From the IMG/VR virus record IMGVR_UViG_3300036770_003943, positions 62,001-126,000 of that record: 64,000 nucleotides of DNA. One strand, 5' to 3'. Numbering within the stretch: position 1 is the first letter of the stretch; each line of letters starts with the position of its first letter. The notes beneath the pieces are model-generated. The model made no database searches, was not told the DNA's origin, and worked only from the letters and a program-made list of their open reading frames with translations. Position numbers and translations under genes: made by a program. Below are positions 1 through 64,000 of this stretch, piece after piece.

Positions 1-76
1 AAGACAAGACAAATGATTACATCTAGCAGAATTATCAATAAGTTTAATAATTTTTATACTTGGGTAGACAAGAAGA

Positions 77-466
77 ATGGCAGCGACGATAATACCATTT
101 CCGAAGAGCGAGTCGGCACTTAAAAAAGCTCGCAGCTTGGACCTTTATTACTGCTGGGACAGCAGGCTTAATAATCCTTTACTCAACAGCATATACCGTC
201 AAGAAACTAGTTATGTAGAAAGATGGTTTCTACAAAGTCAATACTTATTAAATCAAGAAGAACTAGACCATCCCATCATGAAACAATTATTAACCAAAGA
301 AGATAATACCCTAAGTTTACTTATTGATGTTACAGAAAAAGATTTAGCTGTTCAAAGATATTTTAGTGATGTAATTAATTATGACAGTGTTACAGTTAAT
401 GTTAATAAGCTAAACAGATGGATGGCTAAGTGGCAATGTCTACAACAATATCGTCAACGACGCTAA
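77..466 (+). CDS. hypothetical protein (129 aa)
   Basis: Intact ATG ORF; converges on and overlaps the 426-1064 gene by 41 nt; no motif recognised. Confidence 0.55.
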   Translation: MAATIIPFPKSESALKKARSLDLYYCWDSRLNNPLLNSIYRQETSYVERWFLQSQYLLNQEELDHPIMKQLLTKEDNTLSLLIDVTEKDLAVQRYFSDVINYDSVTVNVNKLNRWMAKWQCLQQYRQRR

Positions 467-1064
467 AAGCCTTAGTGCCAATGTGAAGTAATTCGGCAGT
501 TGTTTTTACGTCTAGCCAAGCTGTTATGTTTTTAGCTAACACTTTTCTAAAAAACTCTATATCTTCACCGGTATATTGCATTTGATTAGGATGAAACGCT
601 ATCTCAAACCATGGTAATTCGATTTCATCAAACACAGTAATTTTGATTAGACAAAACCCCAAGGCCATACATTCAACGGGTATATGACTTTCGGTCTGTT
701 CAGCTACATCTATATAACTTTCCCAAGCGTCAATTTTATGCCAAGCTGTAGTAATATAAGGTTCAACTCTTTTACTATAAGCAGCACCCACTAGATCTTC
801 ATCAAATTGAATAAGATTTAAAACATGTTCAGGCTCAAATTGAATGTCACTGTCAATGAATAAAACATGCGTAGCTCCCCACTCATAAGCACACATTACT
901 AGTTCATGTCTTTGATTTACGATTAATGTGCCTGGACATAAAAACAATCTATGTTCAATTTCATTTTTAGTTAAGAACTCACTGAGATTATACATGCTAT
1001 AGGCAAAGGCACTATGTACAGTATCTCTCGCTGGTACACAAACAGCAATTTTTACTTGATTCAT
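426..1064 (-). CDS. GT-A fold (GT2-like) glycosyltransferase
   Basis: N-terminal IAVCVPARD, DxD motif LFIDSDI, late GEDxxF motif (TGEDIEFF). Confidence 0.75.
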   Translation of the reverse strand: MNQVKIAVCVPARDTVHSAFAYSMYNLSEFLTKNEIEHRLFLCPGTLIVNQRHELVMCAYEWGATHVLFIDSDIQFEPEHVLNLIQFDEDLVGAAYSKRVEPYITTAWHKIDAWESYIDVAEQTESHIPVECMALGFCLIKITVFDEIELPWFEIAFHPNQMQYTGEDIEFFRKVLAKNITAWLDVKTTAELLHIGTKAFSVVDDIVVDIAT

Positions 1065-1597
1065 TTTACAGGTTTAAGAATAATACGTTGCTTGTTTAAG
1101 TTATTAGCAGTTTCGGTAGGTACTATACCAATCTCAGTTTCTGCTTTAACTGTAGCATTTTTTACTAGATTGGCCAACTTCAAACTATTCTGAATAGTTT
1201 TAATGTAACTTTCTTCGGGCAATCGAATTAACTTGGTCATAGTGTCTTCACTGAGTTTATCATTAACTAATAATTCAACAGCAGCAATTTTACCTAGTAG
1301 ATCAATCCAATAGTTTTCTTCGTAGGCCTGCCAATTTTTAACTACTCTTAGCATTTCTTGAATATTTTGTTGTTCTAAGTACTCTACTAACAAATCGTGT
1401 TCTTCTTTGAGGCATGTCTTTTCGTAGACAGGCAATTTAGAGTTAGCTAAATCACTGGTAATTTTTCTAACTCGATTAACGAGGCTAATGTAAAAACGTG
1501 CTTTACCTACTCCAGTATTTCCTCGGAAGTTTTCAAACTCGTAGCTACTTTCTACGTGATGCGGTGTTATTTCAAATAGTTCTTTTAATGATATCAT
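1061..1597 (-). CDS. hypothetical helical phage protein
   Basis: 178-aa ORF with 4-nt ATGA overlaps to both neighbours (translational coupling). Confidence 0.7.
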   Translation of the reverse strand: MISLKELFEITPHHVESSYEFENFRGNTGVGKARFYISLVNRVRKITSDLANSKLPVYEKTCLKEEHDLLVEYLEQQNIQEMLRVVKNWQAYEENYWIDLLGKIAAVELLVNDKLSEDTMTKLIRLPEESYIKTIQNSLKLANLVKNATVKAETEIGIVPTETANNLNKQRIILKPVK

Positions 1598-2190
1598 AAA
1601 TGTAAACCAGTTAGAGTTTTGTCGTCGCCAATATATCCGACAGGAAAGGTATTAAATGCTAAACTTATTCTTGTTTTTTCATTTTCCACTGGCGGCACAT
1701 GATGACCAGTAGAACTTGGAAAAACTAAACAACTATACTGAGTAACAGGATACCACCAACTCGGACTATTAAACACATTGAATTCTTTTGCTGGTATGTC
1801 TAATTGTTTCCAAGAATCTTTATGGAAGTATATACGATCTGAATCGCTGGTTTGAATATAAAATACACCACTTAGAAAACTGTTTGGATGAGCATGTTTA
1901 TGATGGAATTGACCTTTTTCACTATAATTAAACCAGGTTTGAGTCAATCGAAGACGAATATCTTTTTCTGGACAATATAGTTGTGTGAAATATGTGTCCA
2001 CACAAAACTGTACAAATTGTTTAATGTTATTGTGTTCAGGCAAATCTAAAACATAATTATTTTTGCTAGTTGTATTGCCTTCATTTGGGCTACGTTCCAT
2101 ATCAACAATACTTTTAAGTTGTTCATCAGATATGATTTCAGTATACTGAAAAATACCAATGGGGGTGGGCCAAAGACTAAGCGTTTCCAT
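1594..2190 (-). CDS. putative 2OG-Fe(II) oxygenase (TIGR02466-like)
   Basis: LWPTPI N-terminus, TQTWFN, HxHxH-PNSFLSGVFYI, distal HHV and RISLAFN motifs. Confidence 0.8.
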   Translation of the reverse strand: METLSLWPTPIGIFQYTEIISDEQLKSIVDMERSPNEGNTTSKNNYVLDLPEHNNIKQFVQFCVDTYFTQLYCPEKDIRLRLTQTWFNYSEKGQFHHKHAHPNSFLSGVFYIQTSDSDRIYFHKDSWKQLDIPAKEFNVFNSPSWWYPVTQYSCLVFPSSTGHHVPPVENEKTRISLAFNTFPVGYIGDDKTLTGLHL

Positions 2191-2239
2191 ATAAATCCTT
2201 TATATGTAATTATTCTGCTTAGTCTTAATTTAAACTAGG

Positions 2240-3634
2240 TTAACTGAAGGTAACTGTACCGCTTCCAGCTGTGACACTGTATATCTTAAAACCAGCTACA
2301 GTAAAATCATCTAAGCTACTAGTGACCCCAGAACTAAATGTTGCTGTATAAGTATCGGCAATCCTAAGAATAATTATACCATCTGCACCATTACCAGCTG
2401 ACTTATATCCAGATGTAGGCGACGTCGAGTATCCGCCAGCACCCCCGCCACCTCCTGTATTAGCAACTCCTGCTAGACCAATACCACTCGGCCTGTCTAT
2501 ATATCCGCCTGGGCTTCGTGTTGTATTTCCATCAACAGTAACATATGCTGGATTAGGTTGTGGGGTTATGTATTGTCCGGTCCCTCCACTACCACCACCT
2601 GCATACCATACATCTACGCCTGTAATGTCTATTCTTAGCCCATCTCCTCCACTTGGAACAGCCCCAGCACTACCTGCGCCACCACCGCCACCACTAGTAC
2701 CACCGAGGCCTGGAGAAAATCCTGGGTAAATGCCAAAAGGAGATGACGTATTTATTCCAGCAGAAGATGCCATTGCTCCTCCTTTATTTCCTTGTCCTCG
2801 AAATTGAGTTGATAATTGAATACTTTCTCCTGCTTCGCCTCCTTCATTTATTGTTGTTGGATTTGGACTACCGATGTACCAATGTGCGCCACCGCCTCCA
2901 GATCCTCCAGCAAGGCCGGACATTGCCCCTTTTCCAATCTCATTGGCCGAGAAGGCACCACCACCTCCGCCCCCGCCACCAAGTGCCCGGATTGAAGATA
3001 GTATACTTGCAGTGCCTGATTTACCTGTACGACGATACTGACTTCCTCGTACTAGACTATAATTGTAAGCATAATCTGCTGTAGTTAAACTTGGAGTATT
3101 GTCTTCGTAGGTGCCACCACCTTTACCTATAGATATAGGATATGATTGATTTAAAGTAAAGTAATCACTTTCGTATACTAGGCCACCAGCACCACCACCG
3201 CCCCCGTTAATTGCTCCTGCACCACCGCCCCCTACAACTAAATAGGTGACTAACAATCGATTTGAAGTCGACGAACTACTGATATTACTACTAGCACTAG
3301 TGCCCGTGTCTAAATTCCAAGTTTCTCCTGCTGCTAGAGTAATTTTATGTGTTTGTCTTTGCGTGCCACTATTATCATATTTGATTATAAAATCATGGCT
3401 TACAGTATCTAAATTGTGGATAAAGATAGATTTAACAATACGCCTTGTACCGCTGCCTGGGGCAGTAGCTAAATCAACATCCAATGTGTCATCAAATGCC
3501 CCATCTCTACTGCCTTCTGTAAAAGCACTGCCAGTATTATCTGCATAGGAAACTACAAATTCTGGCATAGAGGTTGTACTTGATTCTAGCATTGAACCAA
3601 CTATTTTTTTAACTGTACTATCTAAAATAAACAT
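2240..3634 (-). CDS. glycine-rich putative adhesin/virion protein (paralogue of 3644-5218)
   Basis: ~110-aa N-domain shared with 3644-5218 and 5221-5559, followed by YLVVGGGGAG and repeated poly-Gly motifs; C-terminus shared with 3644-5218. Confidence 0.7.
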   Translation of the reverse strand: MFILDSTVKKIVGSMLESSTTSMPEFVVSYADNTGSAFTEGSRDGAFDDTLDVDLATAPGSGTRRIVKSIFIHNLDTVSHDFIIKYDNSGTQRQTHKITLAAGETWNLDTGTSASSNISSSSTSNRLLVTYLVVGGGGAGAINGGGGGAGGLVYESDYFTLNQSYPISIGKGGGTYEDNTPSLTTADYAYNYSLVRGSQYRRTGKSGTASILSSIRALGGGGGGGGAFSANEIGKGAMSGLAGGSGGGGAHWYIGSPNPTTINEGGEAGESIQLSTQFRGQGNKGGAMASSAGINTSSPFGIYPGFSPGLGGTSGGGGGAGSAGAVPSGGDGLRIDITGVDVWYAGGGSGGTGQYITPQPNPAYVTVDGNTTRSPGGYIDRPSGIGLAGVANTGGGGGAGGYSTSPTSGYKSAGNGADGIIILRIADTYTATFSSGVTSSLDDFTVAGFKIYSVTAGSGTVTFS

Positions 3635-3643
3635 TATTATTCC

Positions 3644-5218
3644 TTAGGTAAATGTAACAGTGCCGCTACCATTTGTGACACTATATATTTTAAAACCTGC
3701 TACGCTTGTACTCAAACTGCTAGTGACCCCGGAACTAAATGTTGCTGTGAAAGTATTAGGAATCCGTATTATTATGACACCTGATCCACCGTCGCCTGCT
3801 AGGCTATAAAATGTTCCAGGAGAAGGGAAAATATTAGCGTCAGCAGATACACCACCTCCACCACCCCCTCCACCACCACCTGTATTAGCAGTTCCAGAAG
3901 TGGCATTGAAACCTGAAGTATTAGAAGGAGTAGAAGAACTACCTGGAGAAAAGGCATTTCTGTACATCAATAATCCATTTCCTCCACCCCCAGGGCCACC
4001 TGATCCTGGCCTATTAGCAGTCCATATATTTGACGGATTCCATCCTGGGCTTGATGGTACATATCCACCACCGATCGGTGAATAATCAGAATCTCCGCCC
4101 CCTCCACCACCTGCATAGGTCACTGGGGTTCCAGTAATAGTAGAATCCTTGCCCCCACCACCGTAAAGAATATTGCCTGCTGAGCCAGCACCGCCGCCCC
4201 CTCCAATTACAAAAGAATATCCTGAAGGAAATGCGTTTGCTGCTCCACTAGGAGCATAAGTCGGTGTACCTGTATTCTTTGGGCCTGCAAGATGCCCTCG
4301 ATTACCAAAACCTCCAAAAGGGCCCTGGTGCTGAATAGAATCTACCAAATACGCAAAAGCAGTTGGTTCTGTGGTTGCAGGGCTCACAATGTCTGGCAAA
4401 AAACCTGCGCCAGTGGATCCACCTTTGCTAACACTCACTTCATTATATATTAATTGCGTATCTGAAACTGAACCAGGATAGGTTGTCCGATATGAATTCC
4501 AATAACTGCCAGCGCCCCCACCACCCCCAAAAGCAATAATCGGTAAATTTCCTGTGCCTAGTACGCTATCTTCTCCGTTCTTTCCTGAAGTATTACTAGC
4601 AGTATTAATTGTATTCTGAGCTCCGCTATAATTCCACACCCCAGCTGCTCCGCCTGCTCCAACTTTGAGTGGATAAGCTCTTCCTAGTTCCAATGAGATT
4701 AGACCTTCAACAAACCCTCCGGCGCCTCCACCTCCACCAAGTAAGCCAGGCTTTAATGTGTTACTAGGTGCGTAAGTTCCGTATGGGGGGGTTCCGCTAC
4801 CGCCCCCACCACCCCCTCCTACCACTAGATATTGAACTGGTAAGTAGGTGCCTGTAGTAACTGCAGAACTAGTTGAACTAACTGTGTTTGTGTCTAAATT
4901 CCATGTTTCACCTGATCCTAATGTAAATTTATGAGTGTGTCTTTGAGTGCCGTTATTGTCATACTTTATTGTAAATGTATGGCTAACAGTATCCTTATTA
5001 TAAATGAATAAACTTTTTACCACTCTGCGTGTACTATTAGCCGGTGCAGAAACTAAGGTTACATCACTTGTGCCATTAAAGGTTCCGTCGGTGCTACCTT
5101 CAGTAAAAGCACTTCCGGTATTATCGGCATAGGCCACAGTAAATTCTGGTTGATTAGTAGTGACTGATGAAGCTAATACTGCTAATAGTGATTTAGTAGT
5201 TGTATCTAAAATAAACAT
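3644..5218 (-). CDS. glycine-rich putative adhesin/virion protein
   Basis: Same N-domain, YLVVGGGGGGG, AGGGGGG, NTGGGGGGGG, and GSGVIIIR motifs. Confidence 0.7.
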   Translation of the reverse strand: MFILDTTTKSLLAVLASSVTTNQPEFTVAYADNTGSAFTEGSTDGTFNGTSDVTLVSAPANSTRRVVKSLFIYNKDTVSHTFTIKYDNNGTQRHTHKFTLGSGETWNLDTNTVSSTSSAVTTGTYLPVQYLVVGGGGGGGSGTPPYGTYAPSNTLKPGLLGGGGGAGGFVEGLISLELGRAYPLKVGAGGAAGVWNYSGAQNTINTASNTSGKNGEDSVLGTGNLPIIAFGGGGGAGSYWNSYRTTYPGSVSDTQLIYNEVSVSKGGSTGAGFLPDIVSPATTEPTAFAYLVDSIQHQGPFGGFGNRGHLAGPKNTGTPTYAPSGAANAFPSGYSFVIGGGGGAGSAGNILYGGGGKDSTITGTPVTYAGGGGGGDSDYSPIGGGYVPSSPGWNPSNIWTANRPGSGGPGGGGNGLLMYRNAFSPGSSSTPSNTSGFNATSGTANTGGGGGGGGGGVSADANIFPSPGTFYSLAGDGGSGVIIIRIPNTFTATFSSGVTSSLSTSVAGFKIYSVTNGSGTVTFT

Positions 5219-5220
5219 TA

Positions 5221-5559
5221 TTAATCCTTAAATGTGTATGTTTCCCCGGCTGCTAGTGTTATTTTTCTAAATACTCTTTGTGTGCCATTATTATCGTATT
5301 TTAGTGTAACTGTTACACTAGCTGTATCTTTATTATATATGAAAATATTTCTAACTAATCTTCTAGTAGAACTAGCTGGAGCAGAAACTAGTGTTATATC
5401 AGTGGTGTTATTCAGCACACCATCAGTACTACCTTCGGTAAAATCGCTACCATTATTATCTGCCCAAGCTACAGCGAAATCTGGTTGTGTACTAGTAACA
5501 TTGGCAGAAAGAACTGCCTTTAAACTTTTTGTTGTACTATCTAAAATAAGTAATTTCAT
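5221..5559 (-). CDS. small beta-rich virion protein; stand-alone copy of the N-domain of the two Gly-rich proteins
   Basis: ILDSTTKSL..QPDF.V.WADN.GS.FTEGSTDG..RLVRNIFIYNKDT..KYDNNGTQR aligns by eye with both paralogues; ATGA overlap with 5556-8795. Confidence 0.75.
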   Translation of the reverse strand: MKLLILDSTTKSLKAVLSANVTSTQPDFAVAWADNNGSDFTEGSTDGVLNNTTDITLVSAPASSTRRLVRNIFIYNKDTASVTVTLKYDNNGTQRVFRKITLAAGETYTFKD

Positions 5560-8500
5560 GATAAAAACATCGAATAAGCATTGGCTGATGAACTCGATCC
5601 ACCTCCACCTGTAGCACTAATCGTCACGCTACCTGTACCAGCACTTACGCTAATTCCACTTCCTGCTGTGATGCTAGTTACACCGCTGTTAGCTATAGTT
5701 ACAGCCGTTGAACCGTTATAACTGGTTCCAGATAAACCTGTGCCTATTGTTAATGTTGCTAGATTGTTCCCAAGCGTAATACCTGAAATAGTACTGGCTG
5801 CTAACTTACTAACTGCTATGGCAGCACTGGCATTGATATCACTATTTACAATAGTTCCATCGGCTATCATAGTACTAGTAACTGTTCCAGTATCCCCGGT
5901 AGTTACTAATGTACCAGTAGTAGCAGGAATAGTTACAATTACTCCAGAGCCTGCAGTTGATGTGGCTTTAAGATTTAAACTACCGCTAGTAGAGCCACTT
6001 AGGTTTAGGCCGCCTCCGCCGATTGTTGGGGTAGTTAGGCTAGGACTATTGGCAAACACTAATGCTCCGCTGCCAGTTTCATCACTGATTACACCGGCTA
6101 ATTCAGCGCTGGTTGTAGCAGACAACGCACTTAATTTATTACTAGTATAAACAACCGTGCCGCCAGTACCAAATGCAACCGAACTGCCATCAGTGCCAGT
6201 AAATGTCAGTGTATTACTGGCCGTTAAAGTTTTTCCATCCGCTATAGTTAATGTAGATCCAGTTGCTGGTGCTGTAATTGACACTTTGTTAATGCTTGTG
6301 GCACTAGCAACACCTAATGTTGGAGTAACTAAAGTCGGACTAGTTGCTAATACTATTGCTCCTGAACCAGTGGTTCCATTACTTAAATTAGCAGCAGAAA
6401 TTTGACTACCATTAATATGTACTGCGCCTACATCAATAGTTCCTAATGTTCCTGAAACAACTTCGGAAGAAATACTAGCATCAGGAACGAAAATAAACTT
6501 ACCTGTACTGTCATCAAAACCAAAAAAACCAATCTTAGCAGTGCTACCGTTATGCCATTGGAATGAAATACCTCTATCTTTATTGTCGTCGGTTACTGGT
6601 GCTGCGCCTCCAGTAGAACCTCCTATATCAATAATAGGATCAACTATCGTACTTACTGTAGAATTGACTGTGGTAGTTGTGCCGCTAACAGTTAGATTTC
6701 CACCGACTATCACATTTCCAGAGGTGCTTATACCTGCCGCATTAACTGTGCCTGTTAAAGTAGGACTATTGGCAAACACTAATGCTCCGCTGCCAGTTTC
6801 ATCACTGATTACACTGGCTAATTCAGCACTGGTTGTAGCAGCGAAATCGCTTAGTTTATTACTTGTATATGCTACTGTGCCGCCAGTACCAAATGCAACC
6901 GAACTGCCATCAGTGCCAGTAAATGTCAGTGTATTACTGGCCGTTAAAGTTTTTCCATCCGCTATAGTTAATGTAGATCCAGTTGCTGGTTCTGTAATTG
7001 CTAATTTATTAATACTTGTAGCACTAGCAACACCTAATATTGGGGTAATTAGACTAGGACTATTGGCAAACACTAATGCTCCGCTGCCAGTTTCATCACT
7101 GATTACACTGGCTAATTCAGCACTGGTTGTAGCAGAGAAATCGCTTAATTTATTGCTAGTTAAGGCTACTGTTCCTGAACTATCTTGAATTGTTAATGTC
7201 CTAGTTGTTCCAGTTGTAATTCCTGAAAGTTGAAATTGTAATTTTTTAGTTGCGTCTCCGTCGTCGGCAAAATAGGTAGTACTATCTTGTAGTGTTTTAT
7301 TTGTTAGAGTTTGTACTCCGTCTGTAGTTACAACCGTATTATCAATAGCTATGGTTATTCCAGTACTACCATTGTAGCTAGTACCTGACAGGCCTGTACC
7401 AATGGTTAAGGCATTTAGATTATTGCCTAATGTTACACCAGAAATTGTGTTAGCCGCTAGTTTACTTACTTCAATAGCAGCAGTAGTACTAATATCAGCA
7501 TTGACTATACTACCAGTTAGGTTTAATTTGCTATAAGCAATCGCAGCACTGGCATTTACATCAGCATTGACTATACCATCAGTTAGGTTTAATTTGCTAT
7601 AAGCAATCGCAGCACTGGCATTTACATCAGCATTGACTATAGTCCCATCTTCGATCATAGTACTGGTAACTGATCCTGTATCGCCTGTAGTAACTACAGT
7701 ACCAGTTGTAGCTGGAAATGTTATTGTATTAGTACCGGCTATAGCTGCAGCTGATAATGTAATAGTTCCACTAGTACTTCCGTTTAATAATAAATTTTTA
7801 CCGGCCGCTAACGCTAAATGTTCGCTACTAGTCCAAGCATCGGTGGCATCAATCCAATTAAATGTTTTATCTGTAGCGCCTTTTAATGTAATACCACCAC
7901 CATCTGCTGTAGTATCTGTTGGTGTGGCAACATCTCCCAATACAATGTTTTTATCATCTACGCTTATAGTTGTAGAATTAATTGTAGTGGTTGTACCATT
8001 AACTGTAAGATCTCCGCTTACTGTAAGATTATTAAAGGTAACATTATCTGTTGTTGCTACTGGTTGACCGATCGCTATGCTGCCACTGGTGATTGTCACA
8101 CCAGTGCCTGCTGTAAAATGAGCACGAACTTCGCTGGCACTTGGGCCAGTGTAGGTAATTACACCAGTCGAGCTATCATATGATAACGATCCATCTCCAC
8201 CGGCATCAGTTACACTGATTGCTGCTCTAGCATCACTGTCGGTATATTGTGTTATTGAACTAGCAAAAGAAATACTTTTCGGAGAAGCACTGGCGTTAGT
8301 AGTAATTGTCATTCCACTGCCAGCTACAAACTCAACTGTGTCCAATCCTGATGCTACTAAACTAGTTTGACCAGCAACTTGCCATGTTTTAAATGTGCTG
8401 TTCATTAAAATTTTCACAGCGCCACTACCTAAATCAACTACATCAAAACCCGAATCAGTGTCAAATCTAATAGCATTAACGCCAGAAATTTCCCCCGATA

Positions 8501-8795
8501 ACGTGCCAGCGGTGTCTATTTTACCAATGGTCAATGATGTTCCAGCTGTTGGCCCCGTGTAACTAATTACTCCAGTTGAATTATCATAAGAAATATCTCC
8601 TTCTCCGCTAACTTTTGTTACACTAATGGCTGCTCGGGCCCGATCATCTCTATAACTTAGTTCGACAACCGTACCATCTCCCTTTTCAGCAAAGAGCTTG
8701 CCATCAGCAGTGTTTATGGCTAATTCTCCAAGTTCTAGTTGAGCTGCGGTTGGGACTACCCCGGATGTCGAAGAATTTTTAATAATAATGGCCAT
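5556..8795 (-). CDS. tail fibre-like protein (1079 aa)
   Basis: N-terminal LELGELAINTADGKLF anchor motif, Thr/Ser/Gly-rich, NLTVSGTTTTVNS fibre motifs, internal duplications. Confidence 0.8.
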   Translation of the reverse strand: MAIIIKNSSTSGVVPTAAQLELGELAINTADGKLFAEKGDGTVVELSYRDDRARAAISVTKVSGEGDISYDNSTGVISYTGPTAGTSLTIGKIDTAGTLSGEISGVNAIRFDTDSGFDVVDLGSGAVKILMNSTFKTWQVAGQTSLVASGLDTVEFVAGSGMTITTNASASPKSISFASSITQYTDSDARAAISVTDAGGDGSLSYDSSTGVITYTGPSASEVRAHFTAGTGVTITSGSIAIGQPVATTDNVTFNNLTVSGDLTVNGTTTTINSTTISVDDKNIVLGDVATPTDTTADGGGITLKGATDKTFNWIDATDAWTSSEHLALAAGKNLLLNGSTSGTITLSAAAIAGTNTITFPATTGTVVTTGDTGSVTSTMIEDGTIVNADVNASAAIAYSKLNLTDGIVNADVNASAAIAYSKLNLTGSIVNADISTTAAIEVSKLAANTISGVTLGNNLNALTIGTGLSGTSYNGSTGITIAIDNTVVTTDGVQTLTNKTLQDSTTYFADDGDATKKLQFQLSGITTGTTRTLTIQDSSGTVALTSNKLSDFSATTSAELASVISDETGSGALVFANSPSLITPILGVASATSINKLAITEPATGSTLTIADGKTLTASNTLTFTGTDGSSVAFGTGGTVAYTSNKLSDFAATTSAELASVISDETGSGALVFANSPTLTGTVNAAGISTSGNVIVGGNLTVSGTTTTVNSTVSTIVDPIIDIGGSTGGAAPVTDDNKDRGISFQWHNGSTAKIGFFGFDDSTGKFIFVPDASISSEVVSGTLGTIDVGAVHINGSQISAANLSNGTTGSGAIVLATSPTLVTPTLGVASATSINKVSITAPATGSTLTIADGKTLTASNTLTFTGTDGSSVAFGTGGTVVYTSNKLSALSATTSAELAGVISDETGSGALVFANSPSLTTPTIGGGGLNLSGSTSGSLNLKATSTAGSGVIVTIPATTGTLVTTGDTGTVTSTMIADGTIVNSDINASAAIAVSKLAASTISGITLGNNLATLTIGTGLSGTSYNGSTAVTIANSGVTSITAGSGISVSAGTGSVTISATGGGGSSSSANAYSMFLS
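6157..6990. repeat. internal 114-bp identical direct repeat (6157-6270 and 6877-6990; offset 720)
   Basis: Direct comparison of the two segments. Confidence 0.85.
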
Positions 8796-8813
8796 GTTTA
8801 TATTCCTTTATCA

Positions 8814-8820
8814 TATTTAT
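8814..8820 (-). promoter_or_regulatory. T4-type late promoter ATAAATA
   Basis: Motif 19 nt upstream of the 8795 ATG. Confidence 0.65.
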
Positions 8821-8832
8821 CATTGAATTAAT

Positions 8833-10431
8833 TTAGATAATTTTTTTGATTCTATTTCTCGGATAGACCGATCCCGAGCTAGGACGAACCCAATAATTTC
8901 TTTTAGGAAACACGCTACCTGTTTCCACTCTTTCTTTGTAGTAGTACAAATAACGATTAACTGACCCTTGTAAACTGGTAAAATCAGCGCCACCACCTCC
9001 AGTATCAGTAATTTGATTAGTTTTAGCATAATCAATTATATAAGATCTTGCCTGTGCTTGTGTCATACTAGGATATATTTCTAAAGCACAAGCTAAAACT
9101 CCGCAAACTTGTGGACTTGCCATACTTGTTCCAGAGTATCGATCTATGTTATAGCTAGCGTTCCTAGAATCTGTAGTTCCTCCACTATTCACACTGCTCA
9201 TTATGCCTGATCCTGGAGCATATACATCAACTCTAGGACCACACATACTAAATGAAGATTTTGTTTCAGCACTGGTTGTGCCAATTGAACCGACACACAG
9301 CATATTAGGAGTAGCACTAGGAGCACCTCCTTGATGATAGGGTACTGCATAACCTGACCATACATAAAAATTGTTATAGTCTTGACCAGCTGGTACATCA
9401 ATTTTACCATAAAAATTACTAGCAGCTCCTACCATTAAAATACCATCATTCATGGCATCTGTGATATCTGCTTCTAAAGCACTGTATCTAGCCAAGGTAT
9501 AAGCATTTACTCCGTTATTAAAAATTCCATAATTTAACAAAGTAGCTTGATCATAAGGAGCTCCTCCAACATATGCTCCTCGATAAAATATATTAGTGAT
9601 ATCATTGATTGACAAAGTATACGTGTAACCCCAGCTATTATTACAAATAGTTGGGTTTCGTCGACCAGTTACTGGATTAGTACTCTTATTGGCATGAAAA
9701 GCTCTAATATAATCAAAAATCAATAAATCGCTTAGAGCATTTACATCAGTTCCATAAGGAGTAATATTATATATGTTTGCTTTCCTAGCCCAGCCTTGAC
9801 TATTACCTGCTACGGTACCGGCAACATGTGCTCCGTGATTATTATCTCCTATAGCATCTGCTGAACTATAAGGTCCGTAAAGATAGGTTCCGGTTCCTGA
9901 TCCTAAATTATGTTGAAACCAGTTATACTGAATTACTCTTGATCCCCCCGAACCATCATTATTTACTGCGAACTCAGGATGATTTGGATTAACAATTCCG
10001 TCGACAATGACCACATCAACATTTCTGCCTTCACTGGTAACGGTTACTGTTCCTGATTGATTCGCTGTTCCGTCTGTGCCCCAACTGCTACGTTGTTGAC
10101 CTTCAGTACAACGTAATAGTGCCCAATTTTTATCTGTACTATTTAGGCCGCTTTTGCTCCAACTGTTACTTGAATCCGTCCACATTGGGCGTGCTACAAT
10201 ACCTAACTCAGCTGGAGTAAGTTCAACTGCTGCTACCCGGGAATCATTTTTTAGTTGAACAGCTTCCTCTTCAGACAGCATGTAGTGTGTATTTCTGCTG
10301 ATTGGTCTACGTAGTGCCAGATCTACCTTACGATTTGGAATATACAAAGAACCCCCAGGTGATTCCATGTCGTCATAGAAATTATCTAAATCTTCAAATT
10401 GATGTAAAGTGATTACGTATTCTTTTAACAT
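8833..10431 (-). CDS. subtilisin-like serine protease (peptidase S8) with N-terminal prodomain
   Basis: Catalytic triad motifs VDVVIVDG, NHGAHVAGT, SGTSMASPQV; VDVYAPG. Confidence 0.92.
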   Translation of the reverse strand: MLKEYVITLHQFEDLDNFYDDMESPGGSLYIPNRKVDLALRRPISRNTHYMLSEEEAVQLKNDSRVAAVELTPAELGIVARPMWTDSSNSWSKSGLNSTDKNWALLRCTEGQQRSSWGTDGTANQSGTVTVTSEGRNVDVVIVDGIVNPNHPEFAVNNDGSGGSRVIQYNWFQHNLGSGTGTYLYGPYSSADAIGDNNHGAHVAGTVAGNSQGWARKANIYNITPYGTDVNALSDLLIFDYIRAFHANKSTNPVTGRRNPTICNNSWGYTYTLSINDITNIFYRGAYVGGAPYDQATLLNYGIFNNGVNAYTLARYSALEADITDAMNDGILMVGAASNFYGKIDVPAGQDYNNFYVWSGYAVPYHQGGAPSATPNMLCVGSIGTTSAETKSSFSMCGPRVDVYAPGSGIMSSVNSGGTTDSRNASYNIDRYSGTSMASPQVCGVLACALEIYPSMTQAQARSYIIDYAKTNQITDTGGGGADFTSLQGSVNRYLYYYKERVETGSVFPKRNYWVRPSSGSVYPRNRIKKII

Positions 10432-10432
10432 T

Positions 10433-10951
10433 TTAATTTTCTAACTGTAACAATGTTAAAGTTACTGTAATACTTGTTGAACTACCACTTTTGTTTTTTA
10501 CTGCTATAGGTATAGCTGTAGTTGCTGGGCTTTCATTATTAAATCCTAGGGCAGCAGGAGTTATTAATAAAGTTTGAGCACCCGATGTAATTACTTCTGC
10601 TATTACTCCAGAATTGACGCCAGGGTCTTCTGTTTCAGTTCTAGTAGCGTCAGCTGTTCTACTAGCACTATCAGCATAAATTCTTACCCATGCTGCTGCG
10701 CTGGTTTGAACTTTATATAATATATAGGATTTAAAACCAGTAATGTTTATATTTTCACTATCATTATTGGCAATATTAGATGTGCTTTGACTGGCAGTGA
10801 TTCTAGCAGGAGCATAAACCGGAACTCCTCCAGCTGTAGATCCATCGCCTACGTAGACTAATTTTGTGTCTGTTGTATATATAAGCTCGCCTTCAGCAGG
10901 TGTTATTCCTGTTCTAGCTGTGCTCAATCCTCTTTTAATTACAATAGCCAT
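10433..10951 (-). CDS. small virion protein with Mtd_N-like N-terminal fibre anchor
   Basis: MAIVIKRG..PAEGELIYTTDTKLVYVGDGST motif. Confidence 0.7.
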   Translation of the reverse strand: MAIVIKRGLSTARTGITPAEGELIYTTDTKLVYVGDGSTAGGVPVYAPARITASQSTSNIANNDSENINITGFKSYILYKVQTSAAAWVRIYADSASRTADATRTETEDPGVNSGVIAEVITSGAQTLLITPAALGFNNESPATTAIPIAVKNKSGSSTSITVTLTLLQLEN

Positions 10952-10969
10952 ATGTTATCCCCATTCTTA

Positions 10970-10976
10970 TACTTAT
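10970..10976 (-). promoter_or_regulatory. variant late promoter ATAAGTA
   Basis: Occupies the same position as the TAAATA motifs (19 nt upstream of ATG 10951). Confidence 0.45.
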
Positions 10977-11015
10977 CAAAAAATGACATAGAACAGCAGC
11001 CTTATTAGCTGCTTT

Positions 11016-11654
11016 TTACATGGTGTTGAGGAAAATCAGCTGTGTAAGCCTAGAATCAAATACATTTGTCCCGAAGTGGCCGGCTATGCCGTGCCAGAGC
11101 CATGGTCGAAAAAATACTGCCCTATTAAATTTTATTGGAACATTCAACTCAACGTCCCATAGGGACTCATCAAGACCTTGAGTCTCAAAAAACACTTTCA
11201 TATCGTCAAATGTTGTTACACCAATTTTCGCTGCTTCTATAGAATTTATAGGTGCAGTTGACATACCGCTTTCTTTATGTAGATACATTTTAGTGCCTAC
11301 ATCTAATACTTTTCCGTCTTTAATGTAATGCTCCGGTAAACTAAGATATATAACACCAGCCCATGTTTGTTCAGGCTTTGGGTCAAAATGAATAATTTGT
11401 TTTGCTTTGTCTTCTTCGCGAATATATCTGAAATATCCGCAACTTGAAGTTGGAGTTGGATAGACTGGTTCGTTTACGGCTTTAGTGATCAAAGCCTGTA
11501 TTTCGCTACTCCAATATGATTGGAGAGTATTAACGCCTGGGTAATTTTTATCTAAGTCCCATGTCTCATATTCAGCTTCAAGTGCTAATTTTCTTATTAA
11601 TATCGGATCTGGATAAAAATCATCAACTACAATAACTTTTTTATCAAATTTCAT
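11016..11654 (-). CDS. putative 2OG-Fe(II) oxygenase (DUF6445-like)
   Basis: VIVVDDFYPDP..IR..AL, YPG, HFD (HxD), WAGVIYLS, FNRAVFF..WHG. Confidence 0.7.
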   Translation of the reverse strand: MKFDKKVIVVDDFYPDPILIRKLALEAEYETWDLDKNYPGVNTLQSYWSSEIQALITKAVNEPVYPTPTSSCGYFRYIREEDKAKQIIHFDPKPEQTWAGVIYLSLPEHYIKDGKVLDVGTKMYLHKESGMSTAPINSIEAAKIGVTTFDDMKVFFETQGLDESLWDVELNVPIKFNRAVFFRPWLWHGIAGHFGTNVFDSRLTQLIFLNTM

Positions 11655-12484
11655 TCCAACCCCATTTCTCTCCTTATATTAGTGGCGCTTATGCTAGTTA
11701 TACTGTCATCAAAAGTTTCTTCGCCACTGGTATACCCAACACCCCTACCCCAACCAATATGTACAATATTCGGTACTAACATAATTTCATATTGACCTTG
11801 GTATAAGGGATCCAAATCGCGCTTAATATAGTTTTTAACTTCATCTACGCTGAAAGGATTACTATTTTGCCAGCCTTGAACATCACGTATTTGAATAATG
11901 ACTTGTCCTGTTTTTTCAAGCAGTCTTTCAAATAACGCTCGATGGCCCGGGTGCCATGGTTGCCAACGACCTAGCATTTGTACAGTTTCTTTACGCCAAT
12001 CAAATCTTGGTCTACGACGACCTTCGAGAATATGTGATCCAACAAAAGGTACCCAATGTTCTGCGTTTTGCTCAGTTATCCTAAAATCATATAAGTCAGG
12101 AGAAATAAAAGCACGATTAGTATCTTCATATCGACCAGCATCAATGGTATCCATCCATATTGTCCAATCTGCTTTAAAATTATGGCGCATTTCCGGTAAT
12201 GGAGCTACAAAATCACAAATAACATAATCACTTACAGATTTTATAGCAAACTCGAACATACGTATACTTTGACGAATGCGACCTTCTTTGCTAAAATCCC
12301 AGTCATTATATCTTTTACGAACATCGTCAGCATTAAACCACTCTACTTTGGCATTTATTCGAGGATGTGCTGTATCAGGCACAATGTCATGAGTCATACC
12401 GTGAAATTCTAGATATCGTTTTAGTCGTTCGGCGAAGTAGGTTTTACCTGCTCCAGGCAAGCCCATAATTAATATTTTTTCCAT
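11651..12484 (-). CDS. APS-kinase (CysC)-like P-loop kinase fused to an HxGH nucleotidyltransferase domain
   Basis: GLPGAGKT P-loop, NADDVR, FSKEGRIRQ, ICDFVAP; C-terminal GRWQPWHPGH motif. Confidence 0.8.
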   Translation of the reverse strand: MEKILIMGLPGAGKTYFAERLKRYLEFHGMTHDIVPDTAHPRINAKVEWFNADDVRKRYNDWDFSKEGRIRQSIRMFEFAIKSVSDYVICDFVAPLPEMRHNFKADWTIWMDTIDAGRYEDTNRAFISPDLYDFRITEQNAEHWVPFVGSHILEGRRRPRFDWRKETVQMLGRWQPWHPGHRALFERLLEKTGQVIIQIRDVQGWQNSNPFSVDEVKNYIKRDLDPLYQGQYEIMLVPNIVHIGWGRGVGYTSGEETFDDSITSISATNIRREMGLE

Positions 12485-12488
12485 GAAC

Positions 12489-13112
12489 TTATTTTTTAGT
12501 TGATTTAGTATTTTTTGCTAGAAAATCTACTTGTCGACCGGGCTTATGAACTCTAATAAAAATCTTTACAAGCTCTGCAACATTGCTCATAGTATTCATA
12601 TTGATGTTTAATTGTGCTGGACCAAGTAATCCTATTTCTTGCTGTTCACGCCAGTAAGGAATAATATCATATGTTTCATCATATACTTCAAGATCTACAC
12701 CATGATAAAGTCCGAACGTGCTTTCCCCTAGATTTTTTTCTATAGTAAGTACATTATTATTTTGATCGAACATTTTAAATGTCTTCGAAGTTAATACTCG
12801 CACATGAGTATAGTCATCCCACATAAGATCGCAACGATGATGCGGGACGCAGATGAACCATTCTGCTTGATCGGCACTTACTCGATACATTTCCTGTATT
12901 ACTCGAGTAAACACCTTAGGATCTTGTCCCACATGTTCTAATACATTATCTGCGTGAATATGTGTAAAGAAATTATCTTCATAGGGCCACGGAAACTGTT
13001 CAATATCTAAAACTTGATCAGGATTACATATCGGAGATATATCTATATTCCAATGATCATTTAACTTTCTAAAACCGCAACCAATATTTAATTTATTATG
13101 CTCTGGTGTCAT
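12489..13112 (-). CDS. class I SAM-dependent methyltransferase
   Basis: LNIGCG motif I, NIDIS, NVLEHV, EMYRV. Confidence 0.8.
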   Translation of the reverse strand: MTPEHNKLNIGCGFRKLNDHWNIDISPICNPDQVLDIEQFPWPYEDNFFTHIHADNVLEHVGQDPKVFTRVIQEMYRVSADQAEWFICVPHHRCDLMWDDYTHVRVLTSKTFKMFDQNNNVLTIEKNLGESTFGLYHGVDLEVYDETYDIIPYWREQQEIGLLGPAQLNINMNTMSNVAELVKIFIRVHKPGRQVDFLAKNTKSTKK

Positions 13113-13124
13113 GTTGTCCTCTTC

Positions 13125-13919
13125 TTAAATCCAAGCGTTCCAAAAAACTTCTCGGTTATACTGCTCGTATAACTCTAGCCCAATATACTGTACACAATTA
13201 ACTGTGGTTTTTTGAATACTTGATTTGATTTTGTGTAAATCTTTATAGCCGATTGCAACATCAACATAATGCTCTGTTTGTTCAATACGATTAAAATCAT
13301 GCTCAAAATTAGGTAACTCAAAAAAGTCATAGATACGTTTGGTTTGACTCTTGGGACTATTACAAAATCTAGCGTAATCTACAAAAAGTAATCTATCTAA
13401 ATAACCCATTGTAATAGCATCCTTAATGGATCTGTGACTCATACCTAACGGGCCTTCAGGACCTGCTACATAATATGCTCTAGTAGCAATATTACTTTGA
13501 TCTTTAAGATACTGATCGCTTCGAGCATAATACAAAGGATTCTGATTACGTAGACGTTCAAAACTTGTTACAATTTCTGCTGGATTACGCACACAAACAA
13601 GCATTTTTACTTCACGATCAAGTACTGCTTCTAACTGAGCAATTTGACTTACCCAACCTCTGTCTTTATCAAAAATAACTGGCTTATCAATGTGATTGTA
13701 ATAACCATCTAAGGTTCCTTTGAGTACACCTTTTAGTGCTTGATCATTTTGATATTCTCTATTCTGTTCAAAATTACCCCAATTGGCTTGTAAACTACCA
13801 AATACCCCTGACAAACTGCTAACTCCTTCTCCATGAATTTCAGGATTCTGTTTTAGAATATTTGCCAATAGAGTCGAGCCTGATCTTGGTAAACCGGTAA
13901 TAAAATGTAATGTTTTCAT
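13125..13919 (-). CDS. sulfotransferase family protein
   Basis: 5'-PSB motif FITGLPRSGSTLL; 3'-PB-like CVRNPAEIVTS. Confidence 0.85.
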   Translation of the reverse strand: MKTLHFITGLPRSGSTLLANILKQNPEIHGEGVSSLSGVFGSLQANWGNFEQNREYQNDQALKGVLKGTLDGYYNHIDKPVIFDKDRGWVSQIAQLEAVLDREVKMLVCVRNPAEIVTSFERLRNQNPLYYARSDQYLKDQSNIATRAYYVAGPEGPLGMSHRSIKDAITMGYLDRLLFVDYARFCNSPKSQTKRIYDFFELPNFEHDFNRIEQTEHYVDVAIGYKDLHKIKSSIQKTTVNCVQYIGLELYEQYNREVFWNAWI

Positions 13920-13946
13920 AAATCCTCATTAAAGTAGTATATAACT

Positions 13947-13953
13947 TACTTAT
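13947..13953 (-). promoter_or_regulatory. variant late promoter ATAAGTA
   Basis: Upstream of the sulfotransferase RBS (GAGGA). Confidence 0.4.
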
Positions 13954-15062
13954 TAGTGTAAATCAGTTAGTTTTACGTCGCTGCTTACAACTATTCCTGT
14001 ACTGTCTACGAGTTCGGCTTCCATATTTTTAGAATTTGTTTTAGGAAATTTTAATTGTAATTCTTCCGCAACTCTCTGAAATGTATCTTCCCACTGACCA
14101 AATTTGGTTTGTCTAAAAACTCTAGTTGTTTCCTCATACCACGGACTGTGCTCACCGCCGTAAGCCCAGACATGGTAGGGTAATATAGGCACAACAACCC
14201 AAGTCGGTTTACCCATGGCTGCTGCTGCGTGAGCTATGCTAGTACAACTAGTAATAATAAGATCCATGTTTTCAATTGCTGCTAAAGTATCTTCCCAACT
14301 GATAAGAAGATGCTGTAGATCAATAATTTCTTCAGGTAATTCTCTTACATCATTATCTCTTTGTAAGCTGTAAAATTGTAAATGATCATTATCTTTGTAA
14401 AGGTTAATTAATAATTCGCTAGGAAAAATTCTAAATTGTTGATGTTCAAATTTGGGATTACCGCTCCAGCGAATACCAATTTTTTTCTTAGATGTATTCA
14501 TAAAATTTTGCCATACTTTAACACTATCGTGGCTGGCAAAAAGATAAGGTTCACGTGGCAATGTATCAAAAGTATGACCGAACAACCAACTACAACTAAA
14601 GCTAGGAATCCAAAAATCATGTTGCGTAGTAGAAAATTCATCTAAGGTGATACATTTTTGAACACCTGGTACTCTACTAAACATACTATGCATGGGCTTT
14701 TCGCAGCAAAGAATAGCTTTGCCGCCTCTGCGCCAAATTTCAGTAGCGAACCGAGCATAGATAATTTGATCACCAATACCTGCTTCTAGATTAATTATAA
14801 CAGTTTTACCTGTTAAGTCAGTCTGATCCCAAACTGGCTTAGTAGTATTAGGCTTTTGACTGCCATATACGTTTAAATGTCTGCCTGATTCGAGCAATTT
14901 AAACCCAGCCTGTAAGTCTCCTTTATAGAGTAAAAACCATCCTCTATTAAATCTTGCTCGTAAATCATCGGGCATTTGTTGATGTAGTTCTTCAGCAATT
15001 TTCCAGCCTTCTTCAAACCTACCCCTAATCATTAAATTCAATTGTTGATCAATTAAGTGCAT
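13953..15062 (-). CDS. TPR-like + GT-B (GT9-like) glycosyltransferase
   Basis: EAGIGDQIIYARF, KIGIRWSGNP, FYSLQR, DLIITSCTSIAHAAAAMGKPTWV, SPWY. Confidence 0.8.
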   Translation of the reverse strand: MHLIDQQLNLMIRGRFEEGWKIAEELHQQMPDDLRARFNRGWFLLYKGDLQAGFKLLESGRHLNVYGSQKPNTTKPVWDQTDLTGKTVIINLEAGIGDQIIYARFATEIWRRGGKAILCCEKPMHSMFSRVPGVQKCITLDEFSTTQHDFWIPSFSCSWLFGHTFDTLPREPYLFASHDSVKVWQNFMNTSKKKIGIRWSGNPKFEHQQFRIFPSELLINLYKDNDHLQFYSLQRDNDVRELPEEIIDLQHLLISWEDTLAAIENMDLIITSCTSIAHAAAAMGKPTWVVVPILPYHVWAYGGEHSPWYEETTRVFRQTKFGQWEDTFQRVAEELQLKFPKTNSKNMEAELVDSTGIVVSSDVKLTDLH

Positions 15063-15078
15063 AAATTATTCCTATAAC

Positions 15079-15119
15079 AAAAAAATCAGCTAGTACATTG
15101 TTTATTATACTAGCTGATT
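15079..15119 (-). terminator. Rho-independent terminator after RCC1 gene A
   Basis: 12-bp perfect stem AATCAGCTAGTA/TACTAGCTGATT (15084-15095/15108-15119) followed by a U-run on the minus strand (A7 at 15079-15085). Confidence 0.75.
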
Positions 15120-15143
15120 ATTTAGTTTAATGAAATGAAATTA

Positions 15144-18100
15144 CTAAATTGTTTTTAGTGTTACTGTTTGAGCACCACCTGCACTGGCTGTTAAGTGGTC
15201 GGTGTCGCTGCCAACTTGTACCGGACTACTACGAGTTGTAATTGTTCCATCACCTAGTTGCCCATTGGCGTTGTAACCCCAAGCATATAAATCTCCTGTG
15301 CTTCTAACACCCACTGTGTGCCAAGTACCAGCATCGACTGCGGTCCATGATCCAGAACCAACTTGTGTTGGGGCATCAGCATTTGTTGTAGTACCAAGTC
15401 CTAATTGTCCGTAGTTGTTTCTGCCCCAGGTATATAAACCACTATTAGTTTTAATACCTGCTGTGTGTTGATTGCCTGCGGTGATTGCGGTCCAACTTCC
15501 ACCGCCAGCTACTGCCACCGGACTACTGTAACTAGCTGGCTGCGGTCCAGTAATAGTTGTATTTTCAGCCGGGGTACCAGAACTTGCTAGATTACCGTCC
15601 ATTGGAAGATTGTTGTAATTACTCCAAGCATAAAGTTTACCAGTACTAGTAATGGCCCCATTCACTCCAAAGTGGGTAAAGGCGTTATGGCCTTTTGGTA
15701 CAGCAGTAAATGATACCCCCACAGCAAGCTGTACAGGACTATTTGAGCTGGAAGTATTGTTACCTATCGAACCAAACTGAGTTCTACCCCAAGCATACAA
15801 GGCACCGTCTGGTTGTATGCCTAATAATAATCTGCCTACATAACCAATTGCTGTCCAGCTATCTGTGCCTAACTTAGATAGTGTGTACTGAAAATTGACA
15901 TTATTTATAGTTTGAGTAAATCCTGAGTAATAAAGTTCGCCTGTCGAAGCTAATGCGGCCATACAGCCTATTGCACCTCCGCAGACTGCTGTAAAACTTT
16001 TACCTAAAGATGATCCAATTTGAACAGGACTTGATCTGTTAGTTGATGTGCTAGAAATTCCAATTCCTAAGGCAACACCGTAACCCATTCCCCATAATGT
16101 TCCGTCTGATTTGATAGCCATATTCGCAGCGTCTGAAGATCCAACTTGAATCCAATCGGTGTCTGTGCCTACCTGTACCGGAGTTAGACGGTCTGTGGTA
16201 TCATTATGACCTAATTGCCCTTTATGGTTTTTCCCCCATGTCCAAAGTGTTCCATCAGATTTAATTCCTATAGCACTTCCAGTACTAGCACCTTCACTGA
16301 TGCTTACAATCGACCAGCTTCCAGGCACTTGTGTTGGAGTCGAAACCGATAAGGTGTCACCAAGACCTAATTGTCCTGCGGCATTATTACCCCAGCCCCA
16401 TAAGGTTCCATTTGTTTTTATTGCAAATGCCTGATATTGACCTGAAATTATCTTACTCCAATCACTATCAGTTCCTATTAAGTTTGGCGAGTATCTATCA
16501 GTGGTAGTAATAGGAAGACCTAAATTGTTATAGCTGTTAAACATCGACCATCCCCATAGTCTGCCGCTAGTGGTTATTACGTGAATAGTATCATATTGTA
16601 CTCCAATTGCAGCAAAACTAGCTATGTCAGCTGGTCCAGCAACCTGTGTTGAATCATTTTTACCCCAAGCAAACAGTGTGCCATCTGACTTAATTGCTGC
16701 TGTATGACTACTACCGGCTGCTACTGCTGTCCAACTGCTAGTACCTACCTGTACTGGACTGCTTAAGTTTGTAGTATTTGCTTGTCCTAGTTGTCCAATG
16801 TTATTCAATCCCCAAGCAAACAGGCCGCCGTCCTTGCGTACTGCTACACTATGACTGCCACCAGCTGCTACAGCAGTCCAACTACTAGTGCCTATTTGTA
16901 CTGGGCTACTACGGCTAGTTGTTGTTCCATCACCTAGTCTACCTGTGCCGTTATTACCCCACACAAAAAGTCCGCCATCACTGCGAATGGCCATGCTGTG
17001 AGCATCACCTGCCGATACTGCTGTCCAACTGCTAGTGCCTACCTGTACTGGACTACTTTTTACTGCGCTGGTTCCATCTCCTAGCTGGCCCGAACTGTTA
17101 ACTCCCCAAGCATACAATGTTCCGTCACTGCGAATTGCCAATGTATGATTAGCACCAGTGCTAGCTGATTGCCAAGTTTCAGTGCCGAGTTTAACAGGAC
17201 TTGTTTGAGTTGAAGTTAAATTACCTCCCACTAGGTTTGGTAGCCAGTAGGCATTACCGGAAATTAGTTGGCCTGTATCGTTTATATTGCCGCTTAATCC
17301 ATATGATTCTAACCAACCCCATCCATATAATAAGCCGTCTGATTTAATACCAAAGGTATGTTTAGCATTTATATCAAGGGCATTTTGTCGAATAATAGTC
17401 CAACTACCTGAAATTTGAGTTGGATTACTATTCGCTGTAGTATTGCCTTGGGCTCCTTGACCGTATGAGCCTGCACCCATGTGATAGGCTGTACTGTTAG
17501 TTTTGATTAGATAATTTGCGTGTCTACCTGCTGATACTTTTTGCCAATCTGTATCTGTGCCCACTTGTGTTACTGTGGATCTTGCTGTGGTATCATTTAA
17601 TCCTAACTTCCCGTTAGTATTGTCTCCCCAGGACCATAATGTTCCGTCTGTTCTTACACCAATAGTATGATTAAAGCCTGATGCTATAGCTGACCAGCTT
17701 GCTGTACCTAACTGTACTGGACTAGATACTGATGTTGGTACTGTGCCTACTAGGCCAGTGGCGGTAGCAGTTGACCCGGAAGAGGTACCATCACCAAAAC
17801 TACCACTTATATTATATCCCCAATAATAACCAATTTTATCAGAACCTACAGCCCATCTTGGATTAGCAACATCAGTAAACCTGGTGCTTACTATCGTCCA
17901 GCTAGATGCACCAATCTGTATAGGACTAGTTATATTTTGACCGTAACTACCTGAGTCATCTCCGGTGTAATATGGAGTATAAAAATATCCCCATTTCCAC
18001 AATTTTCCATCAGTAGTGAGGCCGTTTACAGCAGTATAGATACTATTAACATCAGTAGTCGATCTGGCGGTGAATGCACCCACCATTGACCAACTTTTAG

Positions 18101-21100
18101 TATCATCGAGCAGTTGTGGGACAAACCTTCGCGTACGAGCATTTCTAAGCAGTTGACCGTACTCAGACTGACCCCAACCCCATAAACTTCCTACGCTATC
18201 AATAGCAAACGATTGCCATTTTGATGTGTAAGCACGAGTAAAAGTAGGTACACTATCTAATCGTGGACCATCGAGCCAATTAGATGAATTCGCTGAAGAA
18301 TTGTCATTTTTGCCAATATAAGCTCTTGTGGGTGTTGGAACATAATTTCCTTCTGGCCTTGATTGAGCAGGGAACGCACCAAAAATTACAGGATTTGAAA
18401 TATCTGGTTCAGTTGCGGTCAAAGCCCACTCAATCTCTCTACCAGTTGCTCTTGCTTGTGTGGTAAACCATAACACACCAGACTCTGACAGATATAATCC
18501 CATAGAAGGACGACCATATGTTGAATGTGTTCTTGTCGCACTAGCAAATTTCATAGTTGGCTGTGTTCCAATAGCAGCGAATGATGTAATTTGTACTGGG
18601 GTTGTACTACTAACAGGAAAATGTGGAACTACCGATCTTCCGCCCCAAGCCCACATTGTGCCATCTGTTTTAGTACCAATGGTGTGGGTTTCAAAATCAA
18701 CAAGACTATATCTGGGATTTGACTGACCAAGACTTACATGTTTCCAAGTATGTCCTCCCGAAACTAGTACAGGGCTATTCAGAGGAGTAGATGGGTAAGG
18801 ATAAGCATTACCATCACCTAGGCCGCCGCCTTTTCCGCAGCCCCACATATATAAGGAACCATCAGTTCTAATAGCTGCTGAGTGCGCTGCCCCTATGTAC
18901 ACTGCAGTCCAACTGTCTGTACCTACCTGTACTGGACTGCTACGAGCTGTAGTAGTTCCATCGGCTAATCTATTTCCGTATGTGGTACTAGTACCTGTTC
19001 CAGGTTTGCCCCAAGTAAATAGTCCGCCGTCACTACGAACAGCAGCACTAATGCCCATAGTACCGACCGAAATCCAGCTATCCGTGCCGATTTGTGTTGG
19101 ACTTGAACGGTTGGTTGTATCTCCTAATCCTAATTGTCCGACAACATTATTTCCCCACCCAAACAGTGCTCCGTCTGCTCTAATAGCTAAAACTGCGCCG
19201 AAACCAGTACCACTTGTATAACGATTATTACTAGTATGTTCTGTACCACCTATACTAAAGTCACGCCATTTGTCTGCGCCAATACGAGTTGGGGTAGTTG
19301 GGGTAGAAGCATCGTTTAGGCCTAGTTGTCCAAAGTTGTTCGTGCCCCAGCTGTACAGGGCTCCTTCCTCAGTAATACCGATATAGGCCGCATTGTGCTG
19401 CATTACTTTCTTGAAATTCAATGGTCCAGTATCAAATTTTATCAATACTGGACTATCTTTGTTCGAATACCAAACAGTTCCGTCATTTTTAACACCAAGA
19501 AATTGTAGATCACCAGCATCAACATGTTTCCAATAGTCGATAGTTCCTCCCACAGATGGCTGGTTTCTGTTTAATTCTGAAGTACCCCAGGTGTAAAGAT
19601 TTCCTCCTCGAATTCCTACGCTATGACTTGTTGCTGTGCTTATAGCCGTCCAGCTTTCATTGTAGGTGTTGATATTTGGTGTTGGTGTAGTATACACACG
19701 ATCCTCAGTATAAGCCCTGGCGACACCACCTCCCATGGCCCATAGTCTATTATATTCATCTATTAGGCAATTATAGTAGTCTCCAGGAACGAAGGGAGCT
19801 TTGGCGAATTTATATTTTCTAGTACCAATTTGTACAGGACTACTTCTCGAAACTGTATCTCCTAGCCCTAGTTCTCCTATACTGTTTTTACCCCAAGCCC
19901 ACGCATAGCCCGAGGAGTCAATGCCTAGAGCAGTGACAACACTAGGGTTACCACCGCCTATGCTAATCTGTACCCAACTGCCTGTACCTACCTGTACAGG
20001 ACTGCTTCGATCAGTGGTTGTTCCGTCACCTAAAATTCCGTCACTATTTTTACCCCAAGTAAATAAACCACCGTCAGCTCTAATAGCAGCTGAAGTTAAA
20101 TTTACTGTTGCTACTGACAGCCATTTATCAGATCCTACCTGTACAGGACTGCTTATGCTGGTAGTGTTTGCCAGACCTAATTGTCCTGAACTATTATTAC
20201 CCCAAGCCCATAATGCCCCAGCACTATCAATTGCCAATGTACTATCTGATATAGAAATAGCTGCCCAACTTCTTGTTCCTAATTGTACAGGGCTACTACG
20301 ATTTGTTTTGTCGTTCAAACCCAATGGGCCGTATGTAGTATTTCTACCCCAAACAAATAATGCGCCATCTGATCTAATAGCAGCAGAATTTAGATTTCCT
20401 GCAGAAACGCTTACCCAACTATTTCCTGTACCAATTTGAATAGGACTACTTTTTCCTGTGCCGACTGTAGTGCCATCACCAAGTTGGCCATCACTATTTT
20501 GTAAGTTTAATGACCAAGCCCATAGTGTTCCATCGTTTTTGATTCCTAGTGTGTGATTTCTGCCTGCTGATATTTGTTTAAAATTTGAAGCAAATAAGGC
20601 TGGACTAACATTTTTCAGTGTCCAAACTTCGCCATTTTCTTTTAGAATCATTGAATACACGTTCTGACCTTCTACAGTGGCATGAATAATGCCGCTTTCT
20701 TGAACCATAACCGGACTAGACGTGCTATCTCCAGCTAGTCCATTGGCTCTATTGGTACCTGAACCTGTTACAAAAAGTCTATTAGGTTTGCCCCCACTGC
20801 CACCGGCGTTAATATTTGGTGACGCCGATAATAAGAATGTGAATCCGTTACCGGCTGCTACTCCGTTGCTTAACCATTCACCTACGCTGCCGAACGCAGT
20901 TGGTACACTACGATTTGTTGTGTCTCCTAGTCCTAACTGCCCTGAACTGTTTAGTCCCCAAACATAAAATTGTGCGTTCATAGGATAATAAGCAAACACA
21001 TGTTTATTACCAACACTTAATGTTGAATAAAAATCACTGCCAACTTGAACAGGACTTGATCGGTTCGTTGTGTCTCCTAACCCAAGTTGTCCTTGATCAT

Positions 21101-21878
21101 TTAATCCCCAAGCATAGAGATATCCAAGTGTACTAGTAACACTAGTGATACCAAACGTACTACCGTAGGCTGACTCTAAAGCACGCCATTTGAGTGTAGC
21201 TGTAGCAGGCTGAGCTAATTGACTGCTGCCATTACTTCCCCAAACAAATAATTTTCCATCACTTCTGATACCTGTAGTATGACTTGCTCCTACGCTGACT
21301 GTAGTCCAACTACCTGTGATTGCTACTGGACTGCTACGATTGGTTGTATCAGTTAAACCTAAATTATATGTACTATTATTTCCCCAGAGAAATAATCTGC
21401 CTGCTGTGTCAATAGCAGCACTGGTAAAAAGATTAGCATGGACCATAGTCCAGCTGCTGGTCCCTACTTGTACTGGACTTGAGTAAGTAATAGTGTCATT
21501 AAGACCTAGCTGTCCTGAGCCATTAGCTCCCCAAGCAAACAGACCCCCGTCACTGCGTATGGCTACTGTATGGCTGTCACCTGTTGCTACTGAGGTCCAA
21601 CTATCAGAACCTATTTGTACTGGACTAAAATAATTTGTTGTTGTGTTTAATCCTAGCAAACCTAGGTTTCTGTGATATCCCCAAGTCCACAAGGTTCCAT
21701 CGTTACGAATGGCCGTAGCGTGCCATCTACCTGATGATATTGAAGACCAACTTTGTGCTGTATTAACTAATGAAGGATCCCCAAGTTCGCCGCTATTATT
21801 GTTACCCCATACATAGAGGAATTTTTCAATCGTAGTGGTTGCTGATGGTGCTGGGAATGATAATACAATATCTAACAT
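15144..21878 (-). CDS. giant RCC1/BLIP-II repeat beta-propeller protein A (2244 aa)
   Basis: Dozens of WGxNxxGQLGLGDTTxRSSPVQVG..W..V.AG..H repeats. Confidence 0.9.
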   Translation of the reverse strand: MLDIVLSFPAPSATTTIEKFLYVWGNNNSGELGDPSLVNTAQSWSSISSGRWHATAIRNDGTLWTWGYHRNLGLLGLNTTTNYFSPVQIGSDSWTSVATGDSHTVAIRSDGGLFAWGANGSGQLGLNDTITYSSPVQVGTSSWTMVHANLFTSAAIDTAGRLFLWGNNSTYNLGLTDTTNRSSPVAITGSWTTVSVGASHTTGIRSDGKLFVWGSNGSSQLAQPATATLKWRALESAYGSTFGITSVTSTLGYLYAWGLNDQGQLGLGDTTNRSSPVQVGSDFYSTLSVGNKHVFAYYPMNAQFYVWGLNSSGQLGLGDTTNRSVPTAFGSVGEWLSNGVAAGNGFTFLLSASPNINAGGSGGKPNRLFVTGSGTNRANGLAGDSTSSPVMVQESGIIHATVEGQNVYSMILKENGEVWTLKNVSPALFASNFKQISAGRNHTLGIKNDGTLWAWSLNLQNSDGQLGDGTTVGTGKSSPIQIGTGNSWVSVSAGNLNSAAIRSDGALFVWGRNTTYGPLGLNDKTNRSSPVQLGTRSWAAISISDSTLAIDSAGALWAWGNNSSGQLGLANTTSISSPVQVGSDKWLSVATVNLTSAAIRADGGLFTWGKNSDGILGDGTTTDRSSPVQVGTGSWVQISIGGGNPSVVTALGIDSSGYAWAWGKNSIGELGLGDTVSRSSPVQIGTRKYKFAKAPFVPGDYYNCLIDEYNRLWAMGGGVARAYTEDRVYTTPTPNINTYNESWTAISTATSHSVGIRGGNLYTWGTSELNRNQPSVGGTIDYWKHVDAGDLQFLGVKNDGTVWYSNKDSPVLIKFDTGPLNFKKVMQHNAAYIGITEEGALYSWGTNNFGQLGLNDASTPTTPTRIGADKWRDFSIGGTEHTSNNRYTSGTGFGAVLAIRADGALFGWGNNVVGQLGLGDTTNRSSPTQIGTDSWISVGTMGISAAVRSDGGLFTWGKPGTGTSTTYGNRLADGTTTARSSPVQVGTDSWTAVYIGAAHSAAIRTDGSLYMWGCGKGGGLGDGNAYPYPSTPLNSPVLVSGGHTWKHVSLGQSNPRYSLVDFETHTIGTKTDGTMWAWGGRSVVPHFPVSSTTPVQITSFAAIGTQPTMKFASATRTHSTYGRPSMGLYLSESGVLWFTTQARATGREIEWALTATEPDISNPVIFGAFPAQSRPEGNYVPTPTRAYIGKNDNSSANSSNWLDGPRLDSVPTFTRAYTSKWQSFAIDSVGSLWGWGQSEYGQLLRNARTRRFVPQLLDDTKSWSMVGAFTARSTTDVNSIYTAVNGLTTDGKLWKWGYFYTPYYTGDDSGSYGQNITSPIQIGASSWTIVSTRFTDVANPRWAVGSDKIGYYWGYNISGSFGDGTSSGSTATATGLVGTVPTSVSSPVQLGTASWSAIASGFNHTIGVRTDGTLWSWGDNTNGKLGLNDTTARSTVTQVGTDTDWQKVSAGRHANYLIKTNSTAYHMGAGSYGQGAQGNTTANSNPTQISGSWTIIRQNALDINAKHTFGIKSDGLLYGWGWLESYGLSGNINDTGQLISGNAYWLPNLVGGNLTSTQTSPVKLGTETWQSASTGANHTLAIRSDGTLYAWGVNSSGQLGDGTSAVKSSPVQVGTSSWTAVSAGDAHSMAIRSDGGLFVWGNNGTGRLGDGTTTSRSSPVQIGTSSWTAVAAGGSHSVAVRKDGGLFAWGLNNIGQLGQANTTNLSSPVQVGTSSWTAVAAGSSHTAAIKSDGTLFAWGKNDSTQVAGPADIASFAAIGVQYDTIHVITTSGRLWGWSMFNSYNNLGLPITTTDRYSPNLIGTDSDWSKIISGQYQAFAIKTNGTLWGWGNNAAGQLGLGDTLSVSTPTQVPGSWSIVSISEGASTGSAIGIKSDGTLWTWGKNHKGQLGHNDTTDRLTPVQVGTDTDWIQVGSSDAANMAIKSDGTLWGMGYGVALGIGISSTSTNRSSPVQIGSSLGKSFTAVCGGAIGCMAALASTGELYYSGFTQTINNVNFQYTLSKLGTDSWTAIGYVGRLLLGIQPDGALYAWGRTQFGSIGNNTSSSNSPVQLAVGVSFTAVPKGHNAFTHFGVNGAITSTGKLYAWSNYNNLPMDGNLASSGTPAENTTITGPQPASYSSPVAVAGGGSWTAITAGNQHTAGIKTNSGLYTWGRNNYGQLGLGTTTNADAPTQVGSGSWTAVDAGTWHTVGVRSTGDLYAWGYNANGQLGDGTITTRSSPVQVGSDTDHLTASAGGAQTVTLKTI

Positions 21879-21965
21879 AATTTGGCTCCGATTTAGATTA
21901 ATAGTATTTAGCTAAATCGAAGCCATGTCAATTAAATTAAACTGTTTTTAGTGTAATTGTATGAG
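21846..21965. repeat. 120-bp identical block spanning gene B end, intergenic region and gene A start (copy 1; copy 2 at 27493-27612)
   Basis: Direct comparison, offset 5647. Confidence 0.9.
21884..21924 (-). promoter_or_regulatory. RBS-occluding hairpin with late promoter (CTAAATA, 21905-21911) in the loop
   Basis: Minus strand GGCTTCGATTTAG-15 nt-CTAAATCGGAGCC: 13-bp stem with one G-U; GGAG RBS is in the 3' arm. Confidence 0.75.
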
Positions 21966-24900
21966 TACCGCCAGCGCTGGCTGTCAAGTGGTCAATATCA
22001 CTACCTATCTGTACTGGACTGCTGCGAGTAGTAGTTGTTCCATCACCTAGTTGCCCATTGGCGTTGTAACCCCACGCATATAAACGGTTCGTACTTCTAA
22101 CTCCCACAGTATGCCAGTTACCAGCTTCAACAACAGTCCATGAACCAGTGCCAACTTGTACTGGACTACTAGTATCAACTAAATCATTGAGTCCTAGTTG
22201 TCCGTAGTTGTTTCGTCCCCAAGCATACAATAATTTATTTGTACGAATACCAGCTGTGTGCTGATTGCCTGCGGTGACTAAGGTCCAACTATCTGCTCCC
22301 ACTTGTACTGGGCTACTTAGGTTTGTTGTATTCGATAAGCCTAACTGTCCAACATTGTTTAATCCCCAAGCAAACAGGCCGCCATCACTGCGTACAGACA
22401 CAGTATGTGATGCACCGGCTGCTACTGAGGTCCAACTGTCTGCTCCCACTTGTACTGGGCTACTTAGGTTTGTTGTATTCGATAAGCCTAACTGTCCAAC
22501 ATTGTTTAATCCCCAAGCAAACAGGCCGCCGTCCTTGCGTACTGCTACACTATGACTGCCACCAGCTGCTACAGCAGTCCAACTATCTGCTCCCACTTGT
22601 ACTGGGCTACTACGAGATGTAGCTGTTCCGTCACCTAGTCTACCTGTGCCGTTATTACCCCACACAAAAAGACCGCCATCACTACGAATGGCTACAGTAT
22701 GAGCATCACCTGCTGATACTGCTGTCCAACTACTAGTGCCTATTTGTACTGGGCTACTACGAATAGTAGTATCACCAAGACCTAATTGACCGGAACTGTT
22801 TAATCCCCAAGCATACAATGTTCCATTTGTTCTGATAGCGACAGTATGATTAGCTCCAGCACTAGCTGCTTTCCAAACATCAGTTCCTAGCTTACTAGTC
22901 GACGAAGATGTAGTAGCAAGGGCTCCACCTACTTTGTTTGGTGTCGTATAAGCACTACCTGAGCTTAAAGTACCCACATCTGCAGGTTCTCCGCTTACAC
23001 CACCAGCACCAGTGCCTAGCCACCCCCAAGCATACATTAAATTATCAGACTGGATACCAAATGTGTATTCTCGAATAGGGGAATATCCTGCATCTTGACC
23101 TTTTACTAAAATCCAACTAGCAGAACCTAATTGTACTGGGCTGCTACGATTAGTTGTATCGCCCAATCCCAATTGGGCTTGATTGTTTGATCCCCATACA
23201 TATAAAGCTCCATCGGTGTTGATTGCCATAGTACCATATCCATTTGCGCTTAATTTTTGCCAATTTGTTAGGCCGCCCACCTGTGTTGGAGTTGAAACTG
23301 CTGTAGTATTACCCAATCCTAGTTGACCAGAACTGTTTGATCCCCAGGTATATAGTGTGCCATTAGATTTAATACCAACACTATGCGACATACCTGCTGC
23401 TACAGCAGTCCAGCTGTCTGTGCCAAATTGTACTGGACTAAGTTCACTAGTAGAAGCCACCCCAATTAAAGGAGATCTAGCACCAACGCTTGCTGTAACA
23501 TTTATACCTAATTCTCCAGAACCATTAGTTCCAAAGCCTTCAGCTACACCAGTTGTACCCAATAAAAATACAGTGCCCGTGTGGGACGAAGAAATCATAG
23601 TATAGCTGGATCCTGTTCCTAGTTGTATAGGACTAGTAGTGCCTCCGGCGTATTCTGTGGCAATGCCCATCATGCCATAACCCCTAGCTCCCCAAGCAAA
23701 TGCCTGGCCATCTGTTGTGATTCCAATGGCTGTGGGATGAGTATAAGGACTAGAAGATCTAGATCTTATATTAATTTTGCTAAATGTTTTATCTGCTTGC
23801 GTTATTTGAAAATGTGGGTAAGCATAATAAAAACTATTTCCCAGAACACCATAATTACCAGCCCGTCCTGTAATATAGGCTTTACCAGTCGAACTTAATG
23901 CCAATAAATTTTGTTTAGCAGCACTTACCATAGTAAAGCTAGTAGTATCATTAGGATCGAATATTAAATTAGTTCCGCCGAAAACACTTTGATCTTGAGT
24001 AGTTGCCATTGGATACATTCGTCTTGGACTAATGTTTTGCGTTCTAAAACCACCTAAAATTGTTGGACTTGATACTTCACTTTGCCTACTTTCATATGTA
24101 ATAATTCCAGCACGACCCATCCAATACGCATAACCGTTTGGCTCATGAAACACCACTTGTTCAACTTGGCCTTGTCCAGAAATGCTTCTAATTTGTGCTA
24201 GTACTGGGCTACCTACTATGTTAATTTGAACCGGTGTAGCACCATACGGACTACTACTTTGTAACCTAGACCCCCATGCCCATAGTGTATTATCGCTTTT
24301 TACAGCATAAGTCATATGGCCGTTACTGGTCCAGCCTGTTCTTGTTGCCTTGACCGCTACCCAACTATCGGAGCCTATTTGTACCGGGCTCGATCTAGCA
24401 GCACCTCCATCACCTAAAGCACTATCTCCCCACGTAAACAATGCTCCGTCTGATCTAATGGCTGCTGCGTGTCTTTCCATGATAGAAACCGCAGTCCATG
24501 TACTTGCTCCAACTTGAACTGGACTTGACCGAGTTGTTGTATCATTTATACCTAGTTGACCATGTCGATTATCACCCCAGGCCCATAATGTACCATTAGA
24601 TTGTAGAGCCATAGTCCCGAGAGCCATAGAAATCATAGTATAGCTGGCTGTACCTACTTGTACAGGACTACTTACTGACGAAGTATCTCCTAACCCTAAC
24701 TGTCCTTGACTGTTAGCTCCCCAAGTAAATAATGCTCCGTCTTTTCTGATCGCTGCTGATTGTTTTACCGGGGGGTAAGGATATCCTGTATCAAATGTAT
24801 TCCCCCCAGTATAAACTTTTTCCCAGTTGTCATTTCCTACTTGAACCATGGTAGCTTGAGAAGTTGTATTTCCTAAGCCTAATTGTCCTTGATCATTGTT

Positions 24901-27525
24901 TCCCCATGCCCACAGTTTATCATATTGATCGATGGCAAAATAATAATCGAACCAACCAGCTGCTATATATTTGAATGTTTTTCCTGGTGTTGATTTTTGT
25001 GTTAAAGGTTTATTACTATATGAAGCTTCCCATATAGTTCCATCACTTTTCAAACCCATAAAATACCAATAGGCGCCATTTATTCTACCAGTAAATTCAA
25101 TCTGTTTCCATCTTTCTAAACCGTCAGAAAATACTTCATAATTTTCGCCAGTAACTTTACTATTGCCCCATGCGTATAGTTTTGAGTCATATAAAGCTAA
25201 AGTTTTGTCGTTGGCAGCAGATATAGCTGTCCAAGATTTAGTGGCAATAGGCATAGGAAATCTACCATAAGTTGCCACAGTTGGGCTTGTCCATGTTCCT
25301 AATCGATAACTTCCTGTTATGTGCCCAGCTGTTCCCCAAGCATGTAAAACCCCGGTATGATCAATGGCATATCCACCGCACCTTGTAGCATCTTCAACAA
25401 ACACTGATTTGGCTGCTTTTTTCCAAGTTTTTGTACCGGCACTGCCAACTAATCTAGGACTACTACTAAAATCTACACTTTCGTCCCATCCTAAATTTTG
25501 TGCTGTAGAATCATTTAATCCCCATGCCCATAACTGTCCAGATGTATCTATAGCAAATCCTCCATATGGATTCGAACCTATAGACACCCAACTTCCACCT
25601 CCGCTGATAGATGTTGGACTACTAGTATTGGACGTACCGCCGTTGCCCAATCTTCTAAAAGATCCAGTACCCCACGACCATGCTGTCCAATCATTTCTTA
25701 GTGCTATTGTGTGTTGGGGGCCGCCCACAAACTCAAGCCATTTATCCGATCCTAGCTGTACTGGGCTACTCAGGTCGGTGGTGTTACCTAATCCTAATTG
25801 TCCGTAATTATTTCTACCCCAAGCAAATGTAGCACCATCATTTTTTAAAGCAAATACAATACTGCGATTTGCGTCAGCAACTATATTAGCATATATTTTA
25901 TTCCAATCCGTCCCTGCTCCTATTTGTACTGGGCTTGAAGCATTTGTAGCTGAATTGTTACCAATATCAGTACCTAATCCCCAACCCCATAATGTTCCAT
26001 TAGTCCTAACTCCCCAGGTATTACTGTCTCCTGCTGTAAAATCTCGCCACGAGCCTGCGAGTTGTGTAGGTGTGCTTACGTTACTACCTCCTAAGCCCAG
26101 TCTGCCTGTTGTGTTATCTCCCCAAACCCAAGCTGTTTCATCGTGCTTCAGTGCTGTGGCATGTAATTTCCCTAGTGATATTTTTTTCACATTTGTAAAG
26201 GCCGGAATTTGTGTTGGTACACTTCTATCAGTGGTATCACCTAAACCCAATTTACCATTTGTATTTTTACCCCATGCCCATACCGTCCCATCGCTGTGAA
26301 GAGCCATAGTATAATCTGTACTACCTTCTATGCTAACAAATCCTGGTTCACCTACTATGCTTGCCTTACTCATTGTTGATCCGCCAAGACCACTGGCCAT
26401 ACTGGTACCTGCTCCAAATGCCAACAACTGACCTAGACTATTTTTGGCTATAGTATAATTTTCGCCGCAGGTTACATCAGCAATTGTTTGTGTTATCGAA
26501 GCTACACTGGCCAAAGCAACCGGACTGCTACGATTGGTTGTGTCGGATAATCCTAACTGACCGCTGGAATTCAATCCCCAAGTATACAAAACGTTTCCGG
26601 CTAGCGCAGCCATAAATTGATTACCTACACGTACTTTTGTCCAGTTTGTATTTGATCCTACCTGCTGAGGTGTGCTATAAGAAGTAGTATTTCCTAACCC
26701 TAATTGTCCTGCGGCATTATTACCCCAAGTGTACAATTTTCCGTCATTGGTAATACCTATTGAACTTGCATAATTTGTAGATATTTCTGTCCAACTTAAT
26801 GTTGGGGGAGCAGGATACGCTGCTTGACCTCCTGCGTTGCTACCCCATGTAAATAGTGCGCCATCGCTGCGAATAGCCAAAGTATGATTAAATCCTGATG
26901 CTATAGCTGTCCAACTAGCAGTACCAACTTGTACTGGACTACTACGATTAGTTGTGTCTCCCAAACCAAGTTGCCCTTGATCATTTAATCCCCAAGTAAA
27001 CAGGCCGCCGTCGGCTCTAATAGCCATAACTGAATTTTTTCTACCATTGGATGCCACTGCTGTCCAACTACTAGTGCCAATCTGTACTGGGCTACTAAAA
27101 CTTGAAGAGCCGGATGTACCTTGTCCCAATTGACCATGAAGGTTATTTCCGCCCCAAGCCCATAATGTACCATCATTTCTAATAGCAATGAACCATGTCC
27201 CTGATGCTGACCCTGTGCCTGAGCCTACACCGCCTCCTGTTATAGCAGTCCAACTACTAGTGCCTATTTGTACTGGACTGTTACGACTAGTAGTAGTTCC
27301 ATCACCTAGGCCACCGTTGCTACCATTTCCCCAGGTCCATAATGTACCGTCTGTTTTAATTGCTGCTGCTACTTGGTTTCCTAGTGCTACAGCAGTCCAG
27401 CTTTGTGCTGTATTAATTATACTAGGATCACCTAACTGACCATAGCGATTAGATCCCCATACATACATGAACTTTTCTATAGTTGTAGCCGCTGGTGCTG
27501 GGAATGATAATACAATATCTAACAT
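21937..27525 (-). CDS. giant RCC1/BLIP-II repeat beta-propeller protein B (1862 aa)
   Basis: Same repeats; same MLDIVLSFPAP N-terminus. Confidence 0.9.
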   Translation of the reverse strand: MLDIVLSFPAPAATTIEKFMYVWGSNRYGQLGDPSIINTAQSWTAVALGNQVAAAIKTDGTLWTWGNGSNGGLGDGTTTSRNSPVQIGTSSWTAITGGGVGSGTGSASGTWFIAIRNDGTLWAWGGNNLHGQLGQGTSGSSSFSSPVQIGTSSWTAVASNGRKNSVMAIRADGGLFTWGLNDQGQLGLGDTTNRSSPVQVGTASWTAIASGFNHTLAIRSDGALFTWGSNAGGQAAYPAPPTLSWTEISTNYASSIGITNDGKLYTWGNNAAGQLGLGNTTSYSTPQQVGSNTNWTKVRVGNQFMAALAGNVLYTWGLNSSGQLGLSDTTNRSSPVALASVASITQTIADVTCGENYTIAKNSLGQLLAFGAGTSMASGLGGSTMSKASIVGEPGFVSIEGSTDYTMALHSDGTVWAWGKNTNGKLGLGDTTDRSVPTQIPAFTNVKKISLGKLHATALKHDETAWVWGDNTTGRLGLGGSNVSTPTQLAGSWRDFTAGDSNTWGVRTNGTLWGWGLGTDIGNNSATNASSPVQIGAGTDWNKIYANIVADANRSIVFALKNDGATFAWGRNNYGQLGLGNTTDLSSPVQLGSDKWLEFVGGPQHTIALRNDWTAWSWGTGSFRRLGNGGTSNTSSPTSISGGGSWVSIGSNPYGGFAIDTSGQLWAWGLNDSTAQNLGWDESVDFSSSPRLVGSAGTKTWKKAAKSVFVEDATRCGGYAIDHTGVLHAWGTAGHITGSYRLGTWTSPTVATYGRFPMPIATKSWTAISAANDKTLALYDSKLYAWGNSKVTGENYEVFSDGLERWKQIEFTGRINGAYWYFMGLKSDGTIWEASYSNKPLTQKSTPGKTFKYIAAGWFDYYFAIDQYDKLWAWGNNDQGQLGLGNTTSQATMVQVGNDNWEKVYTGGNTFDTGYPYPPVKQSAAIRKDGALFTWGANSQGQLGLGDTSSVSSPVQVGTASYTMISMALGTMALQSNGTLWAWGDNRHGQLGINDTTTRSSPVQVGASTWTAVSIMERHAAAIRSDGALFTWGDSALGDGGAARSSPVQIGSDSWVAVKATRTGWTSNGHMTYAVKSDNTLWAWGSRLQSSSPYGATPVQINIVGSPVLAQIRSISGQGQVEQVVFHEPNGYAYWMGRAGIITYESRQSEVSSPTILGGFRTQNISPRRMYPMATTQDQSVFGGTNLIFDPNDTTSFTMVSAAKQNLLALSSTGKAYITGRAGNYGVLGNSFYYAYPHFQITQADKTFSKINIRSRSSSPYTHPTAIGITTDGQAFAWGARGYGMMGIATEYAGGTTSPIQLGTGSSYTMISSSHTGTVFLLGTTGVAEGFGTNGSGELGINVTASVGARSPLIGVASTSELSPVQFGTDSWTAVAAGMSHSVGIKSNGTLYTWGSNSSGQLGLGNTTAVSTPTQVGGLTNWQKLSANGYGTMAINTDGALYVWGSNNQAQLGLGDTTNRSSPVQLGSASWILVKGQDAGYSPIREYTFGIQSDNLMYAWGWLGTGAGGVSGEPADVGTLSSGSAYTTPNKVGGALATTSSSTSKLGTDVWKAASAGANHTVAIRTNGTLYAWGLNSSGQLGLGDTTIRSSPVQIGTSSWTAVSAGDAHTVAIRSDGGLFVWGNNGTGRLGDGTATSRSSPVQVGADSWTAVAAGGSHSVAVRKDGGLFAWGLNNVGQLGLSNTTNLSSPVQVGADSWTSVAAGASHTVSVRSDGGLFAWGLNNVGQLGLSNTTNLSSPVQVGADSWTLVTAGNQHTAGIRTNKLLYAWGRNNYGQLGLNDLVDTSSPVQVGTGSWTVVEAGNWHTVGVRSTNRLYAWGYNANGQLGDGTTTTRSSPVQIGSDIDHLTASAGGTHTITLKTV
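22292..22530. repeat. tandem duplication of one RCC1 blade: 92-bp identical copies at 22292-22383 and 22439-22530 (period 147 nt = 49 aa)
   Basis: Direct comparison. Confidence 0.85.
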
Positions 27526-27612
27526 AATTTGGCTCCGATTTAGATTAATAGTATTTAGCTAAATCGAAGCCATGTCAATTAAATTAAACTGTTTTTAGTG
27601 TAATTGTATGAG
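27493..27612. repeat. 120-bp identical block (copy 2 of 21846-21965)
   Basis: Direct comparison. Confidence 0.9.
27531..27571 (-). promoter_or_regulatory. RBS-occluding hairpin with late promoter in the loop (identical to 21884-21924)
   Basis: Identical sequence; TAAATA at 27552-27557. Confidence 0.75.
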
Positions 27613-30600
27613 CACCGCCAGCACTAGCTGTCAAGTGGTCAATATCACTACCTATCTGTACTGGACTGCTGCGAGTATCCACTGTTCCATCACCAAGCTG
27701 GCCGTCATAGTTATATCCCCAAGCATAGAGTGCTCCTGTACTTCTAACTCCCACAGTATGCCAAGTACCAGCTTCGACAGCAGTCCATGAACCAGTGCCA
27801 ACTTGTGCTGGACTACTAGTATCAACTAAATCATTGAGTCCTAGTTGTCCGTAGTTGTTTCGTCCCCAAGCATATAAAATACTGTTTTTGGTAATGCCGG
27901 CTGTGTGCTGATTGCCTGCGGTGACTAAGGTCCAACTATCTGCTCCCACTTGTACTGGACTACTACGAGATGTAGTTGTTCCATCACCTAGTCTACCTGT
28001 GCCGTTATTACCCCATGCAAATAGTGCGCCATCACTACGAATAGCTACATTATGAGATCCACCAGCCGCAATTGCTGTCCAACTATCTGTACCTATTTGT
28101 ACTGGACTTGAACGAACAGTTGTATTACCTTGCCCTAGTTGTCCTGAAGTGTTTATACCCCAAGCAAAAAGACTGCCGTCACTACGTAAAGCTAAACTAT
28201 GGGTTCCGCCTGCCGAAATTGCTGTCCAACTACTAGTGCCTATTTGTACTGGGCTACTACGAGATGTAGCTGTTCCGTCACCTAGTCTACCTGAGCCGTT
28301 ATTACCCCAAGTAAACAGTCCGCCATCACTACGAATAGCCATGCTGTGAGCATCACCTGCTGATACTGCTGTCCAACTACTAGTGCCTACTTGTACTGGA
28401 CTTGAAAGATATGTTGTATTACCTTGTCCTAATTGTCCTGAACTATTATTACCCCAAGTAAACAGTGTGCCATCACTGCGAATGGCTAGGGTATGACTAG
28501 CACCAGCACTAGCTGCTATCCACGTGTCTGATCCTAATTTTATCGGGGTTTTTATAACAGACAGAGAATTTCCAACTAAGTTAGGTAATGTGTAAACAGC
28601 ACCACCTTGTAATTGTCCTAGGTCAGATGTGTTTCCGCTTAATCCATATGATTCTAACCAACCCCATCCATATAATAGGCCGTCTGATTTAATACCAAAA
28701 ACATTTTTAACGTTAGTCCGTAGTGGGTTTACTTTCATCATCGTCCAACTACCTGGAATTTGAGTAGGAGTGCTATTACTACTTTCATTTCCTATCCCCG
28801 ATTGGCCGTAAGTGCCTTGCCCTACATGATAGGCTGTGCCATTAGTTTTGATTAGATAATTTGCGTTTCTACCTGCTGATACTTTTTGCCAATCTGTATC
28901 TGTACCTATTTGTGTTATTAGGGATCTTGCTGTGGTATCACCTAATCCTAACTTCCCGTTAGTATTGTCTCCCCAACCCCACAATGTGCCATTAGTTTTG
29001 ATGCCTAATGTATGATTAACACCTGCCGAAACTGTGGTCCAACTAGCTGTACCCAACTGTTCTGGAGTTGTAGCTCGTGAAAGAGATAATGCTGTAATAG
29101 TTCCGATTCCGCTTGTAGATGTGCTGTTGTTAGTGCCCAATTGTCCGTAATTGTTGTATCCCCAATAATGACCAATTTTGTCTGTAGATATGGCCCACCT
29201 ACTGGCATAGTTTGAAAAATTAAATCTAGTACCAACTGCTAGCCAACTTTGACTTGAGCCGATTTGAACAGGACTCGAACTAGGATGCAGGGGTGCTGAT
29301 GTGCCATCACCTGTAAAATTATTCGCGCGGAGCCACCCCCATCTCCACAATTTTCCATCTGTAGTTATTCCATTTACACCAACGGCTCGACCATAACCAG
29401 CGGTATTGGAAGACGTAAATCCACCTATCATAGACCAGCTCTTAGTTGTATCAATTTGTTGAGGGATAAAGTAACGATAATACTCGTATGCAGGTTTAAA
29501 TAATTCACTTCCGTAACTACTGCCCCACCCCCATAGACTTCCTGCGTTATCAATAGCAAAACATTGCCATAATGATGCGTAAGCACGAGTAAAAGTAGGT
29601 ACACTATCCAATCGCGGGCCATCGGGCCAATTCCAAACGAAACTGGCACTATTGTCATTTTTGCCAATATAAGCTCTGGTGGGTGTTGGAACATAATTTC
29701 CGTCTGGCCTTGATTGAGCAGGGAACGCACCAAAAATTACAGGATTTGAAATAACATTATTGCCACCGGTGTCCCATTCAGTCTCTCTGCCAGTTGCTCT
29801 TTGTTGACTGTTAAACCATAACACACCAGACTCTGACAGATATAAACCCATAGCCTCGGCATCATAACCGCTATTTGTCCTTGATATACTAGCAAATTTC
29901 ATAGTTGGTTGTGTTCCAATAGCAGCAAATGATGTAATTTGTACTGGGGTTGTACTAGCTCCACTAGGAAACCATGATTGTTCTCCTCTCGCGCCCCATA
30001 TCCAAATTGTACCATCTGTTTTAGTACCAACAGTTCGTGTTCCAAAACTAGTATTGCTATATCTCCAATTCGACTGACCAAGACTTACATGTTTCCAAGT
30101 ATGTCCCCCAGCAACTAAAACTGGACTGCTAGTATTAGTCGTTGTTCCGTCACCCAAACCTCCAAGACGATTTAAGCCCCACATATATAAGGAACCATCA
30201 GTTCTAATAGCTGCCGAATGTGCTGCCCCTATGTACACTGCAGTCCAACTGTCTGTACCTACCTGTACTGGACTGCTACGAGCTGTAGTAGTTCCGTCAC
30301 CTAATTGATTGCCAGTACTGGCAGTAACTTTAGGTTTACCCCAAGTAAATAGTCCGCCGTCACTACGAACAGCAGCACTAATGCCCATAGTACCTACCGA
30401 AATCCAGCTATCCGTGCCGATTTGTGTTGGACTTGAGCGATTAGTTGTATCTCCTAATCCTAATTGTCCGACAACATTATTTCCCCACCCAAACAGTGCT
30501 CCGTCTGCTCTAATAGCTAAAACTGCGCCGTAACCAGTACCCGAAACATGAAAACTAACATCATTATGTTCTGTACCACCTATACTAAAGTCACGCCATT

Positions 30601-33223
30601 TGTCTGCGCCAATACGAGTTGGGGTAGTTGGGGTAGAAGCATCGTTTAGGCCTAGTTGTCCAAAGTTGTTCGTGCCCCAACCATATAGTTGCCCATCTTC
30701 TGTTAGACCTATATAGGCCGCATTGTGCTGCATTACTTTCTTGAAATTCAATGGTCCAGTATCAAATTTTATCAATACTGGACTTCTATAACGTGAATAC
30801 CAAACACTTCCGTCATTTTTAACACCAAGAAATTGTAGATCACTAGCATCAACGTGTTTCCAATAGTCGATAGTTCCTCCCACACATGGCTGTTCTCTGG
30901 CTAATTCTGAAGTACCCCAGGTGTAAAGATTTCCTTGATATATTCCAACAGTATGGCTACCGGCAGTACTTACTGTGGTCCAGCCGCTTACTTGTGTTAC
31001 GAAATTTCTAGCTGGGCTAGTATCAACTGCTGATCCGCTTCGGCCAAAGGCCGCATTGCTCCCATTTCCCAAACACCAGGGTCTGTTAAATTCATCTATT
31101 AGCGCAGCATAAGTGCCACCCTGTGCATTAACTTGTCTAGCTAATTTATATTTTCTAGTACCTATCTGTACAGGACTGCTACGATCCGTAGTGTCAGCTA
31201 GACCTAATTGACCTACATCATTTCGTCCCCACCCAAACGCATAGCCATTGATGTCAATTCCTAGGGCACTTACTGGTGTAAAGTTGCTGCCGCCACCTAT
31301 AGAGACCTGAATCCAGCTTCCTGTGCCCACTTGTACTGGACTACTACGATTGGTCGTATCTCCAACACCTAAAATACCAAAAGTATTAGCACCCCAAGTC
31401 CATAAAGTATTATCTGCCCTAATTGCAGCAGTTGTTTGATTCATAGTTATCACACTTAGCCATTTATTAGAGCCGACTTGTACAGGACTACTTAAACTTG
31501 TAGTATTTCCTAGGCCTAATTGGCCTACATCATTTTTTCCCCAAGTCCATAGTGCTCCAGCACTGTCAATGGCAGCTGAATTGTCCGACATATGAACTGC
31601 TGACCAACTTCTTGTTCCTAATTGTACAGGACTGCTACGACTTGTCATATTACCTAAACCTAGCTGTCCCTGTGTATCATTCCTTCCCCATACAAACAAC
31701 GCTCCATCTGCTCTTATAGCTGCGCTAGTGTTATTACCTGCTGATACCAATACCCAACTATTTCCTGTACCAATTTGAATAGGACTACTTTTGCCTGTAC
31801 CCACACTAGTACCATCACCTAGTTGACCGCCAGTATTATCTGCGGTCAATGACCAAGCCCAAAGAGTACCATCATTTTTAAGACCCAAATGATGACTTCG
31901 GCCCGCAGACAATTGCTTAAACCCAGACGCAAAAAGTGTAGGACTAGCTGCTGTAGTCCAAATTTCACCATTCTCTTTTAATACCTGTGTTTTGGTATTT
32001 AGACCGTTCATTCCAATATCAATTATACCGCCTTCTTGTATCATAACCGGACTGCTAACATTATCTCCATTTAGGCCGCTTGCTTTATTTGTGCCCGAAC
32101 CAGTAGCGTATAAACGATTAGAAATTCCGTCAGTACCGCCGAGGTTGGATTGGCCTGTACCACTAATGAGCAAAGAAAATCCATTACCAGCTACTACTCC
32201 GTTGCTTAACCATTCATTTGCGCCGCCTAACGCAGTTGGTACACTACGATTTGTTGTGTCTCCTAGTCCTAACTGCCCTGAACTGTTTAGTCCCCAAACA
32301 TAAAGTTGTGCGCCTACAGCAGAATAAGCAAACACATGTTTATTACCAATACTTAATGTTGAATAAAAATCACTACTACTACCGACTTGAACAGGACTTG
32401 ATCGGTTCGTTGTGTCTCCTAACCCAAGTTGTCCTTGATCATTTAATCCCCAAGCATAGAGATATCCAATATTACCATATCCTATATCAGTAATACCAAA
32501 AGTGCTTCCATATGCTGATTCTAAGACTGACCAGCTACGAACTTGGCCTAACGGATAACTCAATTGATTTTCTGCGTTTAATCCCCAACCCATTAGTTTT
32601 CCATCTGATTTTATACCAACAGTATGACTATGTCCCATACTCACAGTGGTCCAACTGCCTGCAATTGCTACTGGACTGCTACGATTGGTCGTATCTCCGA
32701 GCCCTAGATTGTTTACGGCATTGCCGCCCCAAGTAAACAATCGACCAGCTACGTCAATGGCAGCAGTTGATAAATTGTTGGCATTGACCATAGTCCAGCT
32801 GCTGGTCCCTACTTGTACTGGACTTGAACGATTGATAGTATCATCAAGCCCTAACTGCCCTGAACTGTTTAGTCCCCAGGCAAATAAGGCACTATCGCTA
32901 CGTATAGCTACTGTGTGGCTACCACCGGCCGCTACCGAAGTCCAACTATCAGTACCAACTTGTACAGGGCTGTAGTAGTTTAATGCGATATTCAAACCTA
33001 ACAAACCAACGTTTGCATGATTACCCCAGGTCCATAACGTTCCATCGCTGCGTATAGCTGCAGCATGTGAATGTCCTGATGATATAGACGTCCAACTTTG
33101 TGCTACGTCAATAGAAGACGGATCACCAAGTTCACCGCTGTTATTACTTCCCCATACATATAAAAATTTTTCAACAGTAGTAGCTGTTGCTGGTGCAGGA
33201 AATGACAATACAATATCTAACAT
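27584..33223 (-). CDS. giant RCC1/BLIP-II repeat beta-propeller protein C (1879 aa)
   Basis: Same repeats; long near-identical stretches shared with A, C-terminus shared with B. Confidence 0.9.
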   Translation of the reverse strand: MLDIVLSFPAPATATTVEKFLYVWGSNNSGELGDPSSIDVAQSWTSISSGHSHAAAIRSDGTLWTWGNHANVGLLGLNIALNYYSPVQVGTDSWTSVAAGGSHTVAIRSDSALFAWGLNSSGQLGLDDTINRSSPVQVGTSSWTMVNANNLSTAAIDVAGRLFTWGGNAVNNLGLGDTTNRSSPVAIAGSWTTVSMGHSHTVGIKSDGKLMGWGLNAENQLSYPLGQVRSWSVLESAYGSTFGITDIGYGNIGYLYAWGLNDQGQLGLGDTTNRSSPVQVGSSSDFYSTLSIGNKHVFAYSAVGAQLYVWGLNSSGQLGLGDTTNRSVPTALGGANEWLSNGVVAGNGFSLLISGTGQSNLGGTDGISNRLYATGSGTNKASGLNGDNVSSPVMIQEGGIIDIGMNGLNTKTQVLKENGEIWTTAASPTLFASGFKQLSAGRSHHLGLKNDGTLWAWSLTADNTGGQLGDGTSVGTGKSSPIQIGTGNSWVLVSAGNNTSAAIRADGALFVWGRNDTQGQLGLGNMTSRSSPVQLGTRSWSAVHMSDNSAAIDSAGALWTWGKNDVGQLGLGNTTSLSSPVQVGSNKWLSVITMNQTTAAIRADNTLWTWGANTFGILGVGDTTNRSSPVQVGTGSWIQVSIGGGSNFTPVSALGIDINGYAFGWGRNDVGQLGLADTTDRSSPVQIGTRKYKLARQVNAQGGTYAALIDEFNRPWCLGNGSNAAFGRSGSAVDTSPARNFVTQVSGWTTVSTAGSHTVGIYQGNLYTWGTSELAREQPCVGGTIDYWKHVDASDLQFLGVKNDGSVWYSRYRSPVLIKFDTGPLNFKKVMQHNAAYIGLTEDGQLYGWGTNNFGQLGLNDASTPTTPTRIGADKWRDFSIGGTEHNDVSFHVSGTGYGAVLAIRADGALFGWGNNVVGQLGLGDTTNRSSPTQIGTDSWISVGTMGISAAVRSDGGLFTWGKPKVTASTGNQLGDGTTTARSSPVQVGTDSWTAVYIGAAHSAAIRTDGSLYMWGLNRLGGLGDGTTTNTSSPVLVAGGHTWKHVSLGQSNWRYSNTSFGTRTVGTKTDGTIWIWGARGEQSWFPSGASTTPVQITSFAAIGTQPTMKFASISRTNSGYDAEAMGLYLSESGVLWFNSQQRATGRETEWDTGGNNVISNPVIFGAFPAQSRPDGNYVPTPTRAYIGKNDNSASFVWNWPDGPRLDSVPTFTRAYASLWQCFAIDNAGSLWGWGSSYGSELFKPAYEYYRYFIPQQIDTTKSWSMIGGFTSSNTAGYGRAVGVNGITTDGKLWRWGWLRANNFTGDGTSAPLHPSSSPVQIGSSQSWLAVGTRFNFSNYASRWAISTDKIGHYWGYNNYGQLGTNNSTSTSGIGTITALSLSRATTPEQLGTASWTTVSAGVNHTLGIKTNGTLWGWGDNTNGKLGLGDTTARSLITQIGTDTDWQKVSAGRNANYLIKTNGTAYHVGQGTYGQSGIGNESSNSTPTQIPGSWTMMKVNPLRTNVKNVFGIKSDGLLYGWGWLESYGLSGNTSDLGQLQGGAVYTLPNLVGNSLSVIKTPIKLGSDTWIAASAGASHTLAIRSDGTLFTWGNNSSGQLGQGNTTYLSSPVQVGTSSWTAVSAGDAHSMAIRSDGGLFTWGNNGSGRLGDGTATSRSSPVQIGTSSWTAISAGGTHSLALRSDGSLFAWGINTSGQLGQGNTTVRSSPVQIGTDSWTAIAAGGSHNVAIRSDGALFAWGNNGTGRLGDGTTTSRSSPVQVGADSWTLVTAGNQHTAGITKNSILYAWGRNNYGQLGLNDLVDTSSPAQVGTGSWTAVEAGTWHTVGVRSTGALYAWGYNYDGQLGDGTVDTRSSPVQIGSDIDHLTASAGGAHTITLKTV

Positions 33224-33251
33224 AATTTGGCTCCATAAATCACTTTACTAA

Positions 33252-33259
33252 TATTTATA
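33252..33259 (-). promoter_or_regulatory. T4 late promoter TATAAATA (perfect consensus)
   Basis: Exact consensus upstream of RBS GGAG and ATG 33223. Confidence 0.8.
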
Positions 33260-33261
33260 AA

Positions 33262-33289
33262 AATTAAAACCCCTTAAAGGGGTTTTTTT
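33262..33289 (-). terminator. Rho-independent terminator (possibly bidirectional)
   Basis: AAAACCCCT-TAA-AGGGGTTTT 9-bp inverted repeat at 33266-33286. Confidence 0.75.
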
Positions 33290-33319
33290 AATCTTTAAGT
33301 TGTTTATCATTCAGCTTCT

Positions 33320-33913
33320 TCATGAAGAAGCTGCTTCGGCTGCTTCAGCTGCTAACCGTTGTCTTTGTTGTTCGGCTGCTTCAGCTAAGGCTTGATCCAT
33401 AATTTGTTGCTGTTCTTGCCTGTGTTCTTCTATCATTCTTTCTATTTCACGTTCACGTAATTGTTTTTCTTCTTCTTCTGCTGCGAGCTTTTCTAGCTCT
33501 TGACGATGATATGTTGCAATTTGGTCATCTAACACTTTCTGATTATATAAAGCACGTAGTTTATCTACTGGACGATCACCAAATAATTCTCGTAACATAT
33601 CCACGGTTGGGATAATTGTCCCATCATTTAAAATACGAGAAGTATTTAAACTTGGACTAGGTAAAGATTTGTTTTCAATTACAGCAGTTTCTAAAACATC
33701 ATCAGATCTTACTGTATAATCATATCTTGAAATATAATGTGTATCACTATTATAACTGGGTACATTTTTTGTAACCGGTAACCATCCTTGTGACTTTAAA
33801 AAAGTTAGATCGTTTATAGACTTATCTAAGCCTGATATGTTTTTCCAATTTTTTGGCAACATATCATAATAGCTGTCGATTGTGTTGTTAGTAACATGTA
33901 CCCATTCTGCCAT
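33320..33913 (-). CDS. hypothetical protein, possible fibre assembly chaperone, with charged coiled-coil C-terminus
   Basis: Directly downstream of fibre 33923-35332; E/Q/A-rich tail. Confidence 0.6.
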   Translation of the reverse strand: MAEWVHVTNNTIDSYYDMLPKNWKNISGLDKSINDLTFLKSQGWLPVTKNVPSYNSDTHYISRYDYTVRSDDVLETAVIENKSLPSPSLNTSRILNDGTIIPTVDMLRELFGDRPVDKLRALYNQKVLDDQIATYHRQELEKLAAEEEEKQLREREIERMIEEHRQEQQQIMDQALAEAAEQQRQRLAAEAAEAASS

Positions 33914-33922
33914 AATTATACC

Positions 33923-35332
33923 TTATTTGCTGTCAATCATGCTAGCAACACCTCTCCATGTGGTGCCATTGTCATCTGTAATAAATGCTAAAACATCAGT
34001 TCCGCTAGCTGTTAGCGTTGGCGCGGTTCCGCCTGGCCATTTAATACCACTCATCCAGTTTTGTGTGTAGGCACCACCATCGGTTAGCTCAAGAATAAAA
34101 TAGTTCATATAACTACTTCCGCCACTTAGACCTGACACTGTCCAAGTTGTTGTTCCAGTCGATGTCGCGCTAATATAATTTCCTGAAGCTAGGTTAATTT
34201 CGGTTGATCCAGTTACACTGCCTAGGGCATTATGCTTAGGCATAGCATTGTGAATCTGCGTTGTTCCACTAAATGTACTTGTTCCAGAACTTGTTACATT
34301 ACCAGTTACATTACCAGTTACATTACCAGTTACGCTGCCTGTAAATGTTGCGTCTGTTCCGTCTGTGCCACTTTCTAAAATTTTACTGGTTCCATTACTT
34401 GCGTAAACATCTCCAGTTACATTTCCGGTTACTGGACCACTAAATGCTGTAGCTGTAGCTGTGCCAGTTACATTGACTGGTTTGTTGAAATCCCAACTTG
34501 TTGTAGCATGTGTATACAAAATTGTTGCCGATGCGCCGTCGACTGTTAATCCTGCCCCATTCGCTGCTGCGCTATCTGCTGCTCCTTTGGCTACTGTAAT
34601 ATTTAAATCTGTTACATCTAGAGTTGTACTATTAACAGTAGTTGTTGTTCCACTAACTGTTAAATTTCCACCAACTGTTACATTCCCAGTTGTAGTAATA
34701 CCAGCAAAAGTTACGCTGTCTGTTGTAGCCACTGCTTGACCAATAGCTATACTGCCATCGGTTATGGTAACGCCAGTTCCTCCGCTGAAATGAGCACGAA
34801 CATCGCTTGCGCTTGGACCGGTATAAGTAAACACACCATCCGAATAAGATAATGAACCATCACCGCCTGAATCTGTTACACTAAAATGAGCACGAACTTC
34901 TGCGGCGCTTGGACCAGTATAGGTAATTACTCCAGTTGAGCTATTATATGATAAAGATCCGTCACCTCCTGAATCTGTTACGCTGATTGCTCCTCTAGCC
35001 AATGAATCAGTATACTGAGTTACTGTTGTTGCTATAACACCATCAGTAATTGTAATTCCAGTTCCTCCGCTAAAATGGGCACGAACATCGCTTGCGCTTG
35101 GACCAGTGTAGGTAATTACGCCAGTTGTACTGTTATATGATAAACTACCGTCGCCCCCTGAATCTGTTACGCTAATAGCAGCTCTAATAGTAGCGTTATT
35201 AGAGCCGACTTCATTAGCAGTACCGCTATAACCAACGTATAGTTTCTGTGTATCATAAGCGTAAAGTAATTCACCGTCTGCTGGACTAGCAGGAAGATTT
35301 GCTTGTAAGCCTCTTCTAATTTGTAACGCCAT
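33923..35332 (-). CDS. short fibre protein: Mtd_N-like N-terminus, repeat modules, C-terminal adaptor-like domain
   Basis: MALQIRRG..DGELLYAYDT; GDGSLSY..YTGP repeats; C-terminal IKWPGGTAPTLTASGTDVLAF. Confidence 0.75.
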   Translation of the reverse strand: MALQIRRGLQANLPASPADGELLYAYDTQKLYVGYSGTANEVGSNNATIRAAISVTDSGGDGSLSYNSTTGVITYTGPSASDVRAHFSGGTGITITDGVIATTVTQYTDSLARGAISVTDSGGDGSLSYNSSTGVITYTGPSAAEVRAHFSVTDSGGDGSLSYSDGVFTYTGPSASDVRAHFSGGTGVTITDGSIAIGQAVATTDSVTFAGITTTGNVTVGGNLTVSGTTTTVNSTTLDVTDLNITVAKGAADSAAANGAGLTVDGASATILYTHATTSWDFNKPVNVTGTATATAFSGPVTGNVTGDVYASNGTSKILESGTDGTDATFTGSVTGNVTGNVTGNVTSSGTSTFSGTTQIHNAMPKHNALGSVTGSTEINLASGNYISATSTGTTTWTVSGLSGGSSYMNYFILELTDGGAYTQNWMSGIKWPGGTAPTLTASGTDVLAFITDDNGTTWRGVASMIDSK

Positions 35333-35388
35333 TATTATCTCCTAAACTTTTTTGAAAAAAACTCTAAGTTCTTATCATTTCTTAACTT

Positions 35389-35395
35389 TATTTAT
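35389..35395 (-). promoter_or_regulatory. late promoter ATAAATA
   Basis: Motif upstream of RBS AGGAGA and ATG 35332. Confidence 0.6.
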
Positions 35396-35403
35396 CATTT
35401 AAA

Positions 35404-37344
35404 TTAAACTGTTATTACTTTCCAACCAAATTCTGTATTAGAATAAACAAACGATAAAGTACTTTGATTTGTACTTACAACGTAATTACTAGCAGCCCCG
35501 TTTATCAAGTGTCCATTACGTGCTACAGTTAAATTATTAACCGCAAAAGTACCTGCCAAATCATTTAATTTTATTGTATCCCCGATAGTTGCCGAACTAG
35601 GCAACGTAATAGTAACCGCCCCGCCTACCGTGTTTACAAAATAATTTTTATTAGCTGTTGCAGTATCACTGGAAGTAACTACTTCCCAGCGGCTGTTTAC
35701 TTTAATGCTGTCACCCAGGCTCACTGCTTGCCCGTCTATTGTTACACTGCTAAATTCTAAAGCACTGTTAGGAAATCCTGTTACGTTTGATAATCGGAAG
35801 ATAGGATTGTCTAATGCTCCAGCATCCATAGCTGTATCTGTAGGAGTATCAAAAGAACCAAAATTTGGACCAAATCTATGAATTATCGAATTTAACGGTG
35901 TAGCTACTGCCGTTGAAAATTCTCCGTAATCAAAGGTATTATCAGCTATTTCAAATAATTCTATGTTACGACTACTGTTTCCGCCTACAGTTACTTCCCC
36001 TGTCGAATCACTAGCAATCGTTCCTCCACTCGGAGCTCGAAATGTTCCTAAATCGGTTAATTGTTTAAATGAATATTCCGCATTAGTTGTATAGTCATTG
36101 CTAGAAAATGATCCATAATCGTAACTATTTTCTAAACTAAACTCACCAGAAGTACTGTTGTAATCTAATCCAGCACCGGCGCTTAAATCTGTTTTACTTA
36201 TACCACCTTCATCAGCAGCGTTTACCCACTGACTAGTAACACTATTATATTTTAAAACTTGTCCATTACTAGGACTAGTAAGCGTAACATCTGTTAGGCC
36301 ATCTAATGTAGTAGCGAAGTTAGATACAGCCGTATCAACATAAAGTTTAGTAGCTGCTTGGCTATTACTTGATATTTCTCCGCTAAGTGTTACTGTGCTA
36401 AATGTCACAGTACTATTTGTATTAACTTCTTGACCAATAGCTATACTGCCATCGGTTATGGTAACGCCAGTTCCTCCGCTGAAATGAGCACGTACTTCTG
36501 CGGCGCTTGGACCAGTATAGGTAATTACACCAGTCGAGCTGCTATAAGTCAATGAACCATCACCACTGGCATCATTAACGCTAATAGCTGATCGAGCTAA
36601 ACTATTAGCAAAGTATTTGTTAGTTGTTCCTTCTGCTAGATTATCTGTTGTATGATTGCTTAGGCTGCTAACGGTACCAGTTACAGTTCCTGTGAATGTT
36701 GCATTTGTTCCATCTGTTCCTGAATCCAACACTGTTGTTCCATTGCTAGATTTTACATCACCTATTAAATTTCCTTCAAAAGATCCTGCCACAAAAGTAT
36801 CTGAACCTACTGTCCATTTATCGTCAGTTTCGTTCCAAAGTAGAGTCTTATTTGTGCTATCGCCTCTGTTAATCTCTATTCCGGCGTTTTCAGTTGGAGA
36901 GCCGGTATGATTACTGTTAAGAATAATCGTATTATCAGCCAGATTAATTGTTTCTGTATTGATAGTAGTTGTTGTTCCATTTACTGTAAGGTTACCACTT
37001 ACTGTTAAATTGGCAAACTGAACATCACTAGTTGTTCCAACTGCTTGACCAATAGCTATACTGCCATCGGTTATGGTAACGCCAGTTCCTCCGCTGAAAT
37101 GAGCACGTACTTCTGCGGCGCTTGGACCAGTATAGGTAATTACTCCAGTTGAGCTATTATATGATAAAGATCCATCGCCGCTCGCGTTAGTAACACTGAA
37201 ATGAGCACGAACTTCTGCGGCGCTTGGACCAGTATAAGTGAATGTGCCAGTAGCACTATTATAGCTAAAACTACCGTCGCCGCCAGCATCAGTGACGGTG
37301 AAGGTTGATTCTAGTGTATCTGCTGTTAATCTAACTAATGCCAT
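35404..37344 (-). CDS. tail fibre-like protein with C-terminal T4 gp34-like beta domain
   Basis: Three repeat modules; C-terminal YFVNT.GGAVTITLPSSA..GD.I.L.D..G.F..NNLTV.RNG. Confidence 0.75.
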   Translation of the reverse strand: MALVRLTADTLESTFTVTDAGGDGSFSYNSATGTFTYTGPSAAEVRAHFSVTNASGDGSLSYNSSTGVITYTGPSAAEVRAHFSGGTGVTITDGSIAIGQAVGTTSDVQFANLTVSGNLTVNGTTTTINTETINLADNTIILNSNHTGSPTENAGIEINRGDSTNKTLLWNETDDKWTVGSDTFVAGSFEGNLIGDVKSSNGTTVLDSGTDGTNATFTGTVTGTVSSLSNHTTDNLAEGTTNKYFANSLARSAISVNDASGDGSLTYSSSTGVITYTGPSAAEVRAHFSGGTGVTITDGSIAIGQEVNTNSTVTFSTVTLSGEISSNSQAATKLYVDTAVSNFATTLDGLTDVTLTSPSNGQVLKYNSVTSQWVNAADEGGISKTDLSAGAGLDYNSTSGEFSLENSYDYGSFSSNDYTTNAEYSFKQLTDLGTFRAPSGGTIASDSTGEVTVGGNSSRNIELFEIADNTFDYGEFSTAVATPLNSIIHRFGPNFGSFDTPTDTAMDAGALDNPIFRLSNVTGFPNSALEFSSVTIDGQAVSLGDSIKVNSRWEVVTSSDTATANKNYFVNTVGGAVTITLPSSATIGDTIKLNDLAGTFAVNNLTVARNGHLINGAASNYVVSTNQSTLSFVYSNTEFGWKVITV

Positions 37345-37364
37345 GTGTTTAGTTCCATTTCAAG

Positions 37365-37371
37365 TATTTAT
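37365..37371 (-). promoter_or_regulatory. late promoter ATAAATA
   Basis: 21 nt upstream of ATG 37344. Confidence 0.65.
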
Positions 37372-37419
37372 CTTTATTCCAAAATTCAAACTTTTAGAAC
37401 AAAAAAACCAGTCTATCCT

Positions 37420-40400
37420 CTATAGACTTTTAAAAGCACTTAATTGAGCTTCTAGAGTTTCTACTTTGTCATTTAATTCCTTTACTGCTTCTACTAGTAA
37501 GGCAACCAATTTTTCGTACTTGATTGTCATATAATCTTCTCCAGATTTACTAGTTTCTTTACCGTCTACTACTTTTATATCAAAAGGCGCACGAACTACC
37601 ACTTCGGGTAGTACAGTTTTAACATCTTGAGCTAGAAGGCCAACCTGTTTCTTTTTATCTTTATAGCCAAAACTTTCAGCTATATCATTAGCAGTATAAG
37701 TTACTCCGTGTAATTGTAAAACTCTGTGTAAGGCGTCTTCAATTGGTTGTATATTTTCTTTAAGTCGTTTATCTGAATAGTAAGCTGTAATTTCATTCGT
37801 GGCACGAATTTCCCCGCTTGTACCGCTAGCACCTGTGCCTACACCTAATGAACCAAATTGAACCGATGAGCCTGTAGCAATACTTTGAGGTAAACTAAGG
37901 GTAACTGATCCAGTTGAACCGCTTACATTTACTTGATTTGAAGTACCCGATAATCCAGTTACTCCTGAGTTCGATACTGTTATTGAACCTGTGCCAGCAC
38001 TGACACTAACTCCAGTTCCAGCTGTTAATCCAGTTACTCCTGTATTTGTAATGGTAGTTCCTGAAAGACTAATACCTGTTCCATTACTAACATTTCCCGA
38101 ATTCCAAACTGTATTTCCATTCATTAGCAGCCCGTTATTACTAGGAGCTACAAAATTAAACATGTCATCGGCATCGTTTCCGACCGTAAAAGTCATTCTT
38201 TGGGCTTCGCCGCTTGCTGCTGTTAAAGTGATTGTAGCAGTATCTCCACTGCCACCAAACGCATCTGTAGGAAACGCTATTCCTGCTGTGCCGACATTAA
38301 CTTTATTAAATGTAACATTGCTAGTTGTACCGACTGCTTGGCCTATGCTAATTTGACCACTACTAATTGATACACCGGTACCAGCTGTAAAATGAGCACG
38401 CACTTCGCTGGCGTTTGGACCAGTATAAGTGATAATACCAGTAGTATTATCGTAACTTAAACTACCGTCGCCTCCTGCGTCACTAACACTAATATGAGCA
38501 CGTACTTCTGCGGCGCTTGGACCAGTGTAGGTAATTACACCAGTTGAGCTATTATATGATAACGATCCATCTCCTCCTGCGTCACTAACACTAATATGAG
38601 CACGTACTTCTGCGGCGCTTGGACCAGTGTAGGTAATTACACCAGTTGAGCTATTATAACTGAGACTGCCATCTCCACCTGCGTCACTAACACTAATATG
38701 AGCACGTACTTCTGTGGCGCTTGGACCAGTATAGGTAATAACACCAGTTGAGCTATTATAACTGAGACTGCCATCTCCACCTGAATCTGTTACACTAATA
38801 CTATTTCTTGCTCTAGCATTAGTGTAATACATTGTACCTGATGTAACTGTAGCAGCTGGATCTTCGGCTAGTTCACTAGTATTAATTGGTAAAACAACAA
38901 AGTTGGTTCCGTCTCTTGTAGCTTCCCATTTATCTGTGGTTTCATTCCAACGCAATTGAACATTAGAATCTGCTCCTCTGTTAATTTCAATTCCAGCATT
39001 TTCACTAGGAGTACCAGTGGCATTACTGTTTAATAGTATAATATTGTCAGCTAAATTAATGGTTTCTGTGTTTATAGTGGTAGTCGTTCCGCTTACAGTA
39101 AGATTTCCACTAACTGCTAAATTATTAGCCACTGTGGTAGTTCCTGAACTGGCACCTAATATCAAACTGGTAGCAGCACCGAAAGCTGTAACTGCTGTTG
39201 CGTTGGAATTTAAAAGATTAAATGAACTAGCAGTGGTAGTAATATCTCCTCCATTGACTGCTAGATCGCCGCTCAAAGTTAAATTATCTGTAATAGCAGC
39301 AGTACTGGCAAAAGAAATAGTGCCATCAACTTGTAAATTATTACGTATTCTTGTTGTTCCTGTAGTAGCTCCCATTGTAATAGTAGTTCCAGCTTGAGCA
39401 AAATTAACAGTAGTTGCGTTGGCATTAACTAAATTAATACTACTGGCTGCTGTAGTAATGCTGCTAATGGCTGATTTCAAATCCAAACTAGTTTCAGTAA
39501 CATTTAAGGTATTAACGCCATTATTGTAAAAGAATAAAGTATTTTCATTTGACCCTGCGCTTAATTCAGGAATAATATAAGTGTTTCCGTCAACATCTCG
39601 GACACCGCCTAGTGAACCCCATGAGCTTCCTGGACCGTATCCTTCAAAAGAACTAGTAGTTGTGTTATATCTAATTTGACCAACCGCAGGGGTCGAATCT
39701 CTCTGCGCTGTTGTGCCTACAGGAATCTGTATAGAATCTGTACTGTTAAAAATAATTTGATTATTATTAAATGTAGTGGTGCCAGTAGCTGCTCCTAAAT
39801 TTATAGCGGTGGCTGCACCAAAAGCATTTATAGTTGTCGCAGAGGTGTTGGCAAGATTAAATGTTGATGTACTTACAGTTAAGTCGCCGCCATCTATATT
39901 GACATCACCGTCGACATCAAGATTGTTATTAATATTAGTTGTACCGGTAGCAGCACCAATTTCAATTGTCGTTGCGGCCCCAAAGGCGTTTACTGTAGTT
40001 GAGTTAGAATTTAAAAGATTAAATGAACTAGCAGTTGTAGTTAGGTCCCCGCCATTAACTGCTAAATCTCCTGTCATTGTAGTATTACCGGTCACAGCCA
40101 AAGTACCACTTAGTGTTTGATTACCAGTAATTGCTAATGTTGTACCATTCCATCCTAGATTACTATTGGATTCTAAACCATAAGATCCGTTAACATAGGC
40201 AATGGCATTAGTTGTGGTATAATTAAGATTAACACCATTTATCGCATTAAAATATCTAGCTTCAACGTTACCGTTTACATTAACACTAAAACCATCCCAA
40301 GTTAAATTACCGCTATCAACTAAAGAACCTGCTGTCCCAACAAATACTATACGACCTGAAGTTAAATCACTTACTGTAGCACTAGCTAAAGTAGTTTCTC

Positions 40401-42453
40401 CAGTTACTCCCAGAGTTCCGACTACACTGGCATTTCCATCTACAGTGAGGCTATTGTTAATACTAGTAGTTCCAGTAGCAGCTCCAATATCTATCGAAGT
40501 GGCTGCACCAAATGCGTTAACAGTTATAGCATTTGCGTTGAGTAGATTAAAAGCTGAAGCACTAGTTGTTAGATCGCCGCCATTGACTGCTAAATTTCCG
40601 GTGATAGTGGTATTCCCAGTAAAAGTGCTGGTTCCTGAAACGGCCACAGTGCCGTCAATTACAAGATTATTTCTTACAGTTGTGGTTCCAGTTGTCGCTG
40701 CCAATGTTAAGTTTGTAGCTGCACCAAAAGCATTTAATGTAGTAGCAGCGGTATTCAATAAATTAAATGAGCTAGCAGTAGTAGTAATATCTCCGCCATT
40801 AACTGCTAAATCGCCGCTTAACGTAGTTGAATTAACAGTGACATCTAAGGTATTACCTTTTATATCAACATCCCCTCCGGTATCTCCTATTGTTACTCCA
40901 GTTATTGCACTACCTAATAATACTCTACCAACACCACTGCTTCGACCTATCTCAATTTGACCATTTCCGTTACTGTCTATAACCACATAGTTATTAGCGG
41001 TAATAGTTAAATTACCGCTATCCTTCGAATTATCATCATTAGTTATTGCTTGAACATGTATAGTTCCATCTACTGTCAAGTCTCCATTTACCAAAGCATT
41101 ACCGTCTACATCTAAATTGTTATTGATATTTGTTGTACCAGTAGCAGCACCAACCTCAAGAGTAGTTGCACTAGTGGCGAAATTAACTGTTGTAGCGTTA
41201 TTTGGCAACAAATTGAATGTAGCTGAAGTTGTTGTTATATCTCCGCCATCGACTGCTAGGTCGCCGCTTAAGGTTAAATTGTCACTAAGTGAACCTACAC
41301 TACCGAAACTTACTGTTCCATCTACTACCAGGTTATTTCTAATAGTAGTAGTACCTGACGTTGCTGCTACTGTTAAATTTGTTGCTGCGTTAAAGACATT
41401 AACTACAGTAGGAGAATTAAGAAGATTAAAGCTGCTACTAGTTGTTGTTAGGTCACCACCATTAACTGCTAGGTCACTGCTAAATCTACCAGATCCTGTA
41501 ACATCCAATTCTACAGCAGGCGATGTATTCATTATACCCACTCTACCATTTACTGAATCAATATATAATTTATCTTGAAACGTGGTCCTTGCTACACCAC
41601 TTCGAAATACCTCTGTGCTGGAAACTAAGTTATTAGTGCTTATTAAACCAACTAGTTCATGGGCATTAGTAGTTCCATAATATCTTGCTCCAATCTGAGC
41701 ATATCCAGTTACATTACCAGTAGCTCCGTAACTGCGTCCAAATGCCAGTGCTACTCCACCATCATCGGTGGCGTGAGTAGTAGCATCTGTAATACGTTTT
41801 TCTATAATTAGACCAGCTCGAATATCGCTTACCCCTTCTTGAGACTGCGTACGCTCTCTTGCAAACGTAAAAATATCAGTGGCGTCAGTTACTCCTAAAT
41901 ACTTAGAGTTAACAAATTGACCGCTAGCAACATCATATTTTACTAGTTGTCCATAGTCTAAGCCACTGATAGTCACATCAGTTAGGTCAGTGAAATTAAT
42001 CGGAAGAACATAATTAGTCCCATCGCCGTTATCAAATACCCAACGATCATCGCTGTTCCGCCAAGTTATTGTTTTATCTGTAGAACCTTTAAGTGAAATT
42101 CCTCCGCCATCAGCAGTAGTATCAGTTGGAGTAGCTGTTGCTCCTAGTTCGATTAATTTATCATCAATGGTTACCACAGTTGAGTTGACTGTGGTTGTGG
42201 TTCCGTTCACAGTAAGATTTCCACCAAGTGTTATATTACCAGAAGTATTAATGTCTCCAGTGAATCCACCACCGCCTAAATAATCGGCTACTCTGATATC
42301 TCTATAAGAAACTTCATAAACACTGCCATCATTCTTTTTCATAAAAACTTTACCGTCAGCAGTATTAAGGGCGATTTCGCCCAAGTTCATCTGCGTAGTC
42401 AATGGGGTATTCCCAGCTACACTACTTCTTTTATGTAAAATCGTATTAGACAT
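37420..42453 (-). CDS. long tail fibre with C-terminal intramolecular chaperone (peptidase S74)
   Basis: N-terminal GEIALNTADGKVF anchor; repeated GDLAVNGGDLTTT units; C-terminal SDKRLKENI..L..V..L.GV.Y and YEKLVALLVEAVKEL coiled coil. Confidence 0.88.
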   Translation of the reverse strand: MSNTILHKRSSVAGNTPLTTQMNLGEIALNTADGKVFMKKNDGSVYEVSYRDIRVADYLGGGGFTGDINTSGNITLGGNLTVNGTTTTVNSTVVTIDDKLIELGATATPTDTTADGGGISLKGSTDKTITWRNSDDRWVFDNGDGTNYVLPINFTDLTDVTISGLDYGQLVKYDVASGQFVNSKYLGVTDATDIFTFARERTQSQEGVSDIRAGLIIEKRITDATTHATDDGGVALAFGRSYGATGNVTGYAQIGARYYGTTNAHELVGLISTNNLVSSTEVFRSGVARTTFQDKLYIDSVNGRVGIMNTSPAVELDVTGSGRFSSDLAVNGGDLTTTSSSFNLLNSPTVVNVFNAATNLTVAATSGTTTIRNNLVVDGTVSFGSVGSLSDNLTLSGDLAVDGGDITTTSATFNLLPNNATTVNFATSATTLEVGAATGTTNINNNLDVDGNALVNGDLTVDGTIHVQAITNDDNSKDSGNLTITANNYVVIDSNGNGQIEIGRSSGVGRVLLGSAITGVTIGDTGGDVDIKGNTLDVTVNSTTLSGDLAVNGGDITTTASSFNLLNTAATTLNAFGAATNLTLAATTGTTTVRNNLVIDGTVAVSGTSTFTGNTTITGNLAVNGGDLTTSASAFNLLNANAITVNAFGAATSIDIGAATGTTSINNSLTVDGNASVVGTLGVTGETTLASATVSDLTSGRIVFVGTAGSLVDSGNLTWDGFSVNVNGNVEARYFNAINGVNLNYTTTNAIAYVNGSYGLESNSNLGWNGTTLAITGNQTLSGTLAVTGNTTMTGDLAVNGGDLTTTASSFNLLNSNSTTVNAFGAATTIEIGAATGTTNINNNLDVDGDVNIDGGDLTVSTSTFNLANTSATTINAFGAATAINLGAATGTTTFNNNQIIFNSTDSIQIPVGTTAQRDSTPAVGQIRYNTTTSSFEGYGPGSSWGSLGGVRDVDGNTYIIPELSAGSNENTLFFYNNGVNTLNVTETSLDLKSAISSITTAASSINLVNANATTVNFAQAGTTITMGATTGTTRIRNNLQVDGTISFASTAAITDNLTLSGDLAVNGGDITTTASSFNLLNSNATAVTAFGAATSLILGASSGTTTVANNLAVSGNLTVSGTTTTINTETINLADNIILLNSNATGTPSENAGIEINRGADSNVQLRWNETTDKWEATRDGTNFVVLPINTSELAEDPAATVTSGTMYYTNARARNSISVTDSGGDGSLSYNSSTGVITYTGPSATEVRAHISVSDAGGDGSLSYNSSTGVITYTGPSAAEVRAHISVSDAGGDGSLSYNSSTGVITYTGPSAAEVRAHISVSDAGGDGSLSYDNTTGIITYTGPNASEVRAHFTAGTGVSISSGQISIGQAVGTTSNVTFNKVNVGTAGIAFPTDAFGGSGDTATITLTAASGEAQRMTFTVGNDADDMFNFVAPSNNGLLMNGNTVWNSGNVSNGTGISLSGTTITNTGVTGLTAGTGVSVSAGTGSITVSNSGVTGLSGTSNQVNVSGSTGSVTLSLPQSIATGSSVQFGSLGVGTGASGTSGEIRATNEITAYYSDKRLKENIQPIEDALHRVLQLHGVTYTANDIAESFGYKDKKKQVGLLAQDVKTVLPEVVVRAPFDIKVVDGKETSKSGEDYMTIKYEKLVALLVEAVKELNDKVETLEAQLSAFKSL
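38392..38799. repeat. four tandem 102-bp (34-aa) fibre modules
   Basis: gtcactaacact recurs at 38479, 38581 and 38683. Confidence 0.9.
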
Positions 42454-42555
42454 CGTTTTTCCTTGAGTGGGTCAGGACATAAAGTCGCCCAACGGGTCAA
42501 ATTAACTCAGTTAATGCCCAACGGGTCAGGTTGGGAGGAAAATCCCAACGCCCAA
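42454..42555 (-). promoter_or_regulatory. GC-rich structured/repeated intergenic leader of the longest fibre gene
   Basis: 13-bp direct repeat GCCCAACGGGTCA (42487, 42516), hairpins at 42501-42515 and 42530-42549; ~51% GC by hand count; no TAAATA. Confidence 0.5.
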
Positions 42556-45261
42556 TTAAAATGTTCCACCGTCTATATTGCTTGTGCTGCTTATATTAGC
42601 TTCTAGCGTATATAGATCACCTGCAGAATTTTTAAAACTTACTTTACTACTCTCTTGTTTGATAAGAGCAGAACCAATATAAATTGTATTTCCGCCTAAA
42701 TATAAATCGCGCCATTTATAAGTGCTGCTACCTAAATCGTAGGTATTATCCGCAGAAGGAATAATACTAGCATCAAGATTGCCTAATAAACTCTTTACTT
42801 TAGAATTTGTATAATACAAATTTACAGAACCTTCTGGTACCACATCAGTGTCTGTGATTTGCTGAGCTACACCAGTGGTGAAGTCAATAACCTCTACAAT
42901 TTCGCCAGAATTTGGTGTACCACCCAGGGTTAAAGTAGTTCCTGAAACTGTATAGGTAGTAGATCTTTGTGGAATACCTGAAACTGTAACAAATAAATAT
43001 TCTCTGCTAGCAGGAGCATCATTGAGAGTAAAAACATTTGATGATCCAGTGGCGGTAAATTGTTGGCGTCTCATCGTAAATGACATCATGTCGGCCATGA
43101 TCCATTTTGATGTTGCTGAATCGTATCTTAAAATTTTATCGTTGGCTATGCCTGTTGTATTAACATCACTAATAGAACCCAAAGTGTGATTACTCAAACT
43201 ACTTACTGTTCCTGTAACTGCTCCAGTGAAAGTGGCATTAGTTCCATCAGTACCATTTTCTAAGATTTTACTAATTCCATCCGACGCATAAACATCACCG
43301 AGTAAATTAGTAGTAACTGTGGCAAATGTTACGTTATCTGTTGTCGCTACGGCTTGACCTATGCTAATTTGACCACTACTGATCGATACACCAGTGCCTG
43401 CTGTAAAATGAGCACGCACTTCGCTGGCACTTGGGCCAGTGTAGGTAATTACACCAGTCGAACTATCATATGATAACGATCCATCTCCACTTACATCAGT
43501 TACACTAATATGAGTACGCACTTCGCTGGCACTTGGGCCAGTGTAGGTAATTACACCAGTCGAACTATCATATGATAACGATCCATCTCCACTTACATCA
43601 GTTACACTTATAGCACCACGTGCTAGTGTGTTTGAAAAATATTTGTTTGTAGTTCCTTCAGTAACATCAGAAGTGGACAATAAACTTATAGGCTTTTGTA
43701 TAACAATATTACCAACCATAGAAGAATGGTTGGTACATTGATAAACATATGTGTTACCAGCTAGACTATAAGGTATTTTCCAAAATAATTTTCCTGAAAC
43801 TTTACCTTGAGCAGATGAACCTGTAGAAGTTGTTCCGTCTGTTGCTATATGAGTAAGACCAGTATTGTAATTAGAACCACCGTTAGAAACCCTTATAGCA
43901 AATGGATGTGATGCACCTTGATTTAAGTCAAAAGATATAGTTTCTCCAGCATTAACATATATTGTCGGATTATCTCCAGAATATTGATCTATATTATAAT
44001 TGAATACGGGTGTAGTAACTACTAATTGAGTAACGGCTGGAATGGCTGCTAATATGGCACGAGCATTGGTATAGTAAAGATTTGTACTGCCTTCTGTCAA
44101 GTTGTCTGTAGTATGATTACTAATATCACTCACTGTACCGGTTACATTTGCTGTAATGCCTTTATTAAAGTCAAATGTATCTGTGGCCGATACATATGTA
44201 ATTGTAGCACCAGCACCATCAATGGTAATTCCTGCTCCATTTGCTGCTGCGCTATCTAGAGCTCCTTTAGCCAATGTAATATTTAGATCTGCTATATCTA
44301 CAGTTGTACTGTTAACTGATGTAGTAGTGCCATTGACTGTAAGATTTCCGCCAATAGTTACATTTCCTGTTGTTGTGACAGCAGCAAAAGTCACGCTATC
44401 TGTTGTCGCTACGGCTTGACCTATGCTAATTTGACCACTACTGATCGATACACCAGTGCCTGCTGTAAAATGAGCACGAACTTCGCTGGCACTTGGGCCA
44501 GTGTAGGTAATTACACCAGTCGAACTATCATATGATAACGATCCATCTCCACTTACATCAGTTACACTAATATGAGCACGAACTTCTGTGGCGCTTGGAC
44601 CAGTATAGGTAATTACACCAGTCGAACTATCATATGATAACGATCCATCTCCACCGGCATCAGTTACACTTATAGCACCACGTGCTAGTGTGTTTGAAAA
44701 ATATTTGTTTGTAGTTCCTTCTGATAAATTATCAGTGGTGTGATTACTAATATCACTTACTGTTCCTGTAACATTACCAGTGACATTTCCTGTTAGATTT
44801 CCGCTAAATCCCGAGGATGCTGTAATAGTAGTTCCGGTTACTGCTGCTGCGCTTGCAGCCCCAATAATTGTGCCGTCAATGTTTCCGCCATTTATATCTA
44901 CACTAGCAAAAGTACTTGTACCTGCACTGCTAATATCGGCATTAATTGTACTTGGTAAGCCTATAGTAATAACTTGTCCGGAGACACTGGTTTCAATTTC
45001 ACTAGCTGTGCCTGAAATTTGTAATGATTGAGTTTTCAGATTTACTGTACTGGCAGTTCCTGTATCAGCTTGAATACCTAACGTGGTACTATAATTTGCC
45101 AATGAAGTATCAACGTATTCTTTGGTCGATGGGTGACTGTTTTGAGTTGGAGCAGCTACCGAAACTGTCCTTGCTGTTAGATCGAAAGTGTCTGCTATTT
45201 GACTGCCGGTTATACGAAAACTCGGATCAATCGAAATATTCTTAATCTTTGTTAATGCCAT
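42556..45261 (-). CDS. fibre-like virion protein with an inserted cupredoxin-like domain
   Basis: Four repeat modules; HPF..YQCTNHSSMVG motif; QQFTATGSSNVFTL..FVTVSGIPQ domain. Confidence 0.75.
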   Translation of the reverse strand: MALTKIKNISIDPSFRITGSQIADTFDLTARTVSVAAPTQNSHPSTKEYVDTSLANYSTTLGIQADTGTASTVNLKTQSLQISGTASEIETSVSGQVITIGLPSTINADISSAGTSTFASVDINGGNIDGTIIGAASAAAVTGTTITASSGFSGNLTGNVTGNVTGTVSDISNHTTDNLSEGTTNKYFSNTLARGAISVTDAGGDGSLSYDSSTGVITYTGPSATEVRAHISVTDVSGDGSLSYDSSTGVITYTGPSASEVRAHFTAGTGVSISSGQISIGQAVATTDSVTFAAVTTTGNVTIGGNLTVNGTTTSVNSTTVDIADLNITLAKGALDSAAANGAGITIDGAGATITYVSATDTFDFNKGITANVTGTVSDISNHTTDNLTEGSTNLYYTNARAILAAIPAVTQLVVTTPVFNYNIDQYSGDNPTIYVNAGETISFDLNQGASHPFAIRVSNGGSNYNTGLTHIATDGTTSTGSSAQGKVSGKLFWKIPYSLAGNTYVYQCTNHSSMVGNIVIQKPISLLSTSDVTEGTTNKYFSNTLARGAISVTDVSGDGSLSYDSSTGVITYTGPSASEVRTHISVTDVSGDGSLSYDSSTGVITYTGPSASEVRAHFTAGTGVSISSGQISIGQAVATTDNVTFATVTTNLLGDVYASDGISKILENGTDGTNATFTGAVTGTVSSLSNHTLGSISDVNTTGIANDKILRYDSATSKWIMADMMSFTMRRQQFTATGSSNVFTLNDAPASREYLFVTVSGIPQRSTTYTVSGTTLTLGGTPNSGEIVEVIDFTTGVAQQITDTDVVPEGSVNLYYTNSKVKSLLGNLDASIIPSADNTYDLGSSTYKWRDLYLGGNTIYIGSALIKQESSKVSFKNSAGDLYTLEANISSTSNIDGGTF

Positions 45262-45266
45262 TGAAG

Positions 45267-45313
45267 ACTCTCCTAGGGATTTAGCTTGTACTATTTACCT
45301 AAATTCTAAGAGT
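45267..45313 (-). promoter_or_regulatory. late promoter GTAAATA (45292-45298) inside an RBS-occluding irregular hairpin
   Basis: Minus strand ACTCTT AG A ATTTAG [GTAAATAGTACAAG] CTAAAT CC CT AG GAGAGT. Confidence 0.6.
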
Positions 45314-45329
45314 ACAGGCTGTTAAGAAC

Positions 45330-45734
45330 TTAGATTTTAATAAAGTCTACCCGAGCAGTCCAATTAAGTGTAGCACTGGATATTCCTGAAACTCCTATGC
45401 TCATGAGACCTGATGTATTGAAACTAATCGTCGGAGCAGGGATGGTAGATGTATTAACAAATGTGTTAGTAACTGCCCCGCTAACACCACTTACACCTGA
45501 CAAATAACAACCTTTTATTTCAAATGCTCCAGTTTGGCCGCCGCTGGCTTGACAAACAATATAAGCAGTAAAAAACACAGTACCTGATGCAGTGTACTGA
45601 TTACCTTCTCTATCTACTAAAGTTGTAGACCCTGTGTTTACAGTAGTACCACTGTGAGTAATAGATTCTGTTTTTGATCCAATTGAGAATGTATCAACTG
45701 TTGTGCCGTGTAGTTTTAGAAAAGTATTTGCCAT
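45330..45734 (-). CDS. hypothetical beta-rich structural protein
   Basis: 134-aa ORF with its own late promoter (ATAAATA at 45740-45746). Confidence 0.7.
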   Translation of the reverse strand: MANTFLKLHGTTVDTFSIGSKTESITHSGTTVNTGSTTLVDREGNQYTASGTVFFTAYIVCQASGGQTGAFEIKGCYLSGVSGVSGAVTNTFVNTSTIPAPTISFNTSGLMSIGVSGISSATLNWTARVDFIKI

Positions 45735-45739
45735 AATAT

Positions 45740-45746
45740 TATTTAT
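45740..45746 (-). promoter_or_regulatory. late promoter ATAAATA
   Basis: Motif immediately upstream of ATG 45734 (possibly a leaderless transcript). Confidence 0.5.
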
Positions 45747-45780
45747 CCTTTAATCTTTATAGCACATATTTTGGTATGAA

Positions 45781-46497
45781 TTACAGTCCGTAAGTGGTCT
45801 TAGTAGCATTGTAATTTTGTAAAATTTCCGAAGAACTCAATGTTCTATCATAAACAAAGCATTCTCCTAGGTCTCCTGTATACTGATAACTTCCAGCAGG
45901 ACGCACACCACCACCCGTAAATGCACTCTTACCAAACCATACTTCCTGAGCGTTAACGATAGTTCCCGATAGGGTATCTGATGCAGTGGCGATCTGAACA
46001 CCATTTACATATAGCCATAATGAAGTATCGTTTCTAACGAACATCACATAATACCAGTTGCCATTATTATATGTAGTTAAAGGACTGGATATGCTGGTAG
46101 TAGTGCCGCCGCTGAGTGCTATATCACCTAAGATTCGTCCGCCATCCATCCATATACGATAATTCCAAGGGTATCCAGCAGTTTCTTCTTTGCTCAAGAT
46201 CATCTTGATACCAGCAGCAGAGGTGCGGAACCAAGATCCAACCGAAAATTCTTCAGAAGACAAACTTTGATTAGTATCGAAATACTGCGTTGTACCGTTA
46301 AAAGTAAAATAAGTAGTATTGTAACTAGGAGCACCGACAAGATTAGTTGTAAAAGCATTACTACTAGAATCTGTCCAGCTAGTTCCTGATCCAGTGTACT
46401 GAGTAGGTTGTAAATAAAGTTGAAGACCGTTAGTGACTATGCCAGTGATATTTTTCCTTTTACCAAAAGCAAATGATCCTGTAAATGAACTTAACAT
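45781..46497 (-). CDS. LamG/concanavalin A-like lectin domain protein
   Basis: GLQLYL, FSVGSWFR, WYYVMFVR...LYVNG, YTGDLGECFVYDRTLSSSEILQNYNA. Confidence 0.85.
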   Translation of the reverse strand: MLSSFTGSFAFGKRKNITGIVTNGLQLYLQPTQYTGSGTSWTDSSSNAFTTNLVGAPSYNTTYFTFNGTTQYFDTNQSLSSEEFSVGSWFRTSAAGIKMILSKEETAGYPWNYRIWMDGGRILGDIALSGGTTTSISSPLTTYNNGNWYYVMFVRNDTSLWLYVNGVQIATASDTLSGTIVNAQEVWFGKSAFTGGGVRPAGSYQYTGDLGECFVYDRTLSSSEILQNYNATKTTYGL

Positions 46498-46502
46498 CTA
46501 TT

Positions 46503-47573
46503 TTAACCAAAAGATGTTAGTTGGCCTAATACTGTGTACGTTCCGCTATTATTAAGAATACTAAAGTTAACAATATCTGTTTTATTAGCATTACCTGAAG
46601 GAGCACTCGACGATCCTTGCCAATTTACAGTAACCGATGCTCCACCAATTTGTACTGCATTTGGTACATAAGCAGTAGCTCCTTGAACTAAAACCATTGT
46701 AATGGCTGTTGCGTATCCTGAAGTTAAACTCAAATTAGTAAAATTGGGTGTGAAATTATTACTAAGCGATGAGTGATAGAAAATATGTCCAGTTGAACAA
46801 TCATGTTCAACTACACCTGTAGCTGACGTTTTAGCAGCAAATTTTTCATTAAATCCAATATCGGCAGTAACTAAGCCGTTAGTTACTGTAAGACCTGTCG
46901 ACCATGTTAGGCCGCCCGAAGAATTATAAGTAAGTACTTTACCAGTGCTTGGGCTGTTATCTACAATAAACTTAGCAGGTGTAATTGTACCGTCGGCTGG
47001 AGTTCCGATAGCTACAGTACCTATATCAATAGCATAAAAATCACTGATTGCAGCCGGAGCTTCCGTAAATGTAATTGCATCTCCGCTTAGTGTATAAGCA
47101 ACACCAGGTTCTTGAATAACTCCATCGATGCTAACAATTAAAACATTTGACCCTAATAAATTAGCAGCAACACCACCGGCTTGTAAAGTAAAAACTGTAG
47201 TTGCTCCGTCAAATCCTGCACTAATGTCATCTAACTTACGAATAGTCGATTGAGCTTCATTTCTAGGAAATAACAAATGATGAACACTAATAGTATGTCC
47301 GTTAGCTGGCGCTGTTGTAAACTGTAAATTTCCCTGTCCTGTTAGTGTGTAATCTGTGGTTGGGATCGTTAAAACTCCATTCACGCTAACTAATAAAGAT
47401 CTTACGCTAGGTGGTTTAGGACTACTTAAAGTAAAAACAGTTTGAACGCCTGTTCCTGTGAAAGTGTCAACAACAAAACTACTTTCAGGTGGAGTAGTTA
47501 CCGGCTGTAATCCAATATAATTTGGACTTAGCTGAGTACTATCCGTCGATGTTGTGTAACCTATATAAGCCAT
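46503..47573 (-). CDS. virion structural protein (MAYIG-type) with C-terminal adaptor-like domain
   Basis: MAYIG start, FTGTGVQTVFTL/FDGATTVFTL beta domains, C-terminal VNWQGSSSAPSGNANKTDIVNF. Confidence 0.7.
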   Translation of the reverse strand: MAYIGYTTSTDSTQLSPNYIGLQPVTTPPESSFVVDTFTGTGVQTVFTLSSPKPPSVRSLLVSVNGVLTIPTTDYTLTGQGNLQFTTAPANGHTISVHHLLFPRNEAQSTIRKLDDISAGFDGATTVFTLQAGGVAANLLGSNVLIVSIDGVIQEPGVAYTLSGDAITFTEAPAAISDFYAIDIGTVAIGTPADGTITPAKFIVDNSPSTGKVLTYNSSGGLTWSTGLTVTNGLVTADIGFNEKFAAKTSATGVVEHDCSTGHIFYHSSLSNNFTPNFTNLSLTSGYATAITMVLVQGATAYVPNAVQIGGASVTVNWQGSSSAPSGNANKTDIVNFSILNNSGTYTVLGQLTSFG

Positions 47574-47574
47574 A

Positions 47575-47808
47575 TTAGTTTCTATTCCATGAATCTAGAA
47601 TTAATTCTTCTAGTTTGTTTATTAAACTAGTTCCTGCTGTACTTTTTTCCCATTTCATTTCTGGACAATGTGATTCAGCAAAAGTTACTTTAGCAGGAAC
47701 ATAACAACCGCATTTACTACAAATTTTAATTTTAGTTACAAAATTTTCGCAACTTTTACAAATCTTTAATCGAGACTGCCTTAATTCTTCGTTAACGGTC
47801 TTAATCAT
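47575..47808 (-). CDS. small Cys-rich metal-binding protein (DUF6171-like)
   Basis: RLKICKSC..CSKCGC..K......CP..KW. Confidence 0.7.
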   Translation of the reverse strand: MIKTVNEELRQSRLKICKSCENFVTKIKICSKCGCYVPAKVTFAESHCPEMKWEKSTAGTSLINKLEELILDSWNRN

Positions 47809-48128
47809 TAAACTTCCATAACGCTGGCAAACGCTGTAATTGGTGTGCCAGTATTACTTTTGATTCTTAGGATATCCGAAGTTTCTAAATTAATAGGTTT
47901 TTCTAAAACTAATGTTGTGTTAGCCCTTAACGGCACTTTGTCTAGCACCGGAATATTTGTAGTAGCACTAGAGTCTACTACTTCTAACACTACATCTGCG
48001 TTTGATCCAACACTATTATTACTAATATATACAGCATGAATTACGGTTGTTCCGGTAGCTGTAAAAATATTAGCGTAATTAGTATCAGTGTTAGGAATAC
48101 TTGCTGATGCGTTCTTAAAGGTTGCCAT
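47808..48128 (-). CDS. small beta-sandwich virion protein (likely start MATFKN at 48128)
   Basis: RBS GGAGGA inside the last codons of the upstream gene, immediately before ATG 48128. Confidence 0.7.
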   Translation of the reverse strand: MATFKNASASIPNTDTNYANIFTATGTTVIHAVYISNNSVGSNADVVLEVVDSSATTNIPVLDKVPLRANTTLVLEKPINLETSDILRIKSNTGTPITAFASVMEV

Positions 48129-48129
48129 G

Positions 48130-50673
48130 TTATCCTCCAAATACTATAGCGTATGCTATGGCGTCATCTGTTGTTGCCACTTCTTTATTATTTATTTTGA
48201 CCTTTCCTGTGCCATTCGCGGCAAGATTTAGATCGCCATCTGAATTACTAGCAGATACTGTATTTGATGTAATATTAATATTACCTGCCGTAACGTTTGA
48301 ACTAGCAAACGCTGTTAAATTTGAGCCTAAACGGCTTTCCCAACGACTAGTAGATTCATTCCATTTGAACGTAGCTAAGTCTTGACCAGTTCCTCTGTCA
48401 ATCTCAATACCAGCTGTTCCGGCTGTCACTCCGGGGCCTGTTTCGCCTTTATTTAAAGTAATTATATTGTCTTGTAAATTTGTATTTGTACTATTAATTG
48501 TTGTCGTTGTGCCACTTACGGTTAGATTCCCACCGACTGTTACATTACCAGTAGTACTTAAACCAGCGAAAGACACTGTGTCTGTTGTACCCACTTCTTG
48601 ACCAATAGCTATACTGCCAGCAGTTATTGTAACGCCAGTTCCTCCACTAAATGCTGCTCTGTAGTCACTTACGCCAGGACCAGTATAAGTGAATTGACCA
48701 TTTGAATTATCGTACGATAATGATCCATCTCCAGTTGAAGAAGTTACGCTTAAACTACTCAATGACAAGCCAGTGCCGTTGACCCAACTAACACCATCAT
48801 ACGTTAGTATTTGACCAGCACTCGGTGTTCCAATAATTACGTCATTGAGATCATCAATGCTAGCAGCAGAAATTCTAGCATCTGCGTCTGTATCTGTGTA
48901 TTGAGTAATTGTACTGCTAATTTCCCCAGATACACTAATATTGATTCCGCTACCAGCACTAAATGCTGCTCTGTAGTCACTTACGCCAGGACCAGTATAA
49001 GTGAATTGACCATTTGAGCTATTATATGATAAAGATCCATCTCCAGTTGAAGAAGTTACGCTAATCGCTCCTTGAGCATCCGAATCTGTATATTGAGTAA
49101 TTGTACTGCTAATTTCCCCAGATACACTAATATTGATTCCGCTACCAGCACTAAATGCTGCTCTATAGTCACTTGCGCCAGGACCAGTATAAGTGAATTG
49201 ACCATTTGAATTATCATACGCTAATGATCCATCTCCAGTTGAAGAAGTTACGCTTAAACTCGATAGTGTTATACCATTGTCAGTATCGTTAACCCAAAAA
49301 GTACCGTTATACTTAAGAACTTGACCGTTGCTTAGAGATGTAATGCTTACGTTACTCAGCGAATTCAAATCTGTTACTAGTGTAGGCTTGTTAATTAAAT
49401 CATCATAATCACCTGTTGTGGCAACTGTTGCTAGTGAAGGAATATCGGTTGTGAGCGCCAGAGTCCCTGTACTTGCTGGTAAAGTTAAAGTACCACTAGC
49501 TATTGCTGCTGCTTGTATTGTTGTTTGCCCACTAGTGCTTCCAGTTACTATAAAAGAAGAGCTAGATACGGCACCTGTTACATTAAGAGGCTTATTAATG
49601 TCAAAACTAGTAGTACCATGAACATAGGTAATTGTAGCGTTCGCTCCATCTATAGTAATACCAGCACCATTGGCAGCGGCACTATCTAAAGCACCTTTAG
49701 CAAGAGTTAAATTTTTATCTGCTATATCTACTGTTGTTGAATTTACTGACGTTGTTGTTCCGTTTACAGTAAGATTACCGCTTACTGTGAGATCATTGAA
49801 AGTAACATTATCTGTTATTTCTACTCCTTGCCCAATAGCTATACTACCACCGGTTATTGTAACTCCAGTTCCAGCACTAAATGCTGCTCTATAGTCACTT
49901 GCGCCAGGACCAGTATAAGTGAATTGACCATTTGAATTATCATACGCTAATGATCCATCTCCAGTTGAAGAAGTTACGCTAATCGCTCCTCGAGCATCTG
50001 TATTTGTATATTGAGTAATTGTTGAGCTAATCTGACCTGTGACAATATTGATTCCAGTGCCCGCAGTTAATTTGTTTGATAAATCATCATAGTCGCCTGA
50101 TGTAGCTACTGTAGCAAAATAATTATTACCTAAGCTATTCTTAAATAGTCCATTAGCAGGCAAAGTTACATCACCGTTGGAGTCAAATTGCCATGTTTGT
50201 TGAGTTCCTAACGCTGTTTTAGCATTAATATTAACATAGCTACCGCCAACTTGAACACTGTTTGTGTCAGTACCTAAAAACAGATCATTACTTGTTGATC
50301 CTGCTTTTAAATGTATATGATTAGGAGCAGTAGGATCTACTATAATATATTGTCCAGAACTATACAAAGCGTTATCTGGAACAAGTTCAATGGTTCCATC
50401 GCCAAATTCGCCTGCTGTTCCAGCTCCAATAATTTTAATTCCGTCAAATGTGATAAGACCTGTGTCTCCTACACCGGACACAGCATCGTCAACATACTGT
50501 TTAGTTACTAAGTCTGATGTGCCAGTTGGCGTTGCTGACATAGTAAGTTTACCAGTAATACTAACTACGCCGCTACTAGGAACGAAGGTAATATTTTGTC
50601 CGGAATCCGAACTGAAGGTAAGAGCATCAGTGCTCGCGATAGTGTTGGTAGGGTGGTTGATATTAATTGCCAT
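48130..50673 (-). CDS. fibre-like virion protein ending in hydrophobic AIAYAIVFGG
   Basis: Four variant repeat modules (GDGSL.Y..SNGQFTYTGPG.SDYRAAF); first gene after the capsid terminator. Confidence 0.75.
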   Translation of the reverse strand: MAININHPTNTIASTDALTFSSDSGQNITFVPSSGVVSITGKLTMSATPTGTSDLVTKQYVDDAVSGVGDTGLITFDGIKIIGAGTAGEFGDGTIELVPDNALYSSGQYIIVDPTAPNHIHLKAGSTSNDLFLGTDTNSVQVGGSYVNINAKTALGTQQTWQFDSNGDVTLPANGLFKNSLGNNYFATVATSGDYDDLSNKLTAGTGINIVTGQISSTITQYTNTDARGAISVTSSTGDGSLAYDNSNGQFTYTGPGASDYRAAFSAGTGVTITGGSIAIGQGVEITDNVTFNDLTVSGNLTVNGTTTSVNSTTVDIADKNLTLAKGALDSAAANGAGITIDGANATITYVHGTTSFDINKPLNVTGAVSSSSFIVTGSTSGQTTIQAAAIASGTLTLPASTGTLALTTDIPSLATVATTGDYDDLINKPTLVTDLNSLSNVSITSLSNGQVLKYNGTFWVNDTDNGITLSSLSVTSSTGDGSLAYDNSNGQFTYTGPGASDYRAAFSAGSGINISVSGEISSTITQYTDSDAQGAISVTSSTGDGSLSYNSSNGQFTYTGPGVSDYRAAFSAGSGINISVSGEISSTITQYTDTDADARISAASIDDLNDVIIGTPSAGQILTYDGVSWVNGTGLSLSSLSVTSSTGDGSLSYDNSNGQFTYTGPGVSDYRAAFSGGTGVTITAGSIAIGQEVGTTDTVSFAGLSTTGNVTVGGNLTVSGTTTTINSTNTNLQDNIITLNKGETGPGVTAGTAGIEIDRGTGQDLATFKWNESTSRWESRLGSNLTAFASSNVTAGNINITSNTVSASNSDGDLNLAANGTGKVKINNKEVATTDDAIAYAIVFGG

Positions 50674-50678
50674 AATCT

Positions 50679-50685
50679 TATTTAT
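50679..50685 (-). promoter_or_regulatory. late promoter ATAAATA
   Basis: Directly after the capsid terminator, immediately upstream of ATG 50673. Confidence 0.6.
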
Positions 50686-50690
50686 GCCGA

Positions 50691-50719
50691 AATAAAAAAG
50701 GGCTCCGAAGAGCCCTTTT
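50691..50719 (-). terminator. Rho-independent terminator after major capsid gene
   Basis: Minus strand AAAAGGGCTC-TTCG-GAGCCCTTTTTT; UUCG tetraloop and U-tract. Confidence 0.9.
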
Positions 50720-50745
50720 AATAACTAAGTTCTTTATCTCTTAGA

Positions 50746-51927
50746 TTAGAAGAACTTGCTGGTTCCCATAGCAATCTTGCCTAGGTAATCTGCTGCGTTA
50801 CCTAGCGAGCTTGCTGTATTTGTTAGCTCTACATAACCATAACGTGTCATAAAGCTAACTACTGGTTCCATTGTGCTTGGATCTAGAACAACACCGCTGC
50901 TCATCAATGGGATGTATGGGCAGTAGAATGCTGCTGCGTCCATTTCGTTAGGACCTTTGTAACCAACTAGAATTGGTGTTGTTGCGTCAGCATAGCTGTC
51001 AACATAAACACGAACGCTGCTGTTTAGTGTACCAGCAAATTTTGTGTTTGTTGGAGCTTCAAATGTACCTTCTGTTGTACGAGCAAATGCTGATGTTGTC
51101 GCACTTTGTAGCACTGTTAGTGCTGTTGGGCTTACAACAACAAAATTACCTGCACCACGACGTGTACGCTGAGCAATTCTGTTAGCAACATCATTGATCA
51201 TGATTGCTAGAGCAGCGTGTTGGTCACCAACGAATGTTGGAGTACCTGTGAAGCTTGTACCGCCAGAACCTTGGTCAAAAGTATGAACTGCTGTACCGCT
51301 TAGACTGCGTAGGCTATTTAATAGCTCTTGATCAATCTCAGCTGTAATTTCTTGTGCTAGAGCAGCCATGATTTCTGCCTCAACGTCCAAACCATGCATG
51401 GCTTGTGCGTCTTGAGCAGCTTCAAAAGTCCAGCGAGCAGACATTTTACGTGTCTTAGCTTCAACTGTTTGCTTTAGAATCTGGATGCTTAATTTCTTAC
51501 CTGGTACACCTTCTAATGTTGCTGTAGCATCGGCAGCTGGTGAGCTTGCGTTAGCGTTACCGCTATATGCTTTAGCAATGTTAAAAGGACTTAGAGCTTC
51601 TGTACCTGCTGTAACGCCTGCTGCTGTTTCAGCATAACGTACACGCAATGTGTGAATTTGACCAACTGGACCAGTCATTGGCTGAACACCAACGATTTCG
51701 TTAGCAATAACGGTTGGCATTACACGACGAATTACTGGAAGAATCACTTTGTTTAGAACTGCTACGTTACCGCTTTGTGTAGCACCTGCAGTTGCAGCTT
51801 CCATCAAGTTTTTCTTGGTATTTTCTAATACTGATTCCATGACAGCCTTACGGTTGCCATTGAGCCCTTCTAGTAGAACTTCCTTAGTTGCAGTCCAATT
51901 TTGGGCCTCGAAAAGTTTTTCAGACAT
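50746..51927 (-). CDS. gp23: major capsid protein (T4 gp23-like)
   Basis: LPVIRRVMP..IANEIVGVQPMTGPVGQI, TVEAKTRKM.A.WT.EAAQD, AAAFYCPYIPL, FMTRYG. Confidence 0.95.
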   Translation of the reverse strand: MSEKLFEAQNWTATKEVLLEGLNGNRKAVMESVLENTKKNLMEAATAGATQSGNVAVLNKVILPVIRRVMPTVIANEIVGVQPMTGPVGQIHTLRVRYAETAAGVTAGTEALSPFNIAKAYSGNANASSPAADATATLEGVPGKKLSIQILKQTVEAKTRKMSARWTFEAAQDAQAMHGLDVEAEIMAALAQEITAEIDQELLNSLRSLSGTAVHTFDQGSGGTSFTGTPTFVGDQHAALAIMINDVANRIAQRTRRGAGNFVVVSPTALTVLQSATTSAFARTTEGTFEAPTNTKFAGTLNSSVRVYVDSYADATTPILVGYKGPNEMDAAAFYCPYIPLMSSGVVLDPSTMEPVVSFMTRYGYVELTNTASSLGNAADYLGKIAMGTSKFF

Positions 51928-51943
51928 TTTTGTCTCCTTTGGT

Positions 51944-53050
51944 TTACTTTCCTATTCCGGCTAATTTTCTTAGTGATACAATTTCTGCCTCAGGAGCAGC
52001 GTTCTCACTAGAAGTTTTGTCGCCTGTGATCGCAGTCTTCTGCGATGTTGCGCTTTCAGAAATCATAGTCTTGCCGGTGGGTTTGACTGTTGTTTCATTT
52101 AACACAGCTGGTAGATACTTGTTGTATGCTTCACGTAGATTTTCTGTCTTAGTTGTCTTTAACAGGTCTTCCATGATATCACGCTTTTCTTTACCAAGTG
52201 GAGCTACCAACTCTTGCATAATTGTTTGACGCTTTACAGCATCTTCAGCTATGCGAATTTTAGCCTGCGCTTTGGCAATTTCAGCATCTTTAGCTTCCAC
52301 TAACTTAGTTGATTCGGTTAGTTTTTGTTCTATAGATACTAATTTATCACTTAGTTTTTTCACTTGTGTGCCGTCAGCAAAGCCGCTAACCATAAACTCA
52401 GCAGCAAATGCTTCCATGATCTTACGACCAAAGGCATTTTCGCGGCTGATTTGAATATCTTCACGTAATTGTGTTAGTTCATTGCGTAATGATTCTGTCA
52501 ATAGTTTTTCCGCTTTTACAGAAGCTTCTTTGATAAACTTAGATTTGGCTTCAGCTATTACTCGACGACCTTCTGTAACTAGGTCTACACGAGCTTTAAC
52601 TAGCTTGTCCTCGTCTTCTTTCAGTTCACGTAATTCAGAACTCAACTTCTTCAGAGCAAATTCTTCAAGTTTTTCAAAGTTTGCTTTTTGAGCAGTGCGA
52701 TCTTCTCTAAGTTCATTGATTTCTTTTACTAGTTGTTCCATAACAAACTTGTTAAGAATTTTAGCGTGTTCTTTCATTTGCTTTTTATAATTGACTTTGG
52801 CTTCTACTACGCCACGTTTGTCAATTGAAAATTCTTCTAGTTCTTTACGGATAGCTTCGGAAATCATCTTGTCAGCAGCTTCTACAATCAAACCTTTGTC
52901 ATGCTCATAACGCTGGCTAAACTCTTCACGAAGATTTGCTTCTACTTCTTCGTGTAATTGTTTAACTTTTGTATCCCATGCTTCTTGTAGAGTTGTCTGA
53001 ACTTCCTCAGATAAAACCCCAGTGCCGAATAGTTCTTTTAGTCCGCTCAT
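51944..53050 (-). CDS. gp22: prohead scaffold/core protein (gp22-like)
   Basis: Long E/K-rich coiled coil located between protease and capsid genes. Confidence 0.8.
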   Translation of the reverse strand: MSGLKELFGTGVLSEEVQTTLQEAWDTKVKQLHEEVEANLREEFSQRYEHDKGLIVEAADKMISEAIRKELEEFSIDKRGVVEAKVNYKKQMKEHAKILNKFVMEQLVKEINELREDRTAQKANFEKLEEFALKKLSSELRELKEDEDKLVKARVDLVTEGRRVIAEAKSKFIKEASVKAEKLLTESLRNELTQLREDIQISRENAFGRKIMEAFAAEFMVSGFADGTQVKKLSDKLVSIEQKLTESTKLVEAKDAEIAKAQAKIRIAEDAVKRQTIMQELVAPLGKEKRDIMEDLLKTTKTENLREAYNKYLPAVLNETTVKPTGKTMISESATSQKTAITGDKTSSENAAPEAEIVSLRKLAGIGK

Positions 53051-53060
53051 CTATTTCCCC

Positions 53061-53693
53061 TTATTTTTTTAGGTTATTGATGAACCTGAGAACCTCTTCC
53101 TTGAGGTATTTTTGTGCTCTATCATCATGTCTTACTGCTGTGGCAACGTCCATTAAAGCACCACGTCTACGATCCGTCATTACACGCTCATAGATTGCTT
53201 TGGGATATGCGTTAGGAGCACTAGGTTGAGCCACGATGTCCACCGTGACAATTTCAAAATCAGAAACGCCACCAGATTCATTGACGTTTCCAGATCCCCT
53301 ACTTGACACACCTAGTTTAACACCACTCTCTAATAGAGTTCGTACAATGTTACCCATTGGTGTGGGTAGGATTTTTAGCTTACCGATACCGTTGTTATCA
53401 TTCATATACATATTAGTAATCATGTGGCTAACACGGTCTAGGTTTACTTGTAGGTCATCTGGGTGATCTGCTTCACCTAATACAGAATAACCATTTTTAA
53501 TTTTTTCTGCGATTACATTACAGGCTTTAGCAATTTCGTTAACAGGATAGACACGTTTGTTTTCGTTTTGTATTCCACCCTGAATGAAAATACCTTCCAT
53601 GTAGAGATCCTTGCCGCCATTGGCATTCTCGACAAGCTGGGTTTTTAAACCAGCTTGGTCGTAGGTTAGACTTTCTACTAGTGGTAGTGCCAT
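53061..53693 (-). CDS. gp21: prohead maturation protease (gp21-like)
   Basis: YMEGIFIQG..N.NKRVYP, LGEADHP, VSH, LGVSSRGSG, DIVAQPSAPNA. Confidence 0.95.
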   Translation of the reverse strand: MALPLVESLTYDQAGLKTQLVENANGGKDLYMEGIFIQGGIQNENKRVYPVNEIAKACNVIAEKIKNGYSVLGEADHPDDLQVNLDRVSHMITNMYMNDNNGIGKLKILPTPMGNIVRTLLESGVKLGVSSRGSGNVNESGGVSDFEIVTVDIVAQPSAPNAYPKAIYERVMTDRRRGALMDVATAVRHDDRAQKYLKEEVLRFINNLKK

Positions 53694-53697
53694 AAAA

Positions 53698-54507
53698 TTA
53701 ACTCTTTGCTACTGGGCTAGTTTTGTTGCTAGCAGTATCACTGTTCATCTTAGGAACGCTTACACTTTTTGGAGCAGGAGCTTTAGCGTTACCGACTTTA
53801 TTTACATTACCCATATTGTCTTCTTTAACGCTAGGGTTAGACATGCCTTTATCAGCTTCGCCGGTAAAATCAACAGCTTTGGCACCGTTACCATCTACAC
53901 GCTTGCTGCTAGCAACTGGACTCTTTGTATTTTGTGCATTGTCGCCGTGTGTTGGCTTACTGACAGCTTTTAGACTGGCACTTTCGCCAAATGCTGCGAT
54001 GCTTTCTTCTGCTGGCATTTCTTCGCTAGCGGCTTCATAGTCACCGCCTAATTCAGCAAATAATTCTTTTAGATCTTCTAGTGCTTGCGTAGCAACGTCA
54101 ATTTTTTCGCCTGCTTGAGCAGCAGCATCACCTGCAGGTGCTGCGTCATCTGCGGACATTTCATCGCCCATGGCTAAATCTGCTGTAGCTTCATCTTCGC
54201 CTGGCTCATCTGCTGCCATTGCGTCGTCATCTTCAGCTTCGCCGAATAGTTGCTCATTTTCTAAATCTAGTTCATCATCGATGATTTCATCTTGGAAATC
54301 ACTGTCTGGACTAGCTCCGAAACTTTCTTCAACTTCTTCGTCTTCTGACTCATCAAGTTCTTCTTCGGCTGTTTCATCGAACTGACTTAGCTCTTCGTAA
54401 ATGCTTTTGCCTTTGCTGACAAAATAGTGATGTAGTAAATCACTGGCACGATCTTCTTCTTTGTTGATCAATGCTTCTAATACTTGCTCTAGTGTATGTT
54501 TAGACAT
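53698..54507 (-). CDS. acidic prohead core-like protein (likely start MSKHTLEQ at 54507)
   Basis: Very D/E-rich; RBS AGGAG at 54515-54519; located between portal and protease. Confidence 0.7.
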   Translation of the reverse strand: MSKHTLEQVLEALINKEEDRASDLLHHYFVSKGKSIYEELSQFDETAEEELDESEDEEVEESFGASPDSDFQDEIIDDELDLENEQLFGEAEDDDAMAADEPGEDEATADLAMGDEMSADDAAPAGDAAAQAGEKIDVATQALEDLKELFAELGGDYEAASEEMPAEESIAAFGESASLKAVSKPTHGDNAQNTKSPVASSKRVDGNGAKAVDFTGEADKGMSNPSVKEDNMGNVNKVGNAKAPAPKSVSVPKMNSDTASNKTSPVAKS

Positions 54508-54510
54508 TAA

Positions 54511-54583
54511 ATTTCTCCTTTTGGCCAAAAGTGGTCTTGTCTGTAATTATATTTACAGTATTGACTAATTATCTAGGAGAAAT
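54511..54583 (-). promoter_or_regulatory. late promoter GTAAATA (54550-54556) between an anti-RBS and the RBS
   Basis: 9-bp perfect inverted repeat ATTTCTCCT (54511-54519) / AGGAGAAAT (54575-54583). Confidence 0.55.
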
Positions 54584-54634
54584 ATAGTTAAAAACGCAGT
54601 TTTTGATCAGAAACTTCGAGTAAGTATCAACTTT

Positions 54635-54853
54635 TTACATTGCGGCTACTGGCCGTTGATAAATCTTTTTGTAAAGTTCTTTGCGTTCTTCAACTTCTAG
54701 TTTACGAACTTCTCGCATTTTACGTAACTTGTTTAAATGTAAAAGACTGAGCCGTGGACGACGTGTGTCCATTTTTTCACTTTGTTGAAATTCATTATCC
54801 GCAGGATCGGCATAGCCAAGTTTTTCCATGTCTTTAACTTCTTTAAGTCGCAC
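54635..54853 (-). CDS. small basic head-module protein
   Basis: 72-aa ORF overlapping the portal stop; DTRRPRLSLLHLNKLRK. Confidence 0.7.
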   Translation of the reverse strand: MRLKEVKDMEKLGYADPADNEFQQSEKMDTRRPRLSLLHLNKLRKMREVRKLEVEERKELYKKIYQRPVAAM

Positions 54854-56558
54854 TGGGTGGTCCTCCTGTTGGTGCTGGCGCAGCCGCAGCTGGTGCTCCG
54901 CCTAGCGGGCTTACTCCTGGTTGTTCGACCGGAGCTGCCTGAGCTTGTGCTAGTTGATCAAGCTGAGTCATATCATTTTCACTAGGTCGTTGAATCCCTA
55001 GGGTGGTTAAATCGCTAGGTGCCAAAGCAGCATCCGCAGCCGTACTAGTAAGTGCCCCTTCGGGGTTTTCTTCAGCCCACATACCTTCATTCTCTACAAT
55101 CTCATCATCAGTTAAGCCGAGATATTTCTTAAGAACAAAGCGTCTAGCTAGATATGGAACCTCAGCCAGCTGACTGAATACAGAAGCTCTAGCATTGTTT
55201 ACTTCGATTTCTCTGTACTCACTAAAACTCTGTGGTGGCAAGAAAGTTAATTTAAATGTGCTTGAATCTAATTCAATGCCTTTCTTCTTCAAAAACATTT
55301 TAAACTCTTTGTCCAATGGATCTGTCATTAAATTTTGTAGTCTCTGACAGTACTTGTTAAATCTATATTCTTGAATAAATGCTGTACCTACTCTACCATC
55401 GTTAAAAACCGCAGTGCCATCATCTGGCCCAGTGGGCATATAACTACTAGGTATACGCAGTGCTCGATTTAGTTTATTGGTAAAATATCTCAAATCATCA
55501 ATCTGTCCTAGATTGTCTCCACCAGGCAACACTTCAACTTTTGATCCTCGACCTTCAGCCGTTTGAGCAAAAAAGTAGTCTTCTAACATACTTAAAGGGT
55601 TATAGCTAGCGTCCATAATACTAGTGCCACCACCAGTTCTACTGGGAATACGTCTTTGATGTATTTCATTTTTAACACGCTCAACAAAGCTCATAGCCAT
55701 ATTAGCTGGCATGTTACCAACATCAATATAAAATACACGGCGCTCAGGAGCACGTTGTACACGGTAGATAATAATCGAATCTTCTAATAAACTTTTCTGT
55801 TGGTAAACTTTGTAAACAGCTTCTAATACGCTAGTACCAAAAGGATAGTTTATATCCATACCTTCACTTAAACTCATATGTACTACATGACTGGCCTTAA
55901 CTGCTGTCTCTACATTTTGAGCATTCTGACCGCTGGGATTTGGACTGGCATACTGCGTAAATGCTGTTTTGTTAAATTGCGTTGGTCCATAATTACTGTC
56001 AGTGATTAAAGGTTCGCTGGCCACCTTGCTAACAATGTCCAGGCTCATGTTCTTAATCAAATATTGCTCTATTTCTTTGCCTTTAGCTTGATTAATAATA
56101 ATCTTACTAATGTCTGCAGCGCTCACGTAATAAAGTACATAGGTTTCCGGATCTCTAATAAAGAACTGATCACCAAACTTTAGTGTATTACGAACCATGC
56201 GCCATAAACGTTTGTTCCATTCATTTATTAGACACCATTGACGAAGGCTAGCTGTTAAAACTTTTACTTCAGCTTCAGTAGGGTCATTGAAATATTCTAT
56301 AGTAAACGGTAAGTTACTTTCGTAATCAAATTGAGTACAAAATTCACTTATAGTATCTAAAGCAGCATTGACTTCGCTGTCACTGTCCATTATTTCATAT
56401 TGCATATATCTGTCTACACGATTCGGTGCACCGGTATAAACATCTTTTAGCCAACTACTAAATTTACTAGATGAACCCGTGTGGTTACCTTGTTTATTTT
56501 TAGTAGCAGCTATCTCATTTGCAGTTTGGGGTATTTGAAAGTACTTGCGCCAGCTCAT
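54843..56558 (-). CDS. gp20: portal vertex protein (T4 gp20-like)
   Basis: LEDSIIIYRVQRAPERRVFYIDVGNMP, MLEDYFF, GRGSKVEVLPGG, YF..KL.RALRIP. Confidence 0.95.
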   Translation of the reverse strand: MSWRKYFQIPQTANEIAATKNKQGNHTGSSSKFSSWLKDVYTGAPNRVDRYMQYEIMDSDSEVNAALDTISEFCTQFDYESNLPFTIEYFNDPTEAEVKVLTASLRQWCLINEWNKRLWRMVRNTLKFGDQFFIRDPETYVLYYVSAADISKIIINQAKGKEIEQYLIKNMSLDIVSKVASEPLITDSNYGPTQFNKTAFTQYASPNPSGQNAQNVETAVKASHVVHMSLSEGMDINYPFGTSVLEAVYKVYQQKSLLEDSIIIYRVQRAPERRVFYIDVGNMPANMAMSFVERVKNEIHQRRIPSRTGGGTSIMDASYNPLSMLEDYFFAQTAEGRGSKVEVLPGGDNLGQIDDLRYFTNKLNRALRIPSSYMPTGPDDGTAVFNDGRVGTAFIQEYRFNKYCQRLQNLMTDPLDKEFKMFLKKKGIELDSSTFKLTFLPPQSFSEYREIEVNNARASVFSQLAEVPYLARRFVLKKYLGLTDDEIVENEGMWAEENPEGALTSTAADAALAPSDLTTLGIQRPSENDMTQLDQLAQAQAAPVEQPGVSPLGGAPAAAAPAPTGGPPSAT

Positions 56559-56574
56559 ATTTTATCCTATAGTA

Positions 56575-56581
56575 TATTTAT
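56575..56581 (-). promoter_or_regulatory. late promoter ATAAATA
   Basis: Upstream of the portal ATG. Confidence 0.65.
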
Positions 56582-56589
56582 TGCCTAGT

Positions 56590-58815
56590 TCAAGCTGAGC
56601 CTCTAATAGCAAGGTCTCTCATGTAACGATTATTATCAGATTGTATAGCAGTATTTCTTGCACCTATCATATTCCCATAACTCGACTCATCAGTTAAGTG
56701 GCTTAGGCCTTCATTCATTTTTTTCATTTCCTGTAGCATGGCTATCTGTGTGCTATTGCTAGAGTCCATGGCACTAGCCTGTTCTGTTTGTATTTCTTTA
56801 GCAGCTTCTCCTGGAAATAAAGTATCTTTGTTTTCATATAGTCCTTTCATTAAGCCTATTGCACCACCAATCGCTGCTCCGGCCGCAGTGCCAATACCAG
56901 GAATTATACTACCAATAGCAGCAAAATTAGCTGCGTAACTGGCTGTGGTTCCCAATGTACCTAATAAAGCACCGCCGGTGGTTTCTCGGCCCACGGCATT
57001 GGCACCCATATCTAAGCCCATACCTGCTACTGTACCTATTCCTGCCATAGCGCCTGCTCGAGCAGCACGCTGTCCTGCAGTCATTGGCGCTGGTGGACCC
57101 ATGCCTGGATTACGGGGAGGCTGATTGGCCATTCTATTAAGCGATGCTGCTGTATTCCAAACTGCTCTTTCTAATTCTGTGAATGAACCTTTTAGCTTGG
57201 TTGACGTGAATACTAAAAGATTCCAAATTCCTATACCGCCCGCAATTACAGCACCTATACCTAATAGGCCTCCAATTATTTTTCCGCCAGCACCTCTTAT
57301 TTCTTCAGCAAATGGTATGAGATTTAAAAAGCTGTCAATGCCTTGACCTATATAGTCAAACAGTGTATTGAAAGCATCAATCACTGTACTAATAACAGTA
57401 ATAAAAGTACCCCAATTAACCTGATTCAACAAGCGTAGAATAGGAATCGCAAGTGCTTGGACATTGGCCTGTAATTCTCTCACTGCTGCGTTAAACTGTT
57501 GAGCTGTTTTATCCTGTTCTCTACGTCGAGCTCCTTCTTCTGTATTGTAAAATTCTGCTTCATTGGCTAATTCTAATATCTGCTTGGCACTGTCTCCAAC
57601 TGCGCCCCCTAACAGAGCAAAGGCATTGAGTTCCTGGCTACGTGATTTGGCTTCTTTGATAATTAAATTTCTAAGTCTTTCTCTGTCTGCTTCTGTGGCT
57701 GTTTCTCCTCTAGCAGCATTTTGTGCTTGACGTTCTAATTCACTGTAGATACTACTACTAGCCAAAGCAAGATTTTTTCCCGTCTGTGATATCACCATGG
57801 GAAGGCCACTCAAAGCAGACTGTAAAGCATCTTTAGCTAGCTGATCTCCTCTTTCGCCAAATATGCCTCGCAGATTAGCGGCAAATACCTGTACTGATTT
57901 GCTAATTTCTTCGCCACCCTGTCGAGCTGATCGAACAAAGTTAGCTACTATAGGATCTTGTGCTAGTTTAGCCGCTGCTTCAGTTAGTTCTAGGACGCTT
58001 TTACCAGTACGATTGGCAAGATTATCAATTTCTTCTGCTAGAACTCTTGTATTTCTTATAACCAAATCCTGCGCTTGTCTTCCCTTGAATCCTTGTGTTA
58101 CTGCTACCTTAACCTGCTGTGCGGTTAAACTAGCCAACTGCTCGTTGTTCAAACCTAGGTTTCCAAATTCAGCTGTACTAGTGCGAACATTTCTAATCAA
58201 ATTAGCAAACTGTTTGGCACCATCTGTAGCACCCATGCCCAACGAAGCAAAGCCGCCAGCTGAATCTTTCAGTGCTGAAGAAAAGTCTTTGATACTAAGA
58301 CCTGCTGTTTTAGCAGCGATAGCGAAATCAAAGATATTACCACTTATACCACGCTGTAGTCCTGATGTAAGAGTATCTGCATAGCCGATCAAACCACCAA
58401 TAACAGCACCAACACCAATAGCTAGTCTAGTGCTAAGGCCTTCTACGCTGTACAGGGCTTGACCAAAATTACCGCGTATTAAAGGTTGAAATACTGCGTT
58501 TAATTTATATAAGTTTTTGCTAAAATCTCTGTTTTGATCATTAAGTTCACGCTGCTGCTCCAACGCTGTTCTTAGTTCATCGGTATTTTCTTCAACAACT
58601 TTTTGCTGCTCTTCCTGTACCCGTTTGAATTCTTTAGCTCTACGTAAGGCCGAACTACCTGATTCTCCTGGAGCCTGTATCCCGGCTCGGCCAAGGCTAG
58701 CACTAATTGAACTTATCAATCGATCCATTTGACGGCTAGTAGCTAGTCCATCGAATGTGATTTCAAATAAGGATCCGTCAGGTAAGGTTCCGTAACCTTT
58801 TGATATCTCAGCCAT
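56590..58815 (-). CDS. tape-measure-like protein (741 aa)
   Basis: Ala/Gly/Gln/Leu-rich helical sequence with hydrophobic Gly-rich stretches; adjacent to baseplate hub genes. Confidence 0.65.
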   Translation of the reverse strand: MAEISKGYGTLPDGSLFEITFDGLATSRQMDRLISSISASLGRAGIQAPGESGSSALRRAKEFKRVQEEQQKVVEENTDELRTALEQQRELNDQNRDFSKNLYKLNAVFQPLIRGNFGQALYSVEGLSTRLAIGVGAVIGGLIGYADTLTSGLQRGISGNIFDFAIAAKTAGLSIKDFSSALKDSAGGFASLGMGATDGAKQFANLIRNVRTSTAEFGNLGLNNEQLASLTAQQVKVAVTQGFKGRQAQDLVIRNTRVLAEEIDNLANRTGKSVLELTEAAAKLAQDPIVANFVRSARQGGEEISKSVQVFAANLRGIFGERGDQLAKDALQSALSGLPMVISQTGKNLALASSSIYSELERQAQNAARGETATEADRERLRNLIIKEAKSRSQELNAFALLGGAVGDSAKQILELANEAEFYNTEEGARRREQDKTAQQFNAAVRELQANVQALAIPILRLLNQVNWGTFITVISTVIDAFNTLFDYIGQGIDSFLNLIPFAEEIRGAGGKIIGGLLGIGAVIAGGIGIWNLLVFTSTKLKGSFTELERAVWNTAASLNRMANQPPRNPGMGPPAPMTAGQRAARAGAMAGIGTVAGMGLDMGANAVGRETTGGALLGTLGTTASYAANFAAIGSIIPGIGTAAGAAIGGAIGLMKGLYENKDTLFPGEAAKEIQTEQASAMDSSNSTQIAMLQEMKKMNEGLSHLTDESSYGNMIGARNTAIQSDNNRYMRDLAIRGSA

Positions 58816-58825
58816 TATATACGCA

Positions 58826-58833
58826 TATAAATA
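58826..58833 (+). promoter_or_regulatory. late promoter TATAAATA for hub genes
   Basis: Perfect T4 consensus upstream of RBS GGAG and ATG 58872. Confidence 0.75.
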
Positions 58834-58846
58834 TAAGAGTAGTCTC

Positions 58847-58859
58847 TATTTAATATTTA
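58847..58859 (-). promoter_or_regulatory. two tandem TAAATA late-promoter cores for the tape-measure-like gene
   Basis: tattta at 58847-58852 and 58854-58859. Confidence 0.55.
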
Positions 58860-58871
58860 GTTGGAGAAAAA

Positions 58872-59714
58872 ATGGAAAATCAAAGCAACCCGTTAAAAAA
58901 TTATTTTAGAAAACCGGGTATATGGATCAAGTTACCTAGTCTAGGAAAGTTTTATAAAGACAAGCCGTTGGAGTTAAATGAAATGGGGGAAGTACCTGTC
59001 TACCCAATGACAGCAAAAGATGAACTCTTAATGAAAAATGCCGATGCTCTATTAAATGGCACAGCAGTAACACAGCTTATTCGAAGTTGCGTTCCTTGTA
59101 TACAAGACCCAGAAAGTATGCCCAGTATTGATCTTGATGCTCTGTTATTAGCCATACGTAGATCTACTTACGGAGAAAACATGGATGTTAGCACCCAACA
59201 TGACTGTCAAGCTAATGCTACCACTGATTCAACACTTAATTTAAATGCTTTTATCAGCACAATCAAAACCATAGACAGTTTCGATCCAGTAGAATTAGAA
59301 AACAAAATTAAAGTATTCGTAAAACCTGTCAGTGTAAAACAATTATTACAGTTGAATTGGATTCAGTACGAACAGATTAGAAATCTACAAATAGCTGAAC
59401 AACAGAATCTCGACGAAAAATCAAAAGTGAATATTTTACAAAACAGTTATATTTTGCTGACACAGACTAATTTGGAAATCATAAGCCAGTGTATCGAAAC
59501 TGTACTACTTCCAGACAGTATCACAGTAACTGATCCAGGATCGATACTTGAATGGGTTCAAGATCTTGATAGCCCTACATTTAAATTAATTGAAAACGCA
59601 GTAATGTCTTTGGGCAGCAAAGGAGTTGAAAAGAAGTTCCAAGTAACCTGTAGTAAGTGTAACAAAAACTATGAAACCGAACTGAATTTAAACCCAACAA
59701 CTTTTTTCGGATAA
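58872..59714 (+). CDS. gp26: baseplate hub subunit/assembly protein (gp26-like)
   Basis: NPLKNYFRKP.I.IKLPS.G.FY, PMTAKDELL, ID.DALLLAIRR.TYG, CxxC near C-terminus, NPTTFFG. Confidence 0.75.
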   Translation: MENQSNPLKNYFRKPGIWIKLPSLGKFYKDKPLELNEMGEVPVYPMTAKDELLMKNADALLNGTAVTQLIRSCVPCIQDPESMPSIDLDALLLAIRRSTYGENMDVSTQHDCQANATTDSTLNLNAFISTIKTIDSFDPVELENKIKVFVKPVSVKQLLQLNWIQYEQIRNLQIAEQQNLDEKSKVNILQNSYILLTQTNLEIISQCIETVLLPDSITVTDPGSILEWVQDLDSPTFKLIENAVMSLGSKGVEKKFQVTCSKCNKNYETELNLNPTTFFG

Positions 59715-59719
59715 GGCTT

Positions 59720-59953
59720 TTGTCCCTACGTTCGGGGCCTGAAATTCTAAAGTTACTAGATAATTTAGAAAAAGAGACAAAAGCCATCATTGAAGATATA
59801 GCTACTATGGCCGTATACAGTGGACAAAGTTATCATGAATTATGGCACTTAACCAACGACGAACGCAGAATATTCCTTAAGATATTACAGAGCAAAATTA
59901 GTCTAGAAAGAGGCATAAAACCCAAAGACGTTATTACCCAGGAATTACGTTAA
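59720..59953 (+). CDS. small baseplate-hub-associated protein (gp51-like by position; TTG start)
   Basis: 77-aa ORF coupled to the gp26-like gene; YHELWHL...ER.IFL. Confidence 0.55.
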   Translation: MSLRSGPEILKLLDNLEKETKAIIEDIATMAVYSGQSYHELWHLTNDERRIFLKILQSKISLERGIKPKDVITQELR

Positions 59954-59960
59954 AGTTTTA

Positions 59961-60034
59961 AGTTGTTCATAGAACAACTAAGAATCGTGTTTTATTCACT
60001 TCGGCTCTAAAACACGATTCTTTTTATTCTTTCT
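59961..60034 (+). terminator. tandem hairpins/terminator for the plus-strand hub operon
   Basis: AGTTGTTC-ATA-GAACAACT (59961-59979); perfect 15-bp stem AAGAATCGTGTTTTA/TAAAACACGATTCTT (59980-60022) followed by a T-rich run. Confidence 0.75.
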
Positions 60035-60060
60035 TTACTGTCGAACACTTTAGTTTAGAG

Positions 60061-60465
60061 GTATAGCTTGCCAAGGTTTTGAAGTCGTACTTTGCCCTGT
60101 TAGGGGCAAAAGTAAAAAAATAACTTGCCGGAGGCCCATTATCGTAATCTATCGCTGCAACTTTTAAAGTAAGGGCGGTTACGCTGTACCCTTTTACGCA
60201 GTCCTTATAATAACGCAGAATCAAACCAGCTGATAGATGAACCAGTTTGCTCATGTGGGTTAGAATGACTCACTAGTGCCCACTCTTTTTTGACTATACA
60301 TACACTTGCCAGCGTCTTTCAAGTCTAACGCTTCGTCCCGTCATCAACGGGATAGTGGCAATCATGTCTCCGCTACCGCTCGGAATTTCCTACCCTGCGA
60401 CATCACCAGGGATTCGGGCACCTTAATCAACTTGCCGGTGCGGGCATTATCGGTAGTGCTTGGAC
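60061..60465 (-). ncRNA. candidate large structured non-coding RNA (or origin-like DNA element); family unassigned, strand inferred
   Basis: No credible ORF; 54% GC by hand count over 60301-60460; at least 6 hairpins; bipartite direct repeat near both ends. Confidence 0.5.
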
Positions 60466-60894
60466 CTAGATTTTGCCAATAATATGGGAGCCGTGAACTC
60501 TTAGATTAATAATGTTGTTATAGTAGTCGGGAGATTCTAATACACGTCTGTTGAATTGTTCTTTTGCTTCGAGATATGAGCAGACTGCTTTGCTAGAGCC
60601 ATAATAGAGTATTTCGCGGATAAATTTGTCGGGACCTAGGGCAGCAACGTCCTTTTTTAGTTCTTCGCTGCTGCCCCAATATTCTTGCCAATCGCTGTCT
60701 ATTTTAGATTTTATACGTTTGCGTTTTTTAGTGCCGTTTTTGAGTTTTATAGTTTTGTAAGTTGTTTTAGAGAATTTTGCCAGTTTTTTGCCAATATACA
60801 TACGGCCTGTGATCGTATTGGTAATACAATAAACATATCCAACACAGTCGTTGGGAAGTTGTTCTACTAGTTTACCTTCAAATACCCATGTCAT
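60466..60894 (-). CDS. short single-domain GIY-YIG family endonuclease
   Basis: GYVYCITN..TGRMYIGKK, YWGSS, F.REIL, YLE, YYN. Confidence 0.85.
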   Translation of the reverse strand: MTWVFEGKLVEQLPNDCVGYVYCITNTITGRMYIGKKLAKFSKTTYKTIKLKNGTKKRKRIKSKIDSDWQEYWGSSEELKKDVAALGPDKFIREILYYGSSKAVCSYLEAKEQFNRRVLESPDYYNNIINLRVHGSHIIGKI

Positions 60895-61094
60895 TTAACT
60901 GACATAGCTGCCTTTTCCTCAGTAATCTCTTTACGTCGAGCCTTAACTAATTTGGCAACTTCCTGTAATGCTTTACGAGCTCTACCCGCAGCCGCCTTTA
61001 CTTTTTTATCAGTAAATTTTTGATTTTCTTCAATGTATACTTGAAATTGTCGTACTAATTCTTCTTGAGTGTTTACTGGTGTTTGTTCTGTCAT
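60891..61094 (-). CDS. histone H1-like (Hc1-like) small basic DNA-binding protein
   Basis: KF.DKKVKAAAGRARKALQEVAKLVKARRKEI. Confidence 0.7.
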   Translation of the reverse strand: MTEQTPVNTQEELVRQFQVYIEENQKFTDKKVKAAAGRARKALQEVAKLVKARRKEITEEKAAMSVK

Positions 61095-61095
61095 A

Positions 61096-62871
61096 TTATG
61101 CCTCTATCATTTCAATATCAGTATTATAGGTAGTAAATCCATTTTCTTTTACTACCTGTAGTATGCTATTTACTCGTCCTATCAGTTCATCTCGGTGACT
61201 AATTAAGAAAATATTCTTTCTACTTTCCCGACTCATTTTCTTTAGCAAGCCCAGAGCATTCTCTACTCCAGAAGAATCCAACCCGCTGTCAATCATCTCA
61301 TCAATGAACAGCAGGTTAATAGGATGGTTTAGACTTTCATATACATCTCTAAATGCCCAGCTTAGGCCTAGAATAAGTCGATTACGTTCGCCCCTGCTAA
61401 GATTGTCGAAATCAAACTCTTGTCCTAGCTGAGTAATATCTACTTCTAGATCACTACGAAATTTAACCTCGTGCGGTAATGCTAGTTTCTCTAAGTAGTA
61501 GGCTAGTCTGTGGTTAAGGTAACTAAGATTTTGTTCAATGATACGTTTTCGAATAAAACTGTCTTTGTTGGTTAAGAGTTTTAATAGAAACTCTTGGTGC
61601 TCATTTAGCTTAGTTAACGCATTAATGCTCTCGAAATTAATTTCTTCAAGGGCCGTTGTTTGAAGGCTTTCAATTTGTTCTATATAAGGATCCAAGTCTA
61701 GCATTCTACGTTCGAACTGATCCTGTGCTGTTTCTAAAGTACTTTTATGGTTGACTGCGTCATCGATGTTTGGATATTTGACCTTAGGACCAGAACCTAA
61801 TTTGCCTATCTCTTTGATGCGGTCATCTAATTGTAGCAGCAGTCGTTCTTCGGTGCCTAATTCTTTTTCTAAATCATGTATGGCAGATTTTATTTCATAG
61901 GTCATTTCTTGCTGTTGACTATCATGTAGTTCATGACCACAAGCATGACATTTGTGATCCTCAGCCTTGGATAATGCTCGTTGTAAGTCTGCGATATTTT
62001 GATTTAGCTTCCTACAATTGCTAGTATGCTGCGCTAGATCCTTATTATACTGCTTTAGTTCTTTTTCAGTTTGTTGCCATTTAGTTAATAGCTTATGATT
62101 TTCAAGTTCTTGTTGAATGTCGATGTTTAATAGTTCGTTTATAGTAGCTTCAAGTTTTTCAATATCTTCTTCCTGTTTGGCCTGCCAAAGACGACTACGA
62201 CGTTCGAGATCCTCAATAGATTTTTTAACTTTATTGTTTGCATCTGTTACTGCCTTTATTCGATATTCTTCTTCTTTAATTTGATCTTTGGTATTTTTGA
62301 TTAGTTCTTTCAATAGGTCAGCCTTTTGACTTAACTGTGTTATACCTAAGAGTTGTTCAATAATGCTACGTTGATCATTTGTTTTTAGACTTAAAAAAGG
62401 TTCAGTGTAGGTATTAAGAGCACAGATGTGCTTGAACATGTCATGACCTACTCCTAGTAAACGCTCAATTTCAGCCTGAGTTTCTCTATTTTCTCCCTGC
62501 TGTTCCTCGGTTTCTTCTTTATTGTATTCTTTATTATCCATAATAAAACGTAATACATTAGGTTTGCGTCCACGTTCTATTTTGTAGCTATGACCATTTG
62601 ATTCTAGTTCACAGGTAACTAACATGTTTTTATTATTGGTCTTATTAATGAGATTATCTTTTTTAATGTTAGTCAAGGCGTTGCCATATAGTACATAGCT
62701 AAGAGCATTTACTATAGTAGTTTTGCCTGTGCCATTGCGACTACCATCTCCACCTAGGTCGAGATTATTGCCTAACACCAATGTTAGGCCGCTTTGATCA
62801 AACTTCAAAGCCTGGGTTACATTGCCCACAGAAAGAAAGTTACGTACTGTTAAGTTTTTTATACGGATCAT
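61096..62871 (-). CDS. gp46: recombination endonuclease ATPase subunit (gp46/SbcC/Rad50-like; likely start MIRIKNL at 62871)
   Basis: Walker A NGTGKTT, zinc hook CHAC, signature LSRGERNR, Walker B LFIDE, H-loop ISH. Confidence 0.93.
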   Translation of the reverse strand: MIRIKNLTVRNFLSVGNVTQALKFDQSGLTLVLGNNLDLGGDGSRNGTGKTTIVNALSYVLYGNALTNIKKDNLINKTNNKNMLVTCELESNGHSYKIERGRKPNVLRFIMDNKEYNKEETEEQQGENRETQAEIERLLGVGHDMFKHICALNTYTEPFLSLKTNDQRSIIEQLLGITQLSQKADLLKELIKNTKDQIKEEEYRIKAVTDANNKVKKSIEDLERRSRLWQAKQEEDIEKLEATINELLNIDIQQELENHKLLTKWQQTEKELKQYNKDLAQHTSNCRKLNQNIADLQRALSKAEDHKCHACGHELHDSQQQEMTYEIKSAIHDLEKELGTEERLLLQLDDRIKEIGKLGSGPKVKYPNIDDAVNHKSTLETAQDQFERRMLDLDPYIEQIESLQTTALEEINFESINALTKLNEHQEFLLKLLTNKDSFIRKRIIEQNLSYLNHRLAYYLEKLALPHEVKFRSDLEVDITQLGQEFDFDNLSRGERNRLILGLSWAFRDVYESLNHPINLLFIDEMIDSGLDSSGVENALGLLKKMSRESRKNIFLISHRDELIGRVNSILQVVKENGFTTYNTDIEMIEA

Positions 62872-62878
62872 AATTTTA

Positions 62879-63898
62879 TTATACAGTAAGACTGTTGTAA
62901 ATGTCAACGAGAATTTGACGATCGACTACATCGCTTTCGATAGAACTTAGTTGTTTTATGACTATTTGATCTACACTTTCAAAATGTATATCACCGCTCC
63001 AATCTTGTGCGTGTTCTTCTTGTTTGGATGGGATCAAACTGAGTTCTCGGAGATTAAATGTTTCCTGCCAAGTTTCTTTTAAAAAGTTAGCTTCTTCAAA
63101 ACTAATATCAGCGTCACAGGTTACACGAAGAAAAGTATTTTTATTCATATAACGATCAGGGTCTTCGATCAATTTTGTTAGATTAATTGTTTTAAAACTA
63201 GGAGCATCAGGCCATGCTATGTATTCGGGTTCTTTATCCCATTCAAATATCATCATACCACGATTGTCATCCCACGCATCGGCATAATTATGGGGGAAAG
63301 CATTGCCTATATAGTGAACATTGCCTCTCTGCTGCCTTAGGTGAAAGTGTCCACTGAATACATATTCTTGATTAGGAAAATGATTAGAATTTAGGCCACC
63401 ATGATCAGGCATTTCTACCATGGCATTCATTTTAAAACTAGGTAGTTCAAAGTGTCCAAAAACATAACGACTGTCTAGTCGAGACATTTTAGTCCATTCA
63501 TCGCTTACAAGCCAAGGAACAAGACTAACCCCACCTTCAGAGTAGATTTCGTTTACCAAAACTACGTTATTTAAATGTCTAATAAACGGTAAACTATTTA
63601 AATCACGACGTTCTCGATAGTATAAGTCATGGTTACCAGGAATGAAAAAGAAACGCTCGAAGTGTTGACTAATATACTCTATGGCGTTAACAGTGTAATT
63701 CAGTGTACTGACGTTGACAGTGGCACGATGGTGATGCCAATCCCCTTGAAATATAGCAGTGTCGCAATCATGTTTATTAGCAGTTTCACAGAACCATTTA
63801 ACGAACTCCATACAGTCGTCGTTATGTGCTTTACTGTTTTGACGCATGCCAAAATGTATATCTGTAAATACTGCAGCTCGTTTAAACAATTGACTCAT
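62879..63898 (-). CDS. gp47: recombination endonuclease nuclease subunit (gp47/SbcD/Mre11-like)
   Basis: Phosphoesterase motifs TDIHFG, GDWHH, GNHD, SGHFH. Confidence 0.93.
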   Translation of the reverse strand: MSQLFKRAAVFTDIHFGMRQNSKAHNDDCMEFVKWFCETANKHDCDTAIFQGDWHHHRATVNVSTLNYTVNAIEYISQHFERFFFIPGNHDLYYRERRDLNSLPFIRHLNNVVLVNEIYSEGGVSLVPWLVSDEWTKMSRLDSRYVFGHFELPSFKMNAMVEMPDHGGLNSNHFPNQEYVFSGHFHLRQQRGNVHYIGNAFPHNYADAWDDNRGMMIFEWDKEPEYIAWPDAPSFKTINLTKLIEDPDRYMNKNTFLRVTCDADISFEEANFLKETWQETFNLRELSLIPSKQEEHAQDWSGDIHFESVDQIVIKQLSSIESDVVDRQILVDIYNSLTV

Positions 63899-64000
63899 CA
63901 ATAATCCTCTGTCTTTAGATTGGCTATACGTTCTCTTTCGTCACGCATCATGGCTTCGTGTTCGAATTGACGAGTAAAGCTGGGGTTGCTTCCTAGTTCA
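63898..64000 (-). CDS. partial CDS (C-terminus), probably the late-transcription sigma factor (gp55-like)
   Basis: Frame reads ELGSNPSFTRQFEHEAMMRDERERIANLKTEDY*; TGA overlaps the gp47 ATG; 55-47-46 order is typical of T4-like phages. Confidence 0.4.
   Translation of the reverse strand, partial: ELGSNPSFTRQFEHEAMMRDERERIANLKTEDY

What the first reader, a model, noticed from the sequence alone, without database searches (positions are those of the whole stretch)
21884..21924. Late promoter nested in an RBS-sequestering hairpin (identical copies at 21884 and 27531)
Seen: a 13-bp stem buries GGAG, and the loop holds CTAAATA. The junction also forms the perfect palindrome ATTTAGCTAAAT. Known: T4 genes e, 49, soc and I-TevI use the same logic, where long transcripts are translationally silent and late-promoter transcripts lack the 5' arm. 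Inference: each downstream RCC1 paralogue is translated only from its own promoter, not from read-through, allowing independent stoichiometry or silencing of individual adhesins.
Basis: partly seen in the sequence, partly recalled or inferred. Interest (0 to 1): 0.62.

Follow-up and report, generated by a model that had tools for sequence, protein, structure and literature searches.

The report
Promoter-in-hairpin switch between RCC1 genes
Between three giant tandem RCC1-repeat genes of an uncultured 232-kb T4-related jumbo phage sits a 120-base cassette, present twice, in which a strong RNA hairpin buries the ribosome-binding site and carries a promoter in its loop; this is the switch known from T4 lysozyme and I-TevI, so it is a good new example of a known trick, not a new mechanism.

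Summary
On the minus (coding) strand a 13-bp stem (12 Watson-Crick pairs plus one G.U) pairs 21912-21924 with 21884-21896. It buries GGAG (21886-21889) 7 nt before the ATG. The 15-nt loop holds CTAAATA. An identical copy lies 5647 nt away.

The T4-like reading is well supported in silico:
- TAAATA is the most enriched hexamer upstream of genes in this genome.
- A gp55-type late sigma gene is present.
- The first paralogue has TATAAATA at the homologous position, with no hairpin.
- An unrelated gene (start 45261) carries the same ATTTAG-N-TAAATA-N7-CTAAATC...GGAG design.

Three qualifications apply:
- The two copies are one duplicated 120-nt tract, not independent evidence.
It ranks just behind the phage's own early promoters, and the whole cassette matches the description of a T4-type PeSL (promoter-early stem-loop).
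- No transcription start or translation data could be obtained. "Independent stoichiometry" and "adhesins" remain inference.

Verdict: real, non-chance, and most likely a promoter-in-hairpin translational insulator. It is a new member of a known kind.

The parts
21912..21924 (-). 5' arm of the hairpin (anti-Shine-Dalgarno strand), copy 1. It lies in the spacer of the sigma-70-like promoter and upstream of the predicted start sites.
   Evidence: Sequence; fold.
21897..21911 (-). 15-nt loop, copy 1. It holds CTAAATA (21905-21911), read as a gp55-type late promoter core. The predicted start is about 21899-21896.
   Evidence: The start site is inferred from the T4 rule of about 6 nt after TAAATA, not measured.
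21884..21896 (-). 3' arm, copy 1, containing the Shine-Dalgarno GGAG (21886-21889). ATG is at 21876-21878.
   Evidence: P(unpaired) of GGAG is 0.00 in a read-through RNA model.
21903..21931 (-). Sigma-70-type promoter-like site: TTGACA (21926-21931), 17-nt spacer, AATACT (21903-21908), with an AT-rich TTTAA stretch upstream.
   Evidence: 10 of 12. A weight matrix built from 12 canonical early promoters ranks it 14th-15th of about 463,000 positions at 16.1 bits.
27531..27571 (-). Copy 2 of the whole hairpin, upstream of RCC1 gene B (ATG 27525). CTAAATA is at 27552-27558 and TTGACA at 27573-27578.
21846..21965 (-). 120-nt tract perfectly identical to 27493-27612. This is the duplicated or converted cassette, and its two copies flank gene B as direct repeats.
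15144..21878 (-). RCC1-repeat gene C (2244 aa), downstream of hairpin copy 1.
21937..27525 (-). RCC1-repeat gene B (1862 aa), downstream of hairpin copy 2. Its stop codon (21937-21939) lies 12 nt before the 5' arm of copy 1.
27584..33223 (-). RCC1-repeat gene A (1879 aa), first of the array.
33231..33286 (-). Control region of gene A: intrinsic terminator (33266-33286), TATAAATA (33252-33259), and the same GGAG-N7-ATG. There is no stable anti-SD arm (-3 kcal/mol).
45270..45312 (-). Independent cassette of the same design upstream of gene 42556-45261. A 7-bp lower stem pairs GGAG, the upper stem is ATTTAG/CTAAAT, and the loop is G-TAAATA-N7.
   Evidence: pattern found 3 times against 0.04 expected; -10.4 kcal/mol.
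15084..15125 (-). After gene C, ACTAAATA (15119-15125) abuts a 14-bp terminator hairpin followed by a T-run. Transcripts from this promoter would lack most of the terminator's 5' arm.

Best explanation
The 58-nt spacers A/B and B/C each carry a promoter-in-hairpin translational insulator of the T4 e / soc / 49 / I-TevI type.

Proposed mechanism:
- RNA that enters from upstream contains both arms. No terminator separates A, B and C. The 13-bp helix forms and buries the Shine-Dalgarno GGAG of the next gene, so 30S subunits bind poorly.
- RNA polymerase that starts inside the element begins in the 3' part of the loop, about 21899-21896 (27546-27543 in copy 2). It would be directed by the gp55-type late sigma at CTAAATA, and possibly also by host sigma-70 at TTGACA-17-AATACT.
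- That transcript lacks the 5' arm, so its 21-nt leader carries a free GGAG.
- Each downstream RCC1 gene is therefore translated mainly from its own transcript.

Shown: the helix, its stability, the motifs, their genome-wide enrichment, the late sigma gene, and the homologous promoter of paralogue A.

Inferred: the start sites, the existence of read-through RNA, the translational block, and its purpose. The likely purpose is uncoupling B and C from A, or keeping them silent on any early read-through.
For: (1) Helix. It folds at -24.3 kcal/mol with z = -6.4, and -16.8 kcal/mol for the stem-loop alone. GGAG has P(unpaired) 0.00 in a 210-nt read-through model, against 0.84-0.96 for paralogue A, which has no arm.

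(2) Promoter.
- TAAATA is the most enriched hexamer in upstream intergenic DNA on the coding strand: 64 of 221 genome occurrences, 9.8-fold.
- CTAAATA is 6.8-fold enriched.
- TAAATA sites cluster 14-31 nt before start codons.
- A gp55 homologue is encoded (E 8.9e-9 to T4 gp55; PHROG 'sigma factor for late transcription' 6e-78).

(3) Paralogue A has a perfect TATAAATA 28 nt before the same GGAG-N7-ATG, against 26 nt in B and C.

(4) Independent recurrence.
- The gene starting at 45261 has ATTTAG-G-TAAATA-N7-CTAAATC. Its lower stem is different but again pairs its own GGAG.
- Genome-wide, complementarity between the 30 nt upstream of TAAATA and the leader is in excess: 8 sites at -12 kcal/mol or lower against 2.9 expected, p = 0.006, duplicate removed. 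The RCC1 junction is the strongest.
- Clear further cases lie at genome positions 182350, 225262, 56146, 54431 and 24522.

(5) The stem's single imperfection is a U.G wobble, which pairs only in the sense RNA. Sense folds are more stable than antisense in 9 of 11 leaders folded, 8 of the 10 with a hairpin.

(6) The hairpin is not a terminator, because no U-run follows it. The upstream stop codon is 12 nt before the stem, so by the known ribosome footprint a terminating ribosome should not open it (inference).

(7) As a positive control, the same folding reproduces the T4 e and 49 arrangements, which the literature describes.
Against: - There are no transcript-end, expression or ribosome data.
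- No relative carries this junction, so there is no covariation test for this helix.
- The two copies are one duplicated tract.
- CTAAATA is a minority variant. ATAAATA is the preferred form: 59% of its genome copies are upstream of genes, against 20% for CTAAATA.
- The genome-wide excess of anti-SD pairing is modest. A weaker excess is also seen at genes without TAAATA (20 against 13, p = 0.03).
- In related phages the excess is weak: 8 against 3.4 at -14 kcal/mol, and none at -12.
- The upstream transcript would itself be late, so the T4 rationale of blocking early translation does not transfer directly.
- In the short-transcript model the GGAG is only partly open.
Confidence: 0.55

Rival explanations
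1. PeSL-type cassette. The element is primarily an early, sigma-70-driven promoter plus stem-loop module like the PeSLs of RB49, phi1, T4 and KVP40. Its main roles would be transcriptional insulation and serving as a roughly 100-bp homology patch for recombination that duplicates, deletes or swaps the flanked gene. Coverage of the RBS by the 3' arm and the TAAATA in the -10 region would be secondary.
For: - TTTAATTGACA-N17-AATACT ranks 14th-15th of about 463,000 genome positions against a matrix built from the phage's 12 canonical early promoters. It is the best such site outside the early clusters.
- Two perfect 120-nt copies flank gene B as direct repeats.
- The paralogues are mosaics of 94-98% identical patches.
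- Other early promoters of this phage also carry stems in the spacer or terminators just upstream.
Against: - The first base of the -10 hexamer is A, where all 12 canonical promoters have T.
- The genes are giant virion-module genes, not small early ORFans.
- The stem is AT-rich with no G/C tracts and no U-run, so it is unlikely to terminate.
- The same-design cassette at 45270-45312 has no TTGACA.
- Paralogue A has only the late motif.
- No variant genomes were found to show recombination at the cassette.
Confidence: 0.2
2. RNA processing or stability element. The hairpin, with its weaker outer helices, would be an endonuclease site or a 3'-end protective stem-loop for the upstream giant mRNA. 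The promoter-like motifs would be incidental in AT-rich DNA.
For: - The MFE structure extends to about 26 pairs with internal loops spanning stop codon to start codon.
- Intergenic hairpins commonly stabilise phage mRNAs (general knowledge).
Against: - The outer helices are weak A-U pairs.
- This does not explain why the 3' arm is exactly the SD.
- It does not explain why TAAATA sits at the same distance as in paralogue A.
- It does not explain why the design recurs with a different SD-pairing lower stem.
- No Rfam family matches.
Confidence: 0.1
3. DNA-level site. The 13-bp inverted repeat and the perfect 12-bp palindrome ATTTAGCTAAAT over the promoter would be an operator for a dimeric regulator, or a cruciform that helps promoter melting. 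There would be no RNA role.
For: - There is a perfect palindrome overlapping the promoter core.
- ATTTAG-N-TAAATA occurs 3 times against 0.04 expected.
- I-TevI sets a precedent for an operator over a late promoter.
Against: - The palindrome follows automatically from the loop starting with the same CTAAAT as the 3' arm.
- At 45292-45304 the centre is not palindromic.
- The wobble pair works only in sense RNA.
- The lower stems differ between cassettes but both pair the SD.
Confidence: 0.07
4. No function. The hairpin would be a by-product of a recent duplication or gene conversion in repeat-rich DNA.
For: Both copies derive from one event. The region is full of repeats.
Against: - z = -6.4 for a single copy.
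- Zero changes in 120 nt are followed by 14% divergence.
- The SD, the promoter motif and the arm are in exact functional register.
- There is an independent analogue at 45270-45312.
Confidence: 0.05

Closest known systems
T4 late-promoter / RBS-sequestering hairpins (genes e, soc, 49, I-TevI; also segB and Aeh1 mobE)
   Same: - A stable helix buries the Shine-Dalgarno sequence.
- A gp55-type promoter of the TAAATA family sits inside the hairpin or next to its 5' strand, so promoter-proximal transcripts lack that strand.
- In T4 e the proximal TATAAATA occupies the top of the stem and the loop, as it does here.
   Different: - In T4 the silenced RNAs are early or middle transcripts of late genes embedded in early regions. 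Here the upstream unit is itself a late virion-module gene of the same family, so the switch would separate tandem late cistrons.
- The promoter is the variant GCTAAATA.
- A sigma-70-type promoter overlaps it.
- The phage is only distantly T4-related (major capsid protein 65-69% identical to PA5oct-like jumbo phages).
- Nothing here has been measured.
PeSL (promoter-early stem-loop) cassettes of T4-type phages (Arbiol et al. 2010, PMC2839356; Comeau et al. 2014, PMC4122927)
   Same: - AT-rich stretch, -35 box, stem-loop lying in the spacer and over the -10 box, SD and ATG at the 3' end.
- About 100-bp conserved unit.
- Repeated copies flank a variable gene.
   Different: - PeSL stems are often G/C-rich and are shown terminators. 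This stem has no U-run.
- PeSLs flank small early ORFans in hyperplastic regions. These copies flank a 5.6-kb RCC1 gene in the structural block.
- The -10 departs from consensus at its first base and doubles as a late-promoter core.
Terminator-promoter composites in this same phage
   Same: At genome positions 225262 and 56146, and in the window at 15084-15125, TAAATA lies in or against a hairpin. Its own transcript would therefore escape that hairpin.
   Different: Those hairpins are followed by U-runs, so they are transcription terminators. The RCC1 junction hairpin is not, and would have to act on translation.

Membership tests
T4-type late-promoter/RBS-hairpin switch | A stable RNA helix includes the Shine-Dalgarno sequence and/or the start codon. 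| tested here: met
   A 13-bp stem covers GGAG. It folds at -16.8 kcal/mol alone and -24.3 in context, z = -6.4. GGAG has P(unpaired) 0.00.
T4-type late-promoter/RBS-hairpin switch | A gp55-dependent late promoter (TATAAATA family) is placed so that its transcript lacks the 5' strand of the helix. | tested here: inconclusive
   At the motif level this is met. CTAAATA is in the loop, the TAAATA core is 9.8-fold enriched upstream of genes, gp55 is present, and there is a homologous TATAAATA in paralogue A. The start site itself was not mapped.
T4-type late-promoter/RBS-hairpin switch | Longer transcripts from upstream promoters run through the element. | not testable with these tools
   No terminator-like site lies at either junction, so read-through is expected. 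No RNA data are available.
T4-type late-promoter/RBS-hairpin switch | Translation is repressed on long RNAs and active on short RNAs. | not testable with these tools
   This needs toeprinting, reporter fusions or ribosome profiling.
PeSL cassette | A sigma-70 consensus-like promoter with an AT-rich upstream stretch. | tested here: met
   TTGACA-17-AATACT scores 10 of 12. It ranks 14th-15th of about 463,000 positions against the phage's own early-promoter matrix. The -10 first base deviates from consensus.
PeSL cassette | A stem-loop lies between -35 and -10 or over the -10, with SD and ATG at the 3' end. | tested here: met
   The 5' arm (21912-21924) lies in the spacer. The loop holds the -10. 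The 3' arm holds the SD.
PeSL cassette | The stem-loop is an effective transcription terminator or attenuator. | tested here: not met
   There is no U-run after the stem and the stem is AT-rich. The terminator scan does not call it. Function was not measured.
PeSL cassette | Many dispersed copies bracket small ORFans in hyperplastic regions and mediate recombination. | tested here: inconclusive
   Only two identical copies exist, flanking one giant gene. No variant genomes were found.
Intrinsic (Rho-independent) terminator | A G+C-rich stem immediately followed by a U-run. | tested here: not met
   AAATTATG follows on the sense strand. There is no adjacent T-run on the other strand either.
Described RNA family (Rfam 15) | A match at or above the gathering score. 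| tested here: not met
   The only hit is a chance-level miRNA-precursor hairpin match: 25 bits against 80 required, E 0.96.

The most novel reading that the evidence does not exclude
The 120-nt cassette would be a dual-class module with three overlapping features: a host sigma-70 early promoter, a gp55 late promoter and an RBS-masking hairpin. Phage recombination would use it, PeSL-style, to duplicate, delete and swap whole 5-7-kb RCC1 fibre genes. In that reading the same element both insulates the expression of each giant paralogue and drives cassette shuffling of a host-recognition gene array in a structural module.
Probability: 0.15. Interest if true: 0.65.

Novelty: new member of a known kind. 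Interest (0 to 1): 0.4.

Why it matters
If confirmed, three things would follow.
- The T4 "promoter inside an RBS-masking hairpin" device would extend to a distant, uncultured jumbo-phage lineage.
- It would show that the device can separate tandem late genes from one another, not only early from late expression.
- It would give annotators a practical rule: in such phages, a TAAATA in the loop of an SD-pairing hairpin marks a transcription-unit boundary.

The overlap with an early-type promoter and the PeSL-like layout also suggest how giant repeat-protein genes near the tail-fibre genes could be duplicated and exchanged. That bears on host-range evolution.

The mechanism itself is textbook T4 biology, so the gain is breadth rather than principle.

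Tried and rejected
- **Relatives of the junction.** An exact or degenerate hairpin pattern and a back-translated N-terminus found nothing in IMG/VR. The back-translated N-terminus also found nothing in the metagenome contigs. The 35 RCC1 loci from IMG/VR are distant (58% or less) and have no comparable junction. The closest genomes by capsid (87-91%) have no RCC1 genes. No covariation test of this helix was therefore possible.
- **Covariation in another gene.** I tried the analogous anti-SD/TAAATA/SD arrangement upstream of the gene starting at 54507, across 22 relatives. The upstream regions are too heterogeneous. Some relatives have clear anti-SD arms, the closest one has none, and some lack TAAATA. 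I make no claim from this.
- **Clade-wide excess of TAAATA-flank complementarity** in 80 related loci. It is weak: 8 against 3.4 at -14 kcal/mol and none at -12.
- **Homologues of the 901-aa gene.** The promoter is kept (GATAAATA) but the hairpin is not.
- **Rfam.** Nothing.
- **Terminator reading.** Rejected, because there is no U-run.
- **Translational coupling by a terminating ribosome.** Judged unlikely from the 12-nt gap between the stop codon and the stem. This is inference only.
- **Tandem RCC1 genes in known phages.** In S-SRM01 the RCC1 genes are small and tightly packed with no such spacer.

Full report
**Context.** The window is bases 62001-126000 of a single 231,776-bp virus contig. 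IMG/VR classes it as linear and about 65% complete. Its major capsid protein is 65-69% identical to those of PA5oct-like, Serratia BF-like and Sinorhizobium Phosso jumbo myoviruses. Metagenomic relatives reach 91%.

Almost all genes in the window run on the minus strand and belong to a virion module: major head protein, tail-fibre and baseplate-like proteins.

Three tandem giant genes are each built of about 20 RCC1 blades:
- A: 27584-33223.
- B: 21937-27525.
- C: 15144-21878.

Pfam RCC1 and RLD E-values reach 1e-274. A and C are 72% identical as proteins, A and B 47%. RCC1-like proteins are known from other jumbo phages; phAPEC6 has eleven. In the cyanophage S-SRM01 they sit beside the long-tail-fibre gene. 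A fibre or adhesin role is plausible but unshown.

**The observation.** Read on the coding strand, the 58-nt spacer between B and C contains:
- a 13-nt 5' arm (21924-21912);
- a 15-nt loop (21911-21897) that begins with CTAAATA;
- a 13-nt 3' arm (21896-21884) that contains GGAG (21889-21886);
- a 7-nt spacer and then ATG (21878).

Twelve pairs are Watson-Crick and one is a U.G wobble. The palindrome ATTTAGCTAAAT is real. It arises because the loop opens with the same CTAAAT hexamer that opens the 3' arm.

The RNA folds at -24.3 kcal/mol in an 80-nt context. Shuffles give -8.9 +/- 2.4 (z = -6.4), and none of 200 folds as well. The stem-loop alone is -16.8 kcal/mol. It is one of the strongest local inverted repeats in 64 kb.

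The copy upstream of B (27531-27571) is identical. However, the two copies lie inside one 120-nt tract of perfect identity (21846-21965 = 27493-27612), beyond which divergence jumps to 51 mismatches in 360 nt. They are therefore one duplicated or converted unit and not two independent observations. The sharp contrast with the flanks shows either very recent conversion or constraint.

**Is CTAAATA a promoter?** I called genes on the whole genome and compared upstream intergenic DNA on the coding strand with the whole genome.
- TAAATA is the most enriched hexamer: 64 of its 221 genome occurrences lie in 13.7 kb of such DNA, a 9.8-fold enrichment.
- ATAAATA is 20-fold enriched. GTAAATA and CTAAATA are about 7-fold enriched.
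- The sites cluster 14-31 nt before start codons. A second group lies exactly 5 nt before ATG.
- The genome encodes a homologue of the T4 late sigma factor gp55 (E 8.9e-9 by protein search). It matches the PHROG family 'sigma factor for late transcription' at 6e-78.
- Paralogue A is preceded by an intrinsic terminator. It carries a perfect TATAAATA 28 nt before an identical GGAG-N7-ATG. In B and C the TAAATA lies 26 nt before it.

The heptamer in the loop thus occupies the homologous promoter position. By the T4 rule (start about 6 nt after the motif; established knowledge, and see PMC3014915), the transcript would begin near 21899. It would lack the whole 5' arm.

The phage's early promoters are sharply defined: TTAATTGACA, a 17-nt spacer, then TATACT or TATAAT, often followed by ATAGGTATAG. 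They cluster at genome positions 40-41.5 kb and 176-180.5 kb.

The RCC1 junction reads TTTAATTGACA, 17 nt, AATACT (21931-21903). A weight matrix built from 12 canonical early promoters ranks the two junction copies 14th and 15th among about 463,000 positions. That is behind eleven of the twelve training sites and two further sites in the early cluster, and ahead of one training site.

The one serious flaw is A instead of the invariant T at the first position of the -10 hexamer. That same change creates TAAATA.

The 5' arm of the hairpin is the -35/-10 spacer. A sigma-70 start would also fall at the 3' end of the loop. Whichever polymerase form is used, the element's own transcript lacks the anti-SD arm.

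**Does the architecture recur?** Yes, moderately.
- For 45 non-redundant genes with a TAAATA 12-60 nt upstream, I computed the best duplex between the 30 nt upstream of the motif and the leader, and compared it with all mismatched pairings.
- Eight sites reach -12 kcal/mol or lower against 2.9 expected (permutation p = 0.006). The RCC1 junction is the extreme case at -21.5 (an earlier version is).
- Genes without TAAATA show a weaker excess (20 against 13, p = 0.03), so the association is not exclusive.
- The clearest other cases are at genome starts 182350 (12-bp stem from SD to AUG, with GATAAATA in the loop), 225262 and 56146 (stem plus U-run, so terminators with the promoter in the loop and the SD in the 3' arm), 54431, 24522 and 49018.

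The most telling case lies in the window, upstream of the 901-aa gene 42556-45261. The hairpin at 45270-45312 has the same upper stem (ATTTAG/CTAAAT) and the same loop plan (N-TAAATA-N7). Its lower stem is different but again pairs its own GGAG through a U.G wobble (-10.4 kcal/mol). It has no TTGACA. The pattern ATTTAG-N-TAAATA occurs three times in the window against 0.04 expected.

Sense-strand folds are more stable than antisense folds in 9 of the 11 leaders folded, and in 8 of the 10 that carry a hairpin. That fits an RNA-level role.

**Positive control and literature.** Folding the T4 e and 49 leaders with the same script gives SD-containing hairpins with the late promoter in the loop or 5' arm.

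The reviews state that in e, soc, 49 and I-TevI the SD and/or AUG are sequestered on long transcripts. Lysozyme synthesis is reduced about 100-fold. [quoted passage not shown] The same arrangement holds for I-TevII, I-TevIII, segB and Aeh1 mobE (PMC2988022).

**What the hairpin is not.**
- It is not an intrinsic terminator. No U-run follows it on either strand, and the terminator scan does not call it, although that scan does call the terminators before A and after C.
- No Rfam family matches.
- Translational coupling seems unlikely. The stop codon of the upstream gene ends 12 nt before the stem, just outside the reach of a terminating ribosome. This is inference from known footprints.

**Comparison with PeSLs.** Arbiol et al. 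and Comeau et al. describe PeSLs in T4-type phages as follows:
- cassettes of about 100 bp with an AT-rich stretch and a strong sigma-70 promoter;
[quoted passage not shown] - copies that bracket variable genes and recombine with each other.

The RCC1 cassette fits this anatomy closely, and two perfect copies flank gene B as direct repeats. It differs in three ways: the stem is not terminator-like, the flanked gene is a giant virion-module gene, and the -10 is a late-promoter core. I therefore keep PeSL as the main rival or complement, not as the filing.

**Mechanism and confidence.** I commit to a promoter-in-hairpin translational insulator (0.55).
- Read-through RNA from A (or B) folds the helix and masks the next gene's SD.
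- RNA started in the loop is open. The start would be by gp55-polymerase, and perhaps also by sigma-70-polymerase.

Shown: anatomy, stability, motif statistics, the late sigma gene, the homologous promoter of paralogue A, and an independent analogue.

Inferred: start sites, read-through, the translational effect and the purpose.

Because the upstream unit is itself late, the likely benefit is uncoupling the yields of B and C from A, or silencing them on stray early read-through. It is probably not classic early/late timing.

**What failed.**
- No relative carries this junction.
- Comparative tests on two other genes were uninformative.
- The clade-wide signal is weak.

**Verdict.**
- This is a new member of a known kind.
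- Interest is 0.4.

The least ordinary reading still open is a dual early/late promoter-hairpin cassette that also mediates shuffling of giant RCC1 genes. I give it a probability of about 0.15.

Noticed in passing
window 45740-45745 (gene 45330-45734) and 50679-50684 (gene 48130-50673); five more elsewhere in the genome: TAAATA lies exactly 5 nt before ATG at seven genes. By the T4 spacing rule the transcript would start at or next to the A of the start codon, giving possible leaderless late mRNAs.
   Followed up: no
genome (G000:C1) 40120-41519 and 176416-180451, outside the window: There is a sharply defined early promoter class: TTAATTGACAcaaa, 17-nt spacer, TATACT or TATAAT, often followed by ATAGGTATAG. 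Several have a terminator just upstream or a stem in the spacer, which is PeSL-like. Some are followed by a TAAATA, giving tandem early and late promoters.
   Followed up: partly
window 15084-15125, minus strand: After RCC1 gene C, ACTAAATA abuts a 14-bp terminator hairpin with a T-run. Transcripts from this promoter would lack most of the terminator's 5' arm and so read on into gene 13953-15062. Read-through from C would stop.
   Followed up: partly
window 54511-54583, minus strand: There is a long-range anti-SD arrangement: ATTTCTCCT (54575-54583), TAAATA (54550-54555), then AAGGAGAAAT (54511-54520) before ATG 54507. This suggests the gene starts at that ATG rather than at the TTG at 54528 listed by the ORF tool. 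Relatives are heterogeneous.
   Followed up: partly
window 19235-19454 vs 30565-30784; 18839-18977 vs 30175-30313; 21036-21127 vs 32378-32469: Patches of 94-98% identity lie between RCC1 genes C and A, inside otherwise 60-75% identical DNA. This mosaic pattern suggests repeated gene conversion among the paralogues. A 147-nt (49-aa blade) periodicity runs throughout.
   Followed up: no
window 63898-64000 and beyond (genome 125898-126755, minus strand): The gp55-type late sigma factor gene (285 aa, PHROG 12791 at 6e-78) runs off the end of the window. It is longer than T4 gp55 (185 aa).
   Followed up: partly
window 59980-60022: A perfect 15-nt inverted repeat with a 13-nt loop lies between a plus-strand gene (58872-59714) and a minus-strand gene (60466-60894). 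It may be a bidirectional terminator.
   Followed up: no
window 21937-22836 (C-terminal 299 aa of gene B): The best matches among deposited phages are freshwater cyanophages: BUCT-ZZ01 at 51% and S-SRM01 at 40%. In S-SRM01 small RCC1 genes sit next to the long-tail-fibre distal subunit gene. The capsid of this phage, by contrast, groups with PA5oct-like jumbo phages.
   Followed up: no

What the first reader, a model, noticed from the sequence alone, without database searches (positions are those of the whole stretch)
42454..42555. GC-rich repeat and hairpin element as the leader of the longest tail fibre
Seen: ~51% GC versus 20% in a typical spacer (35341-35400). GCCCAACGGGTCA occurs twice (period 29), flanking the hairpin ATTAAC-TCA-GTTAAT; there is a third GGGTCAGG half-site (42469-42476) and a GTTGGGA/TCCCAAC hairpin. 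The minus strand has four TTGGG runs and three TGACCC motifs. It is one of the few long spacers in the fibre region with no TAAATA. Inference: a repeated RNA or DNA operator, attenuator or riboswitch-like element, or a long-loop G-quadruplex, controlling the main fibre; GGG/CCC pairings are mutually exclusive.
Basis: partly seen in the sequence, partly recalled or inferred. Interest (0 to 1): 0.6.

Follow-up and report, generated by a model that had tools for sequence, protein, structure and literature searches.

The report
Conserved three-hairpin RNA between fibre genes
The GC-rich spacer before the 1677-residue tail-fibre gene is a real, previously uncatalogued structured element: three tandem hairpins with an invariant base, kept by compensatory mutations in a clade of uncultured giant T4-related phages, and most likely a post-transcriptional control or processing site on the fibre mRNA.

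Summary
Genes here lie on the minus strand. The 102-nt spacer (42454-42555, GC 0.50 against 0.16-0.38 elsewhere) separates a 901-aa structural gene from the 1677-aa fibre gene.

On the mRNA strand it holds three tandem units, each GGG-C-[hairpin]-YUGA-CCC, joined by 3-nt linkers. It starts 2 nt after the stop codon and ends 4 nt before the Shine-Dalgarno.

Nine further distinct versions occur at the same junction in viral and metagenome contigs. The flanking proteins are only about 38% identical, yet the bases are invariant and the upper stems differ while staying paired. On the MAFFT alignment 96.4% of cells pair, 14 of 29 pairs show double changes, and 0 of 500 shuffles reach the covariation score.

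It is single-copy per genome. It has no late-promoter word and no terminator. It matches no Rfam family and is absent from five cultured jumbo relatives. The host phage is a PA5oct/RaK2-type jumbo myovirus.

G-quadruplex, attenuator, riboswitch, thermometer, REP and CRISPR-like readings fail their defining tests.

My best reading, by inference, is a sense-strand intercistronic RNA whose invariant unpaired base nucleotides and fixed spacing mark a protein-recognition or processing array. That array would tune fibre expression relative to the upstream gene.

The parts
42556..45261 (-). Upstream cistron: a 901-aa structural or fibre-connector protein. Its N-terminus is MALTKIKNISIDP and its C-terminus is ...NIDGGTF*.
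   Evidence: ORF. PHROG 697 (structural protein) and 677 (baseplate wedge tail-fibre connector). Homologues of 901-1963 aa sit before the element in relatives.
45292..45297 (-). TAAATA word (T4-type late-promoter-like) in the 68-nt spacer upstream of the 901-aa gene. It is the presumed promoter of a bicistronic transcript.
   Evidence: Spacer table. The promoter role is an inference from the same word recurring in most other spacers and from T4-like late-promoter knowledge.
42556..42558 (-). TAA stop codon of the upstream cistron, 2 nt before unit 1.
42523..42553 (-). Unit 1: GGG-C-GUUGGGA-[UUUUCC]-UCCCAAC-CUGA-CCC. It has a 7-bp GC-rich upper stem.
   Evidence: Folded alone it gives -12.5 kcal/mol, z = -2.4, with the base paired. 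The stem covaries in homologues.
42520..42522 (-). Linker 1 (GUU). All 19 linkers in the family are exactly 3 nt, with variable sequence.
42494..42519 (-). Unit 2: GGG-C-AUUAAC-[UGA]-GUUAAU-UUGA-CCC.
   Evidence: GUUAAC-UGA-GUUAAC is shared with L027, L029, L076 and L149. Other sequences have different but paired stems.
42491..42493 (-). Linker 2 (GUU).
42469..42490 (-). Unit 3: GGG-C-GAC-[UUUAU]-GUC-CUGA-CCC. This is the weakest hairpin in this phage, with 3 bp against 4-9 bp in homologues.
42460..42464 (-). Shine-Dalgarno AAGGA of the fibre gene. It lies 4 nt after unit 3 and 6 nt before the AUG, and is not part of any conserved helix.
   Evidence: AAGGA or AGGAG sits at the equivalent place in all 10 sequences.
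37420..42453 (-). Downstream cistron: the 1677-aa tail fibre. Its N-terminus is MSNTILHKRSS... and it has a C-terminal Peptidase_S74 intramolecular chaperone.
   Evidence: PHROG tail-fibre families. Pfam PF13884 at 1.1e-15. Homologous fibres of 532-1677 aa follow the element in relatives.

Best explanation
SHOWN:
- The spacer is a conserved, single-copy, structured element of two or three tandem stem-loops.
- It sits in the untranslated gap of a promoter-less gene pair, the 901-aa structural gene followed by the fibre gene, in an uncultured clade of T4-related jumbo phages.
- Each unit has an invariant base. This is a 5' G(G/A)G-C and a 3' YUGA-C(C/U)C, in which GGG pairs with CCC. The C, U, G and A never vary.
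- Above the base is a fast-evolving upper stem that is kept paired by compensatory changes.
- Units are always joined by exactly 3 nt.
- The array begins 0-8 nt after the stop codon and ends 4-9 nt before an exposed Shine-Dalgarno.

INFERRED:
- It acts as RNA on the mRNA (sense) strand.
- The invariant unpaired base nucleotides and the fixed spacing mark each hairpin as a recognition module for a sequence-specific RNA-binding protein or endoribonuclease, either phage-encoded or host. The array would bind several copies cooperatively.
- Occupancy or cleavage would uncouple the two cistrons and set how much distal fibre is made relative to the upstream protein. Two routes are possible.
  - Unit 3 abuts the 30S landing zone, so a bound protein could occlude the fibre ribosome-binding site.
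  - Cutting in the array would leave the strong GC-rich unit 1 as a protective 3' cap on the upstream message, and units 2 and 3 as a 5' cap on the fibre message.
- Unit 1 lies inside the footprint of the terminating ribosome, so upstream translation should transiently open it.
For: Homologous spacers at the same junction.
- They lie between '...IDGG[ST][FY]*' and 'MANTILHKRSS', in 9 further distinct sequences from viral and metagenome contigs.
- The flanking proteins are only 38-39% identical between the window and L002.
- All 29 units parse as base plus abutting hairpin plus base, and all 19 linkers are 3 nt.

Structure and covariation.
- RNAalifold on an unguided MAFFT alignment recovers the three hairpins with their bases, and 14 of 29 pairs are compensatory.
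- Pair counts on the MAFFT alignment: 96.4% of cells paired and covariation 0.375 against 0.165, with 0 of 500 shuffles reaching it. Slid controls pair at 22-50%.
- On the CM-fitted alignment: 97.8% paired and 16 of 29 pairs with double changes.
- The unit-1 base itself covaries, GGG:CCC in 3 sequences against GAG:CUC in 7.
- Most homologues adopt exactly this fold as their single-sequence MFE, with the SD unpaired.

Strand.
- Upper stems contain 145 Watson-Crick pairs, 3 G.U pairs and 0 A.C pairs.
- 7 of 9 distinct tetraloops are GNRA on the sense strand.
- All neighbouring genes are on this strand.

Copy number and context.
- One copy per genome in the window's record and in 5 relatives.
- No late-promoter word, sigma-70 match or terminator lies in the spacer, so the element is inside a bicistronic mRNA.

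Invariance of the unpaired C/YUGA nucleotides and of the linker length is not needed for a merely stable hairpin. This is the argument for specific recognition, and it is an inference.
Against: - No binding protein or nuclease is identified. The available 65% of the genome has no RNase III, RegA or IS200-type HUH gene (the RegA search had no positive control).
- The antisense strand folds at least as well. The window gives -30.6 against -28 kcal/mol, and the alignment consensus gives -26.3 against -17.7 kcal/mol. On the antisense strand the base becomes a neat 4-bp stem with an invariant U.G wobble and a 3-nt bulge. The strand call therefore rests on only 3 G.U pairs, the GNRA loops and gene orientation.
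- The helices are 7-14 bp, too short for a classical RNase III site.
- The SD is not sequestered by the element itself, so any translational effect needs a trans factor.
- The window's own whole-spacer fold is not unusually stable (z = -0.6).
- Only 10 distinct sequences from one clade are known, so several 'double changes' share ancestry.
Confidence: 0.5

Rival explanations
1. A passive RNA insulator or stabiliser with no dedicated trans factor. The hairpins fill the untranslated gap so that Rho and RNase E find no single-stranded RNA. They block 3'-5' exonucleases and 70S scanning, as REP/BIME elements do between malE and malF. Because unit 1 lies within 15 nt of the stop codon, it may also dampen upstream translation termination, as reported for REP elements (Liang, Rudd and Deutscher 2015, cited from my own knowledge).
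For: - The array occupies almost the whole gap, from 0-8 nt after the stop to 4-9 nt before the SD.
- Unit 1 is always the longest and most GC-rich hairpin.
- There is no promoter or terminator in the spacer.
- No phage-encoded RNA-binding candidate was found.
Against: - Pure stability does not explain the invariant unpaired C/YUGA nucleotides in 29 of 29 units, the exact 3-nt linkers in 19 of 19 junctions, or the invariant GGG:CCC base while the upper stems vary freely.
- Related phages manage with 2-12-nt spacers at the same junction.
Confidence: 0.22
2. A DNA-level or antisense-strand element. The candidates are:
- single-stranded-DNA hairpins or a cruciform serving as a recombination junction for fibre-module exchange;
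- a REP/IS200-like HUH target;
- an origin or primase site;
- a cis-antisense RNA covering the fibre ribosome-binding site.
For: - The antisense strand folds more stably, with a tidy base carrying an invariant U.G wobble.
- Covariation alone cannot tell RNA from ssDNA.
- Mosaic relatives show a break just downstream. L029 against L076 gives 93% identity upstream, 98% in the element and 71% downstream. L064 against L131 gives 89/94/77.
- Two contigs end at or in the element.
Against: - The wobble pairs in the evolving stems are G.U on the sense strand only (3 against 0), and GNRA loops are on the sense strand.
- No + strand promoter match lies near the element.
- There is a single locus per genome and no Y1/HUH transposase, so it is not REP-like.
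- The conserved blocks are at most 14 nt, too short for homologous exchange.
- The mosaic break is equally explained by the usual conserved fibre N-terminus followed by a variable shaft.
Confidence: 0.15
3. A ligand- or temperature-sensing switch (riboswitch or RNA thermometer), or a transcription attenuator that uses alternative GGG/CCC pairings.
For: - Alternative inter-unit pairings are possible in the window and L002, where the linkers are GUU.
- The element is tandem hairpins in an untranslated region.
Against: - There is no Rfam match.
- There is no U-tract terminator.
- The SD is outside all helices and mostly unpaired.
- The alternative pairings are not conserved, because the linkers vary.
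- There is no conserved multi-helix junction or conserved loop that could form a pocket.
Confidence: 0.05
4. A long-loop G-quadruplex on the mRNA strand.
For: The window has four GGG runs on the minus strand.
Against: - The first run is GAG in 7 of 10 homologues, and L027 lacks the third unit.
- Every GGG has a covarying CCC partner.
- The loops would be 4-27 nt.
Confidence: 0.01

Closest known systems
Phage T7 intercistronic RNase III processing hairpins (R1.1 and others)
   Same: Both are conserved stem-loops with an asymmetric internal loop. Both lie between cistrons of a phage polycistronic mRNA and do not terminate transcription. In T7 the hairpin left after cutting stabilises the upstream message.
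   Different: T7 sites are single hairpins of about two helical turns. Here there are three tandem short hairpins of 7-14 bp including the base, with variable tops. No RNase III gene was found in the phage, and cleavage is untested.
REP/BIME extragenic palindromes of bacteria
   Same: Both are extragenic hairpins placed right after stop codons and occurring in tandem. They have known effects on the stability and translation of the upstream cistron.
   Different: REPs are dispersed in tens to hundreds of copies, carry a GTAG-type head and are linked to RAYT transposases. This element is one locus per genome, has no such gene, and its units are all in direct orientation.
Coat-protein and repressor operator hairpins (MS2/PP7 operators; T4 RegA, gp32 and gp43 operators)
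   Same: Both are small hairpins next to a ribosome-binding site in which invariant unpaired nucleotides, including a predicted bulged A, are embedded in a variable-sequence helix. That is the signature of protein recognition.
   Different: Those operators are single and include the SD or AUG. Here there are 2-3 copies upstream of an exposed SD, and no partner protein is known.
ROSE-type RNA thermometers and other tandem-hairpin 5' UTRs
   Same: Both have two to four consecutive hairpins before a start codon.
   Different: In ROSE the last hairpin sequesters the SD and AUG. Here the SD lies outside and is unpaired.
PeSL cassettes of T4-type phages (promoter-early stem-loops proposed to mediate modular shuffling; cited from my own knowledge)
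   Same: Both are conserved intergenic stem-loop motifs at module boundaries in T4-related genomes, next to genes that are exchanged.
   Different: PeSLs are multicopy and carry an early promoter. This element is single-copy, promoter-less and in a late structural operon.

Membership tests
Conserved structured RNA motif (generic criteria used for Rfam candidates) | Homologues in several genomes, with base pairs maintained by compensatory substitutions beyond controls. | tested here: met
   - There are 10 distinct sequences.
- On the MAFFT alignment 14 of 29 pairs show double changes, 96.4% of cells are paired, and 0 of 500 shuffles reach the covariation score.
- On the CM-fitted alignment 16 of 29 pairs show double changes.
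- Slid controls pair at 22-50%.
Any described Rfam family (riboswitches included) | A covariance-model match. | tested here: not met
   - There is no hit at gathering score.
- Only noise appears at E up to 10 on the element (SNORD57 at E 0.97).
- There are 0 hits at E up to 1 on six homologous loci.
Intrinsic terminator / attenuator | A GC-rich hairpin followed directly by a U-tract. | tested here: not met
   The scan finds no terminator-like site in 42454-42555. The units are followed by GUU-GGG or ACUCAAGGA.
G-quadruplex | Four conserved G-runs free to form tetrads. | tested here: not met
   The first run is GAG in 7 of 10 sequences, L027 has two units, and all the runs pair with CCC or CUC.
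RNase III processing site (T7 type) | A double-stranded helix of roughly two turns (about 20 bp), and cleavage in or next to the internal loop. | tested here: not met
   The helix is 3+1 bp at the base plus a 3-11-position upper stem, so at most about 15 bp. Cleavage itself is not testable here.
REP/BIME | Many dispersed copies per genome. | tested here: not met
   There is one locus in the 231,776-bp record and one in each of 5 related records.
REP/BIME | An associated RAYT / IS200-like Y1 transposase. | tested here: not met
   PF01797 is absent from the record, while the positive controls gave hits. The record is only 65% complete.
ROSE-like RNA thermometer | The SD and AUG are base-paired in the 3'-most hairpin. 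| tested here: not met
   The SD begins 4-9 nt after the last base. Its mean probability of being unpaired is 0.5-0.96 in 9 of 10 sequences, and 0.36 in the window through non-conserved pairs.
Protein-binding translational operator (MS2/PP7/RegA kind) | Invariant unpaired nucleotides in a hairpin whose helix sequence is free to vary. | tested here: met
   C, U, G and A of the base are invariant in 29 of 29 units, while the upper stems vary with covariation.
Protein-binding translational operator (MS2/PP7/RegA kind) | A cognate binding protein, and an operator that overlaps the initiation region. | not testable with these tools
   No partner is identified. RegA is not detected, but that search had no positive control. 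The SD and AUG lie outside the hairpins.
CRISPR-like mini-array / RNA anti-CRISPR | Near-identical repeats separated by unique, non-palindromic spacers. | tested here: not met
   The repeated block is only about 14 nt, and the intervening sequences are themselves perfect hairpins of 11-24 nt.
Kink-turn | Tandem sheared G.A pairs, with GA on both strands, next to a 3-nt bulge. | tested here: not met
   The 5' strand of the internal loop is a single C. Only the 3' strand carries UGA.

The most novel reading that the evidence does not exclude
The array is a new class of phage translational operator or processing signal. It would be a multimerised 'base-hairpin' code, read through the invariant GGG-C / YUGA-CCC base with 3-nt spacing, by a still unknown RNA-binding protein or nuclease of jumbo phages or their hosts. 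That factor would set the stoichiometry of tail-fibre subunits. A variant of this reading is that the array is cut at the linkers into discrete small hairpin RNAs.
Probability: 0.3. Interest if true: 0.7.

Novelty: new variant of a known kind. Interest (0 to 1): 0.55.

Why it matters
- Structured cis-acting RNAs in phage late operons are poorly charted, and none is described for tail-fibre genes of the giant T4-related phages.
- The covariation support for this motif is clean, and it has a simple, testable architecture: an invariant base, free tops and fixed spacing.
- It sits exactly where the ratio of two fibre components, and hence virion assembly and host recognition, could be tuned.
- It is a ready candidate for a new RNA family.
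- The base-hairpin could also be a handle for finding a new RNA-binding protein or nuclease.
- It is a practical point for anyone engineering fibre modules in such phages, because swapping the downstream gene without the element may change expression.

Tried and rejected
Database scans that mostly returned noise.
- Exact-pattern scans of viral, metagenome and genome collections returned mostly chance hits, collagen-like Gly-X-Y repeats on the opposite strand, and unrelated tandem repeats.
- CM re-screening of all fetched loci found only the same family.
- L270, in a Clostridium MAG, scored 34 bits. It is a REP-like 17-nt repeat array around an IS200/RAYT-like ORF, matched only because the search pattern selected it.

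Relatives without the element.
- Five cultured jumbo relatives have no copy: RsoM2USA, Phosso, Vibrio 2.275.O, PA5oct and pEa_SNUABM_19.
- RsoM2USA has a 12-nt spacer at a junction with the same fibre N-terminus.

Ideas tested and rejected.
- Read-through, bypass or fusion of the two ORFs is rejected. The stop-to-ATG distance is a multiple of 3 in only 4 of 10 sequences, and the downstream gene keeps its own SD and AUG.
- Mimicry of rRNA was checked on the E. coli rrnB operon. No base-hairpin equivalent was found there.
- RNase III, RegA and the Y1 transposase were not found in the record.

Dead ends.
- Literature searches found nothing on such an element.
- My initial guess that this was a cyanophage, from weak blastn and PHROG hits, was wrong. 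The capsid places it with PA5oct/RaK2-type jumbo phages.

Full report
**1. What is at the coordinates**

All large genes in this part of the window lie on the minus strand. The interval 42454-42555 is the 102-nt gap between two features. One is the TAA stop (42558-42556) of a 901-aa structural protein, which hits PHROG 697 and 677, 'baseplate wedge tail fibre connector'. The other is the ATG (42453) of a 1677-aa fibre, which hits several PHROG tail-fibre families and has a C-terminal Peptidase_S74 chaperone.

The spacer has GC 0.50. Every other spacer of the structural block has GC 0.16-0.38 and usually carries an NATAAATA/TAAATA word. This spacer has none. No sigma-70-like or terminator-like site falls inside it. 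The fibre gene is therefore most simply co-transcribed with the 901-aa gene, whose own upstream spacer has GGTAAATAG. That step is an inference.

The 1677-aa ORF is not the longest in the window. Three RCC1-repeat proteins of 1862-2244 aa are longer.

**2. Anatomy on the mRNA strand**

Read 5' to 3' on the minus strand, the spacer has these parts:

- UAA, then UU;
- unit 1: GGG-C-GUUGGGA(UUUUCC)UCCCAAC-CUGA-CCC;
- linker GUU;
- unit 2: GGG-C-AUUAAC(UGA)GUUAAU-UUGA-CCC;
- linker GUU;
- unit 3: GGG-C-GAC(UUUAU)GUC-CUGA-CCC;
- ACUC, then the Shine-Dalgarno AAGGA, then AAAACG, then AUG.

On its own the window sequence is not thermodynamically remarkable as a whole (z = -0.6). The core of 85 nt has z = -2.2, and unit 1 alone has z = -2.4.

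**3. Relatives**

An exact search for the doubled 13-mer found one viral contig, L002. It carries the same blocks before a homologous fibre, but with three entirely different hairpins between the blocks.

A protein-guided search with the fibre N-terminus gave 73 junctions. The element is present in a subset of them, and a metagenome pattern scan added two more versions. In all there are 10 distinct sequences: the window, L002, L027, L029, L076, L149, L031, L053, L064 and L131.

All ten sit between a gene ending '...IDGG[ST][FY]*' and a fibre starting 'M[AS]NTILHKRSS'. The upstream genes are 901-1963 aa and the fibres are 532-1677 aa.

Between the window and L002 the flanking proteins are only 38-39% identical, yet the base blocks are identical.

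Other phages with the same protein junction have spacers of 2-12 nt or an unrelated palindrome.

The element is single-copy in the window's 231,776-bp record and in five related records. Shuffled genomes give 0.3 units on average. It is absent from five cultured jumbo relatives.

The capsid (66-69% identity to Phosso, PA5oct and Vibrio 2.275.O) and the Gp23 and Portal_T4 domains place the phage among T4-related jumbo myoviruses.

**4. Structure and covariation**

All 29 units parse as G(G/A)G-C-[hairpin that abuts the base]-YUGA-C(C/U)C. All 19 linkers are exactly 3 nt but vary in sequence: GUU, GCA, GCU, ACA, AUA and ACC.

RNAalifold on an unguided MAFFT alignment predicts the three hairpins. 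In each, the base is GGG:CCC plus a C:G pair, with a bulged A and a YU bulge. Fourteen of 29 pairs have double changes.

| Measure | MAFFT alignment | CM-fitted alignment |
|---|---|---|
| Cells paired | 96.4% | 97.8% |
| Pairs with double changes | 14 of 29 | 16 of 29 |
| Covariation score, observed against shuffled | 0.375 against 0.165 | 0.451 against 0.163 |
| Shuffles reaching the observed score | 0 of 500 | 0 of 500 |
| Cells paired in slid controls | 22-50% | 22-49% |

The unit-1 base itself covaries. It is GGG:CCC in the window, L002 and L027, and GAG:CUC in the other seven, though this may be a single evolutionary event.

In most homologues the single-sequence MFE is exactly this fold, and the SD is unpaired.

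**5. Which strand, and RNA or DNA**

For the sense strand:

- The evolving stems contain 145 Watson-Crick pairs, 3 G.U pairs and no A.C pair.
- 7 of 9 distinct tetraloops are GNRA.
- The strand is certainly transcribed as part of a late mRNA.

Against the sense strand:

- The antisense strand folds more stably.
- On the antisense strand the base becomes a 4-bp stem with an invariant U.G wobble and a 3-nt bulge.

I put sense-strand RNA at roughly 0.7-0.75. The antisense or DNA reading is kept as a rival.

**6. Function**

What is shown is a conserved, single-locus, structured element inside a promoter-less gene pair. It abuts the stop codon on one side and an exposed ribosome-binding site on the other.

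Three features are not required for mere stability: the invariance of the unpaired base nucleotides, the invariance of the GGG:CCC base while the tops vary freely, and the fixed 3-nt spacing. They point to sequence-specific, probably cooperative, recognition by a protein or nuclease. From position, the likely outputs are two:

- control of 30S access to the fibre start, because unit 3 ends 15 nt before the AUG in the window;
- processing that leaves unit 1, always the longest and most GC-rich hairpin, as a 3' cap on the upstream message.

These steps are inferred, and no partner was found. The main rival is a passive insulator or stabiliser that works like REP elements.

G-quadruplex, attenuator, riboswitch, thermometer, REP, CRISPR-like and kink-turn readings each fail a defining feature, as set out in the membership table.

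Mosaic pairs (L029 against L076 with 93/98/71% identity upstream, in the element and downstream; L064 against L131 with 89/94/77) show that the element travels with the upstream gene while the fibre body is exchanged or diverges.

**7. Novelty and verdict**

No Rfam family matches and no paper was found. The kind of thing, an intercistronic structured RNA in a phage late operon, is known. This architecture, and its association with fibre genes of jumbo phages, is not.

The finding is real and moderately interesting.

Noticed in passing
window 60302-60446 (-): A full-length match to the Rfam Polynucleobacter-1 RNA motif (55 bits against a gathering score of 37, E 5.6e-9). It lies between small minus-strand ORFs at 60466-60894 and 60024-60254. 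A phage copy of this orphan motif may hint at host or function.
   Followed up: partly
window 15144-33223 (-), leaders at 21879-21936 and 27526-27583: Three paralogous giant RCC1-repeat proteins (2244, 1862 and 1879 aa) share near-identical N-termini. Two have identical 58-nt leaders with a 13-bp hairpin whose loop holds the late-promoter-like word CTAAATAC.
   Followed up: no
L051, L054, L060, L061, L072, L081, L084, L090 (about 40-100 nt before the match start): In other phage clades with the same '...IDGGTF* / MANT...' fibre junction, the spacer carries a short palindrome centred on CTATATAG or GTATATAC. This may be a clade-specific promoter or operator.
   Followed up: no
L149:1-126 and L085/L102 contig end: Two independent contigs begin or end exactly at or inside the element. 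L149 starts 1 nt before the stop codon, and L085 starts inside unit 2. This could be an assembly break at a hypervariable fibre boundary or a real molecular end.
   Followed up: no
L270:1536-2290 (Clostridium sp. MAG contig): An IS200/RAYT-like ORF (containing ...NYVIMPNHIHLLI...) is flanked on both sides by arrays of a 17-nt repeat, TTGACCCGTAGGGCGGC. Each array ends in a GTAG-headed palindrome, which makes it a REP-like system. It shares the TGACCC-NNN-GGGC word only because the search pattern selected for it.
   Followed up: partly
L006, L013, L014 and many of L112-L231: The word TGACCCGTTGGGC recurs in collagen-like Gly-X-Y repeat genes of phages, coding on the opposite strand. This is a trap for pattern searches with this motif.
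   Followed up: yes
window 5556-8795, 10433-10951, 33923-35332 (-): Three further fibre-like ORFs start with a related N-terminal motif (MAI.IK...GELA.NT.DG / MALQIRRG...GELLY). Each has its own TAAATA-bearing spacer. Only the 1677-aa fibre lacks such a promoter word.
   Followed up: partly

What the first reader, a model, noticed from the sequence alone, without database searches (positions are those of the whole stretch)
60122..60894. Minimal GIY-YIG nuclease abutting the structured RNA: candidate RNA-associated nuclease system
Seen: the 142-aa protein is essentially only the catalytic domain plus a basic insert (KTIKLKNGTKKRKRIKSK), with no separate DNA-recognition domain. The first repeat lies 14 nt after its stop codon. 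Known: HEARO, IscB and TnpB pair compact nucleases with adjacent structured RNAs, while GIY-YIG homing enzymes normally carry extra DNA-binding domains. Speculative inference: the RNA acts as scaffold, guide or antitoxin, or the nuclease nicks or processes the repeats (e.g. for origin priming). Chance adjacency and a T4 EndoII-like host-DNA nuclease role remain possible.
Basis: inference. Interest (0 to 1): 0.68.

Follow-up and report, generated by a model that had tools for sequence, protein, structure and literature searches.

The report
Minimal phage nuclease beside known RNA
A real, one-domain GIY-YIG DNA-cutting enzyme gene sits directly in front of a 0.5-kb structured RNA of a known but unexplained family (Polynucleobacter-1); the pairing is conserved in uncultured freshwater phages, but the evidence points to a selfish "homing-type" nuclease gene parked next to an RNA gene rather than to an RNA-guided nuclease.

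Summary
ORF 60466-60894(-) is a 142-aa protein that is only a SegE-type GIY-YIG domain, and its basic insert is a family-wide beta-hairpin. The repeat-bearing RNA starts 13-14 nt after the stop codon.

The RNA is a member of Rfam RF01718 (Polynucleobacter-1). Here it extends to about 0.5 kb and fills the whole intergenic gap.

The adjacency is not chance:
- About 87-92% of related metagenomic phage loci keep nuclease and RNA together, on the same strand and abutting.
- Weinberg et al. (2010) already noted that the RNA lies downstream of this gene family (GOS11034/PSSM2_218).

Each part also exists alone:
- 495 cultured-phage records carry the nuclease; none has blastn-detectable RNA.
- 36 of the 37 RNA-bearing Burkholderiales loci carry the RNA inside integrative elements, with no nuclease.
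- Six phage loci have a PD-(D/E)xK nuclease in the same slot.

No guide-like variable segment exists in the RNA. The nuclease ORF is unusually similar at synonymous sites between phages whose flanking genes are saturated, which suggests homing-like spread.

Best reading: an RNA-independent, Seg-like DNA nuclease gene linked to the RNA gene at the DNA and transcript level, as with T4 SegB and tRNA genes. An RNA-protein complex (RNP) is not excluded (about 0.13).

The parts
60466..60894 (-). 142-aa single-domain SegE-type GIY-YIG endonuclease gene
   Evidence: Pfam PF19835 full length, E 6e-30. PHROG 447, E 3e-34. AF2 pLDDT 93.5. VIA-align Z 8.3 to the I-TevI catalytic domain 1ln0. Invariant G19, Y22, Y33, G35, R93, E109, N126 in 49 homologues.
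60697..60777 (-). Codons 40-66: long basic beta-hairpin arm (contains KTIKLKNGTKKRKRIKSK) inserted in the GIY-YIG fold
   Evidence: DSSP strands 40-50 and 56-66 in the AF2 model. Only 82 residues of the model align to I-TevI, which leaves room for the arm as an insert; this is inferred, not shown residue by residue. The arm is conserved in RNA-linked and RNA-less homologues alike; K57 is invariant.
60302..60446 (-). 5' domain of the RNA = Rfam RF01718 Polynucleobacter-1
   Evidence: cmscan 55 bits against gathering 37, model positions 1-141 of 141. Covarying helices.
59956..60301 (-). Conserved 3' 'tail' domain of the same RNA, with the near-invariant core GGTACAGCGTAACCGCC at 60190-60174 and the hairpin 60111-60090
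   Evidence: An nhmmer profile of relatives matches 60458-59962. Conservation and covariation continue to the 3' hairpins. Weinberg's alignment has a 'tail' subfamily.
60429..60452 (-). First copy of the ~24-nt direct repeat (C)GATAATG..CCGGCAAGTT; it starts 13-14 nt after the stop codon and includes the first hairpin (P1) loop
   Evidence: Read from the sequence. The repeat finder family D9. GGCAAG at 60436-60431.
60122..60146 (-). Second copy of the direct repeat. Further GGCAAG motifs lie at 60310-60305 and 60072-60067.
   Evidence: In the main clade the equivalent sites read GGCTAAT/GGATAAT.
59980..60022 (.). Perfect 15-bp inverted repeat at the 3' end of the RNA, between convergent transcription units. 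On the minus strand it is followed by a second hairpin at 59984-59956.
   Evidence: the repeat finder I1 (100% complementary) and I7. T-run on the plus strand.
60891..61094 (-). Context: Hc1 histone-H1-like gene whose stop overlaps the nuclease start (ATGA). It is the last ORF of the tightly packed gp47-gp46-Hc1-GIY string that the RNA terminates.
   Evidence: Pfam PF07432, E 2e-10. ORF coordinates. The same order is found in most related loci.

Best explanation
The ORF encodes an active, RNA-independent DNA endonuclease of the Seg/I-TevI type, reduced to the catalytic domain plus a basic beta-hairpin arm. Its gene behaves like a free-standing homing-type (selfish or domesticated) nuclease gene.

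That gene has settled immediately upstream of an autonomous ~0.5-kb structured-RNA gene (Polynucleobacter-1, 5' domain plus conserved tail).

The link between the two is at the level of the DNA locus and the transcript:
- The RNA lies at the 3' end of the gp47-gp46-Hc1-GIY string and is probably read through from it.
- The conserved RNA gene supplies a stable landing or target neighbourhood.
- The nuclease promotes inheritance of itself, and often of the adjoining RNA allele, in mixed infections, as T4 SegB does for the tRNA cluster.

Shown: the identity of both parts, their conserved adjacency, their separability, and the excess synonymous similarity of the nuclease ORF.

Inferred: nuclease activity, DNA as the substrate, co-transcription, and homing.
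For: (1) Identity. The protein matches SegE_GIY-YIG over its full length, its nearest fold is the I-TevI catalytic domain (Z 8.3), and the catalytic residues are invariant.

(2) Linkage.
- Of 80 loci found through the protein, 67 have the RNA abutting on the same strand, 10 lack it and 3 are cut off by a contig end.
- Of 110 testable loci found through an RNA motif, 93 have the nuclease within -13 to +150 nt and 8 have it further upstream.
- Of 41 window-type RNAs, 38 have the nuclease adjacent.
- The immediate flanks vary while the junction is kept.

(3) Separability.
- The nuclease occurs without the RNA in Melnitz, V45v66, ACP17, C48C1 and P-SSM2.
- One nested clade of 10 close homologues also lacks the RNA.
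- Of the 37 RNA-bearing Burkholderiales loci, 36 lack the nuclease. There the RNA lies beside a DUF6641 gene and tyrosine recombinase genes.
- The RNA also occurs in other phage contexts.

(4) Slot turnover. A PD-(D/E)xK endonuclease (PF24608) replaces the GIY-YIG gene in six loci and never co-occurs with it. Homing endonuclease gene (HEG) turnover at favoured loci is described in PMC10055350.

(5) Homing-like signature.
- Window against its nearest relative L274: identity at 4-fold degenerate sites is 70% in the nuclease gene, against 44% in gp46, 41% in gp47 and 29% in the hub gene.
- In 27 of 4574 pairs the nuclease gene is >=0.8 identical at 4-fold sites while the adjacent gp46 is saturated. 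The same test gives 0 of 2129 pairs for gp47 and 0 of 1977 for the hub gene, and no pair shows the reverse.
- The high-identity block starts at the nuclease start codon and usually runs through the RNA.
- In 25 pairs the nuclease gene is >=88% identical while the RNA is <78%; the reverse never occurs.
- L140 holds a truncated copy.

(6) Precedent. SegB in the T4 tRNA cluster is a homing endonuclease (PMC2330249). segB co-localises with tRNA genes (p 1e-50) and acts on DNA (PMC13096335).

(7) There is no promoter-like site between the stop codon and the RNA start, and the ORFs overlap or abut.
Against: - There is no separate DNA-binding domain, which characterised homing endonucleases have. The basic hairpin or oligomerisation would have to supply binding.
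- No empty site (Hc1 directly followed by the RNA) was seen in the roughly 150 loci whose upstream gene could be read. The gene is near-fixed here, and the family is single-copy in 495 cultured-phage records, mostly cyanomyoviruses. That looks more like a housekeeping gene than a sporadic HEG.
- Excess synonymous identity could partly reflect nucleotide-level constraint inside the ORF, for example signals for RNA expression.
- The contigs are metagenomic assemblies.
- No cleavage site is known.
- Conservation of the tight junction over nuclease divergence down to 34% identity would also fit a functional partnership.
Confidence: 0.5

Rival explanations
1. RNA-protein system. The Polynucleobacter-1 RNA binds the domain-only nuclease through the basic hairpin. 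It then acts as scaffold, targeting module or inhibitor. The PD-(D/E)xK enzyme is an interchangeable effector.
For: - Tight same-strand junction kept in 87-92% of loci, across nuclease identities of 34-74% and despite variable flanks.
- No DNA-binding domain, but a basic arm.
- A second nuclease fold in the same slot, mutually exclusive with the first.
- Four co-varying GGCAAG-type motifs could be protein-binding sites.
Against: - Both parts are common without the other.
- RNA-less homologues keep an unchanged arm and unchanged invariant residues.
- There is no run of 8 or more low-information columns in the RNA core, so no guide-like segment.
- In 25 pairs the nuclease is near-identical while the RNA has diverged to 60-78%, so the two do not coevolve tightly.
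- To my knowledge no GIY-YIG enzyme has been reported as RNA-dependent (not searched here).
Confidence: 0.13
2. Plain conserved synteny. The two are unrelated neighbours (a housekeeping nuclease, such as an EndoII-like DNA nickase, and an independent ncRNA). They stay together only because the RNA depends on read-through transcription, or because the lineage is young.
For: - The general neighbourhood gp47-gp46-...-hub is shared.
- The ORF string is operon-like and no promoter is detected before the RNA.
- The family is near-universal in cultured T4-like cyanophages.
- EndoII is structurally related, Z 5.4.
Against: - Immediate flanks are reshuffled by many different small ORFs, yet the junction survives.
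- Excess synonymous similarity is specific to the nuclease ORF, which simple vertical descent does not predict.
- The slot is replaced by a different nuclease.
Confidence: 0.25
3. RNA-level relation. The nuclease matures the RNA from the long transcript, or the RNA is an antitoxin to a toxic nuclease (type III TA-like).
For: The RNA lies in the same transcript direction directly after the ORF, and it carries repeated motifs.
Against: - Known type III systems have tandem RNA repeats upstream of an endoribonuclease toxin. Here the RNA is downstream, is not tandem, and occurs once per locus.
- The RNA exists with its own divergent promoter region and without the nuclease in bacteria.
- The nuclease exists without the RNA in hundreds of phages.
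- The GIY-YIG fold is a DNase fold.
Confidence: 0.05
4. Chance adjacency or an artefact.
For: None beyond the single window.
Against: The adjacency is reproduced in more than 190 independent metagenomic loci found from either side. It was also noted independently in 2010.
Confidence: 0.01

Closest known systems
Polynucleobacter-1 RNA motif (Rfam RF01718; Weinberg et al. 2010, PMC2864571)
   Same: - The 5' domain scores above the gathering threshold.
- The tail sequences seen in Weinberg's alignment are present here.
- The RNA lies downstream of the GOS11034/PSSM2_218 gene family, as that paper's supplement states.
   Different: The paper found it in no sequenced phage and did not say what the upstream gene is. 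Here:
- the RNA sits in an uncultured myovirus next to gp46/gp47;
- the upstream gene is a SegE-type GIY-YIG nuclease;
- the element is about 0.5 kb;
- the bacterial copies sit in integrative elements.
T4 SegB and the tRNA gene cluster (PMC2330249; PMC13096335)
   Same: A Seg-family GIY-YIG nuclease gene is embedded beside structured-RNA genes in a myovirus. The relation acts on DNA (homing, preferred inheritance, amplification). Co-localisation is statistically strong.
   Different: - SegB carries a DNA-binding part; this protein does not.
- The neighbour here is one large ncRNA of unknown function, not tRNAs.
- No tandem amplification was seen.
- Homing is inferred here, not demonstrated.
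I-TevI / SegE catalytic domains
   Same: Best structural match (Z 8.3, rmsd 2.7 over 82 residues) and full-length Pfam SegE_GIY-YIG match.
   Different: This protein lacks the linker, Zn finger and HTH DNA-binding module. It carries a 27-residue basic beta-hairpin insert.
T4 endonuclease II (DenA, PDB 2wsh)
   Same: A small stand-alone GIY-YIG phage nuclease of similar size. In Melnitz and C48C1 the homologue lies after nrd genes, where denA lies in T4 (recalled from memory, not checked here).
   Different: Weaker structural match (Z 5.4), no sequence-level match, and a different type of insert.
OMEGA/HEARO systems (IscB, TnpB with omega RNA)
   Same: A compact nuclease gene abuts a structured RNA in a mobile context.
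   Different: - The nuclease fold differs (GIY-YIG, not RuvC/HNH).
- There is no guide-like variable end.
- The parts are not obligately paired.
- No transposon ends were looked for or noticed.

Membership tests
GIY-YIG superfamily / Pfam SegE_GIY-YIG (PF19835) | Profile match above the curated cut-off over the whole domain | tested here: met
   104 bits against a cut-off of 25; residues 3-129 against profile 1-123 of 123.
GIY-YIG superfamily / Pfam SegE_GIY-YIG (PF19835) | GIY and YIG motifs plus conserved Arg, Glu and Asn of the active site | tested here: met
   G19-Y-V-Y22, Y33-I-G35, R93, E109 and N126 are invariant in 49 homologues. Assigning them to catalytic roles is by homology.
GIY-YIG superfamily / Pfam SegE_GIY-YIG (PF19835) | GIY-YIG alpha/beta fold | tested here: met
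   AF2 pLDDT 93.5. Z 8.3 to I-TevI, 6.9 to PD-T4-3, 5.7 to UvrC-N, 5.4 to EndoII.
Free-standing homing endonuclease (Seg type) | Separate DNA-binding domain joined to the nuclease domain | tested here: not met
   The Pfam domain fills the protein, and only a beta-hairpin insert is added.
Free-standing homing endonuclease (Seg type) | Gene younger or more exchanged than its flanks, and turnover at the site | tested here: met
   Excess identity at 4-fold sites is specific to this ORF. PD-(D/E)xK replaces it in six loci. One truncated copy, L140.
Free-standing homing endonuclease (Seg type) | Sporadic presence, with empty sites in relatives | tested here: inconclusive
   No clean empty site was found. 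The RNA lacks the nuclease in about 8% of the 110 testable RNA-found loci, and in four of those nine another nuclease fills the slot.
Free-standing homing endonuclease (Seg type) | Site-specific cleavage of nuclease-less alleles and gene conversion | not testable with these tools
   Needs enzyme assays and phage crosses.
Polynucleobacter-1 RNA (RF01718) | Covariance-model score at or above the gathering score | tested here: met
   55 bits against 37, full model.
Polynucleobacter-1 RNA (RF01718) | Located downstream of a GOS11034/PSSM2_218-family gene | tested here: met
   The upstream protein is 35% identical to PSSM2_218, E 9e-20.
RNA-guided nucleases of OMEGA/HEARO type | Variable guide segment at one end of a conserved scaffold | tested here: not met
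   No run of 8 or more low-information columns with at least 70% occupancy. The variable parts are length-variable hairpins.
RNA-guided nucleases of OMEGA/HEARO type | Nuclease and RNA obligately paired; RuvC and/or HNH nuclease | tested here: not met
   Each part occurs alone. The fold is GIY-YIG.
Type III toxin-antitoxin (ToxIN-like) | Tandem RNA repeats upstream of an endoribonuclease toxin | tested here: not met
   The RNA is downstream, occurs once per locus and is not an array of units.
T4 EndoII (DenA) orthologue | Specific sequence or structural similarity beyond the shared fold | tested here: inconclusive
   No phmmer hit to 2wsh. Z 5.4, which is lower than to I-TevI.

The most novel reading that the evidence does not exclude
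The Polynucleobacter-1 RNA and the nuclease encoded just upstream form a ribonucleoprotein. The nuclease is usually a domain-only GIY-YIG enzyme and occasionally a PD-(D/E)xK enzyme. In this reading the large RNA recruits, positions or gates a nuclease that has no DNA-binding domain. That would be a new class of RNA-associated nuclease used by freshwater (jumbo) phages. A related RNA in host integrative elements would work with other partners (DUF6641, a small tyrosine recombinase).
Probability: 0.13. Interest if true: 0.85.

Novelty: new member of a known kind. Interest (0 to 1): 0.5.

Why it matters
Polynucleobacter-1 has been an orphan structured RNA since 2010. This window places it in a phage genome and names its habitual upstream neighbour as a minimal GIY-YIG nuclease, a family widely mis-annotated as 'NAD synthetase'.

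The work also shows three further things:
- The RNA is about 0.5 kb long, with a 3' core that is at least as well conserved as the 5' domain.
- Homologous RNAs sit in integrative elements of the likely host group (freshwater Burkholderiales).
- The nuclease ORF has a homing-like evolutionary signature.

Together these give concrete, cheap experiments for two open questions. What do large orphan phage RNAs do? How can a GIY-YIG domain with no DNA-binding module find its substrate?

If the homing reading is right, the case extends the SegB-tRNA principle (nuclease genes guarding or spreading RNA loci) to a new RNA class and to uncultured freshwater phages.

Tried and rejected
- blastn (distant mode) of 59950-60900 against 50,697 phage records: no match.
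- ARAGORN: no tRNA or tmRNA in the window.
- Rfam at E<=10 around the locus: only RF01718 is credible, and there is no second Rfam-detectable copy. The 'second repeat' is part of the same RNA's tail.
- phmmer against PDB sequences: nothing. Foldseek E-values were all above 0.1, so VIA-align was needed.
- EndoII as the closest relative: rejected, because I-TevI is closer.
- Promoter and terminator consensus scan: not above the shuffled expectation.
- Guide-like hypervariable segment: none found.
- Tandem amplification of the RNA, as with SegB: none found.
- Coding potential of the RNA region: none conserved.
- DUF6641, the bacterial neighbour of the RNA:
  - absent from the phage loci;
  - the AF2 model gave only helix-level matches, Z<=5, which is uninformative.
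- PADLOC and NCBIfam for the nuclease, the PD-(D/E)xK protein and the island genes: no defence-system assignment.
- The look-up of encoding contigs, used to look for the RNA elsewhere in a genome of the RNA-less clade: it returned only a 1.7-kb contig. Whether those phages carry the RNA at another place therefore stays open.
- The careful treekit search did not finish, so the quick IQ-TREE tree was used.
- Complex prediction was not used. It takes proteins only, and no protein-protein claim is made.

The forward and reverse locus sets overlap in some contigs, so the counts are not independent.
Full report
**What is in the window.** The minus strand carries a tightly packed string of genes:
- gp47/SbcD-like, 62879-63901;
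- gp46/SbcC-like, 61096-62907;
- an Hc1 histone-H1-like gene, 60891-61094;
- the 142-aa ORF, 60466-60894.

The start of the 142-aa ORF overlaps the Hc1 stop (ATGA). Convergent baseplate genes lie on the plus strand. The 512-nt gap between the two gene sets (59954-60465) holds no tRNA.

The ORF is a full-length match to Pfam SegE_GIY-YIG (residues 3-129 against profile 1-123 of 123, E 6e-30). It also matches PHROG 447, a family of ~140-aa stand-alone phage proteins labelled 'NAD synthetase'.

An AF2 model built on 49 homologues is confident (pLDDT 93.5). It shows the basic stretch KTIKLKNGTKKRKRIKSK as part of a long beta-hairpin, strands 40-50 and 56-66. The whole-PDB structural search gave these best matches:
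- I-TevI catalytic domain, Z 8.3, rmsd 2.7 over 82 residues;
- the GIY-YIG restriction enzyme PD-T4-3, Z 6.9;
- UvrC N-terminal domain, Z 5.7;
- T4 EndoII, Z 5.4.

G19, Y22, Y33, G35, R93, E109 and N126 are invariant.

**The RNA.**
- Rfam finds one family above threshold in the whole window: RF01718, Polynucleobacter-1, at 60446-60302(-), 55 bits against a gathering score of 37.
Its first copy (60452-60429) starts 13-14 nt after the stop codon. Its second copy is at 60146-60122.
- GGCAAG occurs four times in the 504-nt RNA, against 20 times on that strand in all 64 kb.
- Alignment with relatives shows that conservation does not stop at the Rfam model. It continues for another ~350 nt, through a near-invariant core (GGTAC-N6-ACCGCC, 60190-60174) to terminal hairpins at 60022-59956.
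- On 93 non-redundant sequences RNAalifold predicts 100 pairs in 19 helices. Of these, 62 show changes on both sides.
- The region holds no conserved ORF; the median longest ORF is 42 aa.

The whole intergenic gap is thus one ~0.5-kb structured RNA. The 'tail' in Weinberg's original alignment corresponds to its 3' part.

**What was already known.** The only paper in the library that names the motif is Weinberg et al. 2010. Its supplement says three things:
- most Polynucleobacter-1 RNAs lie downstream of genes of family GOS11034;
- that family has possible homology to PSSM2_218 of cyanophage P-SSM2;
- the motif was detected in no sequenced phage.

PSSM2_218 is annotated 'NAD synthetase'. It is 35% identical to the window protein (E 9e-20). 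The gene-RNA association is therefore known. The nature of the gene, and the fact that the element lives in phages, were not stated.

**Co-occurrence, searched from both sides.**

From the protein. The search for related loci returned 80 IMG/VR loci at 64-74% identity.
- Rfam finds RF01718 in 17 of the first 20, on the same strand; in 15 it starts 10-40 nt after the stop codon, the other two lying ~90 nt and ~1 kb downstream.
- An nhmmer profile of the long RNA finds it in 67 of the 80.
- Three loci are cut off by the contig end.
- Ten loci lack the RNA. In these the nuclease gene overlaps the start of a membrane-protein gene.

From the RNA.
- The core pattern of the main clade gave 119 loci, all with the RNA. 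Of these, 110 have room upstream:
  - 93 have the nuclease at -13 to +150 nt on the same strand;
  - 8 have it 159-876 nt upstream, because of inserted ORFs or a divergent 5' domain;
  - 9 have none.
- The window-type core pattern gave 51 loci. Of the 41 with nhmmer hits, 38 have the nuclease adjacent.

Nuclease identity to the window protein in RNA-linked loci ranges from 34% to 94%.

The wider neighbourhood (gp47-gp46 ... baseplate hub) is shared. The immediate flanks differ: Hc1, radical-SAM genes and others lie upstream, and more than twenty different small ORFs lie downstream. The nuclease-RNA junction persists through this. Chance adjacency is excluded.

The forward and reverse locus sets overlap in some contigs, so the counts are not independent.

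**Separability.** tblastn finds the nuclease family in 495 cultured-phage records, mostly cyanomyoviruses, one place per record, all below 60% identity.
- The closest are Melnitz (47%), V45v66, ACP17 and C48C1. In the three annotated records (Melnitz, ACP17, C48C1) other genes follow within 0-148 nt, and none of the four has an RNA hit even at relaxed thresholds.
- P-SSM2 has no RNA hit either.
- The RNA region has no blastn match in any cultured phage.

In a quick tree:
- the ten RNA-less close homologues form one clade (support 92) nested among RNA-linked ones;
- Melnitz is sister to an RNA-linked group.

These look like losses or relocations.

Conversely, a scan of one genome per prokaryotic species found the RNA 5' core in 39 loci. 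They come from Polynucleobacter, Limnohabitans and other freshwater Burkholderiales, and include complete chromosomes.
- 37 loci carry the RNA by nhmmer.
- Only one carries the nuclease: a 1.3-kb MAG contig that looks like phage.
- In the bacterial loci the RNA lies between a divergently oriented DUF6641 gene (29 loci) and a 188-aa tyrosine recombinase gene. A clamp-loader-like ATPase and a 424-aa integrase lie nearby. This is an integrative mobile element.

Four further phage loci carry the RNA in unrelated contexts. RNA-less nuclease homologues keep the basic hairpin and all invariant residues.

**A second nuclease in the same slot.** In L099, L094, L187, L192, L268 and L265 the gene directly upstream of the RNA is a PF24608 'phage putative PDDEXK endonuclease' (E 2.5e-29). 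In L094 and L187 an RNase H gene lies between it and the RNA.
- No locus has both nuclease types.
- The 64-kb window has no PDDEXK_15 gene.

**Search for a guide.** Per-column information across the 453 well-occupied columns shows no run of 8 or more poorly conserved positions. The variable parts are length-variable hairpins, many capped by UUCG-type loops. This argues against an OMEGA/CRISPR-like guide.

**Evolutionary signature of the nuclease ORF.**

Window against its nearest relative, L274:
- The GIY-RNA block is the most similar stretch, at 80-89% nucleotide identity. gp46, Hc1 and gp47 mostly run 57-85% and the hub gene 56-68%.
- Identity at 4-fold degenerate sites is 70% in the nuclease gene (n=46). 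It is 44% in gp46, 41% in gp47 and 29% in the hub gene.

Across 112 loci (4574 pairs):
- In 27 pairs the nuclease 4-fold identity is >=0.8 while the adjacent gp46 is saturated (<0.6). No pair shows the reverse.
- The same test gives 0 of 2129 pairs for gp47 and 0 of 1977 for the hub gene.
- In five such pairs the block of high identity begins at the nuclease start codon (Hc1 is only 25-76% identical). It runs through the RNA and ends at the RNA 3' end.
- In 25 pairs the nuclease gene is >=88% identical while the RNA is only 60-78%. The reverse never occurs.

The nuclease ORF, often together with the RNA, therefore has a more recent common ancestry than its flanks. A homing-type gene that spreads by gene conversion would leave this pattern. 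One locus (L140) has a truncated nuclease fused to an RNA that lacks its first ~100 nt.

**Interpretation.** The closest mechanistic precedent is T4 SegB.
- SegB is a Seg-family GIY-YIG homing endonuclease whose gene lies inside the tRNA cluster. It secures preferential inheritance of that region (PMC2330249).
- segB homologues co-localise with tRNA genes across myoviruses (p 1e-50). They act on DNA and amplify adjacent RNA or anti-defence loci (PMC13096335).
- Different classes of homing endonuclease gene (HEG) at the same favoured loci, and HEG turnover, are described for other phages. So is the rule that HEGs pair a nuclease domain with a DNA-binding domain (PMC10055350).

I therefore favour this reading (0.5): an RNA-independent Seg-like DNA nuclease gene lodged at the 5' edge of an autonomous RNA gene. 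It is co-transcribed with the RNA and promotes inheritance of itself and often of the RNA allele.

Weak points of this reading:
- the missing DNA-binding domain;
- the absence of empty sites;
- the core-gene-like distribution of the family.

Rivals:
- plain synteny, 0.25;
- an RNA-processing or antitoxin relation, 0.05.

**Provenance of the window.** The nearest cultured gp46 is that of the Pseudomonas jumbo phage PA5oct, at 52%. Several related IMG/VR contigs are 200-345 kb. The RNA's bacterial relatives are in freshwater Burkholderiales. The window is most likely from an uncultured, possibly jumbo, freshwater myovirus of betaproteobacteria. This is an inference.

**Verdict.**
- The element is a new member of a known RNA family next to a known type of gene.
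- Several new descriptive facts and one open, testable novel possibility remain.

Noticed in passing
L204-L242 (e.g. L236 5669-5837; L211 3797-3926; L226 6327-6482): Homologues of the RNA 5' domain lie in chromosomes of Polynucleobacter, Limnohabitans and Comamonadaceae, inside integrative elements. A divergent DUF6641/phrog_31551 gene lies 110-260 nt upstream (29 loci). A 188-aa tyrosine recombinase, a clamp-loader-like ATPase and a 424-aa integrase lie downstream. No nuclease is present. Some genomes hold two copies. Phage and host mobile elements share this RNA.
   Followed up: partly
L099 3963-4484; also L094, L187, L192, L265, L268: A PF24608 PD-(D/E)xK endonuclease gene occupies the slot directly upstream of the RNA in place of the GIY-YIG gene, and the two are mutually exclusive. 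In L094 and L187 an RNase H gene (PF00075) lies between it and the RNA.
   Followed up: partly
window 60891-61094 (-): A 67-aa Hc1 (chlamydial histone-H1-like, PF07432, E 2e-10) gene lies between gp46 and the nuclease gene, and its stop overlaps the nuclease start (ATGA). It is conserved in about 100 related loci. It is much less conserved at nucleotide level than the nuclease gene next to it.
   Followed up: partly
phage records under (e.g. NC_006883 176711-177148, PSSM2_218): The whole family of ~140-aa SegE-type GIY-YIG proteins (PHROG 447, T4-GC 213) is annotated 'NAD synthetase' in many phage records. This looks like a propagated mis-annotation.
   Followed up: partly
L088 4164-5153 (-); L029 1399-2970 (+) and about 50 other loci: In many related phages radical-SAM/SPASM and B12-binding radical-SAM genes lie between gp46 and the nuclease gene, in place of or in addition to Hc1. 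The region is a plastic accessory-gene slot.
   Followed up: no
window 60436-60431, 60310-60305, 60129-60124, 60072-60067 (-): The four GGCAAG(T/C) motifs of the window RNA correspond to GGCTAAT/GGATAAT motifs at the same positions in the main clade. The repeated motif therefore changes in concert between clades. It may be a common binding site or a tertiary contact.
   Followed up: partly
window 58872-59714 (+): The baseplate-hub (gp26-like) protein has a weak, below-threshold hit to the CapR Zn-finger homology domain at its C-terminus (residues 248-274, CxxC..C pattern, E 0.003).
   Followed up: no
L140 (IMGVR_UViG_3300008111_000023) about 6528-7252: A truncated nuclease gene (residues 1-121) runs straight into an RNA that lacks its first ~100 nt. 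A single deletion spans the junction, so this is a decaying copy.
   Followed up: no
L100, L162, L196: A 151-aa nuclease variant is only 34-37% identical to the window protein and resembles the P-SSM2 cyanophage protein at its N-terminus. It is still followed, ~90-140 nt downstream, by the RNA 3' domain with a different 5' domain. The 3' domain is the part nhmmer still detects in the most loci, including these.
   Followed up: partly
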